Source: Dicyema japonicum
Lineage: Eukaryota > Animalia > Dicyemida
Direction: 5' to 3'
DNA length: 64,000 nucleotides
Assembly: GCA_011109175.1 (NCBI GenBank)
Contig: RDEW01000067.1
Location: 1 to 64,000 of the forward strand
Shown here: piece after piece, positions 1 to 64,000 of the stretch
Layout: each line of letters starts with the position of its first letter
Numbering within the stretch: the stretch's first letter is position 1
The notes under the pieces: generated by a model
What the model saw: the letters and a program-made list of their open reading frames with translations, nothing else
What the model was told of the DNA's origin: nothing
Database searches by the model: none
Position numbers and translations under genes: made by a program

Positions 1-2055
1 GGAGTGCGGAAAAAAAGTCAAGCGGAAAAAAAGTCAAGTCCGTAAGGGGAAAAAAAGTCAAGTCGTCTTTTTTTAAGTTTATATCGCATTTTTGTGATAC
101 TACTAGCATCTTTTAATTTTTAAAAATTTTTTCAATACTTGACTTTTTTTCCGCTTGACTTTTTTTCCATTTTTGAAAATTTTTCCCTTATAAATTTTCG
201 AAATTTAGCGCAAAACGGAAAAAAAGTCAAGTCCGTTAACGAAATTACGGACTTGACTTTTTTTCCGCTTTGGTATAATCGCTTTGACTAAATCAATTTA
301 AGAATTTCAAGGTAATAATAAAATTGACTTAACTTTTTTCGCTTTGGTTTAATCTTTTTGACCTTGACTTTTTTCGCTTTGGTTTAATCTTTTTGACTTA
401 ATCAATATACAGATTTTAAGGTTATAATTAGGCGTATTTTATTGATTCAAATTAAATAATCCCTTGATTCTCGTTAAATAAAAATTATATGTTTATAACA
501 TTTTAAAAAATTTTAAAAGTAGAAAAAATCTGTTTTATTTTTAGAATTTATTTCCACCACGTGTAGTTTTAGTTGTGGCGGGACATTTTAATTCATTAAC
601 ATTAGCCAAAATTAACTATTTAAATAATTTGTTATTCTAAACTCGCTTACTTTAAAATGAAACGATCATGAATAAAAATCTTAATTTATAAACGGAAAAA
701 AAGTCAAGTCCGTAATTTCGTTAACGGACTTATTAGTTAAAAATGAGAAACTTTCCCATAAAAATTGACTAAATCAAATTACCCATGCAAATGTAGAAAC
801 GTTTAATCTACTTAATGAATATCGATCCAGACAGTCAGTCAAAATTTAAATCGTGACAAAATATTTGGCAGATTTGTTAACTTGTGCAAACAATCATATC
901 AAGTAGATTTCAAGTGCCCATTATACTTGTTTTTCATTCAAATTTTATGTTCGAATTTTACCGCCGATTTAACTGAGGCCATGAAAATAAGGAAACTATA
1001 TTAAAGTCAAAACGTCTACTCAGCCTCATTTTTCATGAAAGCTCATGTCTTCCTTCTTGTGACTATGGGCGAGGAAATAAGGTTTTCTAATAGGAGAAGC
1101 GAAGAGGCGAACTTAGGAGTAATGTTCTAATAGGAGAAGGGATGATGTGAACTTAGGAGTCGGGTTCTAATAGGAGAAGAAATGATGTGAACTTAGGAGT
1201 CGGGTTCTATAGGAGAAGCGAAGATGTGAACTTAGGAGAGGTGTTCTATAGGAGAAGCGAAGATGTGAACTTAGGAGAAGTGTTCTAATAGGAGAGGCGA
1301 GGAGGCGTGTTTTAAGTTCTTCTAACAAATAATTGAAAAACTCGTTGGAGCATTTTTCAGTAGGTGCACGTGAGAGTGAATGAATCACATGTTTAGGGAG
1401 ATCGATTTCAATTATTTTGATGTTTGTTTATATTTTGTGCAATAAATGGCTGAAAAGTAATTTTTATTCAAATAAAATTGACAGGCAATATTCATTTTGT
1501 CATTTATTCAACTTAATGTCACAAACGTTAAAATTTCTATGCCACACTAAAAAATTGATTTGCAATAAAATAAGCATTTTAATGTTCTAAGGCAGATAAA
1601 ATATAAATTTATTTATTCAAAAAAGTCAACGACATACAATTTTATCAATTTCAAGTTCTGACTTTTAGACAGCCTAGAATCGATAATTTTAATTGTTAAG
1701 AACCTTCTTGAAGCATTATTCCCTGTTCTACCTCAAGACAGGCATATCAAGGTCCCCAATATGCTCCAGACGGGATTCGGATGTAGACACAATGGCATCC
1801 GATGCTTCCTTGTATGCGAAAGTTCGCATATCCGAGGTCTTTAGGTATTTACAACCATATTGAGGAGATCAAGTATAAGAGAATTTACAACCATATTGAG
1901 GAGATCAAGTCACTAGGTGTACAAGACCTAAACCACAGTAATTTCGTTAACGGACTTGACTTTTTTTCCGTTTTGCGCTAAATTTCGAAAATTTATAAGG
2001 GAAAAATTTTCAAAAATGGAAAAAAACTTTTTTTCCACTTGACTTTTTTTCCTAC
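1..2055. mobile_element. Foldback/long-inverted-repeat element or remnant built from a repeated GGAAAAAAAGTCAAG motif
   Basis: 161-248 is the reverse complement of about 1938-2025 (88 nt). The GGAAAAAAAGTCAAG/CTTGACTTTTTTTCC motif recurs many times in both orientations at 1-400, about 695 and 1950-2050. The left end may lie outside the window. Confidence 0.55.
1085..1310. repeat. Minisatellite, about 5.5 copies of a 39-40 nt unit
   Basis: Head-to-tail unit TTCTA(A)TAGGAGAAGCGAAGATGTGAACTTAGGAGnnnn with only point variation. Confidence 0.9.
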
Positions 2056-2539
2056 AACCGCAACATCCTGGTTCCCTTGTGTTTTCGAACCTGGAATTCC
2101 TGGGTCTTCTAAGGCAAGGGTCTTGAGTTTTTTATGTGGGTCTCTGAATTATCCCAAATGATTACTTTCATCTCCAATAAAAACGTTTTCAAAATAGTGC
2201 TTTTCAAAAACGAATAGAAAATGTCTTTTTCAACCACAATGGATTGAGATTTTTGGCATCATATCAAGCAATCACCTTCCAAAATGAATTGAAAAAGTGC
2301 TCATTTGGTGTTCTCACGATATTCGGATCTACTTATTTGTGCTAGTAAGCGTTTTCACATGAATTTGATCAAATCTAAATTATTGATGCAAATTTTGAAG
2401 TTAAAAATAACAAGTTACAACCCAGACATGACACTATTGGCTAATGAAATGCACGGTCAATTAATTAAATATAATTTTGTTGTTAATTATCCTAAAAAGT
2501 GGCTCTTCTATTTTTTAATTTCCAAAAATTGGCTATTTG

Positions 2540-2700
2540 GCTTAGAAAGTTGCCGGCCCTTGTCTAGGGAATCGGATTTCTACAAAACACGAGATCTCTG
2601 TAAGCGCTGCTGCCTATTTTAGCGAACCTCGCTCGACACCCAGTCAGGGCGGCTACTGAATGACCATGGGTTGATGTTTCATTTTAATAAGTTTAAATTA
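2540..2700 (+). mobile_element. CRE-like non-LTR retrotransposon 3' fragment
   Basis: GAGATCTCTGTAAGCGCTGCTGCCTATTTTAGCGAACCTCGCTCG aligns with the CRE 3' coding end at about 46578-46625 (GDLRERRWLFERISL). Confidence 0.6.
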
Positions 2701-2825
2701 ATAAGCTATGTACATCAATAATAATCGATAAAACCGGAGTTACGGAAAAATCGCAATTCATCAAATATCGCTAAATAAAGTAAAGTTGTTATAACATGTT
2801 TTTTTTCATCGGACACTCTCAGTCG

Positions 2826-3138
2826 GGCGGCATAGTGGCTAGGTGTCGGGCTAAAGTGACTTAGGTTACGGGTTCGATTCTCGCTGCTGTTTACCTGTTG
2901 AAGGTTCCACGCATCTACGATGCTAAAAAGGCTTGACGAGTGACGCCGTCATCAGTGGACTCTCACTGCGGAACAGGATTGTCAAAAAAGGACCCACACA
3001 CAAGAAAAAGAAAATAGAAGTGAAGATCATTCCTTGGTTCTGCGATTAGTTAAAATTAACTGTTCTTTACTTAAATAAAGTGTATCCTACCTATGCGGAG
3101 CTATAAATACTATGGCTCTCGTGAAAAGGCTTCATTAT
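2826..3138 (+). mobile_element. tRNA-derived SINE, copy 1 (3' end runs into the gap)
   Basis: A-box-like GGCATAGTGG, B-box GGTTCGATTC, conserved core GAAGGTTCCACGCATC...TGACGAGTGACG, and the start of an ATT tail. Homologous to 4567-4905, 28715-28860, 32650-32790 and 39736-40044. Confidence 0.85.
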
Positions 3139-3608
3139 NNNNNNNNNNNNNNNNNNNNNNNNNNNNNNNNNNNNNNNNNNNNNNNNNNNNNNNNNNNNNN
3201 NNNNNNNNNNNNNNNNNNNNNNNNNNNNNNNNNNNNNNNNNNNNNNNNNNNNNNNNNNNNNNNNNNNNNNNNNNNNNNNNNNNNNNNNNNNNNNNNNNNN
3301 NNNNNNNNNNNNNNNNNNNNNNNNNNNNNNNNNNNNNNNNNNNNNNNNNNNNNNNNNNNNNNNNNNNNNNNNNNNNNNNNNNNNNNNNNNNNNNNNNNNN
3401 NNNNNNNNNNNNNNNNNNNNNNNNNNNNNNNNNNNNNNNNNNNNNNNNNNNNNNNNNNNNNNNNNNNNNNNNNNNNNNNNNNNNNNNNNNNNNNNNNNNN
3501 NNNNNNNNNNNNNNNNNNNNNNNNNNNNNNNNNNNNNNNNNNNNNNNNNNNNNNNNNNNNNNNNNNNNNNNNNNNNNNNNNNNNNNNNNNNNNNNNNNNN
3601 NNNNNNNN
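3139..3608. other. Assembly gap (N run)
   Basis: Run of N. ORFs called across it are artefacts. Confidence 1.
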
Positions 3609-4296
3609 CCCTTTTCAGGGTTGCGGAGATTTTCTGGATGTTCGTATAAGAGGCCTGTGGTTCCCATGAAGTACACGCATGTTAAATGCATGATTCAATG
3701 TACTGTGAGAGGAACGTTTTAAGTATAGAGTATGTCTAATTTTCCATAGACCTGTTAGGCATTTCAGAAGGTTGATTTTTTTCTCACATTTGTTCAGCAC
3801 GTTAGTGACGTGTCTCGTAAAGTTCATGCATCAAAAGTCAGACCCAATATTTTTTGCCATTTGCTGAACGGCAATGCTCTTCCCTCCGCAGTAACTTCTA
3901 TTGTTCTGTTCGACAATCTTTGTCCGAGGCATAAAGAGTTGTAACAGATTTTTCAGTATTTATTAAACAACTTGAGTAGTCGACCTATGTGGTGTTGTAT
4001 TCTATCCATCGCTGTTTGGATGTTCTTATCCCATGAGGCTAAGTCGATGTCGTCTGCATAAGCCAGAAGCAGGTCGTCTTCTCCTTTTGGCGTCGGAATG
4101 TCAGCTGTTAATAAATTGAATAGGAATAAAAATTGTAATAACGGCGAGCCCTGGGGTTCTCCATTTGGAAATAAACGGGAGACAGATTGAATGTTTCCAA
4201 TGCACACTCTATCTCTTTTTCGGAATTAGATAATAATAGAATACCAGGGATTAGTTATGTTGTATCATTGGTCATGTGGAACTCTGTTACATGAGC
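3609..4296 (-). mobile_element. Degenerate LINE reverse transcriptase fragment; its upstream part probably resumes at about 26750-26900
   Basis: PQGSPL and YADD motifs in ORF 3953-4207, RVPHD next to 4296, and an LIHPS...LDK...VGVLF-like segment on the minus strand just right of 26749. Confidence 0.75.
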
Positions 4297-4566
4297 ATAT
4301 AGAACTGAGGTTTTCAAACTTTTTTACACGCCTACCTTAGAAAAAATAAACAATATTTTGCCACCCTTTATATTCCATGATATAAACATATATTATTTTT
4401 AGCAGAAACAATTTTTTAACACAAAAAAAGTTAGTGAGATAATTTTTGACACAAAGTTTTTGAAATCTCGGTGTCATTGAGGAGAGTGTCTCTCGTAGCC
4501 CACTAATAAACGAGTTCGATATTTATATTGCATCTAGTGCAGAAATATCCAGTTTCACATAAATAT

Positions 4567-4905
4567 AATAATAATAATAATAATTAAGCGCTACCGCGTT
4601 GCCATAAGCACGTAAGATTCCTAAGGTTTCGCTCGTGCAGAACACACACTATTTAAGTAAAAAAGTTATTATATCTAATCGTAGAGGGAGAACCAAGGAA
4701 TGGTCTTCACTTCTTTGTTTTTTCTTTTTCTTGTGTGTATGTCCTTTTGACTATCCAGTTCCGCAGTGAATCTTTAATGATGACGGCGTCACTCGTCATT
4801 CCCTTTCCGCATCGTAGATGCGTGGAACCTTCCACTAGGTGAACAGCAGCGAGAATCGAACCCGTGACCTTAGTCACTTTAGCTCGACACCTAACCACTA
4901 TACCA
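4567..4905 (-). mobile_element. tRNA-derived SINE, copy 2, with TSD
   Basis: 11-bp TSD CACATAAATAT at 4556-4566 and 4906-4916, A/B boxes, conserved core and (ATT)n tail. Confidence 0.9.
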
Positions 4906-4916
4906 CACATAAATAT

Positions 4917-6610
4917 GAGGTTACAAATGGCAACAAAACTTTCATCTTTAGTTATGTCAGTTTCCATCATGAACTTGCATAGCGAATTTAAGCCACTACG
5001 CAATTGGCTACCTCACGCATATATACAATCTGTCCATTAACTATAATATATTCCTAAGATTTGGAAGAATTCTATCATCAGACCGATATTGAAGGCTGGG
5101 AAACCAGAGACAGAACCTGCATCCTACAGGCCTATTTCCGTTACCAGCACACTGTCAAAAATTATGGAGAAACTTGTATTATCAGTCATTATTCCGTATC
5201 TTCCGCGTCCTATATTTCAACATGGTTTCCTCCGCGGTAGGTCACCGCTACATACTTGGCAACTTTATCGCAGTTCATTGCCGACGGTTTAACACCCATC
5301 CTCCGCCTCACAAACGCACAATCTTGGTTTCTATTGACATCAACAAAGCCTTTGACACTGTTTCGAGGAAAATCTTGGTTGGAAAAATTTTTTCTACATA
5401 TTCGTCCGAATGTGAAATTATGGCTGGCCAACTTTTTGTCTGGAAGACGTGGAAGAGTAGTCAGTGGTGATCTCAGATCTAGATCCGATTACTACCGAAC
5501 GGGTACCCCAGGGGTCTCCACTTTCACCATCATTCTATTCACCTTTTCCTACACGACCTACCTAATGATGGAGACGAAGATTCCTGTTATTATCCTACGC
5601 AGACGACGTAGTCATTGCAACACGGAACCGGCTCGACTCAAGTCGCATCCCTTAAACTCAGACAAAATTGAACATTCTCCACGATTGGATTGCTGGCAAT
5701 CGACTAACGATTTCTGCAACCAAGTCTATCTGTTCCACATTCACGTCGGACCGTCGTTCCAAGGATGAACCGAGTCTTTTCATTGGTCCCACTAGGATTC
5801 CAGTGACAAAGTCCCCCATTGTCCTTGGAGTCAAGTACGACACCCTTCTCAAATTCAACTCCCACGCAAAGACATATCACCAGGGGCCTCCAGAAGTTAA
5901 CGTTATACGCGCCCTTGTTCGGAGGACCACGAGGAACATGGACTTTTCCGTTTTCTACACTCTACCAACAAACAATCGCGCCTGCCATTGAGTATGCCTC
6001 CGTTGCATGGAGATTCGGCTATCGGAGTCTTTGGTCCAAAGAATCAACTCGATATACCGGAAAACAATCAGTATGCTTTCCTCACGTAATGGATCAACAG
6101 TCGACCCACTACTCATGGAAGCTAAGATCCGTAGTCGTGGCTCCGGATTTCTTCGCCTCTGTGAGGAAGATGGAAATCCGCTTCGCCTAATCCTTCCCAT
6201 GGCAAGAGAAAACCGATTGGATAAGAAATTCCCCTCCCGATCGGATTCCTCTGCAAGACCGAGAGAAGGCTCTTCCGGAAAGTAGTGGGGACGATGGAGG
6301 ATCACAGACGTCGAATGGCACAAGTGATTGCGAGACTGGGATCACCTAACTGTCTGACTCTTTTGTCTTTCTTTCTCGGTGTTCCCGGGGTTTATTAAAA
6401 TAAATAAATAAATAGCGAATTTATTATTGTGTAGTCAAGAAACCAACTGATCACAAAGATCTTCAGATATGTCATCAATTATTCCGGCAACTGTGTTATC
6501 ATAGAGTGGTATTTGCAGTAATTGTTCAGCATTTTTGGTTCCATAATTTTTTGCGGAAAATTTGGGAATTAGCAAATTTCAGAATTTATTCAATAATTTT
6601 AAAATAGTTT
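4917..6610 (-). pseudogene. Buster-type (ZBED5/SCAND3-like) transposase remnant split by a LINE insertion
   Basis: 6424-6610 encodes AEQLLQIPLYDNTVAGIIDDISEDLCDQLVS. After removing 4991-6411 it reads LHNNKFAMQV.., followed by a frameshifted ETDITKD, matching the family motifs IPLSxNTVxRRI and FxxQxDExTD. Confidence 0.7.
4991..6411 (+). mobile_element. 5'-truncated Ingi/Vingi-like LINE (RT and 3' end, frameshifted)
   Basis: SYRPIS, QHGF, FNTHPPPHKRTILVSIDINKAFDTVS, YADD; (TAAA)n tail; 12-bp TSD ATAGCGAATTTA at 4979-4990 and 6412-6423. Confidence 0.9.
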
Positions 6611-6719
6611 TTGGGAAACTTCTCATCGATGAAAATAATTAAATTTGATTTTATTATGAAAAAAAAATTATTTAAAAAAGTTTAAAATCGCTTCGTTTCC
6701 TAAAGAAACTTGGACACCT

Positions 6720-7728
6720 AGCTACACTTAAAAGCCACGACGCGCGTGAGACCAGTGACTTCTCCAGTTGATCTCTGTTGCAATCGTAAGAGCCAACGAC
6801 GTCGATAATGTCGGCGGGGTCCAATTTAGATGGTTAGCTGTGTTATTTATTTAATAACCCCGAGAAGGGAAGAAAGGAGTAAACCAACTAATTAAGTGAT
6901 CCCGGTACACCTCAAAAGGATCGAGAGATCGGCAGGTAGATTCGTTAGACGTACCAATTTGGCTGTTAGGGAATTGATTTTGTACAAATTTGCTGTTCTT
7001 TGACGTGGAGAAGGCGTTCGACTGGTCTGTCATAGTTGACTCCAATACGCCCTTGCAGAGGGGTGATCTCACTGGAACTCTGAAGCTATTCTCCAATTCT
7101 CTGGAATAAGCGTGGTTTAGAGGTGCCATTTTAGTTTCTATTTTACGGGCATTTCAGCAGGGGTTAAGTCAAAACTTGTTTAATGAGTATCTCCCGTCCC
7201 TTCCTCGTCCAATTTAACTTTTTGAATTACATCGTACACAGGAATTACTTTTTGGAGACCAGATGTAGCGTGTCGGAGTATGTTGTGGATGCTATCATAT
7301 GCTGGCCAAAAGATGACCGTCTATGGGGTTCACAGGAAAGTTACCTAGGGTCACGTTTACCTCAAAGTTAGTTTACTGGAACAAATTGCTCTCATTATGT
7401 GAAGGTCTGCATAACAATCGGACGCTCTTAGAACATTTCGTCTGAAACGAGAAGCGTTAACCCAGTTTCCCAGTCTCTCCAAAATATTCTTTGTCAGCCA
7501 TTTTCAACATCCGTTGAAGATGTTTTTAATAGCCAATCGTAATATTTCCTAGAAAACTCAATAACATATAAATACAAGAAAATCTTTGAATTTTACATTA
7601 ACCAGAAGAGTTCTCTTATATATTTATTTTATAATAGGTATTATCAAAAAAGTTGCATGATATATTATTTTTTTATTTAACCAAAAGACCACGGTAAAAC
7701 CAAACTAATTATCACGTGATCCCGATGC
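6720..7728 (-). mobile_element. Decayed LINE 3' fragments (Vingi-like 3' ends at about 6850-6903 and 7670-7723)
   Basis: Reverse-complemented GGGATCAC..TAATTAG terminal motif followed by A-rich tails. Confidence 0.55.
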
Positions 7729-7740
7729 ATTCTAGATTTA

Positions 7741-8215
7741 TTATTATTATTAAAAAGCACTCCCGAGAAAACATAAAATTAGTTAAGTTTCCGTTGTGCC
7801 GTATTCAGAATCATCCTCTCTGTCAGCTCCGACCATGATCTTCCGTTGCGCATTAGTTCTCTTAGGTAGTTCATGTGTCCGCCATTTCCATTATAATGTC
7901 AGATGCTGCCAACACTATTGTAGCACAGCGAATCAGATCCTGATGAACTGAAAATCCGAAACAATAATGTCGGCAGACCAATGGGAAAGTAAAAAGGTGG
8001 AATCTTTCAAACAGTTCTGTTAATTGTCCGGTCGTTTCTGTCTCTTGTAACAGCAGACAGAGATGTCATTTTTTGTTAGATCGCATGTCAGTTGGTGTTT
8101 CTGTAAGTTGTTTAAGTCCTCTGCAATTAAAAGATCCCAGAGTGAACGGAGAAGTCGGTAAAAAATACGAAATAGACATAGTGCAATAGAGGCGTCGTCA
8201 CCACCTCAACCAAAA
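7741..8215 (-). mobile_element. Short bipartite non-autonomous LINE derivative (APE N-terminus joined to a 3' end)
   Basis: 12-bp TSD ATTCTAGATTTA at 7729-7740 and 8216-8227, (TAA)n tail, and ORF start MSISYFLPTSPFTLGSFNCRGL..QET. A second co-terminal copy lies at about 58235-58690. Confidence 0.8.
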
Positions 8216-10156
8216 ATTCTAGATTTAATTATTTAAACAAAGAATATTAATTGCAAAAAATCTTGGTTTATTTTTTTATTGTATGTTGTGTAGATAAACG
8301 CGAAAGTACTTCGAAGATTCAAACTTGGAGTATTACTAATGAGTTTTGAATCACAAAGTAAAGCGAGTATAGATAAGCGTGATCTCCACGGAGAATAAAT
8401 GCGATTAAGCAAAGTGCGGTACAGAAACGAGAGACGAAAAGCTAGATTAAAGTCAAACCGTTACTAAACTTAGTAGACCTTGAATTCAGACCTTTTGAGA
8501 TGTAGAGCCATAGAATGGAATTACTTCGACTCTCTGATGACGTTTGCCAGTCACACGAGAAAGTGTTAACTAAGGGTCTTCGAAAATTGAACGTCCTAAA
8601 AGCCATCGTAAAGAAGAGCCCCTTCTCCTACTGCTTGTATCAGCAAAGTATATCTCCAAGTTATTGTGCGACGATTGAATATGCTGTTCTACCTGGAGAT
8701 TCGCCATTCCTTCTACGAGGGTGGAGCGTGTGAATTTTCTCAGACGGAAGATCATGATGCACACACAATCAGACAGTCTGCTTTCAGAGGAGGAAACGGT
8801 GAGAAATGGCCTGGGCTTCCTACGTATGTGCAAACCCATTCAGAGAGTGGTTCATGCGGAGGAATTCAGATCGGCAATAGAAAAATGCACTCCGATAGAA
8901 TTCCTCTGCAGAAATAAAAGAAGACACTACAGAAACGCTGTTGTTTCACTGGCGGAGCATTCGAAAAGAATTCGAGAGATGTTGAGGCTGGGATCACTTA
9001 ATTTAGCAAGTTAATTCTATCTTTCTTGGTGGTCTTGGAGTTTTAAAATAAATAAATATAAATGTATTTCAATTCCTTCACCAATTCACCAAACATACAA
9101 TGATCACATTTTTTTATCTTGTGGGTAGATACTTCGCCAGGAACGCCACTTGTGTGGATGGGTTCTCCACAGACCTTTAAATGGCGGCAACTCAGCCAGG
9201 ATCAGCCTCAGAAAGGGAGAGAAACCCTAAGAAAAAACACAAAATTCTCGGTGGACAGTTATTGTTGAACCACTCATTGTCGAAATATCAGAGGGTCATT
9301 GGAAGCAGATCACTAACTCCGATTAACCATATTGGATCGCTAATCGTGTAAAAGAAAATGATAACCAGATATGACTCAGCTTATTGATCGCATTTCCTCA
9401 CAACTCTCGATTTTCAGAGCTGTCAGACATATTTTTGTAGACTTCTTTGTAGCTTTCCTCTTTCCTCAATTGAAGAGTTCTAATAATAGAATTCTTCATC
9501 TGTGGACTTAAAAAAACAACTTTGTGGTTTAAAAAGACTCGTCGCCTCACAAGTAGATGTGTTTAACATTTGTTGAGAAGACAAGAAAGACAGACATGTT
9601 TAAGCCAGGTGGTAATTAACTATTTTGGGGACCTGCACACGTGATTCCTATCACCGATTCAATTAAAAATCTCATTTTAAAAATAAAATAAAAAAATAAA
9701 ATTTTGACCTCTTCTATGCAGGAACCCACTGATGTGGTTCCTTGAAATTACCAGCGATGTATTTACAAGTTACCGGGGTTTCAGATATTTTTTCAGTCGA
9801 ATATCTGATCAATTAACCTCTCGGAAAACAGGTCAATAATTATGCCTGCGTAAGAACTGACCCATTTTACTGAATAATAATTTTGCCTGCGTAAGAACTG
9901 ACGCAGTTTATGAATACCAGTTTATTGAATACTGAATACTAAGCGCTTAATCCTAACGAGAAGGGTATGGAAGTGGTAAACCAACAGTCATATCATCATG
10001 AAGATCAATATTAATGGAAATGGTAAACTAACAGCCATATCATCATTAAGATCAATTAGCAATCAAGAAAATAAATTACATTAAAATATGCAAAAAATCT
10101 TAAAATATGCGACCTTTGGAAATATAAATTAAACAAGACAGCGTATTTACTTTATT

Positions 10157-12017
10157 ATGTCGGAGTCTATTGACAGAGATGAAGATGGATTTGATGAGGA
10201 GACCCTAATTAAAATGTTGTCCCCAGTCCAGGCGCCAGAAGGAGGCCACGGATGGTTAATCGTGTGTATCTGCTCGCTTATTTCGTTTTCTACACTGGAT
10301 TAATTTGCTCGTTTGGATTAATAATATTAATACTCCTTAAATATTATTCAGTTAACCCAAAGGAGACTCACTTTTTTCTTCCAGCTGTACTATTTATCGC
10401 TGTCAACATAATTGGTAAACCAATTTGGTTTACTTTAGTTTTACCTTCAACTTTTCTTCTTAAATTTACCACACCAAAAGTTTTGCTGATAAGTTCGGGG
10501 TTTGTTTTGTCTATTTCGCTTATTTCAACATATTTCGTCGGTATATGTGAACTGTATTTTCTGACAATATCGATATTTCCAGGTATTTGTTTAATTCACA
10601 TAAGGAATTGGCTTTGGGATGGCCTTCGTCTCTTCCAGTGCTCAACTCAGTGTTTATTTTATTGAGAAACGACATATTGCCATCGCTGTTATTTCTGTTG
10701 CACGAGGAATCGGTGCAATTGTAATCCCAGTCATAATATATGTGATATCAAACAATTATACATTCAATGTGAGTATCACAATTATCGGATCTTTTACTTT
10801 TATCATCTCATTACTGGGATTTTTCATTAGTCCCCCCAGACTATCACATAAAGACGGATCTGATGTCAAAGAATACGTCTCTAAAATGGCCAAAGAATAC
10901 TGCCAAGACCATCAAAATGAAGAACAGAGAGGACAAGAAAATGCCAAGTCTAAAAATATTTTTTGGTTTTTCATCAGAAATGTATTAAAGAATAACACAA
11001 AGATTCATTTCCACCTGAAGGAACCGCTTGAAGGTGATGTTTATGAAAATATGGATGTCAATGAAATGTGGACGAATTTGTTTGTAAAATTACACGAAAA
11101 GAATAAATTTGACCAATCAATAGAAGAAGTAATGACTAAATGGCTAGAATGTGTATTATTGAATCACGTCAATCGAATAGATATGTTTTTGAGAGTAGCC
11201 GTGATATTATTGCTAAGAGAGCATCAGTAAATATTGAACAATGTTCTAGCTTTCTTAAAATACCAAAAATTCAAAAATCATTCAAAAAGCAACAAATTGT
11301 CCATATAAAAGTCAGTAACAAAAACAGCCGATAAACCGAATATGAAAAATATTTTCTTACTCATTTCATCTTCTTTTGTATTTCATTTAGTGAGCAGTGT
11401 TCCTTTAGTATACACTATAATTGACTACTTTAATTTTTGGAAATAAATAAATATAAATGCATTTTGTTTCCGGGATTTATCGGTGAGAATTTTTTGTGTT
11501 AATATATAGGAATTGGGTATATGATCGGGAATCTGTTTTCCGCCCTTTTGTTGATTAAGTTTAACTTTGAACCTTATCCGATCAAGTTCACATCGATGAT
11601 TGTGTCTTCTATGTCATATTTGGCTATCGCTTACTTTGCACTTAGTTTTACGCCAATTGTTTTTTCATGCGTTATTTTTGGAATATCTTTAGGTTATTTA
11701 CCGTTCACACAATTTTAGGTGTGATTGAAAATACATTGCAACTGATCGTTTTGGATTACACCGGAATGACTGATTTCACGTTAATATATTCGATAATAAT
11801 TGCAAGTAATGGAATCTCTATATTTGTTGGTCTATGCATGACAGGTTATATCATTAATTAAACAGGACCCACATTTGATCGGGAACTTTTAACATTTTTC
11901 GATATCTTATTAGTTTCGTGCGGGATTAGTTTGGCTTCTACTATAATATTTTCGCTGATATTTATTATTAAAAAGTGTTCACAAAGGAATAACCATATCA
12001 CTTCTGATGGGAGATGA
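10157..12017 (+). pseudogene. SLC16/monocarboxylate-transporter-like MFS protein, copy 1 (frameshifts and stops in this assembly)
   Basis: APEGGHGWLIV (MCT PDGGWGW motif), GIGFGMAFVSSSAQLSVYF, multiple TM segments, and micro-introns of 24, 22 and 27 nt. Confidence 0.75.
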
Positions 12018-12239
12018 TAACACGGCTAACTCTATTATTTGATTTAGTTTTAGAAATTTGGTTTTTTTCTTTTATTAATTTATATTTGTTATACTCTGGA
12101 TGGGTTTTTAGGACTGGATTAACTGTGATTACGGGACTATTTGTGGCTCAAGGATTCAAATGGGTAAGGTTTATAAACAATGAAAGATGTCACTTAGAGA
12201 GTCGATGCATTCAAATGCATATATTTTGATAATTTGGAG

Positions 12240-14292
12240 ATTATAGTACTGTTCGACCCCTGTTTGGGGTAACAAATACTCAAAAAATAATTTAAGTTAC
12301 TTAGCAGATCGCAGGCCTACATCCAGAAAGCCGCTATTTTCTCCTTTACTGTAACCCTCACTTGTCTCAGTAATTCTCTTAGTCTTGCCTCAAAATCCGT
12401 GACTTCCGGTGCAGTAGAAATATTCTTTCCATTATTCTGTTACACGGCGTAGTCGGGTAGTCTAAGAATATGTCCAAATAGTTGCCATCTCGATAGAATA
12501 ACGTCCATGCTAATTGGTGTAGATTTACATGAGCATATAGTTCTCGTTTGAGATTTTTCCTGGCCAAAAGATTCCAGTCAGTATGCGCAGTTGGCTTCTG
12601 TGGAAAGTATCTAGCCTCTCTAAATCGTTTTTGGAGGTTCCCAATGATCCGGAATTGTATATCAGTATTTGCTTGATAAACGTGTCGTATAGTCTGACAC
12701 GAGTTTCAGTTATACATTTCTCTTTCTTACCCTGATGTTGTAAATTTTTTTGAAGTATACGGTAGCTACTTTTCCTTCGACAAATATCCTCGGCATCACC
12801 TAGTAGTGAGCCGAAATTTATGCGCAGATCCCATTTATTTAAAATAGTTTCTGCTTGGAATAAAATTTGTCAAGTAGGATTTTCTGTACACACAGTCTAC
12901 ATCATCCGCGTATAACAATTCAATTATATCTTCGTATTTAGAACCAATTTCCTTTCTCAGCTCCCTGAGGGCAGCTTCGTGGTATATGATGAATAGAATT
13001 GGGGATAAAGAATCATCTTGTGGGGTTCCCATGTTGGTACTGAAACTCTTTGAGTGCTTAGTTTCTATTCTCACGGATAGATGAGTTTCAGAAAGTAATA
13101 GACTTATTAGTCATAACCAGTCTTCGTCAAGCAGTTCCTGTAGAATACCCATGAGTTATTCTCTATTGATGCTGTCAAAAGCCTTTGTTAGATCAATTCC
13201 TAGGATGTAGATAACTTTCCTGTAGTTTTGACATATTGGTGTAAGCCATCGATGACTCCACAAGATATCTGAGGGTAGACCTCCACTTTTAAACCCACTT
13301 TGACTTTGGGAAAGGTATTTTTCCACTGGCTCTCGTATACGGTTAAGCATTATGGTAGATAACGTATTTTTGATAGTTGACAGTGGAATAATAGGCCTTA
13401 ATCCATCTAGTGATCCCCATTTATTCCCAGGTTTTTGTATCGTAATTTAGACTCCATGTCCTAATGGAAGTGGACATTGAAGTTCCATCGACTCGTTTAA
13501 TATATCCGTGATTATATTCCCAACAATAACCGGACCATGTTTTAGTAACTGGCCCGGGATGCCATCATAGCCAGCTGAACGATTGCCTTATAGGTGTATG
13601 AATGCATTTGTTACTTCCTTCATTGTAATTTTGTTTGTAAGAGGTCTTGGATTTTTAATAAATTTAGGTATATTCACTCCAACTAGATTAAACTGTGCCT
13701 CGAAGTGTTTGGCAATATGGTTTGCTTTATCCTCTGGGTTTTGAAATAATGACCCGCGTTGTCGCAGATTTTCAGCGGCTTTTTCGTAGTTCCTCGTGTA
13801 AGTAATATAACAGCAAAAAACATTCGTCTTCCATACTGACAGTTTTCAATTTCAGTCGCCTTATCGTCCAAATATTTGTGGCAGAAGTCATTCGCTCGTT
13901 TTTATCAAATGTGATATTTGATTACATTTTCTCTTTAATGCACTTTTATTCGAATTTGAACTTTCCAGTTTCGAACCTATTTCCTTCTGCTGTTCCGACA
14001 ATTCTCTTATCACGGAGTCATGAATAATACGTCTATTCCGATCTTTTTCCTGGTATCCAACAGTCTCTGTCGTCGACAGATTTAAGATATCCAAGATCTT
14101 CCCAAGGTCAGTCGAAGGGTGCTACTGGTTTCAACACCCCGCAACCGTTTAGAGACATTTTGTTGGTATCTCTTTTGCAAAGTGTCAAAATTCAACAATT
14201 CCATATCCAAACGTCTATTTAGAGAGGTACTTTTCCTCTTTACTGGTTCAATTCCGAAGTATCGTTTAAGATTTAAGGAACTGGGAAACCCA
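12240..14292 (-). mobile_element. RTE-clade LINE fragment (RT and 3' region)
   Basis: SQSGF, GIDLTKAFDSINRE, GTPQDDSLSP, LLYADDVD, RVRLYDTFIKQILIYNS. Confidence 0.85.
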
Positions 14293-14847
14293 CTCAACTA
14301 AAAAATGGCCCATGCAGAGGAATTTCGGTCGGTTATAAAAAAAAGTGCACGCCGATAGAATTCCTATGCTTCAGGAGTGCGGTTAGGTCATCAGAAGTCC
14401 AGACGAAGAGAGTTCAAATGTTGTTGGAGGCTGGGATCACCTAATTAGTTAGCCTTGACCTATCTTTCTTGGTGGTCTTGGAGTTAAATAAATACAATAA
14501 AAATGGAATTACTTCGTACACGATACTTTTCTACTTTCTTAAGCCAAAATATTTTTGCATAGTCTAATTGTTGCCAATTCGACAAGACAGAGTATACATG
14601 ACATTTCCAAAGTACAAAAATCAATCTGAGGCTGTGTATGTCCACAATGTAGTCATTCACGAGACCGATAGAAGCAAGGTATGGTAACTTTCAAATACGT
14701 ATGATCTCATCTGTACTAAAAATAAATATAACTCATACCCCCATTATAAAAAAACGTTGGAATTCTTCACACAGGACACAAATGAAACTCTCAATGAAGA
14801 AGTCAAACTTTTTGAGAGTCAGCCGTTTACGAAGTCATCATGTACAT

Positions 14848-17800
14848 CAGGGTTGTCAAACTCATTTTTTATCGAGGGCCGAATTTTATAATAATTTCCC
14901 TTTGAGGGCCGCATTTATAATAATTTTTCATCAAAGAAAGATTATTTATTTTAATAAAAAACCAAAATTAATGGAAAACTAATTTTGTAATCACCATCTT
15001 CTAATCGTGCTTAGAGCAACTTCCGAGGTTTGACATCTTTTTTCGGATACAATTTTTGATATGTCGGGCTCTACTATTCGTGTAGTCCAGACTTTTATTA
15101 AAGCCGATAAATTTTCATTAGTGAGTCTTGTTTTTTAACAGTTTTTGTTAATTTCATAAATGAAAAAAGTTGTTTACACACATGTCGAACCAAACATAGC
15201 AATTATTTTTGTAGCAAAATTTTTAAAGTCTTTAAATTTTTCAGAAAGATGTGAAAACAAAGCAGGTATTCCAACCTCCAAATATTTAGCCTTTATTATA
15301 GAATCCGATTGGTTCTCCAACAATTCCATTTGTAGATTTNATAAATGAAAAAAGTTGTTTACACACACGTCGAACCAAACATGGCAATTATTTTTGTAGC
15401 AAAATTTTTAAAGTCTTTAAATTTTTCAGGAAGATGTGAAAAGAAAGCAGGTATTCCAACCTCCAAATATTTAGCCTTTAGTATAGAATCCGATTAGTTC
15501 TCCAACAATTCCATTTGTAAACTTTTATCTGCATTGGAAGCATTAAAAGCGAATGGTGCTGTGAATAATGAAAATTCTTGTTTAAAAGACGAGAAATCAT
15601 TAAATCTTTTATGAAATTCCTTTAACAACAAATCCAGTTGTCCTTCATTATTGGAAAAATTCATTACAGTATGTGCACCAACAGTACTCCTCAGTTCTTT
15701 ACATGTAGAAAAATGAACTAAATCTTCATTAAATAGCTGAGACTTCCATAATTTCATTTTCGAAATAAAACGCTTGTTTTTGCCCTGCAATTCCAAATTA
15801 AGGTCGTTCATATGTGCTGTAATATCAACTGCAAAGACCAAATTTTGGATCCAAGATTCACTTTTCATCTCGTCTGTGTTTTGGCCTTTCATTTCCATAA
15901 ATCAAATCCATAGTTGTGGAAGTTTAACAATGATATCTTTACTTGTAGTAGTATCGTGCATTGGTACAAGTTCGAGAAATTCTTCATAAATATTAAAATC
16001 TGAATCACATGCTCTAAAAAAGATTGTGCAATTCCAATAACGTCGACCGTTTAATCGATCGCAATTTAAGAANATTTTCGAAATAAAACGCTTGTTTTTG
16101 CCCTGCAATTCCAAATTAAGGTCGTTCATATGTGCTGTAATATCAACTGCAAAGACCAAATTTTGGATCCAAGATTCACTTTTCATCTCGTCTGTGTTTT
16201 GGCCTTTCATTTCCATAAATCAAATCCATAGTTGTAGAAGTTTAACAATGATATCTTTACTTGTAGTAGTATCGTGCATTGGTACAAGTTCGAGAAATTC
16301 TTCATAAATATTAAAATCTAAATCACATGCTCTAAAAAAGATTGTACAATTCCAATAACGTCGACCGTTTAATCGATCGCAATTTAAGAATATTCAAATT
16401 TAAACAATTCAGAATTTAATTGTTATTTCAAATGAAAAGACATTTCTTTGATTTGTTCGACAGCTGTGTTTCTGGTCAAAGAAATGTCTTTAAACAAATG
16501 AGCATTTTTTTGAATTGTGTTATTAATAAAATGATGAGGACAAAACATTAGTTAGCTGCCACTGCTTGGCTCAAACAGCCAGCGGCGTTCGCGGAAATCT
16601 CCAGTGATGAGGTGATCCGGTTTCCAAGACGTCCGAAAAACTCTAGTGCAGAGGGGGAGTAGAATCCGGAAGTCTCCATAGCAAGGGGAACAAATTGGAC
16701 ATTATCGGGAAGGTCGCCGTATTTTTCGAGTTTGGCCTTCTCCTCCTTGACGGCTGTAGAGCAGGCTCTTGAAGCGCACTCGTGAAGATTGTTCGGGGCG
16801 AACGTATCTGTACATGTCACGTCCCAAACAAGTGGTTTGCCGCCATCGAAGGGAAATATGGTCATCATGTCCGGTCGTTTCCCGTCACTTCTGCATAACC
16901 CGACCGGTTCAAGAATGGCCGAGTATCCAGAAGCATCAATAGCGCGCTTGACAATTTCATTCAGAGCCTTGTGCCTTGGAGATCTGCCAACTCTCCTCTT
17001 GGAGGCGTGAGGGTGCAGGCCATATCAGTCTATCAGGACACCACATCGGTACGGGTGAGGTACACATACTTTCAGTCCCAGCCCCAGAGAAATATCACTT
17101 CTAACGCATTCAATTTTGGAACAATTAAAGAGAAGTAATCGTCAACAAGACCACAGTTTGTTATTTCACATTTCGTTGTATTCAATTCAAGACCCACCTT
17201 GGACAACGCGGAGATGACTACTTCTAACTCCTGAAAGACCATCTCCGGGAGATCTCCTAAAACAGCGTCATCGAGGTACCAGATGTTGAGTGGATATCGA
17301 AAGAGCTTCGTAGTCCTCTCAATTACGAAGGAGAACAGCAATGGTCCGAGGTGTCGTCTTGTCGAACACCCGTGGACGATGGAACCATGAAATCCTCGTG
17401 CAATAGAGATGTAGGTTTTCCATGTGAATGATTGACCAGTTCAAATATATATGGACATTTTTTTTGCAGGCCTCCAGAATGCNGATGTTGAGTGGACATC
17501 GAAAGAGCTTCGTAGTCCTCTCAATTACGAAGGAGAACAGCAATGGTCCGAGGTGTCGTCTTGTTGAACACCCGAGGACGATGGAACCATGAAATCCTCG
17601 TGCATTAGAGATGTAGGTTTTCCATATGAATGATTGACCAGTTCAAATATATATGGACATTTTTTTTGCAGGCCTCCAGAATGCAGTCTCTTCTTAAATG
17701 GTTGAAAGAGTTCTTGATGTCCAGCTTTAACATAATGTGCCTTGTAAAGTCTTGAATACTGCGGTTTCTGAATGTCCTGACGGAGTGAACGGCTACCTCA

Positions 17801-19679
17801 CATCCATGACGAACTCCGACTCCAACTTGACTGGGAAGTAAGAATTTTGACAAGATTGACGTAGAAAATCTGGAAGCAATCTTGGCTGCTAGTCTCCTAA
17901 AGGTGAATCTGACCACGATCGAACGGAAACCACCTCCCTTCTTGTCGACCGCAATCAGACTAGCCAAAAACAAGATATGACGTATCAAATCAGGCAAATG
18001 TCCGGATAATATAGTCGGTGAAATAAGGTTTTTAAGATGGCCTTAAGCCATCGAAACCTCCACTGTTGCTTGATGCAAAGTTCCATTACGCCGTGATGAC
18101 ATCCTCAGGCAACGTGGACAAAGGGGTCACTTTTGATGGGGATGAATAGTGGCGTAAGTCATTCGGAGAGGGTGGATGCTTCTCCAATATTATCTTGTAA
18201 GTATCAGCGGTTAGATTGCGTGGTCCGCCTGAGAGGGCCTTCAATGCGGATCGGGTTCCTTCTTGAGGTAACTTCGATAGTACAGTCCTTCTTAGGCGAA
18301 AAATATCCGTTTCACAAGTTGAACTCCGAGTCTCAGTTGAACGGATGCAAAAGGACATGAAGTAAAGTGAGTTCCATCCATAAATGCGCGGATGTTATTC
18401 TTCATTTCAATCGAGAGAGACTGTTTCCCTTTGCGATCTCGAGGGGAGCCAAGTGCGAAAGGAGCAAAATTAAACAAACGTACACAGTCGTTTATAGATT
18501 CGGAGTGGAGATCATCGTCGATTGTTGTGGTTAAGACTTCGGCAGTTAGGGGACGTGCTGCTTTTGGGATCTTCACCGGAATACTCCTCTATGAACGGCG
18601 TTCATTGATAAGTTTGAGTAGCGAATCTGGATCCAATTGGGAAAGGTCTTCTCCGGAGGTGTATGCAGTCGCGCGACCATTAGGAAACCCCCAGCCAATT
18701 AAAGGCACGAGCGGCAGTGCCATATCCCGAAGGCTCGGATGGAGGCCTGAGAGAGTTTCAAACATCCGAAGTGAAAGAAGTCTCCACAGGCAGAACAAGA
18801 AATTCCGATATCCCGAAGGCTCGGATGGAGGCCTGAGAGAGTTTCAAACATCCGAAGTGAAAGAAGTCTCCACAGGCAGAACAAGAAATTCCGAACTTTC
18901 TCAAATTGTTCACGTTGCAGGCAGAGCAATTGGACGATGACTTTTCGAGTAACATTCACTGAATCAACAATGGGTGAAAGTCAAAAATAGGAGGAAAATC
19001 TCAATAGGCGAAAATCAGCACTACATGACAATATAACACGTTTTTTAGCATTGTCTGGACAAATAATTTTGGCTGTTTCACGAGACACCATCATCACAAT
19101 ATGATTTCCCATTCATTGCAAGCATTCTGCAGATTTCATAGCTTGCAGTAACTGATGCAGTACTTCGATTGTGAATTTTTGTGAAATGAGCCTGTGACGA
19201 AGTCAAATTATTTCGTAATTCATTTAGTATTGAAACAAGCATTGACCTTATTGGTTGATAAACAACTTAGTACCTTCTAAATAATCATATGATCTATGAT
19301 TTGAATGGTAATGCCTTTTTAAGTTACATTCTTTCGGTATAACGATAAACTGGTTACATATCAAACGATGTATTTTTTCATCAATCGTTGTACAAAAATA
19401 GACAAGTTCCCATTTTTTTAACACTCTCTTTTCATCTTTCAAACACCGTTTTTTAGTTCCAGAACAAACACGTTGACAACAAGATTTACAAATACTATTA
19501 AAAAATAATTAAAATTAATAAATATTTTATAATTAAAATTAAAATATTTTGTTTTAAAGCCATCAAATCTGGCTGCACGGTGCTGTTGCATTTAACGAAC
19601 TCCACTAAACATTACTGTTGTGTATGAGGCTCGCGGGTCGCACCTACACTTGCCGAGGGCTGCATGTTTGACACCCCTG
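14848..19679 (-). mobile_element. hAT transposon (SPIN/GTF2IRD2-like transposase, disrupted)
   Basis: TIRs CAGGGTTGTCAAAC and GTTTGACACCCCTG (13/14). TSD ATGTACAT/ATGTACAG (7/8). Transposase pieces LKRHYHSNH, ETAKIICPDNA|HLFKDISLTRNT, WIQNLVFAVDITAHMNDLNLELQG, LQMELLE, MFGSTCV. Confidence 0.9.
16507..19046 (-). mobile_element. CRE-like RLE non-LTR retrotransposon with N-terminal PHD finger, nested in the hAT
   Basis: 6-bp TSD AGCATT at 16501-16506 and 19047-19052. RT motifs LLPSQVGVG, KLDIKNSFN, WYLDD; RLE motifs RH..DGKRPD and LVWDVT; PHD CSAC-x11-CSAC-x4-H-x2-C-x13-WHCRSC at 18699-18955. Confidence 0.85.
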
Positions 19680-19879
19680 ATGTACAGTTTTATACGCCAG
19701 GAATTCCAAGAGTTCGTTCGCTTCGCTACTTGGATATAGTAGTCTACCAGGAAGGCTCATTTCTGGACGACATCAAGCAGAGGAGGAAAAAGGAGATGGA
19801 AGTACTCCTTTGCACACGTCAGTCTAGAGATCTTCCTTTTTTATTTTCACTAGAATAATTCTACCGAAACTGTCATATG

Positions 19880-20700
19880 GATGCTGAGCGTGGTACTCAT
19901 CCACAAAAGGAATAGAATATTGTCACTACTGGTAAAATCTAGAAGATCAAAGATAAAATTAACCCTGGGCAGAAGACTACTAATACACAACAAAAAACAA
20001 TCTATAACGAATTTCGAAACTATTTTAAATAAATGGGATCTGCGCATAAATTTTACAACAACGGACTACACATGAATCGAGCGAGTCAAGTAATGAAATG
20101 ACGGACTCTGGAGACATACAAAAAACTCGGCTCACTACTAGGTGACGCCAAGGATATTTGTCGAAGGAAAATGCTGGCTACCGTATACTTCAAAAAATGT
20201 AAAACATTTGGATAAGAAAGAGGAATGTACCACTGAAACTCGTGTCAGACTATACGACACGTTTATCAAGCAAATACTGATATACAATTCCGGATCATTG
20301 GGAACCTCCAAAAACGATTTAGAGAGGCTAGAAACTTTACACAGAAGCAAACTGCGTATACAGACTGGAATCTTTTGGCCGAGAAAAATCTCAAACGAGA
20401 ACTATATACTCTATGTAAATCTACACCAATTAGCATAAACGTTATTCTATCGAGATGGCAACTATTTGGACATATTCTTAGACTGGACCCGACTACGCCG
20501 TGTAACAGAATAATGGAAGAATATTTCTACTGCACCGGAAGTCACGGATTTCAAAGAAGACAAGAAATACTAAGAGAAATACTGAGACAAGTGAGGGTTA
20601 CAGTAAAGGAGAAAATAGCGGCTTTCTGGATGTAGGCCTGCGATCTGCTTAAGTAACTTAAATTATTTTTTGAGTATTTGTTACCCCAAACAGGGAGCGA
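19880..20700 (+). mobile_element. RTE-clade LINE 3' fragment (same family as 12240-14292)
   Basis: Close reverse-complement match to 12250-12850; retains about 70 nt deleted in the other two copies. Confidence 0.85.
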
Positions 20701-20710
20701 CAGAATTATN

Positions 20711-21480
20711 ACTATTGGCACAATGTTAACCTTAACATTATGCATTAGTTCCAATTCGCCTGCAAGCAGGTCATATTTGTGCAATTTTCCACTTCGACTC
20801 GCTTTAGTGCTTGCTGGGAAGTGATGCCAATCTCAAAAAGTGTAATCATATTTTTCAGAACAAATATATCAAGCTTGTTATGCTCAATATTTGTCTCGGT
20901 ATTAATTGTGGTGTCCACACGAATTTCAACATTGTCGTTGGCAACTATTGATTGCACAGAGTGTGTTTTGAGCTTCTTCGAGTGTCTATCCCATATAATC
21001 AATATAGATGCAGATGAGTACATCTCACTACTTCGCTGTGTCGGCAAAGATAGTCACTCTACACCATTCGACCACACCTTGTAGCCAAATGATCAACAAT
21101 TTTTTATCAGTGCTACAGTGATCACAATTAGAGCTAATACGTCTGCATTCAAATAGATCTATCTATTCATTCTTCCGGGAGACATTTTATTCCCTGGCGA
21201 CGAGTTCTGAAATCGACCTAAGTTTTTCAGACGATATCCTTTGTATTACTTTTCTTGAGAGACCGTTCTTTGAAAATGTTATCTTTTTTAACAGAGAAAG
21301 TTGGTAGACTTTCTTTTATTGAGATCTACTTTTTACTGGAGACATTATAGGCCAAGGAAAATGTCTTGTTCTGCAGTCATTGTTCCGTGTTACTTAGAAA
21401 TTGGGGTTTGCGATTATATGCAAGATGGAGGATTTTCTGGCTTAATAATGGAGTTAACTGTAATCAGTTCCTTATCTTTT
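20711..21480 (-). mobile_element. R4/Dong-like RLE non-LTR retrotransposon C-terminal fragment
   Basis: CDHC..VDHLATRC (CCHC knuckle), RHSEVVR, THSVQSIVANDNVEIRVDT, HNKLDIFV, EIGITS, K..KYDLLAGEL (PD-D/ExK-type RLE). Confidence 0.8.
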
Positions 21481-21499
21481 CTTTTCAAATAAAGATTAA

Positions 21500-21900
21500 T
21501 CATTACTCTTCCATAAAGAAAGATGTTAAAGACAACTAATTAAGTGACCCAAACATCAAATAATCTTCAGACTCTTCTTAGATGAACTTCCAGTGTCCAA
21601 ACTTTAGAACGGTAGAGATTCCGAGAATGCTTCAAAAGAACTATAGATAGACGTGTTTTTCTTTATGAACGATCGGCGTTCCTCTGCATGAGTGATGGGT
21701 CTCCTAGTTCTATACCATTTTACTCTTATTTGATTGAGACTTCCAAGATTTAGAGAGACTAGATGGACACATTTCTCTCCAATTTTGGACGAAGGCTTGC
21801 TTCGATAAGATTCAATCTCTATGAAGGATCTGGTTGAGGAGACTCGAAATGAGGGAACCCCTCAAAGGGAACGCTTTCGCAATCCTTGTCTCTTTACTAA
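21500..21900 (-). mobile_element. Vingi-like LINE 3' fragment
   Basis: Reverse GGGTCACTTAATTAG terminal motif and upstream similarity to other 3' ends (56430-56810). Confidence 0.5.
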
Positions 21901-24369
21901 AAGACTTTACTTGTTTTCTTTTTTAATAGATATCCCAATACTAATTGAAATTAACATAGCCAATCCACTGGTTTTTTTGCTAAAGAGGTTTTTCTAATGG
22001 GAATTAATCCATTCATAACATACATGGGTGATGCTCATGTGTGATTATTTAGGACACATACTATGATAATGTTTCAGTCACTTTACTAACCCCGTATTTC
22101 TGTATTTTGGGTTATCTTGTGATAACTTCGACTTTTTATTAAAACAGGAAATATGAGAGCAAGACAGTCCTATTGTAATTTGATGGGTGCTCTTTCGGCT
22201 GGACTCTTTACAAGGATCCCATTCGTCATTCCTTCAGTACTTTAGCTTACGAATTGGAGATAGAGGATTTCTTTTGAAATTTACAATAATTTTTCGGTGA
22301 TCTCACAAGTCCACATATTCTACACCAGCCAGCGTAATTGTTTTTCGTCAAAATCTTTTGCAATTCGAAATATAAATGGCGTTTGTTTTTTTATCAGAAA
22401 GTTTTAATATTTCTACGCCAACCATGGATTTAAAAATATTCAATAAAATGTTTCGTTTAAGTAAATCAACGTCCTCATGTTCGGATGTCATGACATTGGG
22501 AGGTTTGCTATCATAATATTAAATTACAAATGGCTAGAATCGATCCCTGTGAGACTCTTAGAAACGCATGGGCAGGAGGTTAATTTTTTTGACATTGAAA
22601 AGCTCATAAACACAATAATAAGCATGATTTTAATGTGAGCGTGCATAAACATTACTTCGAGTTAAAAAAGACTTTGGAACAAATTCTTCGTTGACAGTAG
22701 ATAAGTTCAAATACCACCAAGTTAATCTAAGATGCTTGGATCGCTAGGCTGTTTCTTCTGACAATAGCTATCAAAATATCTTCTCGAAGCCATCTAGTCT
22801 AACGTGGATCCTCGGTGACGCTTTGGATCATTATGATCGTCCGCATATTGGTCAAGATTTGCTAACGTCTCAGAAACAACGAACAGTTATCATCCGAAAT
22901 GCTTCTGTGCTTCTTTCTCTTTGATCCTCAGCTTGCTTAGATATGTGTCCGAGACTGAAGCAGCCGAATTTTTCAGAGAGTACGCATCAACAAACTTATT
23001 CTCCCAATCCTGGCTCCGACCATTACCAAAAANTCTAGTCTAACGTGGATCCTCGGTGACCCTTTGGATCATTATGATCGTCCACATATTGGTCAAGAAT
23101 TGCTAACGTCTCAGAAGCAACGAACAGTTATCATCCGAAATGCTTTTGTGCTTCTTTCTCTTTGATCCTCAGCTTGCTTAGATATGTGTCCGAGACTGAA
23201 GCAGCCAAATTTTTCAGAGAGTACGCATCAACAAACTTATTCTCCCAATCCGGGCTCCGACCATTACCAAAAAAATGCTGTCATCTCATCAGATCGTTTT
23301 TCGTCGCTCCGCGAGACCGGTCTGCTCCGAAATGCAGTGGTTGAAAGTGCGATTTTCAATATCACGCTGAGACAAGGATGCCTTCGGAAACGGACAGCGC
23401 TCAACCTTCACTATAGTGAATGGTAGTCATATTGGTCGATTAAACATTCACAGCGACATTTTCCTTCGCACAAACTTAAAGACAAGATGTAGTGAGGCGG
23501 CCATTCTCACTACCTCATCATCTAACAAGTTGCCAATCTCATAAATTCACATTAATGTAGAATCTGAACAAATAACTTGTCTTTGCAATCCCGATGGTGG
23601 ATTTGTTTTTTGAAACACTTTTAGAACATAAATGGAATTTGAAACAATCGTGTTTTTAAAGAATATTTCAGATCTATTATGAATTCTTGCTACTCCCAGT
23701 ATAAACTTAACTTTAAATGTTGTCCTAATACATATGTTCTAAATTAATCAAATTTATATTGACTATTCACTAACTCCTCTTGAATCCAGAATTTGCAAGT
23801 ACTGAGGGGTTTGCCCTTTAACTTTGTCATTCGTTTCTACACTTATTGTGTGAATTCAATGAGGACACATGATTAGTTAACTATGTTCTTTTGAGTTATT
23901 ATTTAACGAGGAATTTATTAATTCTGATAATTAATTGACATACATTAATGAATTTGATTTATTTCAAATACCAAAGTTAAAAGGTAACAATTAGTTAGTC
24001 AACGATCCACACGAGTCATAAAACTTCTTTCACATTCATCCAATCTTCCTTTCTTTAGTCCGCAGAACTCGTAAGGGCTGAGAACTGCACATCATTATTT
24101 AACTGGCACAACGCTTTATTAACCGTATTAAGGTTTCAAAGTGAGTGAGAAACATTCATCCAATCTTCCTTTCTTTAGTCCGCAGAACTCGTAAGGGCTG
24201 AGAACTGCACATCATTATTTAACTGGCACAACGCTTTATTAACCGTATTAAGGTTTCAAAGTGAGTGAGAATCTTGTCTTTCAAGTAATTCGAAGTCCTT
24301 CCACTTTGTATGCAATTTTCTGAAAAAAACGTGCTGCTGTGTGGTTTGTGGTGCATAAAAGTGTACTGC

Positions 24370-25480
24370 TAACTGTTTGCTAAGATTGCCTCTAGAGTCT
24401 AGACATTCCATTCCACTCGACACACAATTCTTGAACCGCATTCTTCGGGCTGTTATCTCCGACTATGCCAGAGGACACCTTTTTGCATCCAAACTGATCG
24501 CCTTCAGAAAACCTTATGGTGGGTTAACATCCATCGTTATAGGCAACATATTCAGGCGCCTGACGGCGAGGATTGCTGCCAGAAAAGAGATCAAAACTCT
24601 AAGCCCCCAACAGACCCCTACTCAACTTGGGGTTGGAATTCCTCATGGACGCGAAATAGTAATCCACTCAATCCGGAACTTCGCTGCCAGTTAGACAATG
24701 ACCACGAATGCTATAATATTCAAATTGGAAATCCGCAATGCTTTCAATAGCATTCGCAGAGATAGAATCATAGAAGCTAGCATCTCCAGGATCCCGGAAG
24801 TTATTAGAATGGTGATATTCTCATATGGTTCCTTATGTACGCTGATCTTCCACAATGAAATGAACATACATCGTTCCTGCCTGTATGAGTGATTTCCTCA
24901 TGACTGAGATCTTACATAACATTTCTAGATCTCCGTTCAATGTGGCCATATTCCTGCCGGCATAATTCACTCGAAGTTGCCTTTCACGATCAACTGGGAG
25001 ATCCTTTTGATTTTGCTGACGTCTTGTGTCTTCTAACCAGATATCTTAGTTTCTTGAGAAAAGTTCCTTTTTATCTCCCCAGTTGTTTCGTAAACAATCG
25101 ACCGGTGTCATCAAAAACTAATCGAAACACAATTTTAAGCAGAATTTTTATTAGAACAAAGAATGAATATATAAAATAACTTCTTTCTTCTTGGATTCGA
25201 CATTACGACAAATTTATCTCTCAAAAAAATCGTCCGCAGGGAAAAACATTGATAATCGTTTTTGAAACAACCAGAATGCAACGTTTTTATTCTGAAAAGC
25301 CAAATATGAGTTAAAGCCCGAACCTGATCAGCATTGTCTAGCTTATATGTCTTCTGGATCTACGAATGAAGGTAGTGCATGGCTCAGATCATTCCCATGC
25401 ACACAATTCAGACTCTATTGGATGACGATGTTATGAGATTGGGGCTTGCGTCCGTCTCTGACAGGCCTAACAGAACACCT
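24370..25480 (+). mobile_element. CRE-like RT and C-terminal fragments
   Basis: LIAFRKPYGG..IVIGNIFRRLTA, QLGVG, KLEIRNAFNSIRR (24377-24890); GSAWLRSFP..LLDDDVMRLGL (25370-25460). 22700-23400 may be a further diverged CRE piece. Confidence 0.7.
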
Positions 25481-28400
25481 CTCTTACTTTGGAAGGTGGT
25501 AGATAGCTCGACTGGGGCGCCAATCGTGGATAACCTCTCTCCCTCAAAATATTATGATTGTAACTAACGCAGGCACAGTCTGAGGCTTAAAAATAAGAAA
25601 ACAGATTTCTCGATGTACAATTAGTTTTTGAGCCAGTCACCGTGGAAAAGTAAGGAATCATAGAAAGCAGGTCACTGACCCAGTTAACAGCATATCGCGA
25701 AAAGGAAAAATGATGGAAGAGAAAGGAGCTTTATCATTGAGCGCATTTCATGAAAATTGTCAAGTACAAAAGGTCATCAATTATGAGAGCAGTTAGTGAT
25801 TGCTAACTGTTTGTCTTTGTGGAAAGATTAGTTAAGTAACTCCTTTTATTTATTGAAAACCTAATTTGGATCAAAAAATCATCTTTGCTTATCATTAGGA
25901 GGCGATCAACTTTTTCAGGAATCCTAAAATAATGTTATATTATTAACAAATATTCTTCGAACTTTTAATTTTCTGAAAAAATTTTTTTAAACAGACATTG
26001 TAACATTGTCGAAATTTACTATTAACTTACATTATTTATACTCCCCAGTTTATACTCCCCAGTTAACGTTAACGTCAAAATATCATCACGTATGACGCAA
26101 TTTAATTCACCACTAATATTATACCTAATTGTTGTATTACCTTAATATTATATTAAGATCAGGATCCCTTCCACTTCGTTTTAAGTCATGACCTTATAGC
26201 CTAATCATTAATAACACATTTAGATATCTTTAAGTACTCTTATCGCCAACGCCTAATAGTTAGTGTAATAAATTACATGGAGATCAGGATATTTTACATT
26301 CACAGTGTATGAATAAAGAAAACAGACTGGTTTTTCAAAGGAATAAACAATAATACGTCGATTTTCATCTGCAACCACAAGAATTTATCCATAATGTTGA
26401 ACTTTTATTTGAAATGGATAAATGTTTTATTTAAATAAAATATTATTTATTTACTATGGAGGAGAGCGGCTGCTGACATTACGGAGTAAGCGTTTCCGCG
26501 GACAACTGCAATCCCAATTCGTTGCCTCGGCCAGACCGCTTCCCGCACGCCCAATTCGTTGCTGTTTAACTAATTTAAAAATTGAATTGATTTTTGAGAA
26601 AATATAATTTTTATGTTGATAACTATTATTTACATATAATCACGATTTTTATGTAGATCTAATTTTATAAAAAAATATTTCTTATAAGCTTTTCGTGCCT
26701 CCTTTTACACAAGTTCACGCCTCCCATTTTGAAAACCTCTGATATAGAATGTGTTAAATCTCGAAAAGTACACCTACTGAAAGGAGATTGCATTTATCCA
26801 AAAAAGCAAATTATTTTTGGTTCGAAGTGGTGCTCAATATCAGAATGACATCTAGGATAGTATTTTGGGATTCAAAACAAAGACTTGGGTGTATCAAATT
26901 CAATATTTTAGTGTAATTAATGTAAAGATTCAATTCTCAATGCTGAAAAGTATCCATTAGTCCGTGTTTTAAGTATTTTTAATCGGAATCGAATCTGTAT
27001 AAGCAGATAGTTTATATTTCTACACTCAGAAACCTTTGAAGCCCACTGGCTCCTTCGGTTGGTCTCTGTCGCTATTTTGATAAGTAGCACTGCGTCAATC
27101 ATGTTGGTAGAATCCCCGTAATTTTAACTTCGACGGCTGTAAAAGGAATTATTTTTTATGGTTGCATATTTTTTGGCTTATCCTTCTCGTTGCATGACTG
27201 AGGTGACGAACTTAAGAGACATCGAAAACCTGAATTTCTAAACAAAGTAAGTGTCGTTTTCTCTGTTGTTGATAATAGTCATTAATATTCTTTCCCTCCT
27301 TATGGAGTCTAATAACCGTAAGCTTGGGAGGATTTGCCTCTCCGCAAATGCGACCATGGGAGATAAACACAGTTAATTAACTTATTACTAGATGTACTGG
27401 GGGTTAACAAAATAAAATCCTGAAGATAATTCAGATTTGATGTGTCTTTATTAGATTTGATTATTGCACTATGAAGAGATACAATAAGGAAGAGAAGTGA
27501 TGACTGTTGGAATATCCTCAGAGTGGCCCAACACCACTTGCCAACGATGTAATGGAAGTATACATCTTGTATGATATCGAGGACAACCGAGATTCACAAT
27601 ACCCACTGCAATCCAAAAATACCTAAGGAATTAAAAATTGTATTTAGATGAAGCAGAGGACCTAGATGATCTCTCCAAAATCGCATTCTCGATGGGGGAT
27701 GTTGGCGTATCACTAAAAATTATCCGTGGTACAANTGAAGCAGAGGACCTAGATGATATCTCCAAAATCGCATTCTCGATGGGGGATGTTGGCGTATCAC
27801 TAAAAAATTATCCGTGTACAACCTAAACCAATTATTTTCTTAGTAAAAGTAAAATGTCATCAAAAAATTAAAAGTAGAAAAAACTCTTCTCTAATCTACA
27901 AAATGACCCATCAATAACTTTGATCCAACGACTGACTCTATCTCCATCATCTGTTCTTTATTCACGGAAGAAAAGTACAAAGTCACCACCATCACCAACT
28001 TTGCCAAAAAATCCAGAAAACGTTTGAAATCTACAATCAGCACACAAAAGACCTCAATCTAAATAAAAAGTAGGACTGCTTGACCACCGTCCTCATTGAA
28101 CAAGGCAACCACGCGGACCGCTGTCTCTCACCATCCGTCGATTGCACTGCCCGGTCAACAAGTAGCCACCATATTGTCAAAATTCCGTGTCTGTCATCCA
28201 AATTTCCGTGTTCCGCACAATCGCCCTTACAAAGTGAATATTACTAACATCACTGTAACAAACCGAATAACCAAAAGCAGATTCGGGGCATTTCCCTCAT
28301 CATGGAAATTATTCTGTCAACGTCTTCATTATAGAAAGTTTTCAACCTCTTCTAATTCAAGGATCGGTATCCACCCTTGGTAGAAATCTAAAATACAGTA

Positions 28401-28714
28401 AATTTAGGCAAAAAGATGTGAACAGAGTCAAGCTGTTCGAGGAAAGGACTAATATTACTAAAAATCCTCCTTATACTTTTCTAACTTAATCGAGATTTTT
28501 CACTATCAAAGAAACGACCACCCGATCTTCTGACAAGGACCTTAAGTAGAGGCGTCATATCACGAGTTTTTGTATTACTATTGATTGAAGGTCGTTTATT
28601 TTTTTCAAGTATGTTACTAAGCATCTCAAGCGTAGCTGATGGTTGGCTCAATGTACAGAGTGTATAGGAGTTTTAACGTAAACTTAATGTTCTTTGATGC
28701 TGTTTATTTATTTA

Positions 28715-28860
28715 TTTAGAACCTCGGGATGACTGCGTCACTCGTCAGCTAAAAGCATCATAGATGTATGGAACCTTCAGCCGGAATGTACAGCATCGAG
28801 ATACGAACCAGAAGACATCAGGCATTTTCCCGTCACTTATGACAATGCGCCATAGGAATG
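28715..28860 (-). mobile_element. tRNA-derived SINE, copy 3 (short variant with TAAA tail)
   Basis: TGGCGCATTG A-box, GGTTCGTATC B-box, core GAAGGTTCCATACATC..TGACGAGTGACGCAGTCATC. Confidence 0.75.
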
Positions 28861-29441
28861 TGTGGTGGATTCAATAGTTTTTTAAATACACGATTGTAAA
28901 TAAAGAATTAATTTTTTTCCTAATTCTTCCAAATAAGTAATTAAAGTGATAATGAAGTGCCATTTATTTGTATGTTTCCAAAAAGTCATACTTTAGGATT
29001 CAGAGTTACCATGATTCTAGGTCAATGCTCTGGAAAAACCATGAGTCGTTCCTTTTCACACACTTCCGTTTCCTCACTAAGGTCTCGAGGGAGGTAAGGT
29101 CTACCAAAGAGTAAGAAACTTCTTAAGAGCTCAACTACTAAGGGTAGGAAGGCTTCGATTTCTAAGTACATTTATGCGAGGTTGGTACCCAGGCGGAATG
29201 TTGGCTCAACGTAATGAGTATACAGGGAACCTAACATAAAGGAGAATAACTCTCATAAAGTCACCTTGAATAATAAAAGGTAACGAGAAACAATTCAGTG
29301 TAAACCTTCTCAAACTAATTCTCTAAACGTCCACCAAGGATAGTCATGCTATTATTCCAAAACGCACACCACTACACAAATCCAACAAATAACCAAAATA
29401 AAGACAAAATAAACAAAAAATAAATTATTATTTTTCCTTTT

Positions 29442-30730
29442 TTATTTTTTACTACTAGTTACAGCGGGTTTCCTTTTAATCCCAACACATGCAAAGAACG
29501 AATCAATCCTCTTCTGGGATGTCTTCGACTGTAGCTTCTTCAGTCTCATGACACAAGTCATCAACTTCTCCTGACTACATATCACCAAATTACCACCAAA
29601 ATCCCTTCTCTTCTACCAAAAACTGCCTTAACTCAGCCTCAGCCACGGGGGACCACTCAAACTTCTACAAATAACTCATCTCACATTAATCGATGACACT
29701 TCACTCACTGTCGGTTCCATAAATAACTTTTTGGCTTCCTTGTACGCCCAGTTCTCGGGAATCTGGTATTTCTACCGTGAAATCACGGAGTTACCGTTTT
29801 ATCCAAGTTTTCCACTATCCTGTCGATCGACTGATACTTTTTGATCAATTCCACCGCCTTCTTGGACCCCACACGCGGATTGTAGGGCAGTAGTCACATC
29901 CCAGTAGAATACAAATCTCCACAAACTGTTCCTGGGTCACTTCCAATGAGCTCAGAACATCTGAAAGCCTAATCTCCATCAACGGGGCTTTTCTACGGGT
30001 TAAAACGGAAAACCCACTTTCCAGCGGTTAAATGCCTCAACAATATCTTGCTTCCAAAAGCCAGACTGTCCATGTCCTCGGAGGCCATGGCGTAGCAGAG
30101 GTTGGCCTTAACGAGGGCCGCACACTGAGCTTCAGCCTCTCCCGGGGCCTACACATAGGTTAGCACACATACGATGACGAAGGGGATCCCCATAAGTTTC
30201 AATAATTTCTGGACGTCTGCGGTCTCGTCTTGGGTCACGGAAATGAGACGAAGGTCCATCTTCTCCACAGCCGCAGTGTCCCCTGGTTAGTAACACCACA
30301 AACCTATTTTCTCGGCTTCTTCCCGTTTCTGTCGGGCCTCTTCTCGTCGTAAATGCCGTTTTTCCAACTAAAATAGGTTTGAAGACCAACCTCAAACTGC
30401 TTGCACTTTGGGGGAGTTCCGTCAAAGACATAGACGGGTTTGATCCCTTCTCCATAAGGGAAATCGACCTGTAGAGCATTCCCACCAAATGGCTGAGGGC
30501 TCATACTTTAAGCAAACCTTGTATTGTTTCCGTCTTCGTTGGTCATGGCACCACCAAATCCGTGACGAATAGCAGTCAGAAACTGGTAAAGAAACATTGA
30601 AGCGTCAATAGCGATGACTCTCCCTAATTTATTATTTCATGGAAGTACCAAAGAAGTTTTTGATTTGGGGGCTCTTCATTGAATCTGGAGCATAATCTCC
30701 AATAACTTTGGACAGGCGAGATATTCCCAT
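29442..30730 (-). CDS. FEN1: Flap endonuclease 1, 9 micro-introns (20-25 nt), two 1-nt deletions in this assembly
   Basis: Spliced model: [81 protein letters not shown] (XPG-N/I motifs and PIP box). Confidence 0.95.
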
Positions 30731-31169
30731 TTATCTTTAATATAAATTATAGAAAACTAGATGTTATTTCACAAAGACGATATAAAACCGGTAATTTTAT
30801 TATTATTTTAAATTATTTTTTAATTTATTTTTTAATTTATTATACTAAATTTTTCATAAATAATTAATATACAATCAAAATGTTAAAACATTGATTTTAA
30901 AGTAATTATCAAAAAAACTTTAGTTTAATAATAACGTAACGTCTGATAACATCAGATCTGACACCACGATTCCCGAGATTTGTCACAGGATTGGACTTGA
31001 AGTTACATAAAAGTCGTTAACTAGAGTTATTATGATGTCTCATCTTTTGCTGATACGTTATTTATTACTCATCTTCCGCATTATATTGTTATGTTCTCCC
31101 TATTCAATAGCATATTCATGACAAGACGATCCCACTTTCGTCTCCGGGGTGATTAGGCAAAAAGTTCAA

Positions 31170-32640
31170 AAACTTTTATTCTGATAGATAGATAATTTCA
31201 TTAACATTAAAAACTCGTTGCTATTTAAAAACTAATTAAACAGAGAGAAGCCAATGAGTTTGTCCTAGTTGATGGGTCTGGTACAACGAGATACCATATA
31301 TCTCTTCTTTGAATTATTGACTCCCTGCACCCAATAAGAATTATTTTTTCAAGTGGTGCAATATTTTTTTCAATAGATCTTGCGCGTCTTTCATAACTAG
31401 GCAGTAATTTATATTTTAAATCAAGTCCATATGCTAGAACACTTCTCATCACTTTCAAACTATCCTTGAAAGCCGTAAATCAGGAATAGTTCTATACAAG
31501 CTGTATAAACATAGACAAAAGTTTACGGACTCAATTGAAATTGTAAAGGCGATATCAACAACGCGGTAGCTTTTTTCCGTTTTTCTTAATGTAATTTATA
31601 AAGGAACCTTTAGAGTTCACAAAACACCAAGATATTGCAACTGTTCCATGCATTTGATTGCTCCAGTATTAGAACAAAATTTAGACTTATTTATGTTATT
31701 CACAATCCATGAAACAGTACACTTTTTTAGAGATAAGGATAAACCTTTATCTCGACACCATTTAATTTTGACCTTTTGACATGACGCACAGGACAGATGG
31801 CTCAATGAATTGTTTGTACAATAATTTCAAGGCTGGGAAATGCGTTTTAATGCCACCGAAAATAGATTTGATTATCCCTAGCTTTCTTGAGCAGCTTCCA
31901 GAGATGCCTCGACATGAGATGAGACGGACATGTGTGTGTCGAAGGTGATCTCCAAGATTTTCAGTTTCTTTGTGAAAGGTATTTTTGTCTGGTTGATAAA
32001 TATATCCACTGTCATCTGTCCAATTCGTTTGTCTGAGGTGAATAAGGACGAAGAATATTTTTCAGTAGATGTATCAAGCCGGTTATAATTTAGCCAAATT
32101 TGAATATTGTGAAGGTATTCTTGTACTTTTTCTGATGCCTATACGAGATCTTGATCGCAGGATCCGATTAATAGGTCATCAGCATATTATAGGAGGAAAT
32201 CGTCTTTATTATCGGGTTGTGGTAAATCGGACATGTATAAGTTAAATAAGGCGGGTGATAGAGAGGAACCTTGTGAGACACCATTGGGTAGTTATCTTGA
32301 AATTGAATTGGTCCATCCATGTATACCCGGGCCCTTCTTCCAGTGATGAAGTTAGCTAACCAGAGTTTTATATTGGGGTTGACGAAGAGGCCAAACAATT
32401 TCCGGGTAAAGATTTTCCTGGAGACATAGTCGATGACCTTTTGTAAATCAATCGCGCAAACGACTGTTTTGAAGTGGCGACGATTTGTGTTAAAGCCTTC
32501 AAGGATAAATTGGTTGAGAGCAGTCAGGTGGGTGGAGGTTTAATAACCCCTTCTGAATCCATGTTGTGAGAATGAAAAAGGAAAAAAAGGGGTTATAAAA
32601 TTAAGAATTAGTTTTTCCAATAATTTTGATTGCATAGTAA
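31170..32640 (-). mobile_element. Decayed LINE RT fragments (Vingi-like 31850-32640, plus a second piece 31170-31800)
   Basis: SQHGFRRG, GFNTNRRH..VCAIDLQK, KLWLANFITGRRARV, QYLGV. Confidence 0.75.
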
Positions 32641-32649
32641 AGAGATTCG

Positions 32650-32790
32650 GATAGGGCATTGTGATGGTTGCCGGGAAAGAGGCCTAAAGGTCGCTAGTTC
32701 GAATTCCGATATTGCACATTCGGTTGAAGGTTCCACGCATCAATATGCTTTGACTTGGCGAGTGACGGCATTATCAGTGTACTTTAAAAT
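32650..32790 (+). mobile_element. tRNA-derived SINE, copy 4 (partial)
   Basis: AGTTCGAATTCC B-box and core GGTTGAAGGTTCCACGCATCAATATGC..GCGAGTGACG. Confidence 0.75.
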
Positions 32791-33313
32791 CTTTTCCCGA
32801 AAAAAGTGAGGAAGAAAAAATTTTTTACCTTGGTGTGGATGGCAAAGATTTAGACCTTGTCTATAACACATGGTCACCTAAGACAAGGTCCACACCTTAA
32901 TTTAAATAGAGTTAATAATTTAATTAGAATTAAGATTCATACTTTCTTAATATTTCTCTTAAAATACGTAAACTTAGAGCTTGTTAGCTATGTTCGGATT
33001 CGAACAGATGGAGTTTTCAGCGAGGTCAATTCTTGTCAAACAGATCCCACCCGTGAGGCAACGAGTCCTTCTGGTACGACACAGTAGCTAAAAGGGATCT
33101 TCCTATTTTTCTCCCTAACCAAATCCTCTAATGAAGATTGCTTTACGAAACCTATTCCGTTAAAGAATGAAGGACGTGGACAAAAATGGAAGAGGCGGAC
33201 CTACTACCCCACCTCTCTTCGGAAGCGGAAGTCTGAAATGAAGTATTGGAAGATGGATTTGGTCTGCACGAGCAGATTTTCTCCCTTTAGTTCTTCCTTG
33301 GATTAGTTAGTTA

Positions 33314-34903
33314 CAGGGTTGTTAGATTTAATTCATTTGATTTTAATCAAAAACAATCAATGATTTAAATCATTAAAAAAATCAAAAAAATCATTAAAGT
33401 TTTGTTAATGTCTGGAAGAAAGTGTGATGCCTTGTGGGTTCACTTCGTTAAACGTATTATTCCTGGAAAGACTGGGAGTATAGCCATATGCCGTAATTGC
33501 GGGATGGAGGTACAAGGTCTCGTATCTCAGATGAGGCAGCATCATTTGTTATGTCGAACTCATATTGATATCCCTGAAAATCCGTCGAAACCTGAAAGTG
33601 ATTTGATCAGCGAATTCCTCCCAACGATGAGGGACCAGTAATTAATCACTTTCGTTACTACGACGACGTCATCGAAGAAAAATTTGATTGATATGCAACT
33701 CGCTAGATACATATATTCCAGTAACACTCCTTTTGCTGCTGTAGAACATCCTGAATTTGTAAATTTGTCCAAATGCTTCTTCCTGGGTATAGTTTACCCT
33801 CTCGTCATCGAATTGGTGGTCCATTGCTCGATCGTGTGTACGACTAAATACATTAAGACCTTCGGCAAAGACTCCAGGACAAGACAGTGTCCATGATGTT
33901 GGACGGGTGGAGCAACATTCATAATGAACCTGTTATTTGTGTGTCAGTTGTAACATCGGATGGGGAAAGCTATCTAATTGACACTGCGGCTGATTAAACC
34001 AATTGCTGTCGCTTTAGACAAAATTCAAAATGATTCTACGACGATTAGTCATGCTGTAGAAATTTGGAAAGAACTTGAACAGACTTAGAATGTACGACTA
34101 TTTTAGAAAAAGTGAAAACTCGAGCAGATCAAGCATTAACACCTTTCCACTTACTTGAGAATCTAATGGACCCAACACGTTGTGGGAGATCTCTTTCAAC
34201 TGCTGAGATTAACCTCGCCTTGGAGTATTGTGCTGAACATTATGAATATGCTCTCCGACTCTGATTAATTTCAGAGCAAAAGCTGATATTCAAACCATAC
34301 ATGTTCGCTCCGAATTTATTGAGCAAAGTGTATCACCTATAGCTTGGTGGCAGTAGAACTCTTATCAGTTACCTTCTGAAGTATTTTCACTTTGCAAAAA
34401 AATTCTTGGAGTAGTTGCTTCCAAAGGTGGAACAGAGCGAATTTTTTCGAGTTTTGGATTCCTACATTCAAATGTACGAATTAGGCTGGGAATTGAAAAA
34501 GCTGCCAAACTTGTCTTTGTTTACAAGCTTTTAAATAAATAAATACGATTTCCATTGTTTTTATTTTTATTTTACTTTGTTTCCGAATTATTATTATGAA
34601 AGCACTTTCACGAAAGCCATAATGATTATGCCCCGCATGTGCAACACTCAAAGAAACAATATTTATAGTTAGTCTTTTCCATCTTCCTGTTTTTGGTGTG
34701 GTGGTGACGTGCCTCGATTCTTCTCTGTACAACGGTTAAGAAAAATGTCTGAAAAACACTCATCATACAATCGAGAACTCAGGCTAATGACGTTCAACGT
34801 ACGTGTTTCCGAATAAAAATCATTTAATTCAAAAAATCTGATTTAAATCAAAAAATCAGATTTTTTCGATTTTTTCATAAAGTCTTGATTTTTAACAACC
34901 CTG
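33314..34903 (+). mobile_element. hAT transposon (BED finger plus DUF659/dimerisation-type transposase, internally deleted)
   Basis: Perfect 11-bp TIRs CAGGGTTGTTA/TAACAACCCTG and perfect 8-bp TSD GTTAGTTA (33306-33313, 34904-34911). Motifs LWVHF..AICRNC..MRQHHLLC, ARYIYSSNTPF, LDGWSN, ERIFSSFG..RIRLGIEKAAKLVF. Confidence 0.92.
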
Positions 34904-35499
34904 GTTAGTTATGACTGTTTGTACTGGCTTTCAATGGTTAGCCTGGGGTTAATAATAATAATTGTTAGCTATGCTGATGGCTATTTCTATATGTTTGTCT
35001 TCAGACTAGTATTCCTCATTTCAATAAAGTAAACCTTCTTAATCCGAACAAATGATTTCGCGCCTTTCTGACTGTGAAGGTTTATTTATTTAACAATTAT
35101 TTAACAACCCAAGACCATGGTAAAACCAAAGTAATTATCACGTGATCCCGAGCCATTCTAACAGCGATCTCATCTTTGTCCGGTGTTCTTCCTTCGTGCC
35201 AGAGTATAAACGTGCAGAACGTCTGCCTGAATTTTTCAGGGTCATTTTCCTGTTATCCTTCCTGAATTTTCAGTCTAGTCTCATAAGGGCTTCCAGAGGC
35301 GTAGGTCCGGTTCAGTGATCTTCACAAATCCAACGCTTCGTTACTCTGTAAGCCCTCTTTGCTTTTCCTCATATTTTTCCAAAATGTGGTCGGTCTTCAC
35401 GAGGCGCATGCATATGAGAAACATGGCTCGATGTACTGTTTGTACACGTTCATCACTCTTCCATTAAAAAATAAGTTTTTATATTAATCTACTACTCCC

Positions 35500-35860
35500 A
35501 GCACATTAAATATGTGACCCCCTAAACTTGGAATATATAAAAATATTGTTTCTTCCTAAAAATAGTACGGGTTCTTTTCAACCCATGGATACTGGCATCA
35601 TAAAATCTTCAAGATCAATAATAACGAAAATATGGAAGTTGGTATTAATGATCCAGCAATCGTTTTTTTTCATTAGTCGAAAGTGAGCTTTCCTAGATAA
35701 AGAATTTACATCTTTTCAAATTTGTCGTTTTTTCAGTTGGATAAAAAAACTCCTCTCAGATTATTATAGCAACAACTTAGAATCACATTAGCTAAATTTC
35801 ATTCTCGCAGCGTTTATATGATCCTCGATAATGGACAATCCCATCCTCCCCTTTTTCGAT
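35500..35860 (+). mobile_element. pogo/Tigger-like DDE transposase fragments
   Basis: FLPKNSTGSFQPMDTGIIKS and MILDNGQSHPP resemble DDE_1 motifs. Confidence 0.55.
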
Positions 35861-36704
35861 ACCCGACTCTGCAGACTTCTGAGGTTTTCACCGTCCTTAA
35901 CGGTTTGTTTACTGGTCTCAAATATCCATTAAGGACTTTGGGAAGCATTACCATGGAAAAATTCTATTTAACATATGGGAATTAGAATTTTCCATATGAT
36001 GTTCGCTGGCGAATCTCGCTCCATTCGTAGAATGTGACCAAACAGTTTACATCCCATCTTCATGATCAGAGTGCTCAGGAACCCGGAAAAGCATTATGAT
36101 GATAACTATGTACTATAATTTGAAATTTTAAAATATTCATAGTTGTTTAAAGTTATTAAAAATTTTAAAACCGTGGAAATCATCGGTTTTCGTTTGCTAA
36201 TTTTATCAATTTAGTACCTGCACTGTTATTAACGTATATAGGAATATCAGTATTGAATTATACCGAATATGAACATTTCCATAATTTTAACCCTATTATG
36301 AATTCTCCGAGCATAGAATTTCTGACTTTTCTTGGGTATTCCGGAGTTATTAAAGTTTATAATTAATAACACTAAAATTTTAGCAATGCGTTAATAGTCT
36401 TGAAACGTGTAATTACGATGGCTGTTACATATTAAATTGGTTGAAAGATCTTCTAGTATTCTGAATATATTTAGTTAGACGAAAATGAAAAAAATTAGAT
36501 TTTTTTATTGATCTGGATGGAATTTATCATATTCACAATATTTTTACAAGACCTTTATTACACCCTTTAGTATATAGATTATATCATAATGCCAACAATT
36601 TTTGCTGTGGAAACTCTAGCTAAATTTCCAAAGCTAGAAGATTACTAGCGACCTATGGAGTAAATTAAGATTTATTGTAAAATTGATGTTTCATTTAAAG
36701 GAAT

Positions 36705-37085
36705 CTAAATTATGACATATTTGAATTTGATCACCAATATTTTATTTGGAATTGTATGTGTCTGATATTGGGGGATCCAAATGATATTTGTCCTAAATTT
36801 TAAAATTTGGATATCGGTTATTTGAGTACAAAAGAATTCATTTTTAATAAGATTTTTACATTTATTAAAAATATCCGAATAAAGCAAATCGTCATAACAT
36901 CCAGTAGGTAGTTTAATTTTTATGTCGAAGGTCATTGATGCCAACAATAAATTTATTAAATGTGAACATGGATGAGCGACTATTGCTTTGGTTGTGTGGG
37001 AATTTGCTAATTTAACAAAATAACTCGTTAACAGTATTTTAATAATAGAAAATGAATTTATGGGCATGTTGATTCCGCACAACAT
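36705..37085 (-). CDS. Orphan 126-codon ORF, possibly the first exon of a lineage-specific secreted protein
   Basis: Stop-free for 126 codons in very AT-rich DNA, hydrophobic N-terminus and several Cys; no recognised domain. Confidence 0.3.
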   Translation of the reverse strand: MLCGINMPINSFSIIKILLTSYFVKLANSHTTKAIVAHPCSHLINLLLASMTFDIKIKLPTGCYDDLLYSDIFNKCKNLIKNEFFCTQITDIQILKFRTNIIWIPQYQTHTIPNKILVIKFKYVII

Positions 37086-39045
37086 TTTTCAAAAATTGAG
37101 AATATATGTTTGCAATCCGCACTCTTTTCGAGAGCGGGTACAGCCCTTTGGCATTGACGAACCCTCCACAACAACATAGGTGTTCTACGCAAACATCAAC
37201 TCCCACGGTTGTGCGATCCCAATCCGAATACAGTCATCGTCTAAAAGGGTCCCCAGGGAGGAACACGAGAGTGCATCCAGCCACGCTCCGCTCCATGGTT
37301 GGCGGCGGACACGAGGCATGCAAGACGATGCTAGTTGGCCTCAGAGTTTAGCACGTCGAAGATATTTTTGGAGTCCAGTCACGTTGCCTCAAAGGATCGT
37401 TCGGCAAATCCAAACCAGTTTCACACCATTCGCGACGAGCTTCGTCGAAGACTCTTTCCCAAAAAAGTCCGGTTGTAAGACGTAGGATTTCTTGAACCAA
37501 AAGGCTTCCACTTGAGAGCGATGCCACATATGCTGGATAAGCGATCTCCAGCGCCGACCTGAGACCCGTTCCTCCGAGGCGTGTATGAAGCTTGCATTGG
37601 TTCCAACTCGGCACATCAAAGTAGATGTTTAGAAGCAATTCAGCTGATTTTTTCAATGTTCCATCCAGTGACAGGAGGATGTCACTATGTTTGAAGCAGG
37701 AGTTTGGGCAAGCCGATGCTATTCTTCAAAAGGAAGAACGCTGTATAACCATCGAGTAAAAAGAGTTTCTTCATGACTCTAGAGAGTTCATCCTCTTTTG
37801 TTGGTAGATGGCTCCGCAGTTCCTTTTCGTGAAGTGGGCACCCAAGAAAGTATGATGGCTCCCTGGGTACGACAGTAATTCCATGTAGTACCGAGTTGAA
37901 AGACTCGAACACGTTGATAAAATCACTCTCCGAGTATGTGATATTTATTAGCTCCGATTTCCTTTTCGTGAAGTGGGCACCCAAGAAAGTATGATGGCTC
38001 CCTGGGTACGACAGTAATTCCATGTAGTACCGAGTTGAAAGACTCGAACACGTTGATAAAAACACTCTCCGAGTATGTGATATTTATTAGCTCGATTTCC
38101 TTTTCGTGAAGTGGGCACCCAAGAAAGTATGATGGCTCCCTGGGTACGACAGTAATTCCATGTAGTACCGAGTTGAAAGACTCGAACACGTTGATAAAAA
38201 CACTCTCCGAGTATGTGATATTTATTAGCTCCGATTTCTTTATGTTTATCTCAAGTCCGAGGTTTCGTAGTGCAGGCACGGCGTGAACTTTTCTCCACGG
38301 CGCTCCAATTGTGGCGTCAAGATACCAGAGGTTTAGTTGTGTGTTTATAGAGCGGACAGTTTCATCGATTGCCAGAGCGAAGAGTAGTGGACCAAGTGGG
38401 TCCCCTTGTTGAACTCCAGTCTTCGAACAGATAATCTTGTCCCCGAAAACCAGTGAAGAATTTGTTCCGTAAGCGAGGAAGACAAGTGGAATAAGTTCCG
38501 GGGCTCGTTTTCGAAAATTTGATCCCTCCTCAGTGAATTGAAGGCATTGCAGATGTCCAGCTTGACCCCAATGTGTGGGTTTTGTTCCGTCTTTCTGTCC
38601 AAAAAAACACCTCGCAGCATGCACTGCCGCCTCGCATCCGTTCCTTACACCAACCTCCAGTTGGAGGAGAAAAATTCTTTAGATATTCTCGGACAGACAA
38701 TGCTGCATGCGATTTTCGCTGTCAGTCTTCTGAAATAGTTGCCGAACGCGATGGGGCGGACCCCATCTTCAGGTTTTTTGAAAGCCAGTAGATGTGCACT
38801 GAAAAGAAGCTTCCTTGCGTTGGGAGGAATATCTCCGTTCAAAATACGCATAACCAGTTTTGTAATTGATTTGACAAGGTTGAAGCCAGCTTTTGCTGTA
38901 GCCTCCGCCATAAGATCCTTTATGTGACCCGGCCGAAGCCATCGATGCCTCCACTGCTAATCGCGCACTTCGCCTTCGGTGACGGTCATCCTTGACAAAT
39001 TTCCCGGAAGCACGAATGGCCGGTAATCTGCCGGAGCACTTTTTT
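37086..39045 (-). mobile_element. CRE-like RLE retrotransposon, truncated, with internal tandem duplications
   Basis: LLAFKKPEDGVRPIAFGNYFRRL, KLDICNAFNSLRR, GVQQGDPLGPLLF, LWYLD, LGGTGLRS, GAWLDAL. Confidence 0.88.
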
Positions 39046-39735
39046 ATTTATTATAAAACATAATTATGAAAGTTTTAATATTATTTTTATTAAAATTTAT
39101 CTCTTTTTGAGAGTTTCAATAGTTGACTCAAAACTGCGCAAAGCTGCTCATAGACTTTGATAAAGAAAATTTTTATTTTTAACTACAAACAGTTAAAAAC
39201 TACTAAAAAATTTCAGTCAGGCTGGACGTTCTCAGAATTGAAAACCTATCTTCAAAGACGATTTTTAAGGAAATGGGCTCAATAATCCAGATCCTTTCTC
39301 CAATATCCATGTTCTCCTTGCGAGAGGCGATCCGATACAGTTCAGCAGGGTCAGTGATCTGCTTCCAAGATAAACAAACATATCATTCATAAACTTTGCT
39401 CCAGTACGGCAAAGTTTATCACGCTAATCGGTCAACTTATATGGCGGAAACAAAATCCTAAAATGACGCGAAATTAATAGCATGAATTAATAGGGTCCTC
39501 ATCCAAAATAATTGCGAGAATGCTATTATGAGCTTCAATTAACAATAAAATTTCAAAAATATATTTTTTTAAATAAGCTAAAACTTTGGAAACTTGATCG
39601 CGTTTAGAATCCAAAATTCTTATTCAATCTGACATACATAGTTCTTTAATGTAAATTGTGATGATTTCGGTATTCTCACAAGTGTTTAATATTTTGTTTT
39701 TATTAAGATAATTAAAAAATATTTGTGGTGGCGCT

Positions 39736-40044
39736 GGCGCAGTGTGACAGTTTCCGGGCAAGAGGTTTGAAACTCGCTAGTTCGAATCCCGATACTGACA
39801 TACGGTTGAAGGTTCCATGCATCAATATGCTTTGGTTTGACGAGTGACGCCATCATAAGTGAACTTCACTGCGGAACCGGATTGTCTATAATGGACATAC
39901 ACCCAAGAAAAAGAAAAAAATGAAATGAAGAGCATTCCTTGATCCTCCCTTGATTAATAACTGTTCTTTGTTTAAATAAAGTGTGTGTTCTGCCTGAGGT
40001 GAACGATAACTGATATGGCCTCTTGGAAAGTGCGATTATTATTA
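39736..40044 (+). mobile_element. tRNA-derived SINE, copy 5, inserted at the 5' end of a LINE
   Basis: 12-bp TSD TGTGGTGGCGCT at 39724-39735 and 40045-40056, A/B boxes, core and (ATT)n tail. Confidence 0.9.
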
Positions 40045-42410
40045 TGTGGTGGCGCTCAGTGCAAGTTCTGTATGGAAGAGAACCGTTCAACTTTCCCTAC
40101 TCTTCTGCGATTTTCAGAAGGGTGGCATACCAATTCCCCCGTTTCCTCTTTACTACTTCTGTCTGGTGATGTAGAACCTAATCCGGGATCCAACTGCACA
40201 CTGACTATTCTACAATTAAATGTAAATGGAATCCGCAATAAAGTGTTGAATTACGATCCCTTTCATCCCATTTGAAAGTGGACATTGCCCTCATTCAAGA
40301 ATCTCTATAAAGTCCCCAACACCTTGTTTTCCTGGATATTGTGTACTTCGCAAAAACCAAACAAGAAGTCTCGGAGGAAGATTATTGATTATCGTTAAGG
40401 ATGGACTTAAATTTACGGATGTCACCCATTTCGTATCTTATCTCTGCGAAGGGGATTTTATTCTGGAACAGATTTCTACTGAAGTTTTTTTTTCTCAGAC
40501 GAGATGTTTTACACTGTGTAATGTCTAGATCCCGCCTCAGGAGTCATGTACTACTTCATACATCCCCAACCTATTGAGACTGTGTGGATTAAAAGATCTG
40601 CTACTATGCGGAGATTTAAACACACAATCAGCCGACAATCGCGGAGAGTACATCCTATCTATACTCGACGAATTTATTATCCTCAATAATCCGGATTCCC
40701 ATACGAGGACCCCAATCCGAAGAAAGGATAGTCCAACTCCCAGGATTTATCATTATACACTCCCTCCCTTGCTGGATACCTTTCATGGGATGTTCGTTAT
40801 GGTTTTACAAGCGACCATAACCCAATTATGTTAAAACTGAAAAGATCTATTTGTCTGCCAAGATGTTCTACAAAGTTCAAGGACTAATCGAAGGAAAATT
40901 GGTTTAAATTCAGCGCGTATGTGGATAATTGTCTATCGGGACTCATTGTGGAAGACTTCCCTGTTGACAAGGCAGCCATGATGTTAACTTCAGTTATTCG
41001 AAAAGCCGACAGAATGTTCATCCCAATATCCTCCTACAGAAAATTCAATACGAAACTATTTTCGGGCATCCTGGAACTTATCAAGAAACGGGATGCTTTG
41101 AAGAAAACCGGAATGCAATCAGATGGCTCTATATCGTCCATACGCTTTCTAAATCGCAGAATTTCCCTACTAATTTGTGATAAACACATACACAAATGGA
41201 GTCGGCTTGTTGGTCGACTATGCCACAAGAAATCGTGTGGAAACTTCTGGAAGACACTAAAGAGTATCAACAGCCTTACAAAGGAAGATGACGGTGGAGT
41301 GGAAACCGTTACCCTTGTCCCGGAACATGTACGGAAACTCGCTAGTAACCTAAGTGTCAATCTCTCGATCTCTGCATATCAAGCGAGGTGGTCCACAACA
41401 GTCGACATATACGACGTTCTTCACTACCTACGATGTGGAAAGGACTATTAAATTTCTACGACCAACCCTGTGACCCCGATGGTGTCTGTGCTATCCACCT
41501 TAAACACCTAGGACCTCAGGCTCATATTGTGTTATCAAGACTATAAAACCAGTCTATAAATTCTCATACAATACTATACCAAACATATGGAAGACCTCAT
41601 TGATTACTCCAATCCTCAAATTTGGAAAATCAAAAGACATTCCATCCTTATACCGCCCTGTCTCCATAACTTGCGCCGTGTCAAAAGTGTTGGAGAAGAT
41701 TATACTAATCCATGAATTTGCTGTCTGTGTCTGCATCCAAGTCTCAGTTCAGCCTATTTACTACGGACAGAAGATGTAAAGGTGGACTTGATATATTCCT
41801 CGGAAACATTCCCATCCCTTATACACGAATCCAGAAGATTTTTGGAGTAACTTTCGACTCTCTGATGACGTTCGCCAGTCACACGGAGGAAGTGTTAACC
41901 AAGGGTTTTCAAAAATGGAACGTCCTAAAAACCATAGTAAAGAAGAGCCCCTTCCCTCCTACTGCCTGTATCAGCAAAGTATATCTCCAAGTTATTGTGC
42001 GACGATTGAATATACTTGTTCTACCTGGAGATTCGCCATTCCTTCTACGAGGGTGGAGCGTGTGAATTCTCTCAGACGGAAGATCATGATGCACATACAA
42101 TCAGACTCTACATCCGTTCCCAGTCTGCTTTCAGAGGAGGCGACGGTGAGAAATGGCCTGGGCTTCCTACGTATGTGCAAACCCATTCAGAGAGTGGTTC
42201 ATGCGGAGGAATTCAGATCGGCAATAAAAAAGTGCACTCCGATAGAATTCCTCTGCAGAAATAAAAGAAGACACTTCAGAAACGCTGTTGTTTCACTGGC
42301 GGAGCATTCAAAGAGAATTCGAGAGATGTTGGCACTGGGATCACTTAATTTAGCAAGTTAATTCCTTCTTTTTTGGTGGTCTTGAAGTTTTAAATAAATA
42401 AATATAAATG
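40045..42410 (+). mobile_element. Ingi/Vingi-like LINE: 2A-like leader, APE, RT with internal deletion, 3' end
   Basis: LLLLSGDVEPNPG, ILQLNVNGIRNK, IQES, LLCGDLN, HLKHLG..YRPVSITC..SKVLEKIIL. It then jumps at about 41710 to the post-YADD region, so the RT core is missing. Ends LGSLNLAS* followed by (TAAA)n. Confidence 0.9.
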
Positions 42411-43436
42411 TATTTCAATTCCTTCACCAATTCACCAAACATACAATGATCACATTTTTTTATCTTGTGGGTAGATACTTCGCCAGGAACGCCACTTGTG
42501 TGGATGGGTTCTCCACAGACCTTTAAATGGCGGCAACTCAGCCAGGATCAGCCTCAGAAAGGGAGAGAAACCCTAAGAAAAAACACAAAATCTCGGTGGA
42601 CAGTTATTGTTGAACCACTCACCGTCGAAATATCAGGGGGTCAGATCACTAACTCCGATTAACCATATTGGATCGCTAATCGTGTAAAAGAAAATGATAA
42701 CAGAGGTAACTCAGCTTATTGAGCGCATTTCCTCACAACTCTCGATTTTCAGAGCTGTCAGACATATTTTTGTAGAATTCTTTGTAGCTTTCCTCTTCCC
42801 TCAATTGAAGAGTTCTAATAATAGAAATTTTCATCTGTGGACTTAAAAAAACAACTTTGTGGTTTAAAAAGACTCGTCGCCTCACGATTGTGATGTGTTT
42901 AACATTCGTTGAGAAGACAAGAAAGACAGACATGTTTAAGCCAGGTGATAATTAACTATTTTGGGGATCTGTTCACGTGATTCCTATCGCCGATTCAATT
43001 TAAAAATCTCATTTTAAATATAAAATAAAAAAATAAAATTTTGACCTCTTCTATGTAGGAACCAACCGACGTGGTCACTTGAATTTACCAGCGATGAATT
43101 TACAGGTTACCGGGGTTTCAGAAGTCTTTTCAGTCGAATATCTGATCAATTAACCTCTCGGGAAACAGGTCAATAATTATGCCTGCGTAAGAACTGACCC
43201 AGTTAATGAATACCAGTTTACTGAATACTGAATACTAAGCGCTTAATCCTAACGAGAAGGGTATGGAAGTGGTAAACCAACAGCCATATCATCATGAAGA
43301 TCAATATTAATGGAAATGGTAAACAACAGCCATATCATCATTAAGATCAATTCAATAGCAATCAAATATGCAAAAAATCTTAAAATATGCGACCTTTGGA
43401 AATATAAATTAAACAAGACAGCGTATTTACTTTATT

Positions 43437-45279
43437 ATGTCGGAGTCTATTGACAGAGATGAAGATGGATTTGATGAGGAGACCCTAATTAAAATGTTGT
43501 CCCCAGTCCAGGCGCCAGAAGGAGGCTGTGGATGGTTGATCGTGTGTATCTGCTCGCTTATTTCGTTTTTCTACACTGGATTAATTTGCTCGTTTGGAAG
43601 AATAATGATAATATTCGTTAAAGATTATCCATTAATCCAAAGAGAACTTTTTTCTTCCAGCTGTATTATTCTCGCTGTGAACATAATTGGTAAACCAATT
43701 TGGTTTACTTTAGTTTTACCTTCAACTATTCTTCTTAAATTTACCACACCAAAAGTTTTGCTGATAAGTTCGGGGTTGTTTTGTCTATTTCGCTTATTTC
43801 AACATATTTCGTCGGTAAATATGAACTGTATTTTCTGACAATATCGATAATTCCAGGTATTTGTTTAATTCACATTAGGAATTGGCTTTGGGATGGCTTT
43901 CGTCTCTTCCAGTGCTCAACTCAGTGTTTATTTTATTGAGAAACAACATATTGCCATCGCTGTTATTTCTGTTGCACGAGGAATCGGTGCAATTGTAATC
44001 CCAGTCATAGTACATGTGATATACATTAAATTCAATGTGAGTATCGCAATTATCGGTTCTTTCACTTTATCATCTCATTACTGGGATTATTCATTAGTCC
44101 CCCCAGACTATCACATAAAGACGGATCTGATGTCAAAGAATACGCCTCTAAAATGGCCAAAGAATACTGCCAAGACCATCAAAATGAAGAACAGAGAGGA
44201 CAAGAAAATGCCAAGTCTAAAAATATTTTTTGGTTTTTCATCAGAAATGTATTAAAGAATAACACAAAGATTCATTTCCACCTGAAGGAACCGCTTGAAG
44301 GTGATGTTTATGAAAATATGGATGTCAATGAAATGTGGACGAATTTGTTTGTAAAATTACACGAAAAGAATAAATTTGACCAATCCATAGAAAAAGTAAT
44401 GACTAAATGGCTAGAATGTGTATTATTGAATCCCGTCAATCGAATGGATATGTTTTTGGAGAGTAGCCGTGATATTATTGCTAAGAGAGCATCAGTAAAT
44501 ATTGACAATGTTCTAGCTTTCTTAAAATACCAAAAATTCAAAAATCATTCAAAAAGCAAAAATTGTCCATAAAAGTCAGTAACAAAAACAACCGATATAT
44601 CGAATAAGATAAATATTTTCTTACTCGTTTTATCTTCTTCTATATTTCATTTTGTGAGCAGTATTCCTTTACTATCTTAATCATTATACAGATATGTAAT
44701 AATTATTTATCGTCATTCATCGGTTGGAATTTTTGGTTTTAATATATAGGAGTTGGGGGTATGGTCGGGCAGTTGTTTTCCGCCCTTTTGTTGATTAAGT
44801 TTAACTTTGAACCTTATCCGATCAAGTTCACATCGATGGTTGTGTCTTCTATGTCATATTTGGCTATCGCTTACTTTGTAGATAATTTTACGGCATACAT
44901 ATTATATGCGTTATTTTTGGAATATCTTTAGGTTATTTACCGTCCATACAATTTTAGGTGTGATTGAAAATACATTCCAACTGATCGTTTTGGATTACAC
45001 CGGAATGACTAATTTCACGTTAATATATTCGATAATAATTGCAAGTAATGGAATTTCTACCTTTGTTGGTCTATGCGTGACAGGTACTATCATTAATTAA
45101 ACAGGACCCACATTTGTTCGGGAACTTTAACATTTTTCAATATCTTATTAGTTTCGTGCGGGATTAGTTTGGCTTCTACTATAATATTTTCGCTGATATT
45201 TATTATTAAAAAGTGTTCACAAAGGAATAACCATATCACTTCTGAGGGAGATGATAACACGGCTAACTCTATTATTTGA
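43437..45279 (+). pseudogene. SLC16/MCT-like transporter, copy 2 (disrupted)
   Basis: APEGGCGWLIV; colinear paralog of 10157-12017 with the same micro-intron positions but different indels. Confidence 0.75.
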
Positions 45280-45479
45280 TTTAGTTTTAGAATTTGGTTT
45301 TTTCCTTTTATTAATTACATATTTCATATTTGTTATACTATGTCTGAGTTTTTAGGACTGGATTAACTGTGATTACGGGACTATTTGTGGCTCAAGGATT
45401 CAAATGGGTAAGGTTTATAAACAATGAAAGATGTCACTTAGAGAGTCGATGCATTCAAATGCATATATTTTGATAATTT

Positions 45480-48400
45480 GGAGATTATAGTACTGTTCGA
45501 CCCCTGTTTGGGGTAACAAATACTCAAAAAATAATTTAAGTTACTTAGGCATCCAGAAAACCGCTATTTTCTCCTTCACTGTAACCCTCACTTGTCTCAG
45601 TAATTCTCTTAGTATTTCTTGGTCTGTCTCAAAATTCGTGACTTCCGGCCCAGTAGAAATATTCTTCCATTATTCTGTTACACGGCTTAGTCAGGTCAGT
45701 CTAAGAATATGTCCAAATAGTTGCCATCTAGATAGAATAACGTCCATGCTAGTTGGTGTAGATTTACATAGAGCATATAGTTTCTTCGTTTGAGATTTTT
45801 CTCGGCCAAAAGATTCCAGTCAGTATGCGCAGTTGGCTTCTGTGGAATGTATCTAAGCCTCTCTAAATCGTTTTTGGAGGTTCCCAATGATCCGGAATTG
45901 TATATCAGTATTTGCTTGATAAACGTGTCGTATAGTCTGACACGAGTTTCAGTTATACATTTCTCTTTCTTACCCTGATGTTGTAAATTTTTTTGAAGTA
46001 TACGGTGAGAGCGGAGCTTGGCTAAACGCCATCCCCAATGGAGCTTTGGGCACTTTTCTGGATGATGAATGCGTTAGAACTGGTATCTCTCTGCGGCTGG
46101 ACTAAAAGGATGTGTACCTCACCTGTGCCGATGTGGCATCCTGATAGACTGCTATGGCCTGCACCCTCTTGCCCGCAGGGGGGGGCGCTGGCAGATCCCC
46201 AAGGCACAAGGCTCTGAATGAAATTGTCAGGCGAGCTATGGATGCTGCTGGATACTCGGCCATTCTTGAACCGGTCGGGTTATGCAGAAGTGACGGGAAA
46301 CGACCGGACGGGATGACCATATTTCCATTTGAGGCCGGGAAACCACTGGTTTGGGATGTGACATGTACAGACACGTTCGCCCAGAAAAATCTTCACGAGA
46401 GTGCTACAAGGGCCTGTTCAGCATCCGTAAAGGCGGAGAAGGCCAAACTCGTTAAATACGCCGACCTTCCCGATGATGTCAAATTTGTTCCCCTTGCTAT
46501 GGAGACTTCCGGATCCTACTCCCCCTCTACACTCGAGTTTTTCGGACGTCTTGGAAACCGGATCACCTCATGCACTGGAGATCTCCGCGAACGCCGCTGG
46601 CTATTTGAGCGAATTTCGCTCGCAATTTTGAGAGGGAACAGCCACGCGGTGAGGGCGGCAACTACCTGACTTCTATTGTTTAAATTAATAAATAAATTTA
46701 AATTTCCCAAAAAAAAAAAGTATACGGTAGCCACTTTTTCCTTCGACAAATATCCTCGGCATCACCTAGTAGTGAGCCGAAATTTATGCACAGATCCCAT
46801 TTATTTAAAATAGTTTCTGCTTGGAATAAAATTTGGTCAAGTAGGATTTTCTGTACACACAGTCTACATCATTCGCGTATAACAATTCAATTATATCTTC
46901 GTATTTAGAACCCATTTCCTTTCTCAGCTCCCTGAGGGCAGCTTCGTGGTATATGATGAATATAATTGGGGATAAGGAATCACCTTGTGGGGTTCTCATA
47001 TTGGTACTTAAACTCTTTGAATGCTTAGTTTCTATTATCACGGATAGATAGTTTCAGAAAGTAATAGACTTATTAGTTTTAGGCAGTCAGCGTCAAGCAG
47101 TTCCTGTAGAATACCCATGAGTTATTCTCTATTGATGCTGTCAAAAGCCTTTGTTAGATCAATTCCTAGGATGTAGATAACTTTCCTGTAGTTTTGACAT
47201 ATTGGTGAAAGCCATCGATGACTCCACAAGATATCTGAGGTAGACCTTCCACTTTTAAACCCACTTTGACTTTGGGAAAGGTATTTTTTCACTGGCTCTC
47301 GTATACGGTTAAGCATTATGGTAGATAACGTATTTTTGATAGTTGACAGTGGAATAATAGGCCTTAATCCATCTAGTGATCCCCATTTATTCCCAGGTTT
47401 TTGTATCGGAATTAAGACTCCATGTCCTAAAAGAAGTGACAGTGAAGTTCCATTGACTCGTTTAATATATCCGTGATTATTTTCCCAACAATAACCGGAC
47501 CATGTTTTAGTAACTGGCCCGGGATGCCATCATAGCCAGCTGAACGATTGCCTTATAGGTGTATGAATGCATTTGTTATTTCCTTCATTGTAATTTTGTT
47601 TGTAAGAGGTCTTGGATTTCCAATAAATTTAGGTATATTCACCCCAACTAGATTAAACTGTGCCTCGAAATGTTTGGCAATATGGTTTGCTTTATTCTCT
47701 GGGTTTTGAAATAATGACCCGCGTTGTCGCAGATTTTCAGCGGCTTTTTCGTAGTTCCTCGTGTAAGTAATTTAACAGCACAAAACATTCGTCTTCCATA
47801 CTGACAGATTTCAATTTCAGTCGCCTTATCGTCCAAATATTTGTGGCAGAAGTCATTCGCTCGTTTTTATCAAATGTGATATTTGATTAAATTTTCTCTC
47901 TAATGCACTTTTATTCGGATTTGTACTTTCCAGTTTCGAACCTATTTCCTTCTGCTGTTCCGACAATTCTCTTATCACGGAGTCATGAATAATACGTCTA
48001 TTCCGGTCTTTTTCCTGGTATCCAACAGTCTCTGTCGCCGACAGTTTTAAGATATCCAAGATCTTCCAAGGTCAGTCGAAGGGTGCTACTGGTTTCAACA
48101 CCCCGCAACCGTTTAGAGACATTTTGTTGGTATCTCTTTTTCCAAGTGTCAAAATTTAACAATTCCATATCCAAACGTCTATAAAAGAGGTACTTTTCCT
48201 CTTTACTGGTTCAATTCCGAAGTATCGTTTAAGTTTTAATCTGGCAACTGTTAATTTGTGGTCACTGTCAGCTATCGTTCCTCCAAAACTCCTAGAGTCG
48301 GACAACAGTCTCTTTAAAGAGGTTGGGCAGATAATATAATCTATTTGGTTATAAATGTACGTGTTGCCGCCGTCTTTGGACCTTCTTGTGCCAACCCAGG

Positions 48401-48593
48401 TGGTTTTGCGCTTTGCAGGGTGTTCAAACGTGGTACTGCATAGATACAGATTTGATGAATTACAAAAATCAACGAGTGTCCAGGGAGATTTCTTGGAATC
48501 CTGTTCCATTTTTCGCATGTAGATAACCTCTTTTGCTTTGTTATGTTTTGGAATGAGATGGCTTTTCCGTTGGGGGAAATGTAAAAATATCAT
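45480..48593 (-). mobile_element. RTE-clade LINE (APE C-terminus, RT, 3' end), interrupted by a CRE insertion
   Basis: YNQIDYII..SDHKL (APE), SQSGFKSGRST, IDLTKAFDS, PQGDSLSP. Paralog of 12240-14292 that extends further 5'. Confidence 0.88.
46007..46719 (+). mobile_element. 5'-truncated CRE-like element with poly(A) tail and TSD
   Basis: TSD (AA)GTATACGGT at 45996-46006 and 46718-46728, A11 tail, intact 171-aa frame RH..DGKRPDG..LVWDVT. The paralogous site near 12757 is empty. Confidence 0.93.
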
Positions 48594-48900
48594 TTTTTCA
48601 TAAAATTACGAACTGTCTGAGGACTAACATGAGTTCCATTAACATCTTTAAGATTGTTGGCAAATTTCACAGCAATAAAATTAGGATCATTAGACCTTTC
48701 ATTTTCAATAATTTCCAGATCACTTTCATTCAAACAGCCGGACGCCCAGATCCTTCGTTTCTGGCAACAATAATTTTTGATCACTCTGGAAGTAGAATCC
48801 AGGGATCTTCCCGTAGTACTACAAATTTCACGGTTAGTTTTTCCAAGACAATAAAGTGCTAAATTTCTCCTTTTTCAGTTGGTGTCAAATGGCAAACCAT
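48594..48900 (-). mobile_element. Tc1-like transposase N-terminal (HTH) fragment
   Basis: MVCHLTPTEKGEI.ALYCLGKTNREI..SRVIKNY..VSPQTVRN. Confidence 0.6.
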
Positions 48901-49079
48901 CAAAATAAACCAGACACGTGAAATTAAAGGTTATTTTATTTAATAAAAATAAGTTTATAAATTTTGTTCGGATTTTTTTTGGTTTCATGTATTTATGGTT
49001 TGTAAAAGTAATAAGAAACAATTTCAAATCACTTGTCCACGTCTCCCATTTTAGAAGTTGGCAATCCATAGTTTATGTT

Positions 49080-50150
49080 TGGGTGGATGCATGTATCGTA
49101 AATCTTTGATATTTTCAAGAACTAATCTTTCGAGTATTCGGGAAAGTGAACATAGGATCGAGATTGGTTTGTAGGAAAGGATTTTCCTGACTCCAAGATT
49201 GGTTTGATGTATGATCTCTTCCAGACATCCTGAATAATGTTCATATTTATTGATATTGTGAATATGTAAGTAATTAAATCTAGAGCAAGAGGTCCTAGAT
49301 GATTTAGTTCTGTTTAGAAATATTGTCTGGACCTCGGGCTTTGGAGTTTCGGGCCTTTAATATTGCCCACTGGACGTCCTTCGCCGTAAATATGGTCCAT
49401 ACGTATGATCCTTTCGGTTTTATTCTGTTTAAGAGTACTTGGTGTTCTTTGGAGTGGTTTTATGTGCTATGGAAGCATAGTATTTCATTAAGGTGTTTGG
49501 TTGTAATGATATCCCATTTGCGGTTCATCAAAAGATTTTTGATAGACTTGAGTTTGTTCCAGACCTTCTGTACTGACGGATTTTCTGTTGGGGCTCTTGA
49601 TAGTTCTGTCCAGCGTTTCTCGTTTGTTTTACTGATATATTTGTTAATCTACTTTTTTAGTGTACGAATTCTTATTATATTCTCCTTCGACGGTATGTTC
49701 TTTTTCTTTAAATAGTTTCTTTCTTTTTTGTTTGTTCCACTCGCCGTTGAGACGTCTGGTTCCCTTGCGCCTGCGACGCTGGAAATTCTTGAGTCGTCTA
49801 GGGAATCGCATCGCTACACGAAAAAGGAGATTCTCGTGAGCGCTGCTAGTTATTTGAGCGAATCTCGCTCGCTATCTTATTTAGGAAAAATTAGAGAAAA
49901 TGTCTGTTCGGTTTTTTTGCTGAGTGTAATTTAACTCATTAATAAAAAATGACCCTTCTTTTAAAAATGGTATTCTATGGCAAAAAATTGCCCAAATAAT
50001 TATACATTTTTCGAAGAGAACAACATAAAATGCATTAATTGTGTTGGACTTTGTACAGATTGAGTAAAGTCAATGTCAGGATACCAATCTGGTCTTCAAG
50101 CTCTTGTAAAAAACAGAGCACCAGAAATTATCTGGACTCACTGCATGTTC
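49080..50150. mobile_element. Mixed remnants: Vingi-like RT N-terminus (-, 49080-49720), CRE 3' end (+, 49728-49935), Buster transposase piece (+, 50020-50150)
   Basis: KARGPDNIS..HLGP; FVPLAVETSG; CVGLCTD..MSG..GLQALVK..WTHCM. Confidence 0.65.
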
Positions 50151-50569
50151 ACAGTTTTTCTTCTGTTCCTCCCCTTTTAGTTTTCTTATAGTGCCATTAT
50201 GTAATCCACCTGTCTCACGTGGTGCCCAGTTCTCTTAGAAAATAGTGAATTTATTAAAACGGATTTATTCGATTCTTAAGCATTGATGATGACGTACTTT
50301 AATTTGCGAAATATCTACAACCGTTTCATTACACTGGAAACCACTGTTTTCCTTTTTCCGATTTGAATGGAAGGAATGACGGATTCTGTGGTTTTTAACT
50401 AAAAAAACCTTAAGTAAATCAAGATTGAGTTGAGTCCTTTCCGACCAGAAATTGAAAGAACCCAAACAAAGATTGATAGCCGCGAATAAAAGTGATTCTC
50501 AGCAGAGTAGATCGTATTTTTTTAACGTCAAGAGCACAAAGAAAAAAAGAGAGATTTATTACAAATTAC

Positions 50570-51700
50570 CGGTAATTTGAGCCGTCCTCACAAATAGAGA
50601 CTTCTGATCACTGAAATGGAAATTCCAAAAACTACTGAAAGATCGAACTATCTACTCTCGGATCCTGACACGCTACAGCAGAGACTTCATCTTTCAAAAC
50701 AATCCTCCGAACCAACTTCTTCCAACATCCTCGATCGTAAAAGAGTTTCCTCAGCTCGTCCCCACTTCTTAGACGTTTGTTCGCGAGCTTTAGATCTCCA
50801 TCAAGTGTTTCAGGTAGTGTAGTACGGCCGCATCCAAGAAAACACGGTTCCTGTCTCATGAAGTAGTCCTCAATTGCTATGTTTGCTGGAGCGGCAAGTC
50901 CATACGCAAGATATTTCCAAATAGCCTCCAGCGCATATCAGCAATTTCGAGACTCAGTGGACCCGTGCAACATCTCTTGTACAGCGATTCCTTTTTATTC
51001 TTGCTGGCCAGTTCAGTCATAGTAGCGATCTAAGTTGTCTTCGATGGAAAGAGTCTAGTCAAGTTGTTCGGTTTTGGACGTTCCCCAGGTCGATGAATTG
51101 TACACTAGAATCGGCTTGACAAAGGCTTCATACAGTCTCAAACGAAGTGATGTGCAGGATCGTCGTTTGCCAATCCACTCTTCAACTTGTTTATCGTTAC
51201 CCAAGCGAGGGCCTTCCTTCTGGCAATATCTTGACTGTCTCCAAGTAAAAAGCCAAGTTTGTTTGTTTTTCGCCATGTTTATTTGATCTGCTTTCCATTC
51301 TACTGATATCCACAATGTCAGTTTTTGCGGTGTTCATTCCAAGGAACCATCGGTTTAGCTAAGCAGGTGCCACCTCGAGGAGTCAAAGTAGGGCCGATTT
51401 GTCTTCTGACATCAACTCGACGTCGTCCGCATAGGAAATTTTGGCGATGTTGCCATCATAGAACTTTCGAAGATCTTGTAATGTCGCCTCCAGATATATG
51501 ACAAATAGCAGGGGAGAGGAAATCTCCCTGGGGAGTACCAACATTGCACGTAAATTCACGTGAAAACGTCTTACCGAGCCGCACTCTGAGCTTCATGTTA
51601 GATAGCAACACTCTGATCACACTGACAGAATCAGGGTCCAAGAATTGTTCCAGTATCCTGAGAAGTAGACCACGGCCGACCGTGTCAAAAGCATAAGAGG
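50570..51700 (-). mobile_element. RTE-clade LINE fragment (second subfamily)
   Basis: AFDTVGR, GTPQGDFLSP, YADDV, RLRLYEAFVKPILVYNSSTWG. Confidence 0.85.
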
Positions 51701-51780
51701 TCTATTCCCAGGAAATATTTATTTAATTAATTTTATTTAACAATTTTTTAAATTTAATTTAAATTTCAAATAGTAAAAAC

Positions 51781-53713
<1,933 letters not shown>

Positions 53714-55447
53714 TTATTTTGTTTTGGACATTTTTAAATTTATTCTGTTTTATTTTAAGTTTATTTCACTTCAGGTAACTTGATGGCTGAAATGTCTTAC
53801 GTGTACTGAGTTTGATACCCCCCGTTGGTTTCTAGGCTGAAGGTTCTCTTGCTATGTTCTCTCCCTTCCGATTAGCTTCCAATATCAAGAAGGATCATTT
53901 ACTCTCCCCCATTTTACTGGATCATTCTTAGACATAAACCTGGGGCGTAGTCACCACTACCGGGCAAACTAATAAATAATTGCTTGGCAAGAGAGATAAT
54001 GTGGGTTACAATTTATGCAGTTCTCTCAGCGAGCAGGTGACCCACATGAAAACCTTTGATCATTATTTGAAGGCGTTCTGAATTAACTTCTCTTGCTTCT
54101 GCGATCATGGTGAGCTTAATCTCACGCTACAGGTGGATGGTCTCGACTAGATATCATCAGAAGATCATCTAATTGCCAGATTCCATAAATCTAATTATTA
54201 CCTGAATCAATGATTGGTATGAGGAAATAGAACAGTAATTGGTTTATATGTAGAAAACTAGTTTATTCAACTACGCTATAATCTCACCAACTACTATCAG
54301 ACACGTGCAGTATCAAGCGGACTTCCCTGTTCAAGTTCTTTTGTGCAGCCATTCGAAAGCCGATTGGTGTTAGTTCTTTTTGACTGTTCACATATACAAC
54401 GATTCTTGAACTTTTTTTTCTCGGAATTTAGAAAAACTTTCAATGGAGCTTAAGTCGTAATTTTAAAATTTATTCTAAATTAATATTTTGCTTAAATTAA
54501 ATCACGGTTGCACAAAAATGGCTCTTTGACTAACAGAGAAGTGGTCTACGAACGAAAGAACTTAATGTCGATACCCTTGGTGGTTCTAATCTGTAGGATT
54601 GACGGAAAATACGTGATCTGAAGAAAACCTAACCCCAACGAGCTTGAATGGGATCGAGGGAGGAGCGTCGAGCCAAGCTAAGAGCCTGGATTAAATTTTT
54701 AAGGATCACTTAGTTTGTTTTTTCATTTTAACGGTGGTCCTGGAATAAATATTTGAGTAACTTGTGACCCAGCATTTAAGTATCCTTAAGGGAGGTTTTG
54801 TGAAATTGGAACCCGAGGAGATCGTTGGGGGCAAAATGTTGGCTTAAAAGCGGGAATTACTAATTTCAAGGTAAGCTGATTATAAAATGAGGAGAGCACG
54901 CTGAAAAAAGGAAATAAAAGGCTGGAAAATATAAACGAAAGGAACTATAATCTGTGACGTCAGAAGAGACCGAAACGAAAGGAAATACCGGGAATAAGCG
55001 TTAGACATTCTCTAAGAGTCACATCACTCTTGATCTCATGATGAACCAAGTGTTTTACAGACAAAAGTTAATTTTTTACCACAAAATATAATTTTCCTGT
55101 AAAGTCCAATGGCCAATTAATCGGAAGGTTTGACACGTGACGTAGAGTTGATGTGCTATGACGTGGTACACATGTGTTCACTCAAGATCGATGTAACCAT
55201 CGGGAGACATCAGATCCTCAAACTTCCTTAAGACTGATGTAACCACAGGGAGACACCATATACGCGACTTTCAGTTATTTGGAAGCATCGATGCACCCAT
55301 GTCTGTATTCGAATGCCATTTGGGGGATAAGAACCGTCGTCGGGAGAACTACCAGTTATTGATTCTCTAGTAATCCACCAATAATAAACTCAAGTCATTC
55401 AAAAAGTACTAATTTATTAGGAAAATCAGTATCCGCATAATATTAAT

Positions 55448-55998
55448 TCAAATAATTTCAAAAAAAACTTCCTGCATATAAAAATTAATCTTAAATAAAG
55501 TCTTTTCGATTTTTCACGGTCAAAAACAGGAGACTGCCTCGATACAGAATGGAGAGGACCGAGAAGATCTAAAATAACGACAAGACCACCGTGAGAGCGA
55601 TTACTTGACCGCGACGTTGTTCCATCAGTGAGACGGAATTTCCGATGATTATAATGAGGAACAACAGGTTAGTAGACATGATGACATTTTGCTAAACTCA
55701 GTCTCAGGCAAACTATAATAAACATCGTTTTCGAGCTGAGTTTTTCATTAAACGAGATCGCATAGCAAATATACAACAACAACGTAGAAACAACAACCCA
55801 CGTGATTAAAACCACGTTGGCATATGATTTGTATGTGCCCACATTAATAGAGACCACGATCCCAAACAGCAGTAGGTCCACGACCTACAAGGAATTGGAA
55901 TCAATACTATAAGTATTATGGACAAAATGGAGTCCATTGAGGATAGATAACTTCTTTTAAACCTGGAATTATTATAACAGCAACCTAAGTTGACCCAT
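55448..55998 (-). CDS. Small four-TM membrane protein (MARVEL-like), 4 micro-introns; not captured by the ORF track
   Basis: Removing GT-AG introns of 22, 23, 22 and 21 nt gives one open frame: MGQLRFKRSYLSSMDSILSIILIVVDLLLFGIVV...YANVVLITWVVVSTLLLYICYAISF...QNVIMSTNLLFLIIIIGNSV...IFSVLSILYRGSLLFL. Confidence 0.7.
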
Positions 55999-56099
55999 AA
56001 AAATAAAATTTAGGATTCTTTATATTTGTAAATTTTATTGACATTTTTTTTAAATTTATAAATTATTTTTATTTAAATTAAATTAAGTAATCATGTCGC

Positions 56100-56810
56100 A
56101 TTTTTCATTAAAATATAGGCGCATTAAGAAATCGTATTATCGCCGCTCAATCCTCGTAGCTGACGCTATCTAATCACACTTAGCTCTCCACACATGTTAA
56201 AGGCTTTCACTCTCTTCTTGAAGGAATCCATTAGGAACTGGTTTAATGCATTTCTGCAAAAACTAGGAAACACATTGGCAAGATTGCTCACACAGGGGAA
56301 CGCCGATCGGTCATAAAGAAGGACACTCCGACCGATTTTCCTTGTAGGAATTCGTGGAGGCTCTACCGTTCTGCTGTGAACACTGGAAGACAACGGCAAG
56401 AAGAGCGGGAACATTTTATTAGTTTTTTAACATCTGATGCTAGTGGCTGGGATCTCATACTATAACATTGTCCTTTGTCCAATTTCCCTCGCTGGTTACT
56501 TGCTTGAAGATTTCTCTTCTCTCATTTTTCTGGATCCATCTATTTCGTGATCCACCTAATTCGACTGACGACCAGTGTCACGAAAAAGAATTATCCACTA
56601 TACCCACTCTACTGGAAGAGTTCCCAAACTGGAAGTCTACTTTCCTTTCCATTAGTCTTGGATGGACTTGTACTAAAAGATCTCTTTGCTTCCGAAACCG
56701 TGGAAATCGGAAATATTTCTCTGTGTACACTTCCGGAGACAGTGAAAATCGCTAATGAGTGACTCAGAACAGTGCGGAAATTATTAGCTGGGATCACTTA
56801 TTCAGAAGTA
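56100..56810. mobile_element. LINE 3' fragments: CR1/L2-like (-, 56100-56420) and Vingi-like (+, 56430-56810)
   Basis: N..P......MDSFKKRV-type C-terminus; GGGATCACTTA at 56790. Confidence 0.5.
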
Positions 56811-57347
56811 CATCATCTTCGACATTGTAATTTGACTAAGAAAAAATCAAAAAAAACTTTTAGCTTTCAATTTTAAAATATTTTTACCATATTTCGACTA
56901 TAATCGCTCACTCGTGTAATTTTTTTAAACTAAAAAGCCATGTAGACAATTCTAAACCACGTGTACACTTAAGTTAGTAACTATTAACACTTTCTCAGTA
57001 TATCCGGGTAAATGATTATAACTTTATTAACAATAAAATATTATTTATTAACTATGGGAAAAGCGGCTGCCTGACATCACGGAGTAACGTTTCCGCACAA
57101 CTGCGATCCAAATTCGTGCCTCAGAATATAACAGATATAATAAAAATTAATGAGTCCTATGAGTAAATGGAAGTGACAAGGTCCTCGACGTCTTTAGGTA
57201 TAAAAGTCATCTTTTTTAAATTATATAAAAATTGATTTTAACGGGTCCTAAAGGTAAGTTGTACTTTTTACCAAGGTCCTCGACATCTTTAGGTATAAAA
57301 GTCATTTTTTTAAATCTTTTGAATAATTTAACTAACTAAGTGATTGC

Positions 57348-59030
57348 ATGCCGTTTATCGTTGACCAAAGGGAAATATAAGTTTAGAACATGATGGAAAT
57401 CTGTACCATTTAAAATACAGGAAGGGAAAAAAGCACATATTGGAGGTGCTCAGATCGTACTTGTCCTAAATCTGTAAAAAAGATTCAATCGAGTAATGAT
57501 GTTTGGAGTCTGAAGCAACATAATAATCTTCCAATGAGTAAATTTGTCAAGAGAGCCTTAATACGGGAGGACATAACACAGAAATCACTCTTGTGTGATA
57601 TGGGTCCTAGACATATAATAATTCTCTGCTAAAATTTGACTACTATTGCTTTGACAAGGACTCATTCTTCTCTGGAACAACTAATTAATAAAACAAGAAA
57701 AAGTATCCCACACGAAAGTGATGATTCAGTTCTTAATATTGAGGAGAATTTAATGTATACCTTACGAGGGCATAGATTCCATCAGTTTGGACACAATTTC
57801 CGCCAAAATATTGATATATTAATGATTAACTTTTCAGATGTTGAGACAAATATGGTTATTTTTTAATTCTGAAATGACGACACCATTAAAAATCATAAAT
57901 ATAGTCTATTGGTGGGACTTTTTCTGTCTGCCATCTTCCTTGGAAGCAGTTATTCATCATATCGGTGATAATTAATCACCATGTAATTCCGATAATATTC
58001 TGCCTTTCAACATCAAAAACTGAAAATGAATATGACACAATGCTTCTAATAATTAAACGTCTCATTCCGGATTTAGAACCAAGAGTTATTGTCTCAGATT
58101 TTGAAAAAGGAGCAATAAACTCTTTTCAAAAGTCATTTCCAAACGCACGGATAAATTGCGCATGTTTCATCCAAAACAAAATATTAATGAAAAATATTGG
58201 AATTAGGAATTTTCAACGACATAAATATTATTAATTATTAAAAAGGAATCCCGAGAAAACATAAAATTAGTTAAGTTTCCCTTGTGCCGTATTCCGAACC
58301 ATTTTCTCCGTTAGCTACGACCATGATCTGTTGCGCACTAGTTCTCTTAGGTAGTCCAGGTCGTCCGCCATTTCCATTATAATATCAGGTGCTGTCCACA
58401 CCCTTGTAACGTAGTGAATCAGGTTATGATGGACTGCAAATCCGGGACCATAATGTCAGCAGGCCGACGGGACAATAAAAAGGTGGAATTTTCCAAACAG
58501 TTCTGTACATTGTACGGTCGTTTTTGTCTCTTTGACAGCAGACAGAGACGTCATATTAGATTGCATACCAGTTGGTGTTTCTTGTAAGGTTGATCAAGTC
58601 CTCTGCAATTGAAAGATCCCAAAGTGAACGGAGAAGTCGGTAAGGAATACAAATAAGACATAGTGCAATAGAAGTGTCGTCACCACCTCAAAAGGTTAAA
58701 TACATAAATAATGAAGACATAAATAGGTTAAATGTGATTCAAAATTATCGATAGATTTGTAAAACTCTTGAAATGCCTCTCCTTTTTCCTACACATACTG
58801 TAAAGAACACTTTTGATTGGATAGAGTCGAGATCAGATTTTCCTGCGATTATAAATCCATCATGTCGATAGATCAATTATATCGGAAATCTAGAAAATGG
58901 ATTAATTCCAAGATTTCCAATTAATCATTGGAATAATCTGGATAATCTATATGTGGACTTACCACAGACAAATAACTCCATTGAAGGCTGGCATAACGTT
59001 TTTATAAGTATTTTGGGACACTAAACAAGA
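57348..59030 (+). mobile_element. FLYWCH-MULE transposase pseudogene, interrupted at 58235-58690
   Basis: HDGNLYH..STYWRCSDRTC (FLYWCH); GTF..LPWKQLFII..VIPIIFCLSTSKTENEY..VIVSDFEKGAINSF..FPNA (MULE DDE); TNNSIEGWHN. Confidence 0.85.
58235..58690 (-). mobile_element. Second copy of the bipartite non-autonomous LINE derivative
   Basis: Aligns end-to-end with 7741-8215. Confidence 0.8.
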
Positions 59031-59198
59031 CGCCATGAAATTTTGTAAAAAATTGACAAAATGGAAAAAAAATTATTAGAAAAACTAAATTATTGTTCGA
59101 ACTGAGAACCATCAGGCATTAGCCCCGCAAATTTTGACTAATTAAAAATCATACTACTTTGTATAAACAAAAAGTAATAAATATAAGATATACAATAT

Positions 59199-60940
59199 TT
59201 AGAATCCATCATAATCATTTCCAACCTCTGCCGCCCAGTCATCATCTACTGTATTAGCCAATCAATACCATCATTGAAGCACTCTTCAATGTCCTCACAT
59301 TTAACTTCACTCTTCACTCCACCCTTCACTCCACTCAGAACAGGCATATCGTTAAGAGTGGGGTATTCCTCATCATTCTCCTTTATCACCTTCGGCAGAG
59401 TAAACTTTTCTAGTCCCTCAATACATGACATTGGCAGTCTCTTTCTACGCACAGCCTCCTGAATAGCTTGTCGAGTGGTTTCAAAACTCATCTCAGATAT
59501 TGGCTAACAAATAACAAATGGGGGTAACAATATTCCTCTTAGTATTATTCTTCCTCTTCCTTCTTGAGTTAACTCCCACACTATTAGCCAGTTTAGTCCG
59601 TTCTCTTTCCTCCCGTTTCCCTGATTATAACAAAAATCAATACTCGCCAATTCCTCAACAAAATCAGCATACTCCAAGTCCCACATTTCTTGCTTAACCT
59701 CTACTTCCCCCGGGGAGTTCATGATTTCCTCAATTTCCTCATCGTCAACATCCTCCAAGTTGAACTCAGCTTCCTCTACTTTCTGTTTAATGAGGGGTTT
59801 AAAGGACATTAGTTCCTCAACCGACTCATTCAGTCCGAGATCTGACGTCTTAAGAGTTGGTGTTGATTGGTCACTGGGGGACCAGTCTTTAAAACCCTCT
59901 TCTTGAATCAGCTGATCTAGTTGGGCGCCAATTTCCATGACATCACAGGAGATCTTGAACATTTTATCGCTTTTTTCCTTATCCCGAGTCTTGAACTGCG
60001 GAATCGTTGCATTTATTGAAGAATTGAGCTCCCCCTCCTTGATTTCTGGACAATTCTTGAACTGTTCAACAGTCCAGTCGCCAAAGTCGGTCTCCTTGAA
60101 CTCACAAAGGCGCTTCTCAACAGTTTCTGGCCTAATTCCGATGATTCGGGCCATATCCGCGTAACTTCTGTGGATTCCGTGGATTCGGCAGGCAACCAAA
60201 AGGGCGGCAGCACAAAGTCCTGCTGGTTTTCTTCCCACGGCGATCCAGTTGACTTGCATAGCTCGGATAATCTTCACGGCAGAGGTGGTCACCAACCATA
60301 AATTGGCCCCAACTCTCATTTGTTCCGCAAATCTCGTACAATAGATCGATGGGTCGTCAACAGGGAAAGTCAAGCACTCATATTTGGTCAGCATCAGTAA
60401 AAGTCGATATAACCCATTGATATCTGTCCTCAGTAGCTCAGAAAAGTCCAATAACATATCTAGAATGAGGAATCAGTTGTTACGCGGAGTTTTGAAGGTC
60501 CTGCATGAAATGTAGAGACAAATAGAAACAAAGTGGTTCAGTTTACGTCCCTTAGTGTACCCTTTCTTTGAAAATTCATCAAATTTCTTCATTGCGTAAT
60601 TCTCCACTTGTGATGAAATATGCAGTTTGTGGGAGACAGCCCCAGCCATCGCCTTGACTTTGTAAAGTGACTTTTCGCGGGCAATCTCCCGTGTTGATAT
60701 AAGACGTCCTAGCGTTCCCGTGGCACCTGTGTCACCTGAGGGATTATGATTTGAAGCCATACCGTGTTTGGAAATGGTCTTTCCAAGAGCAACAGTTCGA
60801 CCTGAGGATAGCTCAACAAACTCAACTTCCTGGGCAACAACGGTGTGACTGAGAACACAGCCACACGTAACACACGTGGTGATCCCAGCACTGTTGGAGG
60901 TCTCGATTTCGTCGCTTCCACATTCGGGGCAATTAGTCAT
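59199..60940 (-). CDS. BRF1: TFIIIB subunit BRF1 (TFIIB-related factor), 4 or more micro-introns
   Basis: Zn ribbon CPECG..CVTCG, cyclin repeats (GRKLNHFVSICLYISCR..PHMLLDFS; DPSIY; WIAVGRKPAGLCAAALLVACR) and Brf homology block (LEDVDDEEIE). Introns of 24, 23, 25 and 20 nt restore one frame with no indels. Confidence 0.95.
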
Positions 60941-61164
60941 AACAGACAACACTAGACAACTATGTTTTAAAAATTTTGTTTATTATTAATATTATCAATT
61001 ATATAAAAATTAATTTTTTTATTTTACTAAATCAACAAAAAGACGACTATTTATTAACAGTTCGTCAAATGACAGGATAATCGCTTTCATTTCAACAAAT
61101 GTGTCGTCCCAGATTAGTCGTCCAATCACATGCAAAGTAAATTAACGAGAATTGATCTTCGATG

Positions 61165-61240
61165 AAAAGTACACCTATGAGATTCGAACCCACGTCGATT
61201 AATCAAGATGACATCGGGCAATACATTCAGCCATGAAATC
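61165..61240 (-). other. Degenerate tRNA-like or SINE head
   Basis: TGGCTGAATG A-box-like and GGGTTCGAATCTC B-box; no full cloverleaf. Confidence 0.35.
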
Positions 61241-61965
61241 AACTCATTTGCTGCAAATTTTTATTATGAAATTTCTTTCGCCTAATGAATCGATTTCTGC
61301 AATGATGGAAGTGGAAGAGGGTTAACCTACTTATCCATCTTTCTTCGGATGTCTGTAATGGACTGTTATATGACGATTTTGTACGGAAAAGCTGACTCTC
61401 TTCCTTTGATTAAATAATTGTGACTGTTTGTTCTGGCTACCATAGATTGTAAGCTGGGGTTATTAAATGAATTCGTTAAACTTAAGGTGAGGAAAAATTG
61501 TAGAAGCACCCACCACTCTCAGTCCGACGCTTGATAGCAGTCTCCCTCCTACATGTTAGCAAAGTTGGTTAAGTAACAAAAGTTAAAGGAAGGAAGTAAT
61601 ATGATCAACTCGAACTATCTTTGTTGAGCCAAAAACGCTAACTTTCTTTCCATTTACCAAAATTCCAATCATTAATTCTTTTTTTGAAAAGCAATGGCTA
61701 AAAACTAAACGTTTTCTTTCCTTTCCGTTGATTCTAGATTAACTTGATGACATCAAAAGGTCTCTGCTTCTGCGATCGGAAGAACTCACCACGTTATCTA
61801 TTAATTTCTTCCTCCATGTATTAATAAATTGTTATATATCTTTTTTTTCCTCCCTCTTTTTCAAAAAAAGTTTCATTTTATCGCTTTGTACCTCCTAGAG
61901 AAACTATTTCAAAAAGCTACTCAACCAACATCAGTTAGTAAAATAAAAGTACAAAATCCACAAAA

Positions 61966-64000
61966 TCAGTTAACATTTAAATAATAGCAATAATTATAGT
62001 CACGTGTTATGCTATATGAAGTGAATCCATCCTTCCCAATATTAAAAAGTAATAATGCCTCATCAACAGTCATAGTCTTTAACCGGGAGAGAGGTACCAG
62101 AACCTTTTTCACGTAACTTCCATTCAACTAACATTAGAAAGAAAACCTACTAAAAATTTAAGGTAAATTTCAAAATCGTCGTCAACTTCAGGGAATGACT
62201 CAAAGAAGACAGATCGCCTTGTCTAAAGATAAATCAAAATGAGAAACTTTTCCTTCCTAAAAGTTAACAAATAAGGAACCTCCATATCCTTGGTAAAGGT
62301 AGACCAGAGTTCAGAGGCAAACATAGGAACCAGTGGGGAGATCAAAATCAACAAATCTTTCAAAGCCCTCCTTCCCTCATCAGATAACAAATCAGCCTCA
62401 GATAGAGTCTACAGCTAAGCTCAATAACGTACATTAAGAAAGGTCACAAATCGATGCATTCTGGAAATGGCCACACTAATCATAAAATCCCCGAAATAGT
62501 GATAGGAGACCTTCAAAAACACCAGCCGAGTACCTCACTCACGAAACGGTTTCTTGTTTTTCGAATATAATGAGAGTTCGAACAGGATGGACTAGCATTT
62601 TGTTGATTTTTGACGAAGAAACTGACCAGATTCCACAGACGACGTTGAAAGTTTAAGACTCCCTTAAAATCATCCTCATTCCAGTTCCTGTGAGATTGAG
62701 GAGAAGATCCAGACAAAATACACAACCTAGTAGAATCAACACCGTATTTGTCCACACATTCCTGGTTATATAAATCTCTCAAATACCATGGGACTGACTC
62801 CGTTGTACTTAGATTTGCTCATCTTCTCCCACGAGACTTCGACTTTCTGTCCCAGGGAAAAATAAGAATTCGTTTGGGAGTCCCAAGTTACCTCATTAGG
62901 CTTCAGATAAGCTCCGTTGAGTTTGAAGGTTCGTCCCATGACCATTCCCTGTGTCAGAAGCTTCTTGAAGGGTTCTCTATGAGAAATGAGTCCGCAATCG
63001 TTCAGAAAATGAGAAAAAAACCTAGCATACATTAAATGAAGGACTGCTAAATATAAAGTTCCCATTTATGACCAAACCATGCTCTTTTCCCCCAATATAG
63101 ATGTCCACAGGCATCAATTTATTCACCTTCTCGGAGCAGAATGGTTCTGTAGCGTTATTAGAGTCCAAAAATCTCCAGAAATACCAGGACGAGTCAATAA
63201 AAGTGTCCATGGTGTCTTTTTCCCGTTTAGCCTGTCTCCCACACCAAAAATAATGACATCTCCAACTTTGGGCAGTTGACTGCCAGAGGTTCGCCTTTAA
63301 AGGGGAGACGCACAGGAAGATCAGAATAAGGAACAGGAATTGATCCACATGAACCACAGTGTACGATAGGAATTGGAGTTCCCCAAGCACGCTGTCTAGA
63401 AATAAGCCAATCCTTCAGTCGGTGTCCTTCAAAAGGTAGCTAGGCAGGTGGATAGAACGATTACTTCCTCAGTCCAGTTTATAGAGTCCAATTTATGGGC
63501 AGCGGCAAACTCGGCATCTTTGAGATTCGAAAAGGGCGTCCCTAAGTTATGACAACCAGCCAACCTAATCTCGCGGGGGTTCCAGAGTTCAGCCTTTTGT
63601 AAAAGACGGGGATTGGCTTTACAAGAAGAGGATGTGTGGCGTGGGAGTTTATAGCAGAGTCAAACAGGTCGGAGTTCATCATAATTAATAATAAAAACAA
63701 GCTCTAAGTGAGAAACAGGCTGTTGGTTGTGCAAAGTGAGGGAGACCTTGTATGGCTTGGTGGACAACTGAAATTCAGTCTCAATGCTTTTCCCGATCCA
63801 GTTTTTCTGTAAAGGGACGATATCTCTCCAGAAATGGGGGTCGACGGTATCTAATCCTTCATATAGGCTCTTCTAGTGAGCACAATAGCTACATGGCCAT
63901 ATTCGGTGGTCCGAATAAACCACTGACATAATGGTTTCTTCTCCACGATAGCCCCTGAACGCCAGGAAGTCCCATCTTCTGCAACCTGTTCATCCGCCAA
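61966..64000 (-). CDS. LARS2: Mitochondrial/bacterial-type leucyl-tRNA synthetase, 3' part (5' end outside window), about 10 micro-introns
   Basis: [98 protein letters not shown]. Confidence 0.95.

What the first reader, a model, noticed from the sequence alone, without database searches (positions are those of the whole stretch)
8514..14516. LINE-mediated 6-kb duplication of an intron-containing transporter gene with a 15-bp TSD
The block starts inside a Vingi-like LINE with microhomology (TTCG) to the target. It runs through that LINE's tail, 1.1 kb of upstream DNA, the whole MCT gene and an antisense RTE, then switches at about 14292 to a different-subfamily LINE 3' end with a TAAA tail. 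A 15-bp direct repeat flanks the block. These are hallmarks of target-primed reverse transcription with a template switch onto the 41.9-48.2 kb locus. Yet all visible micro-introns are retained, so the template was unspliced read-through RNA or genomic DNA. This would duplicate genes together with promoter and introns without leaving a processed-pseudogene signature.
Basis: partly seen in the sequence, partly recalled or inferred. Interest (0 to 1): 0.85.

Follow-up and report, generated by a model that had tools for sequence, protein, structure and literature searches.

The report
LINE-capped local duplicate of transporter locus
A 5.7-kb stretch with an intron-containing transporter (pseudo)gene was copied 33 kb upstream, and the copy has the hallmarks of a LINE insertion; the kept introns and short distance suggest the template was chromosomal DNA, not spliced RNA.

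Summary
Window 8529-14276 is a same-strand copy of 41856-48239 (4.45% substitutions, 44 indels). It is followed by a 225-bp 3' end of a different-subfamily LINE with a TAAA-type tail (14277-14501). An exact 15-bp direct repeat flanks the whole (8514-8528 and 14502-14516; 0 of 100 shuffles gave two copies).

Short-read contigs bridge the left junction and the 14276/14277 switch without mismatch. The switch lies at 14276/14277, not about 14292. Five GT..AG micro-introns (21-27 nt) are kept in both copies. Both copies carry frameshifts, so they look like pseudogenes.

In the source, an antisense LINE reading frame runs uninterrupted across 48239. A LINE tail therefore never sat there, which rules out simple read-through into a downstream tail.

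I rank three mechanisms:
- Aborted target-primed reverse transcription completed by copying nearby chromosomal DNA: about 0.4.
- Break repair of a pre-existing LINE off the paralogous LINE, with run-on synthesis: about 0.25.
- Unspliced read-through RNA: about 0.2.

No empty-site allele could be tested. This is a new variant of known LINE-associated templated insertions. Two unchecked notes of this scan describe similar architecture elsewhere in this genome.

The parts
8514..8528 (+). Left copy of the 15-bp target-site duplication AATGGAATTACTTCG. Its last 4 nt (TTCG) are shared with the source at 41852-41855.
8529..9064 (+). Copy of the 3' 536 bp of the source LINE (B 41856-42410), including its TAAA-repeat tail.
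9065..10156 (+). Copy of the 1.1-kb spacer between the source LINE tail and the transporter start codon (B 42411-43436). It contains a 200-bp run identical to B.
10157..12017 (+). MFS / monocarboxylate-transporter-like gene copy, ATG to TGA. It has at least one frameshift (a 1-nt deletion near 10286).
10415..10438 (+). Micro-intron 1, 24 nt, GT..AG, retained (B 43690-43713).
10583..10604 (+). Micro-intron 2, 22 nt, GT..AG, retained (B 43857-43878). Removing it restores ...ISIFPG|IGFGMAF...
11483..11509 (+). Micro-intron 3, 27 nt, GT..AG, retained (B 44723-44749).
11693..11718 (+). Micro-intron 4, 26 nt, GT..AG, retained (B 44932-44957).
11845..11865 (+). Micro-intron 5, 21 nt, GT..AG, retained (B 45084-45104).
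12764..14276 (-). Copy of the 3' part of an antisense non-LTR retrotransposon (RT domain and linker). It is cut just after the end of the endonuclease domain (B 46718-48239). The lower boundary is approximate.
14277..14501 (+). 225-bp 3' end of a LINE of another subfamily ('LINE-Y') with the tail TAAATAAATACAATAAA. It joins the block with 1-2 nt of microhomology and no filler.
14502..14516 (+). Right copy of the 15-bp target-site duplication.
41856..48239 (+). Source locus B. The LINE continues upstream to about 40015 and the antisense LINE continues downstream to at least 48605.
46007..46717 (+). B-only poly(A)-tailed retroelement flanked by the duplication GTATACGGT. It is absent from A, so it inserted after the copy was made.
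48159..48605 (-). Open frame of the antisense LINE endonuclease C-terminus (...SDHKLTVARL...). It runs uninterrupted across breakpoint 48239 in B.

Best explanation
Proposed sequence of events (one composite event):
1. A LINE of subfamily Y nicked the site ...CATAG|AATGGAATTACTTCG|TACACG... and began target-primed reverse transcription on its own RNA tail. This accounts for the 225-bp LINE-Y end, the TAAA tail and the 15-bp staggered cut.
2. Reverse transcription aborted after 225 nt.
3. The broken chromosome was completed by copying about 5.7 kb of chromosomal DNA lying 33 kb downstream on the same strand (41856-48239). Either the cDNA 3' end or the reciprocal 3' overhang annealed there by microhomology and was extended by a polymerase, as in MMBIR or templated insertion.
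4. The new strand was joined with 1-2 nt of microhomology at the LINE-Y end and 4 nt (TTCG) at the target overhang.

Shown: the anatomy, the direction B to A, the junction microhomologies, the intron retention and the family-typical TSD size.
Inferred: that it was a single event, and that the second template was DNA.
For: - TSD plus LINE tail: an exact 15-bp repeat. A related LINE in the same window (4991-6413) has a 12-bp TSD.
- The left end of the copied block abuts the last base of the left TSD with 4-nt microhomology. This is the usual way 5'-truncated LINE insertions are sealed (PMC11702581).
- The right end abuts the LINE-Y fragment with no filler.
- Five sense-strand micro-introns are kept. 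The block also passes the source LINE's own tail and the gene's end. Known LINE-1/mRNA chimeras typically show splicing (PMC13174262).
- Source and copy are 33.3 kb apart, in cis and in direct orientation. For a genome of about 67 Mb, a random retro-insertion lands that close about once in 1000.
- In B the antisense LINE frame is continuous across 48239, so no LINE tail ever sat there.
- Junction-spanning contigs support the structure.
Against: - The block's left end falls inside a LINE of the same broad family as LINE-Y. A DNA-patch model does not predict this; I estimate about 10-20% by chance, given the source LINE sits there. The rivals predict it.
- A 5.7-kb templated tract is far longer than the reported L1-associated templated insertions.
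- No empty-site or intermediate allele was seen or could be searched for.
- The organism and genome size are inferred, not known, so the proximity argument is only semi-quantitative.
- Some read variants match neither A nor B, so an unseen third copy could be the true source.
Confidence: 0.4

Rival explanations
1. Two events. First, an ordinary 5'-truncated LINE-Y insertion of about 555 bp created the 15-bp TSD. Later, a double-strand break or gap inside it was repaired from the similar LINE 33 kb downstream. Strand invasion occurred in LINE homology. Synthesis ran on through the donor's tail and about 5.2 kb of flank. The end was then rejoined non-homologously to the remaining 225 bp of LINE-Y.
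For: - It explains without coincidence why the block starts inside a LINE and stops at a LINE fragment that keeps its own tail and TSD.
- Intron retention and cis proximity are both expected.
- A and B clearly exchange sequence: there are six identical runs of at least 120 bp against 0.65 expected.
- Repair of a break in a LINE by gene conversion with endogenous LINEs is documented (Tremblay et al. 2000; known here only by its title in the reference list of PMC7407515).
Against: - LINE-Y is only 77-83% like the donor LINE, with 17-18-bp indels, where both can be compared. That is a poor substrate for invasion.
- A is already 97% B-like at 8629-8852, and 8529-8628 is not significantly more diverged than the block average. 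Almost all of the recipient's left arm would therefore have to be erased while its first base was preserved.
- It needs two independent events.
Confidence: 0.25
2. RNA-level 3'-transduction-like chimera. Reverse transcription started on a LINE-Y RNA. After 225 nt it jumped onto an unspliced read-through transcript that began in or upstream of the source LINE and ran through the transporter gene into the antisense LINE. It was 5'-truncated at 41856 and sealed by TTCG microhomology.
For: - The architecture (LINE 3' part + own tail + downstream flank + terminal tail + TSD) is that of a classical 3' transduction.
- The copied strand is the sense strand of both the source LINE and the gene, as an RNA template requires.
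- Template switching of LINE reverse transcriptases onto other RNAs is well documented (PMC13174262, PMC2104539). L1-mediated insertion of unspliced intronic or intergenic transcripts is known (PMC5110952).
- A nascent, chromatin-bound transcript could account for the proximity.
Against: - All five 21-27-nt sense introns are retained.
- The transcript would have to ignore the LINE's own 3' end and the gene's terminator.
- There is no poly(A) or other RNA 3'-end mark at 14276.
- A landing site 33 kb from the source is very improbable for a diffusible RNP.
- The source LINE is now a 2.4-kb wreck with no demonstrated promoter.
- No RNA run was available.
Confidence: 0.2
3. Trans-mobilised read-through RNA from an unseen third copy, or a lost allele of B, that carried a 225-bp LINE-Y fragment at the position equivalent to 48239. 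This would be ordinary retrotransposition of an RNA ending in a LINE tail.
For: Some contig variants match neither A nor B (for example at 10716, 10718 and 10888). A further paralogue or allele therefore exists in the sequenced samples.
Against: - B itself never had a LINE tail at 48239.
- Only two copies of the gene are in the window.
- Intron retention argues against any RNA route.
- The odd variants may simply be alleles; heterozygosity of 1.24% is reported for Dicyema japonicum (PMC6736024), if that is the organism.
Confidence: 0.07
4. Assembly artefact or chance repeat.
For: The two copies are about 95% alike, which can confuse assemblers. The read support may come from the same sample as the assembly.
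Against: - Contigs from short reads cross 8528/8529 and 14276/14277 without mismatch.
- A-specific and B-specific variants occur at similar depth.
- The 15-bp repeat is far beyond chance.
- A misjoin would not create a TSD next to a LINE tail.
Confidence: 0.03

Closest known systems
[quoted passage not shown]
   Same: Both have a TPRT-type insertion (TSD, element 3' end) with extra non-element DNA copied from the same chromosomal neighbourhood, and microhomology at the 5' junction.
   Different: Those cases are somatic or experimental human L1 events with short patches or tandem duplications. This one is a fixed germline event in an invertebrate. It involves a non-poly(A) LINE, a 5.7-kb dispersed patch from 33 kb away, and a whole intron-bearing gene.
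LINE-1 3' transduction, including orphan transductions and class-1 templated sequence insertion polymorphisms (PMC5110952)
   Same: Both have the order LINE 3' part, own tail, downstream flank, terminal tail, TSD, and both contain unspliced genomic sequence.
   Different: The terminal tail here is a 225-bp fragment of another LINE subfamily, not a poly(A) added at a downstream signal. Five sense introns survive. The source is 33 kb away.
Chimeric retrocopies made by RT template switching, such as U6/L1, mRNA/L1 and the Magnaporthe tripartite chimeras (PMC13174262, PMC2104539)
   Same: Both have a LINE 3' fragment fused head-to-tail to a copy of another template inside one TSD, with little or no microhomology at the switch.
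   Different: Known partners are small RNAs or spliced mRNA pieces of tens to hundreds of bases. Here the partner is 5.7 kb, colinear with the genome, and includes intergenic DNA and introns.
Coupled homologous/non-homologous repair of a break in a LINE using an ectopic LINE (Tremblay, Jasin and Chartrand 2000; title seen in the reference list of PMC7407515), and MMBIR (PMC7407515)
   Same: Both involve a cis-proximal donor, run-on copying of donor flank and a microhomology end join. Both leave introns in place.
   Different: That route needs a pre-existing LINE and sufficient homology. Here donor and recipient tails are only about 80% alike and no recipient-type left arm is visible.

Membership tests
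TPRT-type LINE insertion | Target-site duplication of family-typical length directly flanking the insert | tested here: met
   The 15-bp repeat is exact and occurs twice only. A related LINE at 4991-6413 has a 12-bp TSD.
TPRT-type LINE insertion | LINE 3' end with its terminal repeat abutting the downstream TSD copy | tested here: met
   14277-14501 shares the conserved 3' motifs CTGGGATCAC and TTGGTGGTCTTGGAGT and a TAAA-type tail with three other LINE ends.
TPRT-type LINE insertion | An empty (unoccupied) site in another allele or species | not testable with these tools
   No genome of this organism or its relatives is reachable. The contigs shown gave no empty-site form, but the right flank was outside the laid stretch. 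The empty-site 26-mer is absent from metagenome contigs, which is uninformative.
3' transduction (read-through RNA) | Source element followed by the same downstream flank, colinear with the daughter | tested here: met
   The LINE tail/flank junction is identical in A (9064/9065) and B (42410/42411), and A is colinear with B to 48239.
3' transduction (read-through RNA) | The transduced segment ends at a transcript 3' end (a polyadenylation site or a LINE tail present in the source) | tested here: not met
   There is no poly(A) at 14276. In B the antisense LINE frame is continuous across 48239, so no tail was there.
3' transduction (read-through RNA) | An RNA intermediate (splicing of sense introns, or transcripts spanning the segment) | tested here: not met
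   Five sense GT..AG introns are retained. No RNA run was available.
RT template-switch chimera | Two templates fused in the same orientation inside one TSD, LINE part 3'-most | tested here: met
RT template-switch chimera | The second template is an RNA | tested here: inconclusive
   The sense strand was copied, which is compatible with RNA. Introns, intergenic DNA and cis proximity argue for DNA.
   Only a weak Exo_endo_phos_2 hit (E 0.018) was found, plus a 2A-like GDVEPNPG motif just upstream of the APE start. The motif is reported for Ingi, L1Tc, CR1, L2 and Rex1 elements (PMC3708506). It is compatible with the label but not diagnostic.
   RVT_1 hits (E 1.6e-8 and 8e-6) and an APE C-terminal SDH motif show a non-LTR element. 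The clade was not determined.
SLC16 monocarboxylate transporter | Significant match to MCT/SLC16 over the MFS fold | tested here: inconclusive
   MFS_1 scored E 1.8e-7, below Pfam's cut-off. The best solved-structure hits are MCT8 and MCT10, but at E 0.15-0.3. Atlas neighbours are MFS proteins. It is an MFS transporter; MCT-like is likely but not proven.

The most novel reading that the evidence does not exclude
In this genome, aborted LINE integrations are routinely completed by long-tract copying of nearby chromosomal DNA. LINE endonuclease nicks would then act as a recurrent engine of local, intron- and promoter-preserving segmental duplication. This gene-duplication route would leave a LINE tail and a TSD but no processed-pseudogene signature. 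Two unchecked notes of this scan (s1-354995, s1-319539) describe the same architecture elsewhere in the genome.
Probability: 0.2. Interest if true: 0.8.

Novelty: new variant of a known kind. Interest (0 to 1): 0.55.

Why it matters
Retro-duplication is normally thought to yield intronless, promoterless copies, while DNA-level duplication leaves no transposon hallmarks. This block combines both. It carries the scars of a LINE integration (tail, 15-bp TSD, microhomology-sealed 5' end). It also holds a colinear 5.7-kb piece of chromosome with upstream DNA, a complete gene and all its introns.

If LINE nicks can seed kilobase-scale local copying in the germline, part of the segmental duplication in repeat-rich small genomes could be LINE-initiated. 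Such copies would be missed by retrocopy screens that look for intron loss.

The single case here made what appear to be two pseudogenes, so its direct functional impact is probably nil. Its value is mechanistic.

Tried and rejected
- Extended homology between the 15-nt overhang and the source beyond TTCG. The source site scores no better than about 6% of the 454 TTCG sites in the window, so it is not significant.
- A sharp change of A-B divergence near 8628 as a sign of a leftover recipient LINE. The first 100 bp hold 10 differences against 8 in the next 350. The whole block is patchy and the substitution count is within Poisson range of the 4.45% mean. Inconclusive.
- Polarity of A/B differences with LINE-Y as outgroup. 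The counts are 9 to 4 sites, or about 6 to 4 events, which is symmetric. There is no sign that A's LINE part comes from another element.
- Filler or second template at 14277-14290. Only chance 9-10-mers were found elsewhere, and the letters are LINE-derived.
- A LINE tail downstream of 48239 in B, or a cryptic splice joining 48239 to one. None exists, there is no GT donor at the site, and the frame is continuous.
- A TSD for the source LINE. None was found.
- Other transporter paralogues in the window. None beyond A and B.
- Homologues of the large exon in the 5.8-billion-protein collection. No hit, so no related loci could be fetched.
- Rfam and tRNA scans of the window. Nothing found.
- Automatic intron finding by dynamic programming. 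It was too permissive, so introns were set by hand from GT..AG ends and frame restoration.
- Empty-site 26-mer in metagenome contigs. No match, which is uninformative.
- Read laying could take only 6,000 letters. The 14501/14502 junction and any read skipping the whole block were therefore outside the test.
Full report
**What is there**

A self-comparison of the window finds one large direct repeat. Window 8516/8529-14276 ('A') matches 41843/41856-48239 ('B') on the same strand, 33.3 kb downstream. The match is three colinear pieces of 92.6-96.3% identity. Over 5,614 aligned columns there are 250 substitutions (4.45%) and 44 indel events.

B holds an extra 711 bp (46007-46717). It ends in A11 and is flanked by the duplication GTATACGGT. 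It is a poly(A) retroelement that entered B after the copy was made, and a second copy lies at 16566-17112.

The 15-mer AATGGAATTACTTCG occurs exactly twice, at 8514-8528 and 14502-14516. Chance expectation is 0.02, and 0 of 100 shuffles gave two copies. The sequence differs on both outer and inner sides of the repeat, so it is exactly 15 bp.

**Anatomy of the block**

- 8529-9064 copies the last 536 bp of a decayed 2.4-kb LINE (B about 40015-42410), including its TAAA-repeat tail.
- That LINE has an endonuclease start (LNVNGIRNK) preceded by a 2A-like GDVEPNPG motif, and a weak Exo_endo_phos_2 match.
- 9065-10156 copies the spacer between the LINE tail and the gene.
- 10157-12017 is a transporter gene. 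It matches MFS_1 at E 1.8e-7. Its best solved-structure relatives are MCT8 and MCT10, only at E 0.15-0.3.
- About 12764-14276 is the 3' part of an antisense non-LTR element (RVT_1 E 1.6e-8).
- 14277-14501 is the 3' end of a LINE of the same broad family but another subfamily ('LINE-Y'). It is 77-83% identical to the source LINE tail, with 17-18-bp indels. It shares the conserved end motifs and ends TAAATAAATACAATAAA directly against the right repeat.

**The junctions**

Left junction: B homology starts right after the repeat, and the repeat's last four bases (TTCG) are also in B. Further similarity of the repeat to B is not significant (p about 0.06).

Right junction: B homology ends at 14276. 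The next letters, AGGAACTGGGAAACC, align to the homologous position of a related LINE at about 6.2 kb. The LINE-Y part therefore starts at 14277, with 1-2 nt of ambiguity and no filler.

**Direction of copying**

A is the copy. Only A is bounded by the repeat. In B, the LINE continues 1.8 kb further upstream. The antisense LINE's endonuclease frame (...SDHKLTVARL...) runs open from 48605 to 48159, straight across 48239.

That continuity also shows that no LINE tail ever sat at 48239 in B. Simple read-through into a downstream tail is therefore excluded for this source.

**Is it real?**

Logan contigs of four public runs were laid on 8440-14439. Three runs are from one sample and one is from another; organism names are coded.
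- Contigs of 233 and 368 nt cover 8440-8554 with no mismatch and extend further left.
- A 114-nt contig covers 14216-14329 with no mismatch.
- A-specific and B-specific variants appear at similar depth.

The third junction (14501/14502) and reads that would skip the whole block lay outside the 6,000-letter limit. No empty-site form was seen among the rows shown, but this is not evidence of absence. The runs may derive from the sample that was assembled.

**Introns**

Five GT..AG micro-introns of 24, 22, 27, 26 and 21 nt were placed by hand. Removing them restores long open frames: about 290 codons across introns 1-2 and about 170 codons across introns 3-5. It also restores transporter-like motifs such as ...ISIFPG|IGFGMAF... 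All five are present at the same places in both copies.

Both copies nevertheless carry frameshifts, at least one in A and at least four in B, several of them in homopolymer runs. They are pseudogenes unless the assembly has indel errors.

Introns of this size, a repeat-rich sequence, and runs in which this locus is about 1000x deep inside 2.2 Gb of contigs fit a dicyemid mesozoan sequenced together with its host. Dicyema japonicum has a 67.5-Mb genome, 49% repeats and a mean intron of 38 bp (PMC6736024). This identification is an inference, not a result.

**Mechanism**

The TSD, the LINE tail, a family-typical TSD size and a microhomology-sealed 5' junction are the signature of target-primed reverse transcription. 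A related LINE at 4991-6413 has a 12-bp TSD. The question is what filled the 5.7 kb between the 225-nt LINE-Y cDNA and the other side of the staggered break.

(a) An unspliced read-through RNA. This is the classical 3'-transduction layout, and the copied strand is the sense strand. However, five sense introns survive, the transcript must ignore the LINE's own end and the gene's end, and there is no RNA 3'-end mark at the switch. A diffusible RNP landing 33 kb from its source is about a 1-in-1000 event in a 67-Mb genome. Known LINE-1/mRNA chimeras characteristically show splicing (PMC13174262). A nascent chromatin-bound transcript would rescue the proximity but not the introns.

(b) Chromosomal DNA. 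After abortive reverse transcription, one of the two 3' ends anneals by microhomology to the nearby locus, is extended, and is joined back. This predicts the introns, the intergenic DNA, the cis proximity and the short microhomologies. [quoted passage not shown] It does not predict that the block should start inside a LINE, and the tract is unusually long.

(c) Two steps. An ordinary LINE-Y insertion of about 555 bp is later broken and repaired off the paralogous LINE, with run-on synthesis and end joining. This predicts the LINE at the left end, the introns and the proximity. A and B demonstrably exchange sequence: six identical runs of at least 120 bp against 0.65 expected. However, LINE-Y and the donor are only about 80% alike where they can be compared. 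No recipient-type left arm is visible: 8629-8852 is 97% B-like, and 8529-8628 is within the block's normal range.

Polarising A/B differences with LINE-Y as outgroup gives a symmetric split. That is what a plain copy followed by independent decay would give.

I put (b) at about 0.4, (c) at about 0.25, (a) at about 0.2, an unseen third-copy source at about 0.07 and artefact at about 0.03.

**Comparison with what is known**

The event works like three things. One is LINE-1-associated templated insertions and duplications (PMC11702581). Another is 3' transductions and class-1 templated sequence insertions (PMC5110952). The third is reverse-transcriptase template-switch chimeras (PMC13174262, PMC2104539).

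It differs from all of them in four ways. A non-poly(A) LINE tail caps the block. The tract is 5.7 kb long and colinear with the genome. A whole gene is included with its upstream DNA and five introns. The source is local.

It is best filed as a new variant of a known kind.

**Earlier findings of this scan**

Earlier first-reader notes on other DNA of the same genome describe similar things:
- '3' transduction capped by a second LINE tail: source and daughter in one window' (s1-354995).
- 'Mucin gene duplication bounded exactly by a LINE 3' tail' (s1-319539).
- 'Recurrent patching of retroelement junctions with nearby templates' (s1-305201).

Only their titles were available and none was checked. 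They are leads for the census proposed under next steps, not support. Readers who see one window at a time can only ever find local source-daughter pairs.

**Verdict**

Interest is moderate (0.55). It is a clean, well-bounded example that would become important if the pattern proves recurrent.

Noticed in passing
window 40165-40188: A 2A-like 'ribosome-skipping' motif (GDVEPNPG, followed by S instead of P) lies immediately upstream of the endonuclease start of the source LINE. This is the position reported for Ingi, L1Tc and some CR1 and L2 elements (PMC3708506).
   Followed up: partly
window 46007-46717 and 16566-17112 (minus strand): A poly(A)-tailed retroelement of about 0.55-0.7 kb is present in two copies that are 89% alike. 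The copy in B has a 9-bp TSD (GTATACGGT) and post-dates the duplication. A poly(A)-type element is therefore active alongside the TAAA-tailed LINEs.
   Followed up: partly
window 4991-6413: A 5'-truncated LINE of the same 3'-motif family has a clean 12-bp TSD, ATAGCGAATTTA. Another LINE tail on the minus strand lies at about 6845-6905.
   Followed up: partly
window 8529-14276 versus 41856-48239: Differences between the two copies are strongly clustered. There are six identical runs of 120-241 bp, next to 200-bp bins of only 86-90% identity. This suggests repeated gene conversion between paralogues 33 kb apart. At several A/B-differing sites (for example 9825, 9988, 10258, 10453) the public-run contigs show only the B letter. 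The patches may therefore be polymorphic, or the assembly may differ from that sample.
   Followed up: partly
window 10686-10940 and elsewhere in the block: Contigs from two different samples carry variants that match neither A nor B (10716 C>G, 10718 A>T, 10751 A>G, 10888 G>A). They point to a third paralogue or a divergent allele.
   Followed up: no
window 8440-14439 (read laying depth): Single-copy parts of this locus are about 1000x deep in a run whose contigs total 2.2 Gb in 28 million pieces. This is as expected for a small genome sequenced together with a much larger, thinly covered one. With the 21-27-nt introns, it suggests a dicyemid-like parasite plus host. Earlier notes of this scan called the genome cephalopod-like.
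   Followed up: no
window 15144-15519, 15756-16394, 17282-17684, 22793-23273: Four two-unit tandem duplications with periods of about 185-191, 318, 202 and 241 bp at 95-99% identity lie just downstream of the insertion site.
   Followed up: no
window 11428-11464: Inside the A copy of the transporter gene, a short stretch (AAATAAATAAATATAAATGCATTT) resembles the LINE tail plus its flank (86% to 42381-42415). The B copy is very different here, with a 17-bp gap and the lowest identity of the block.
   Followed up: no
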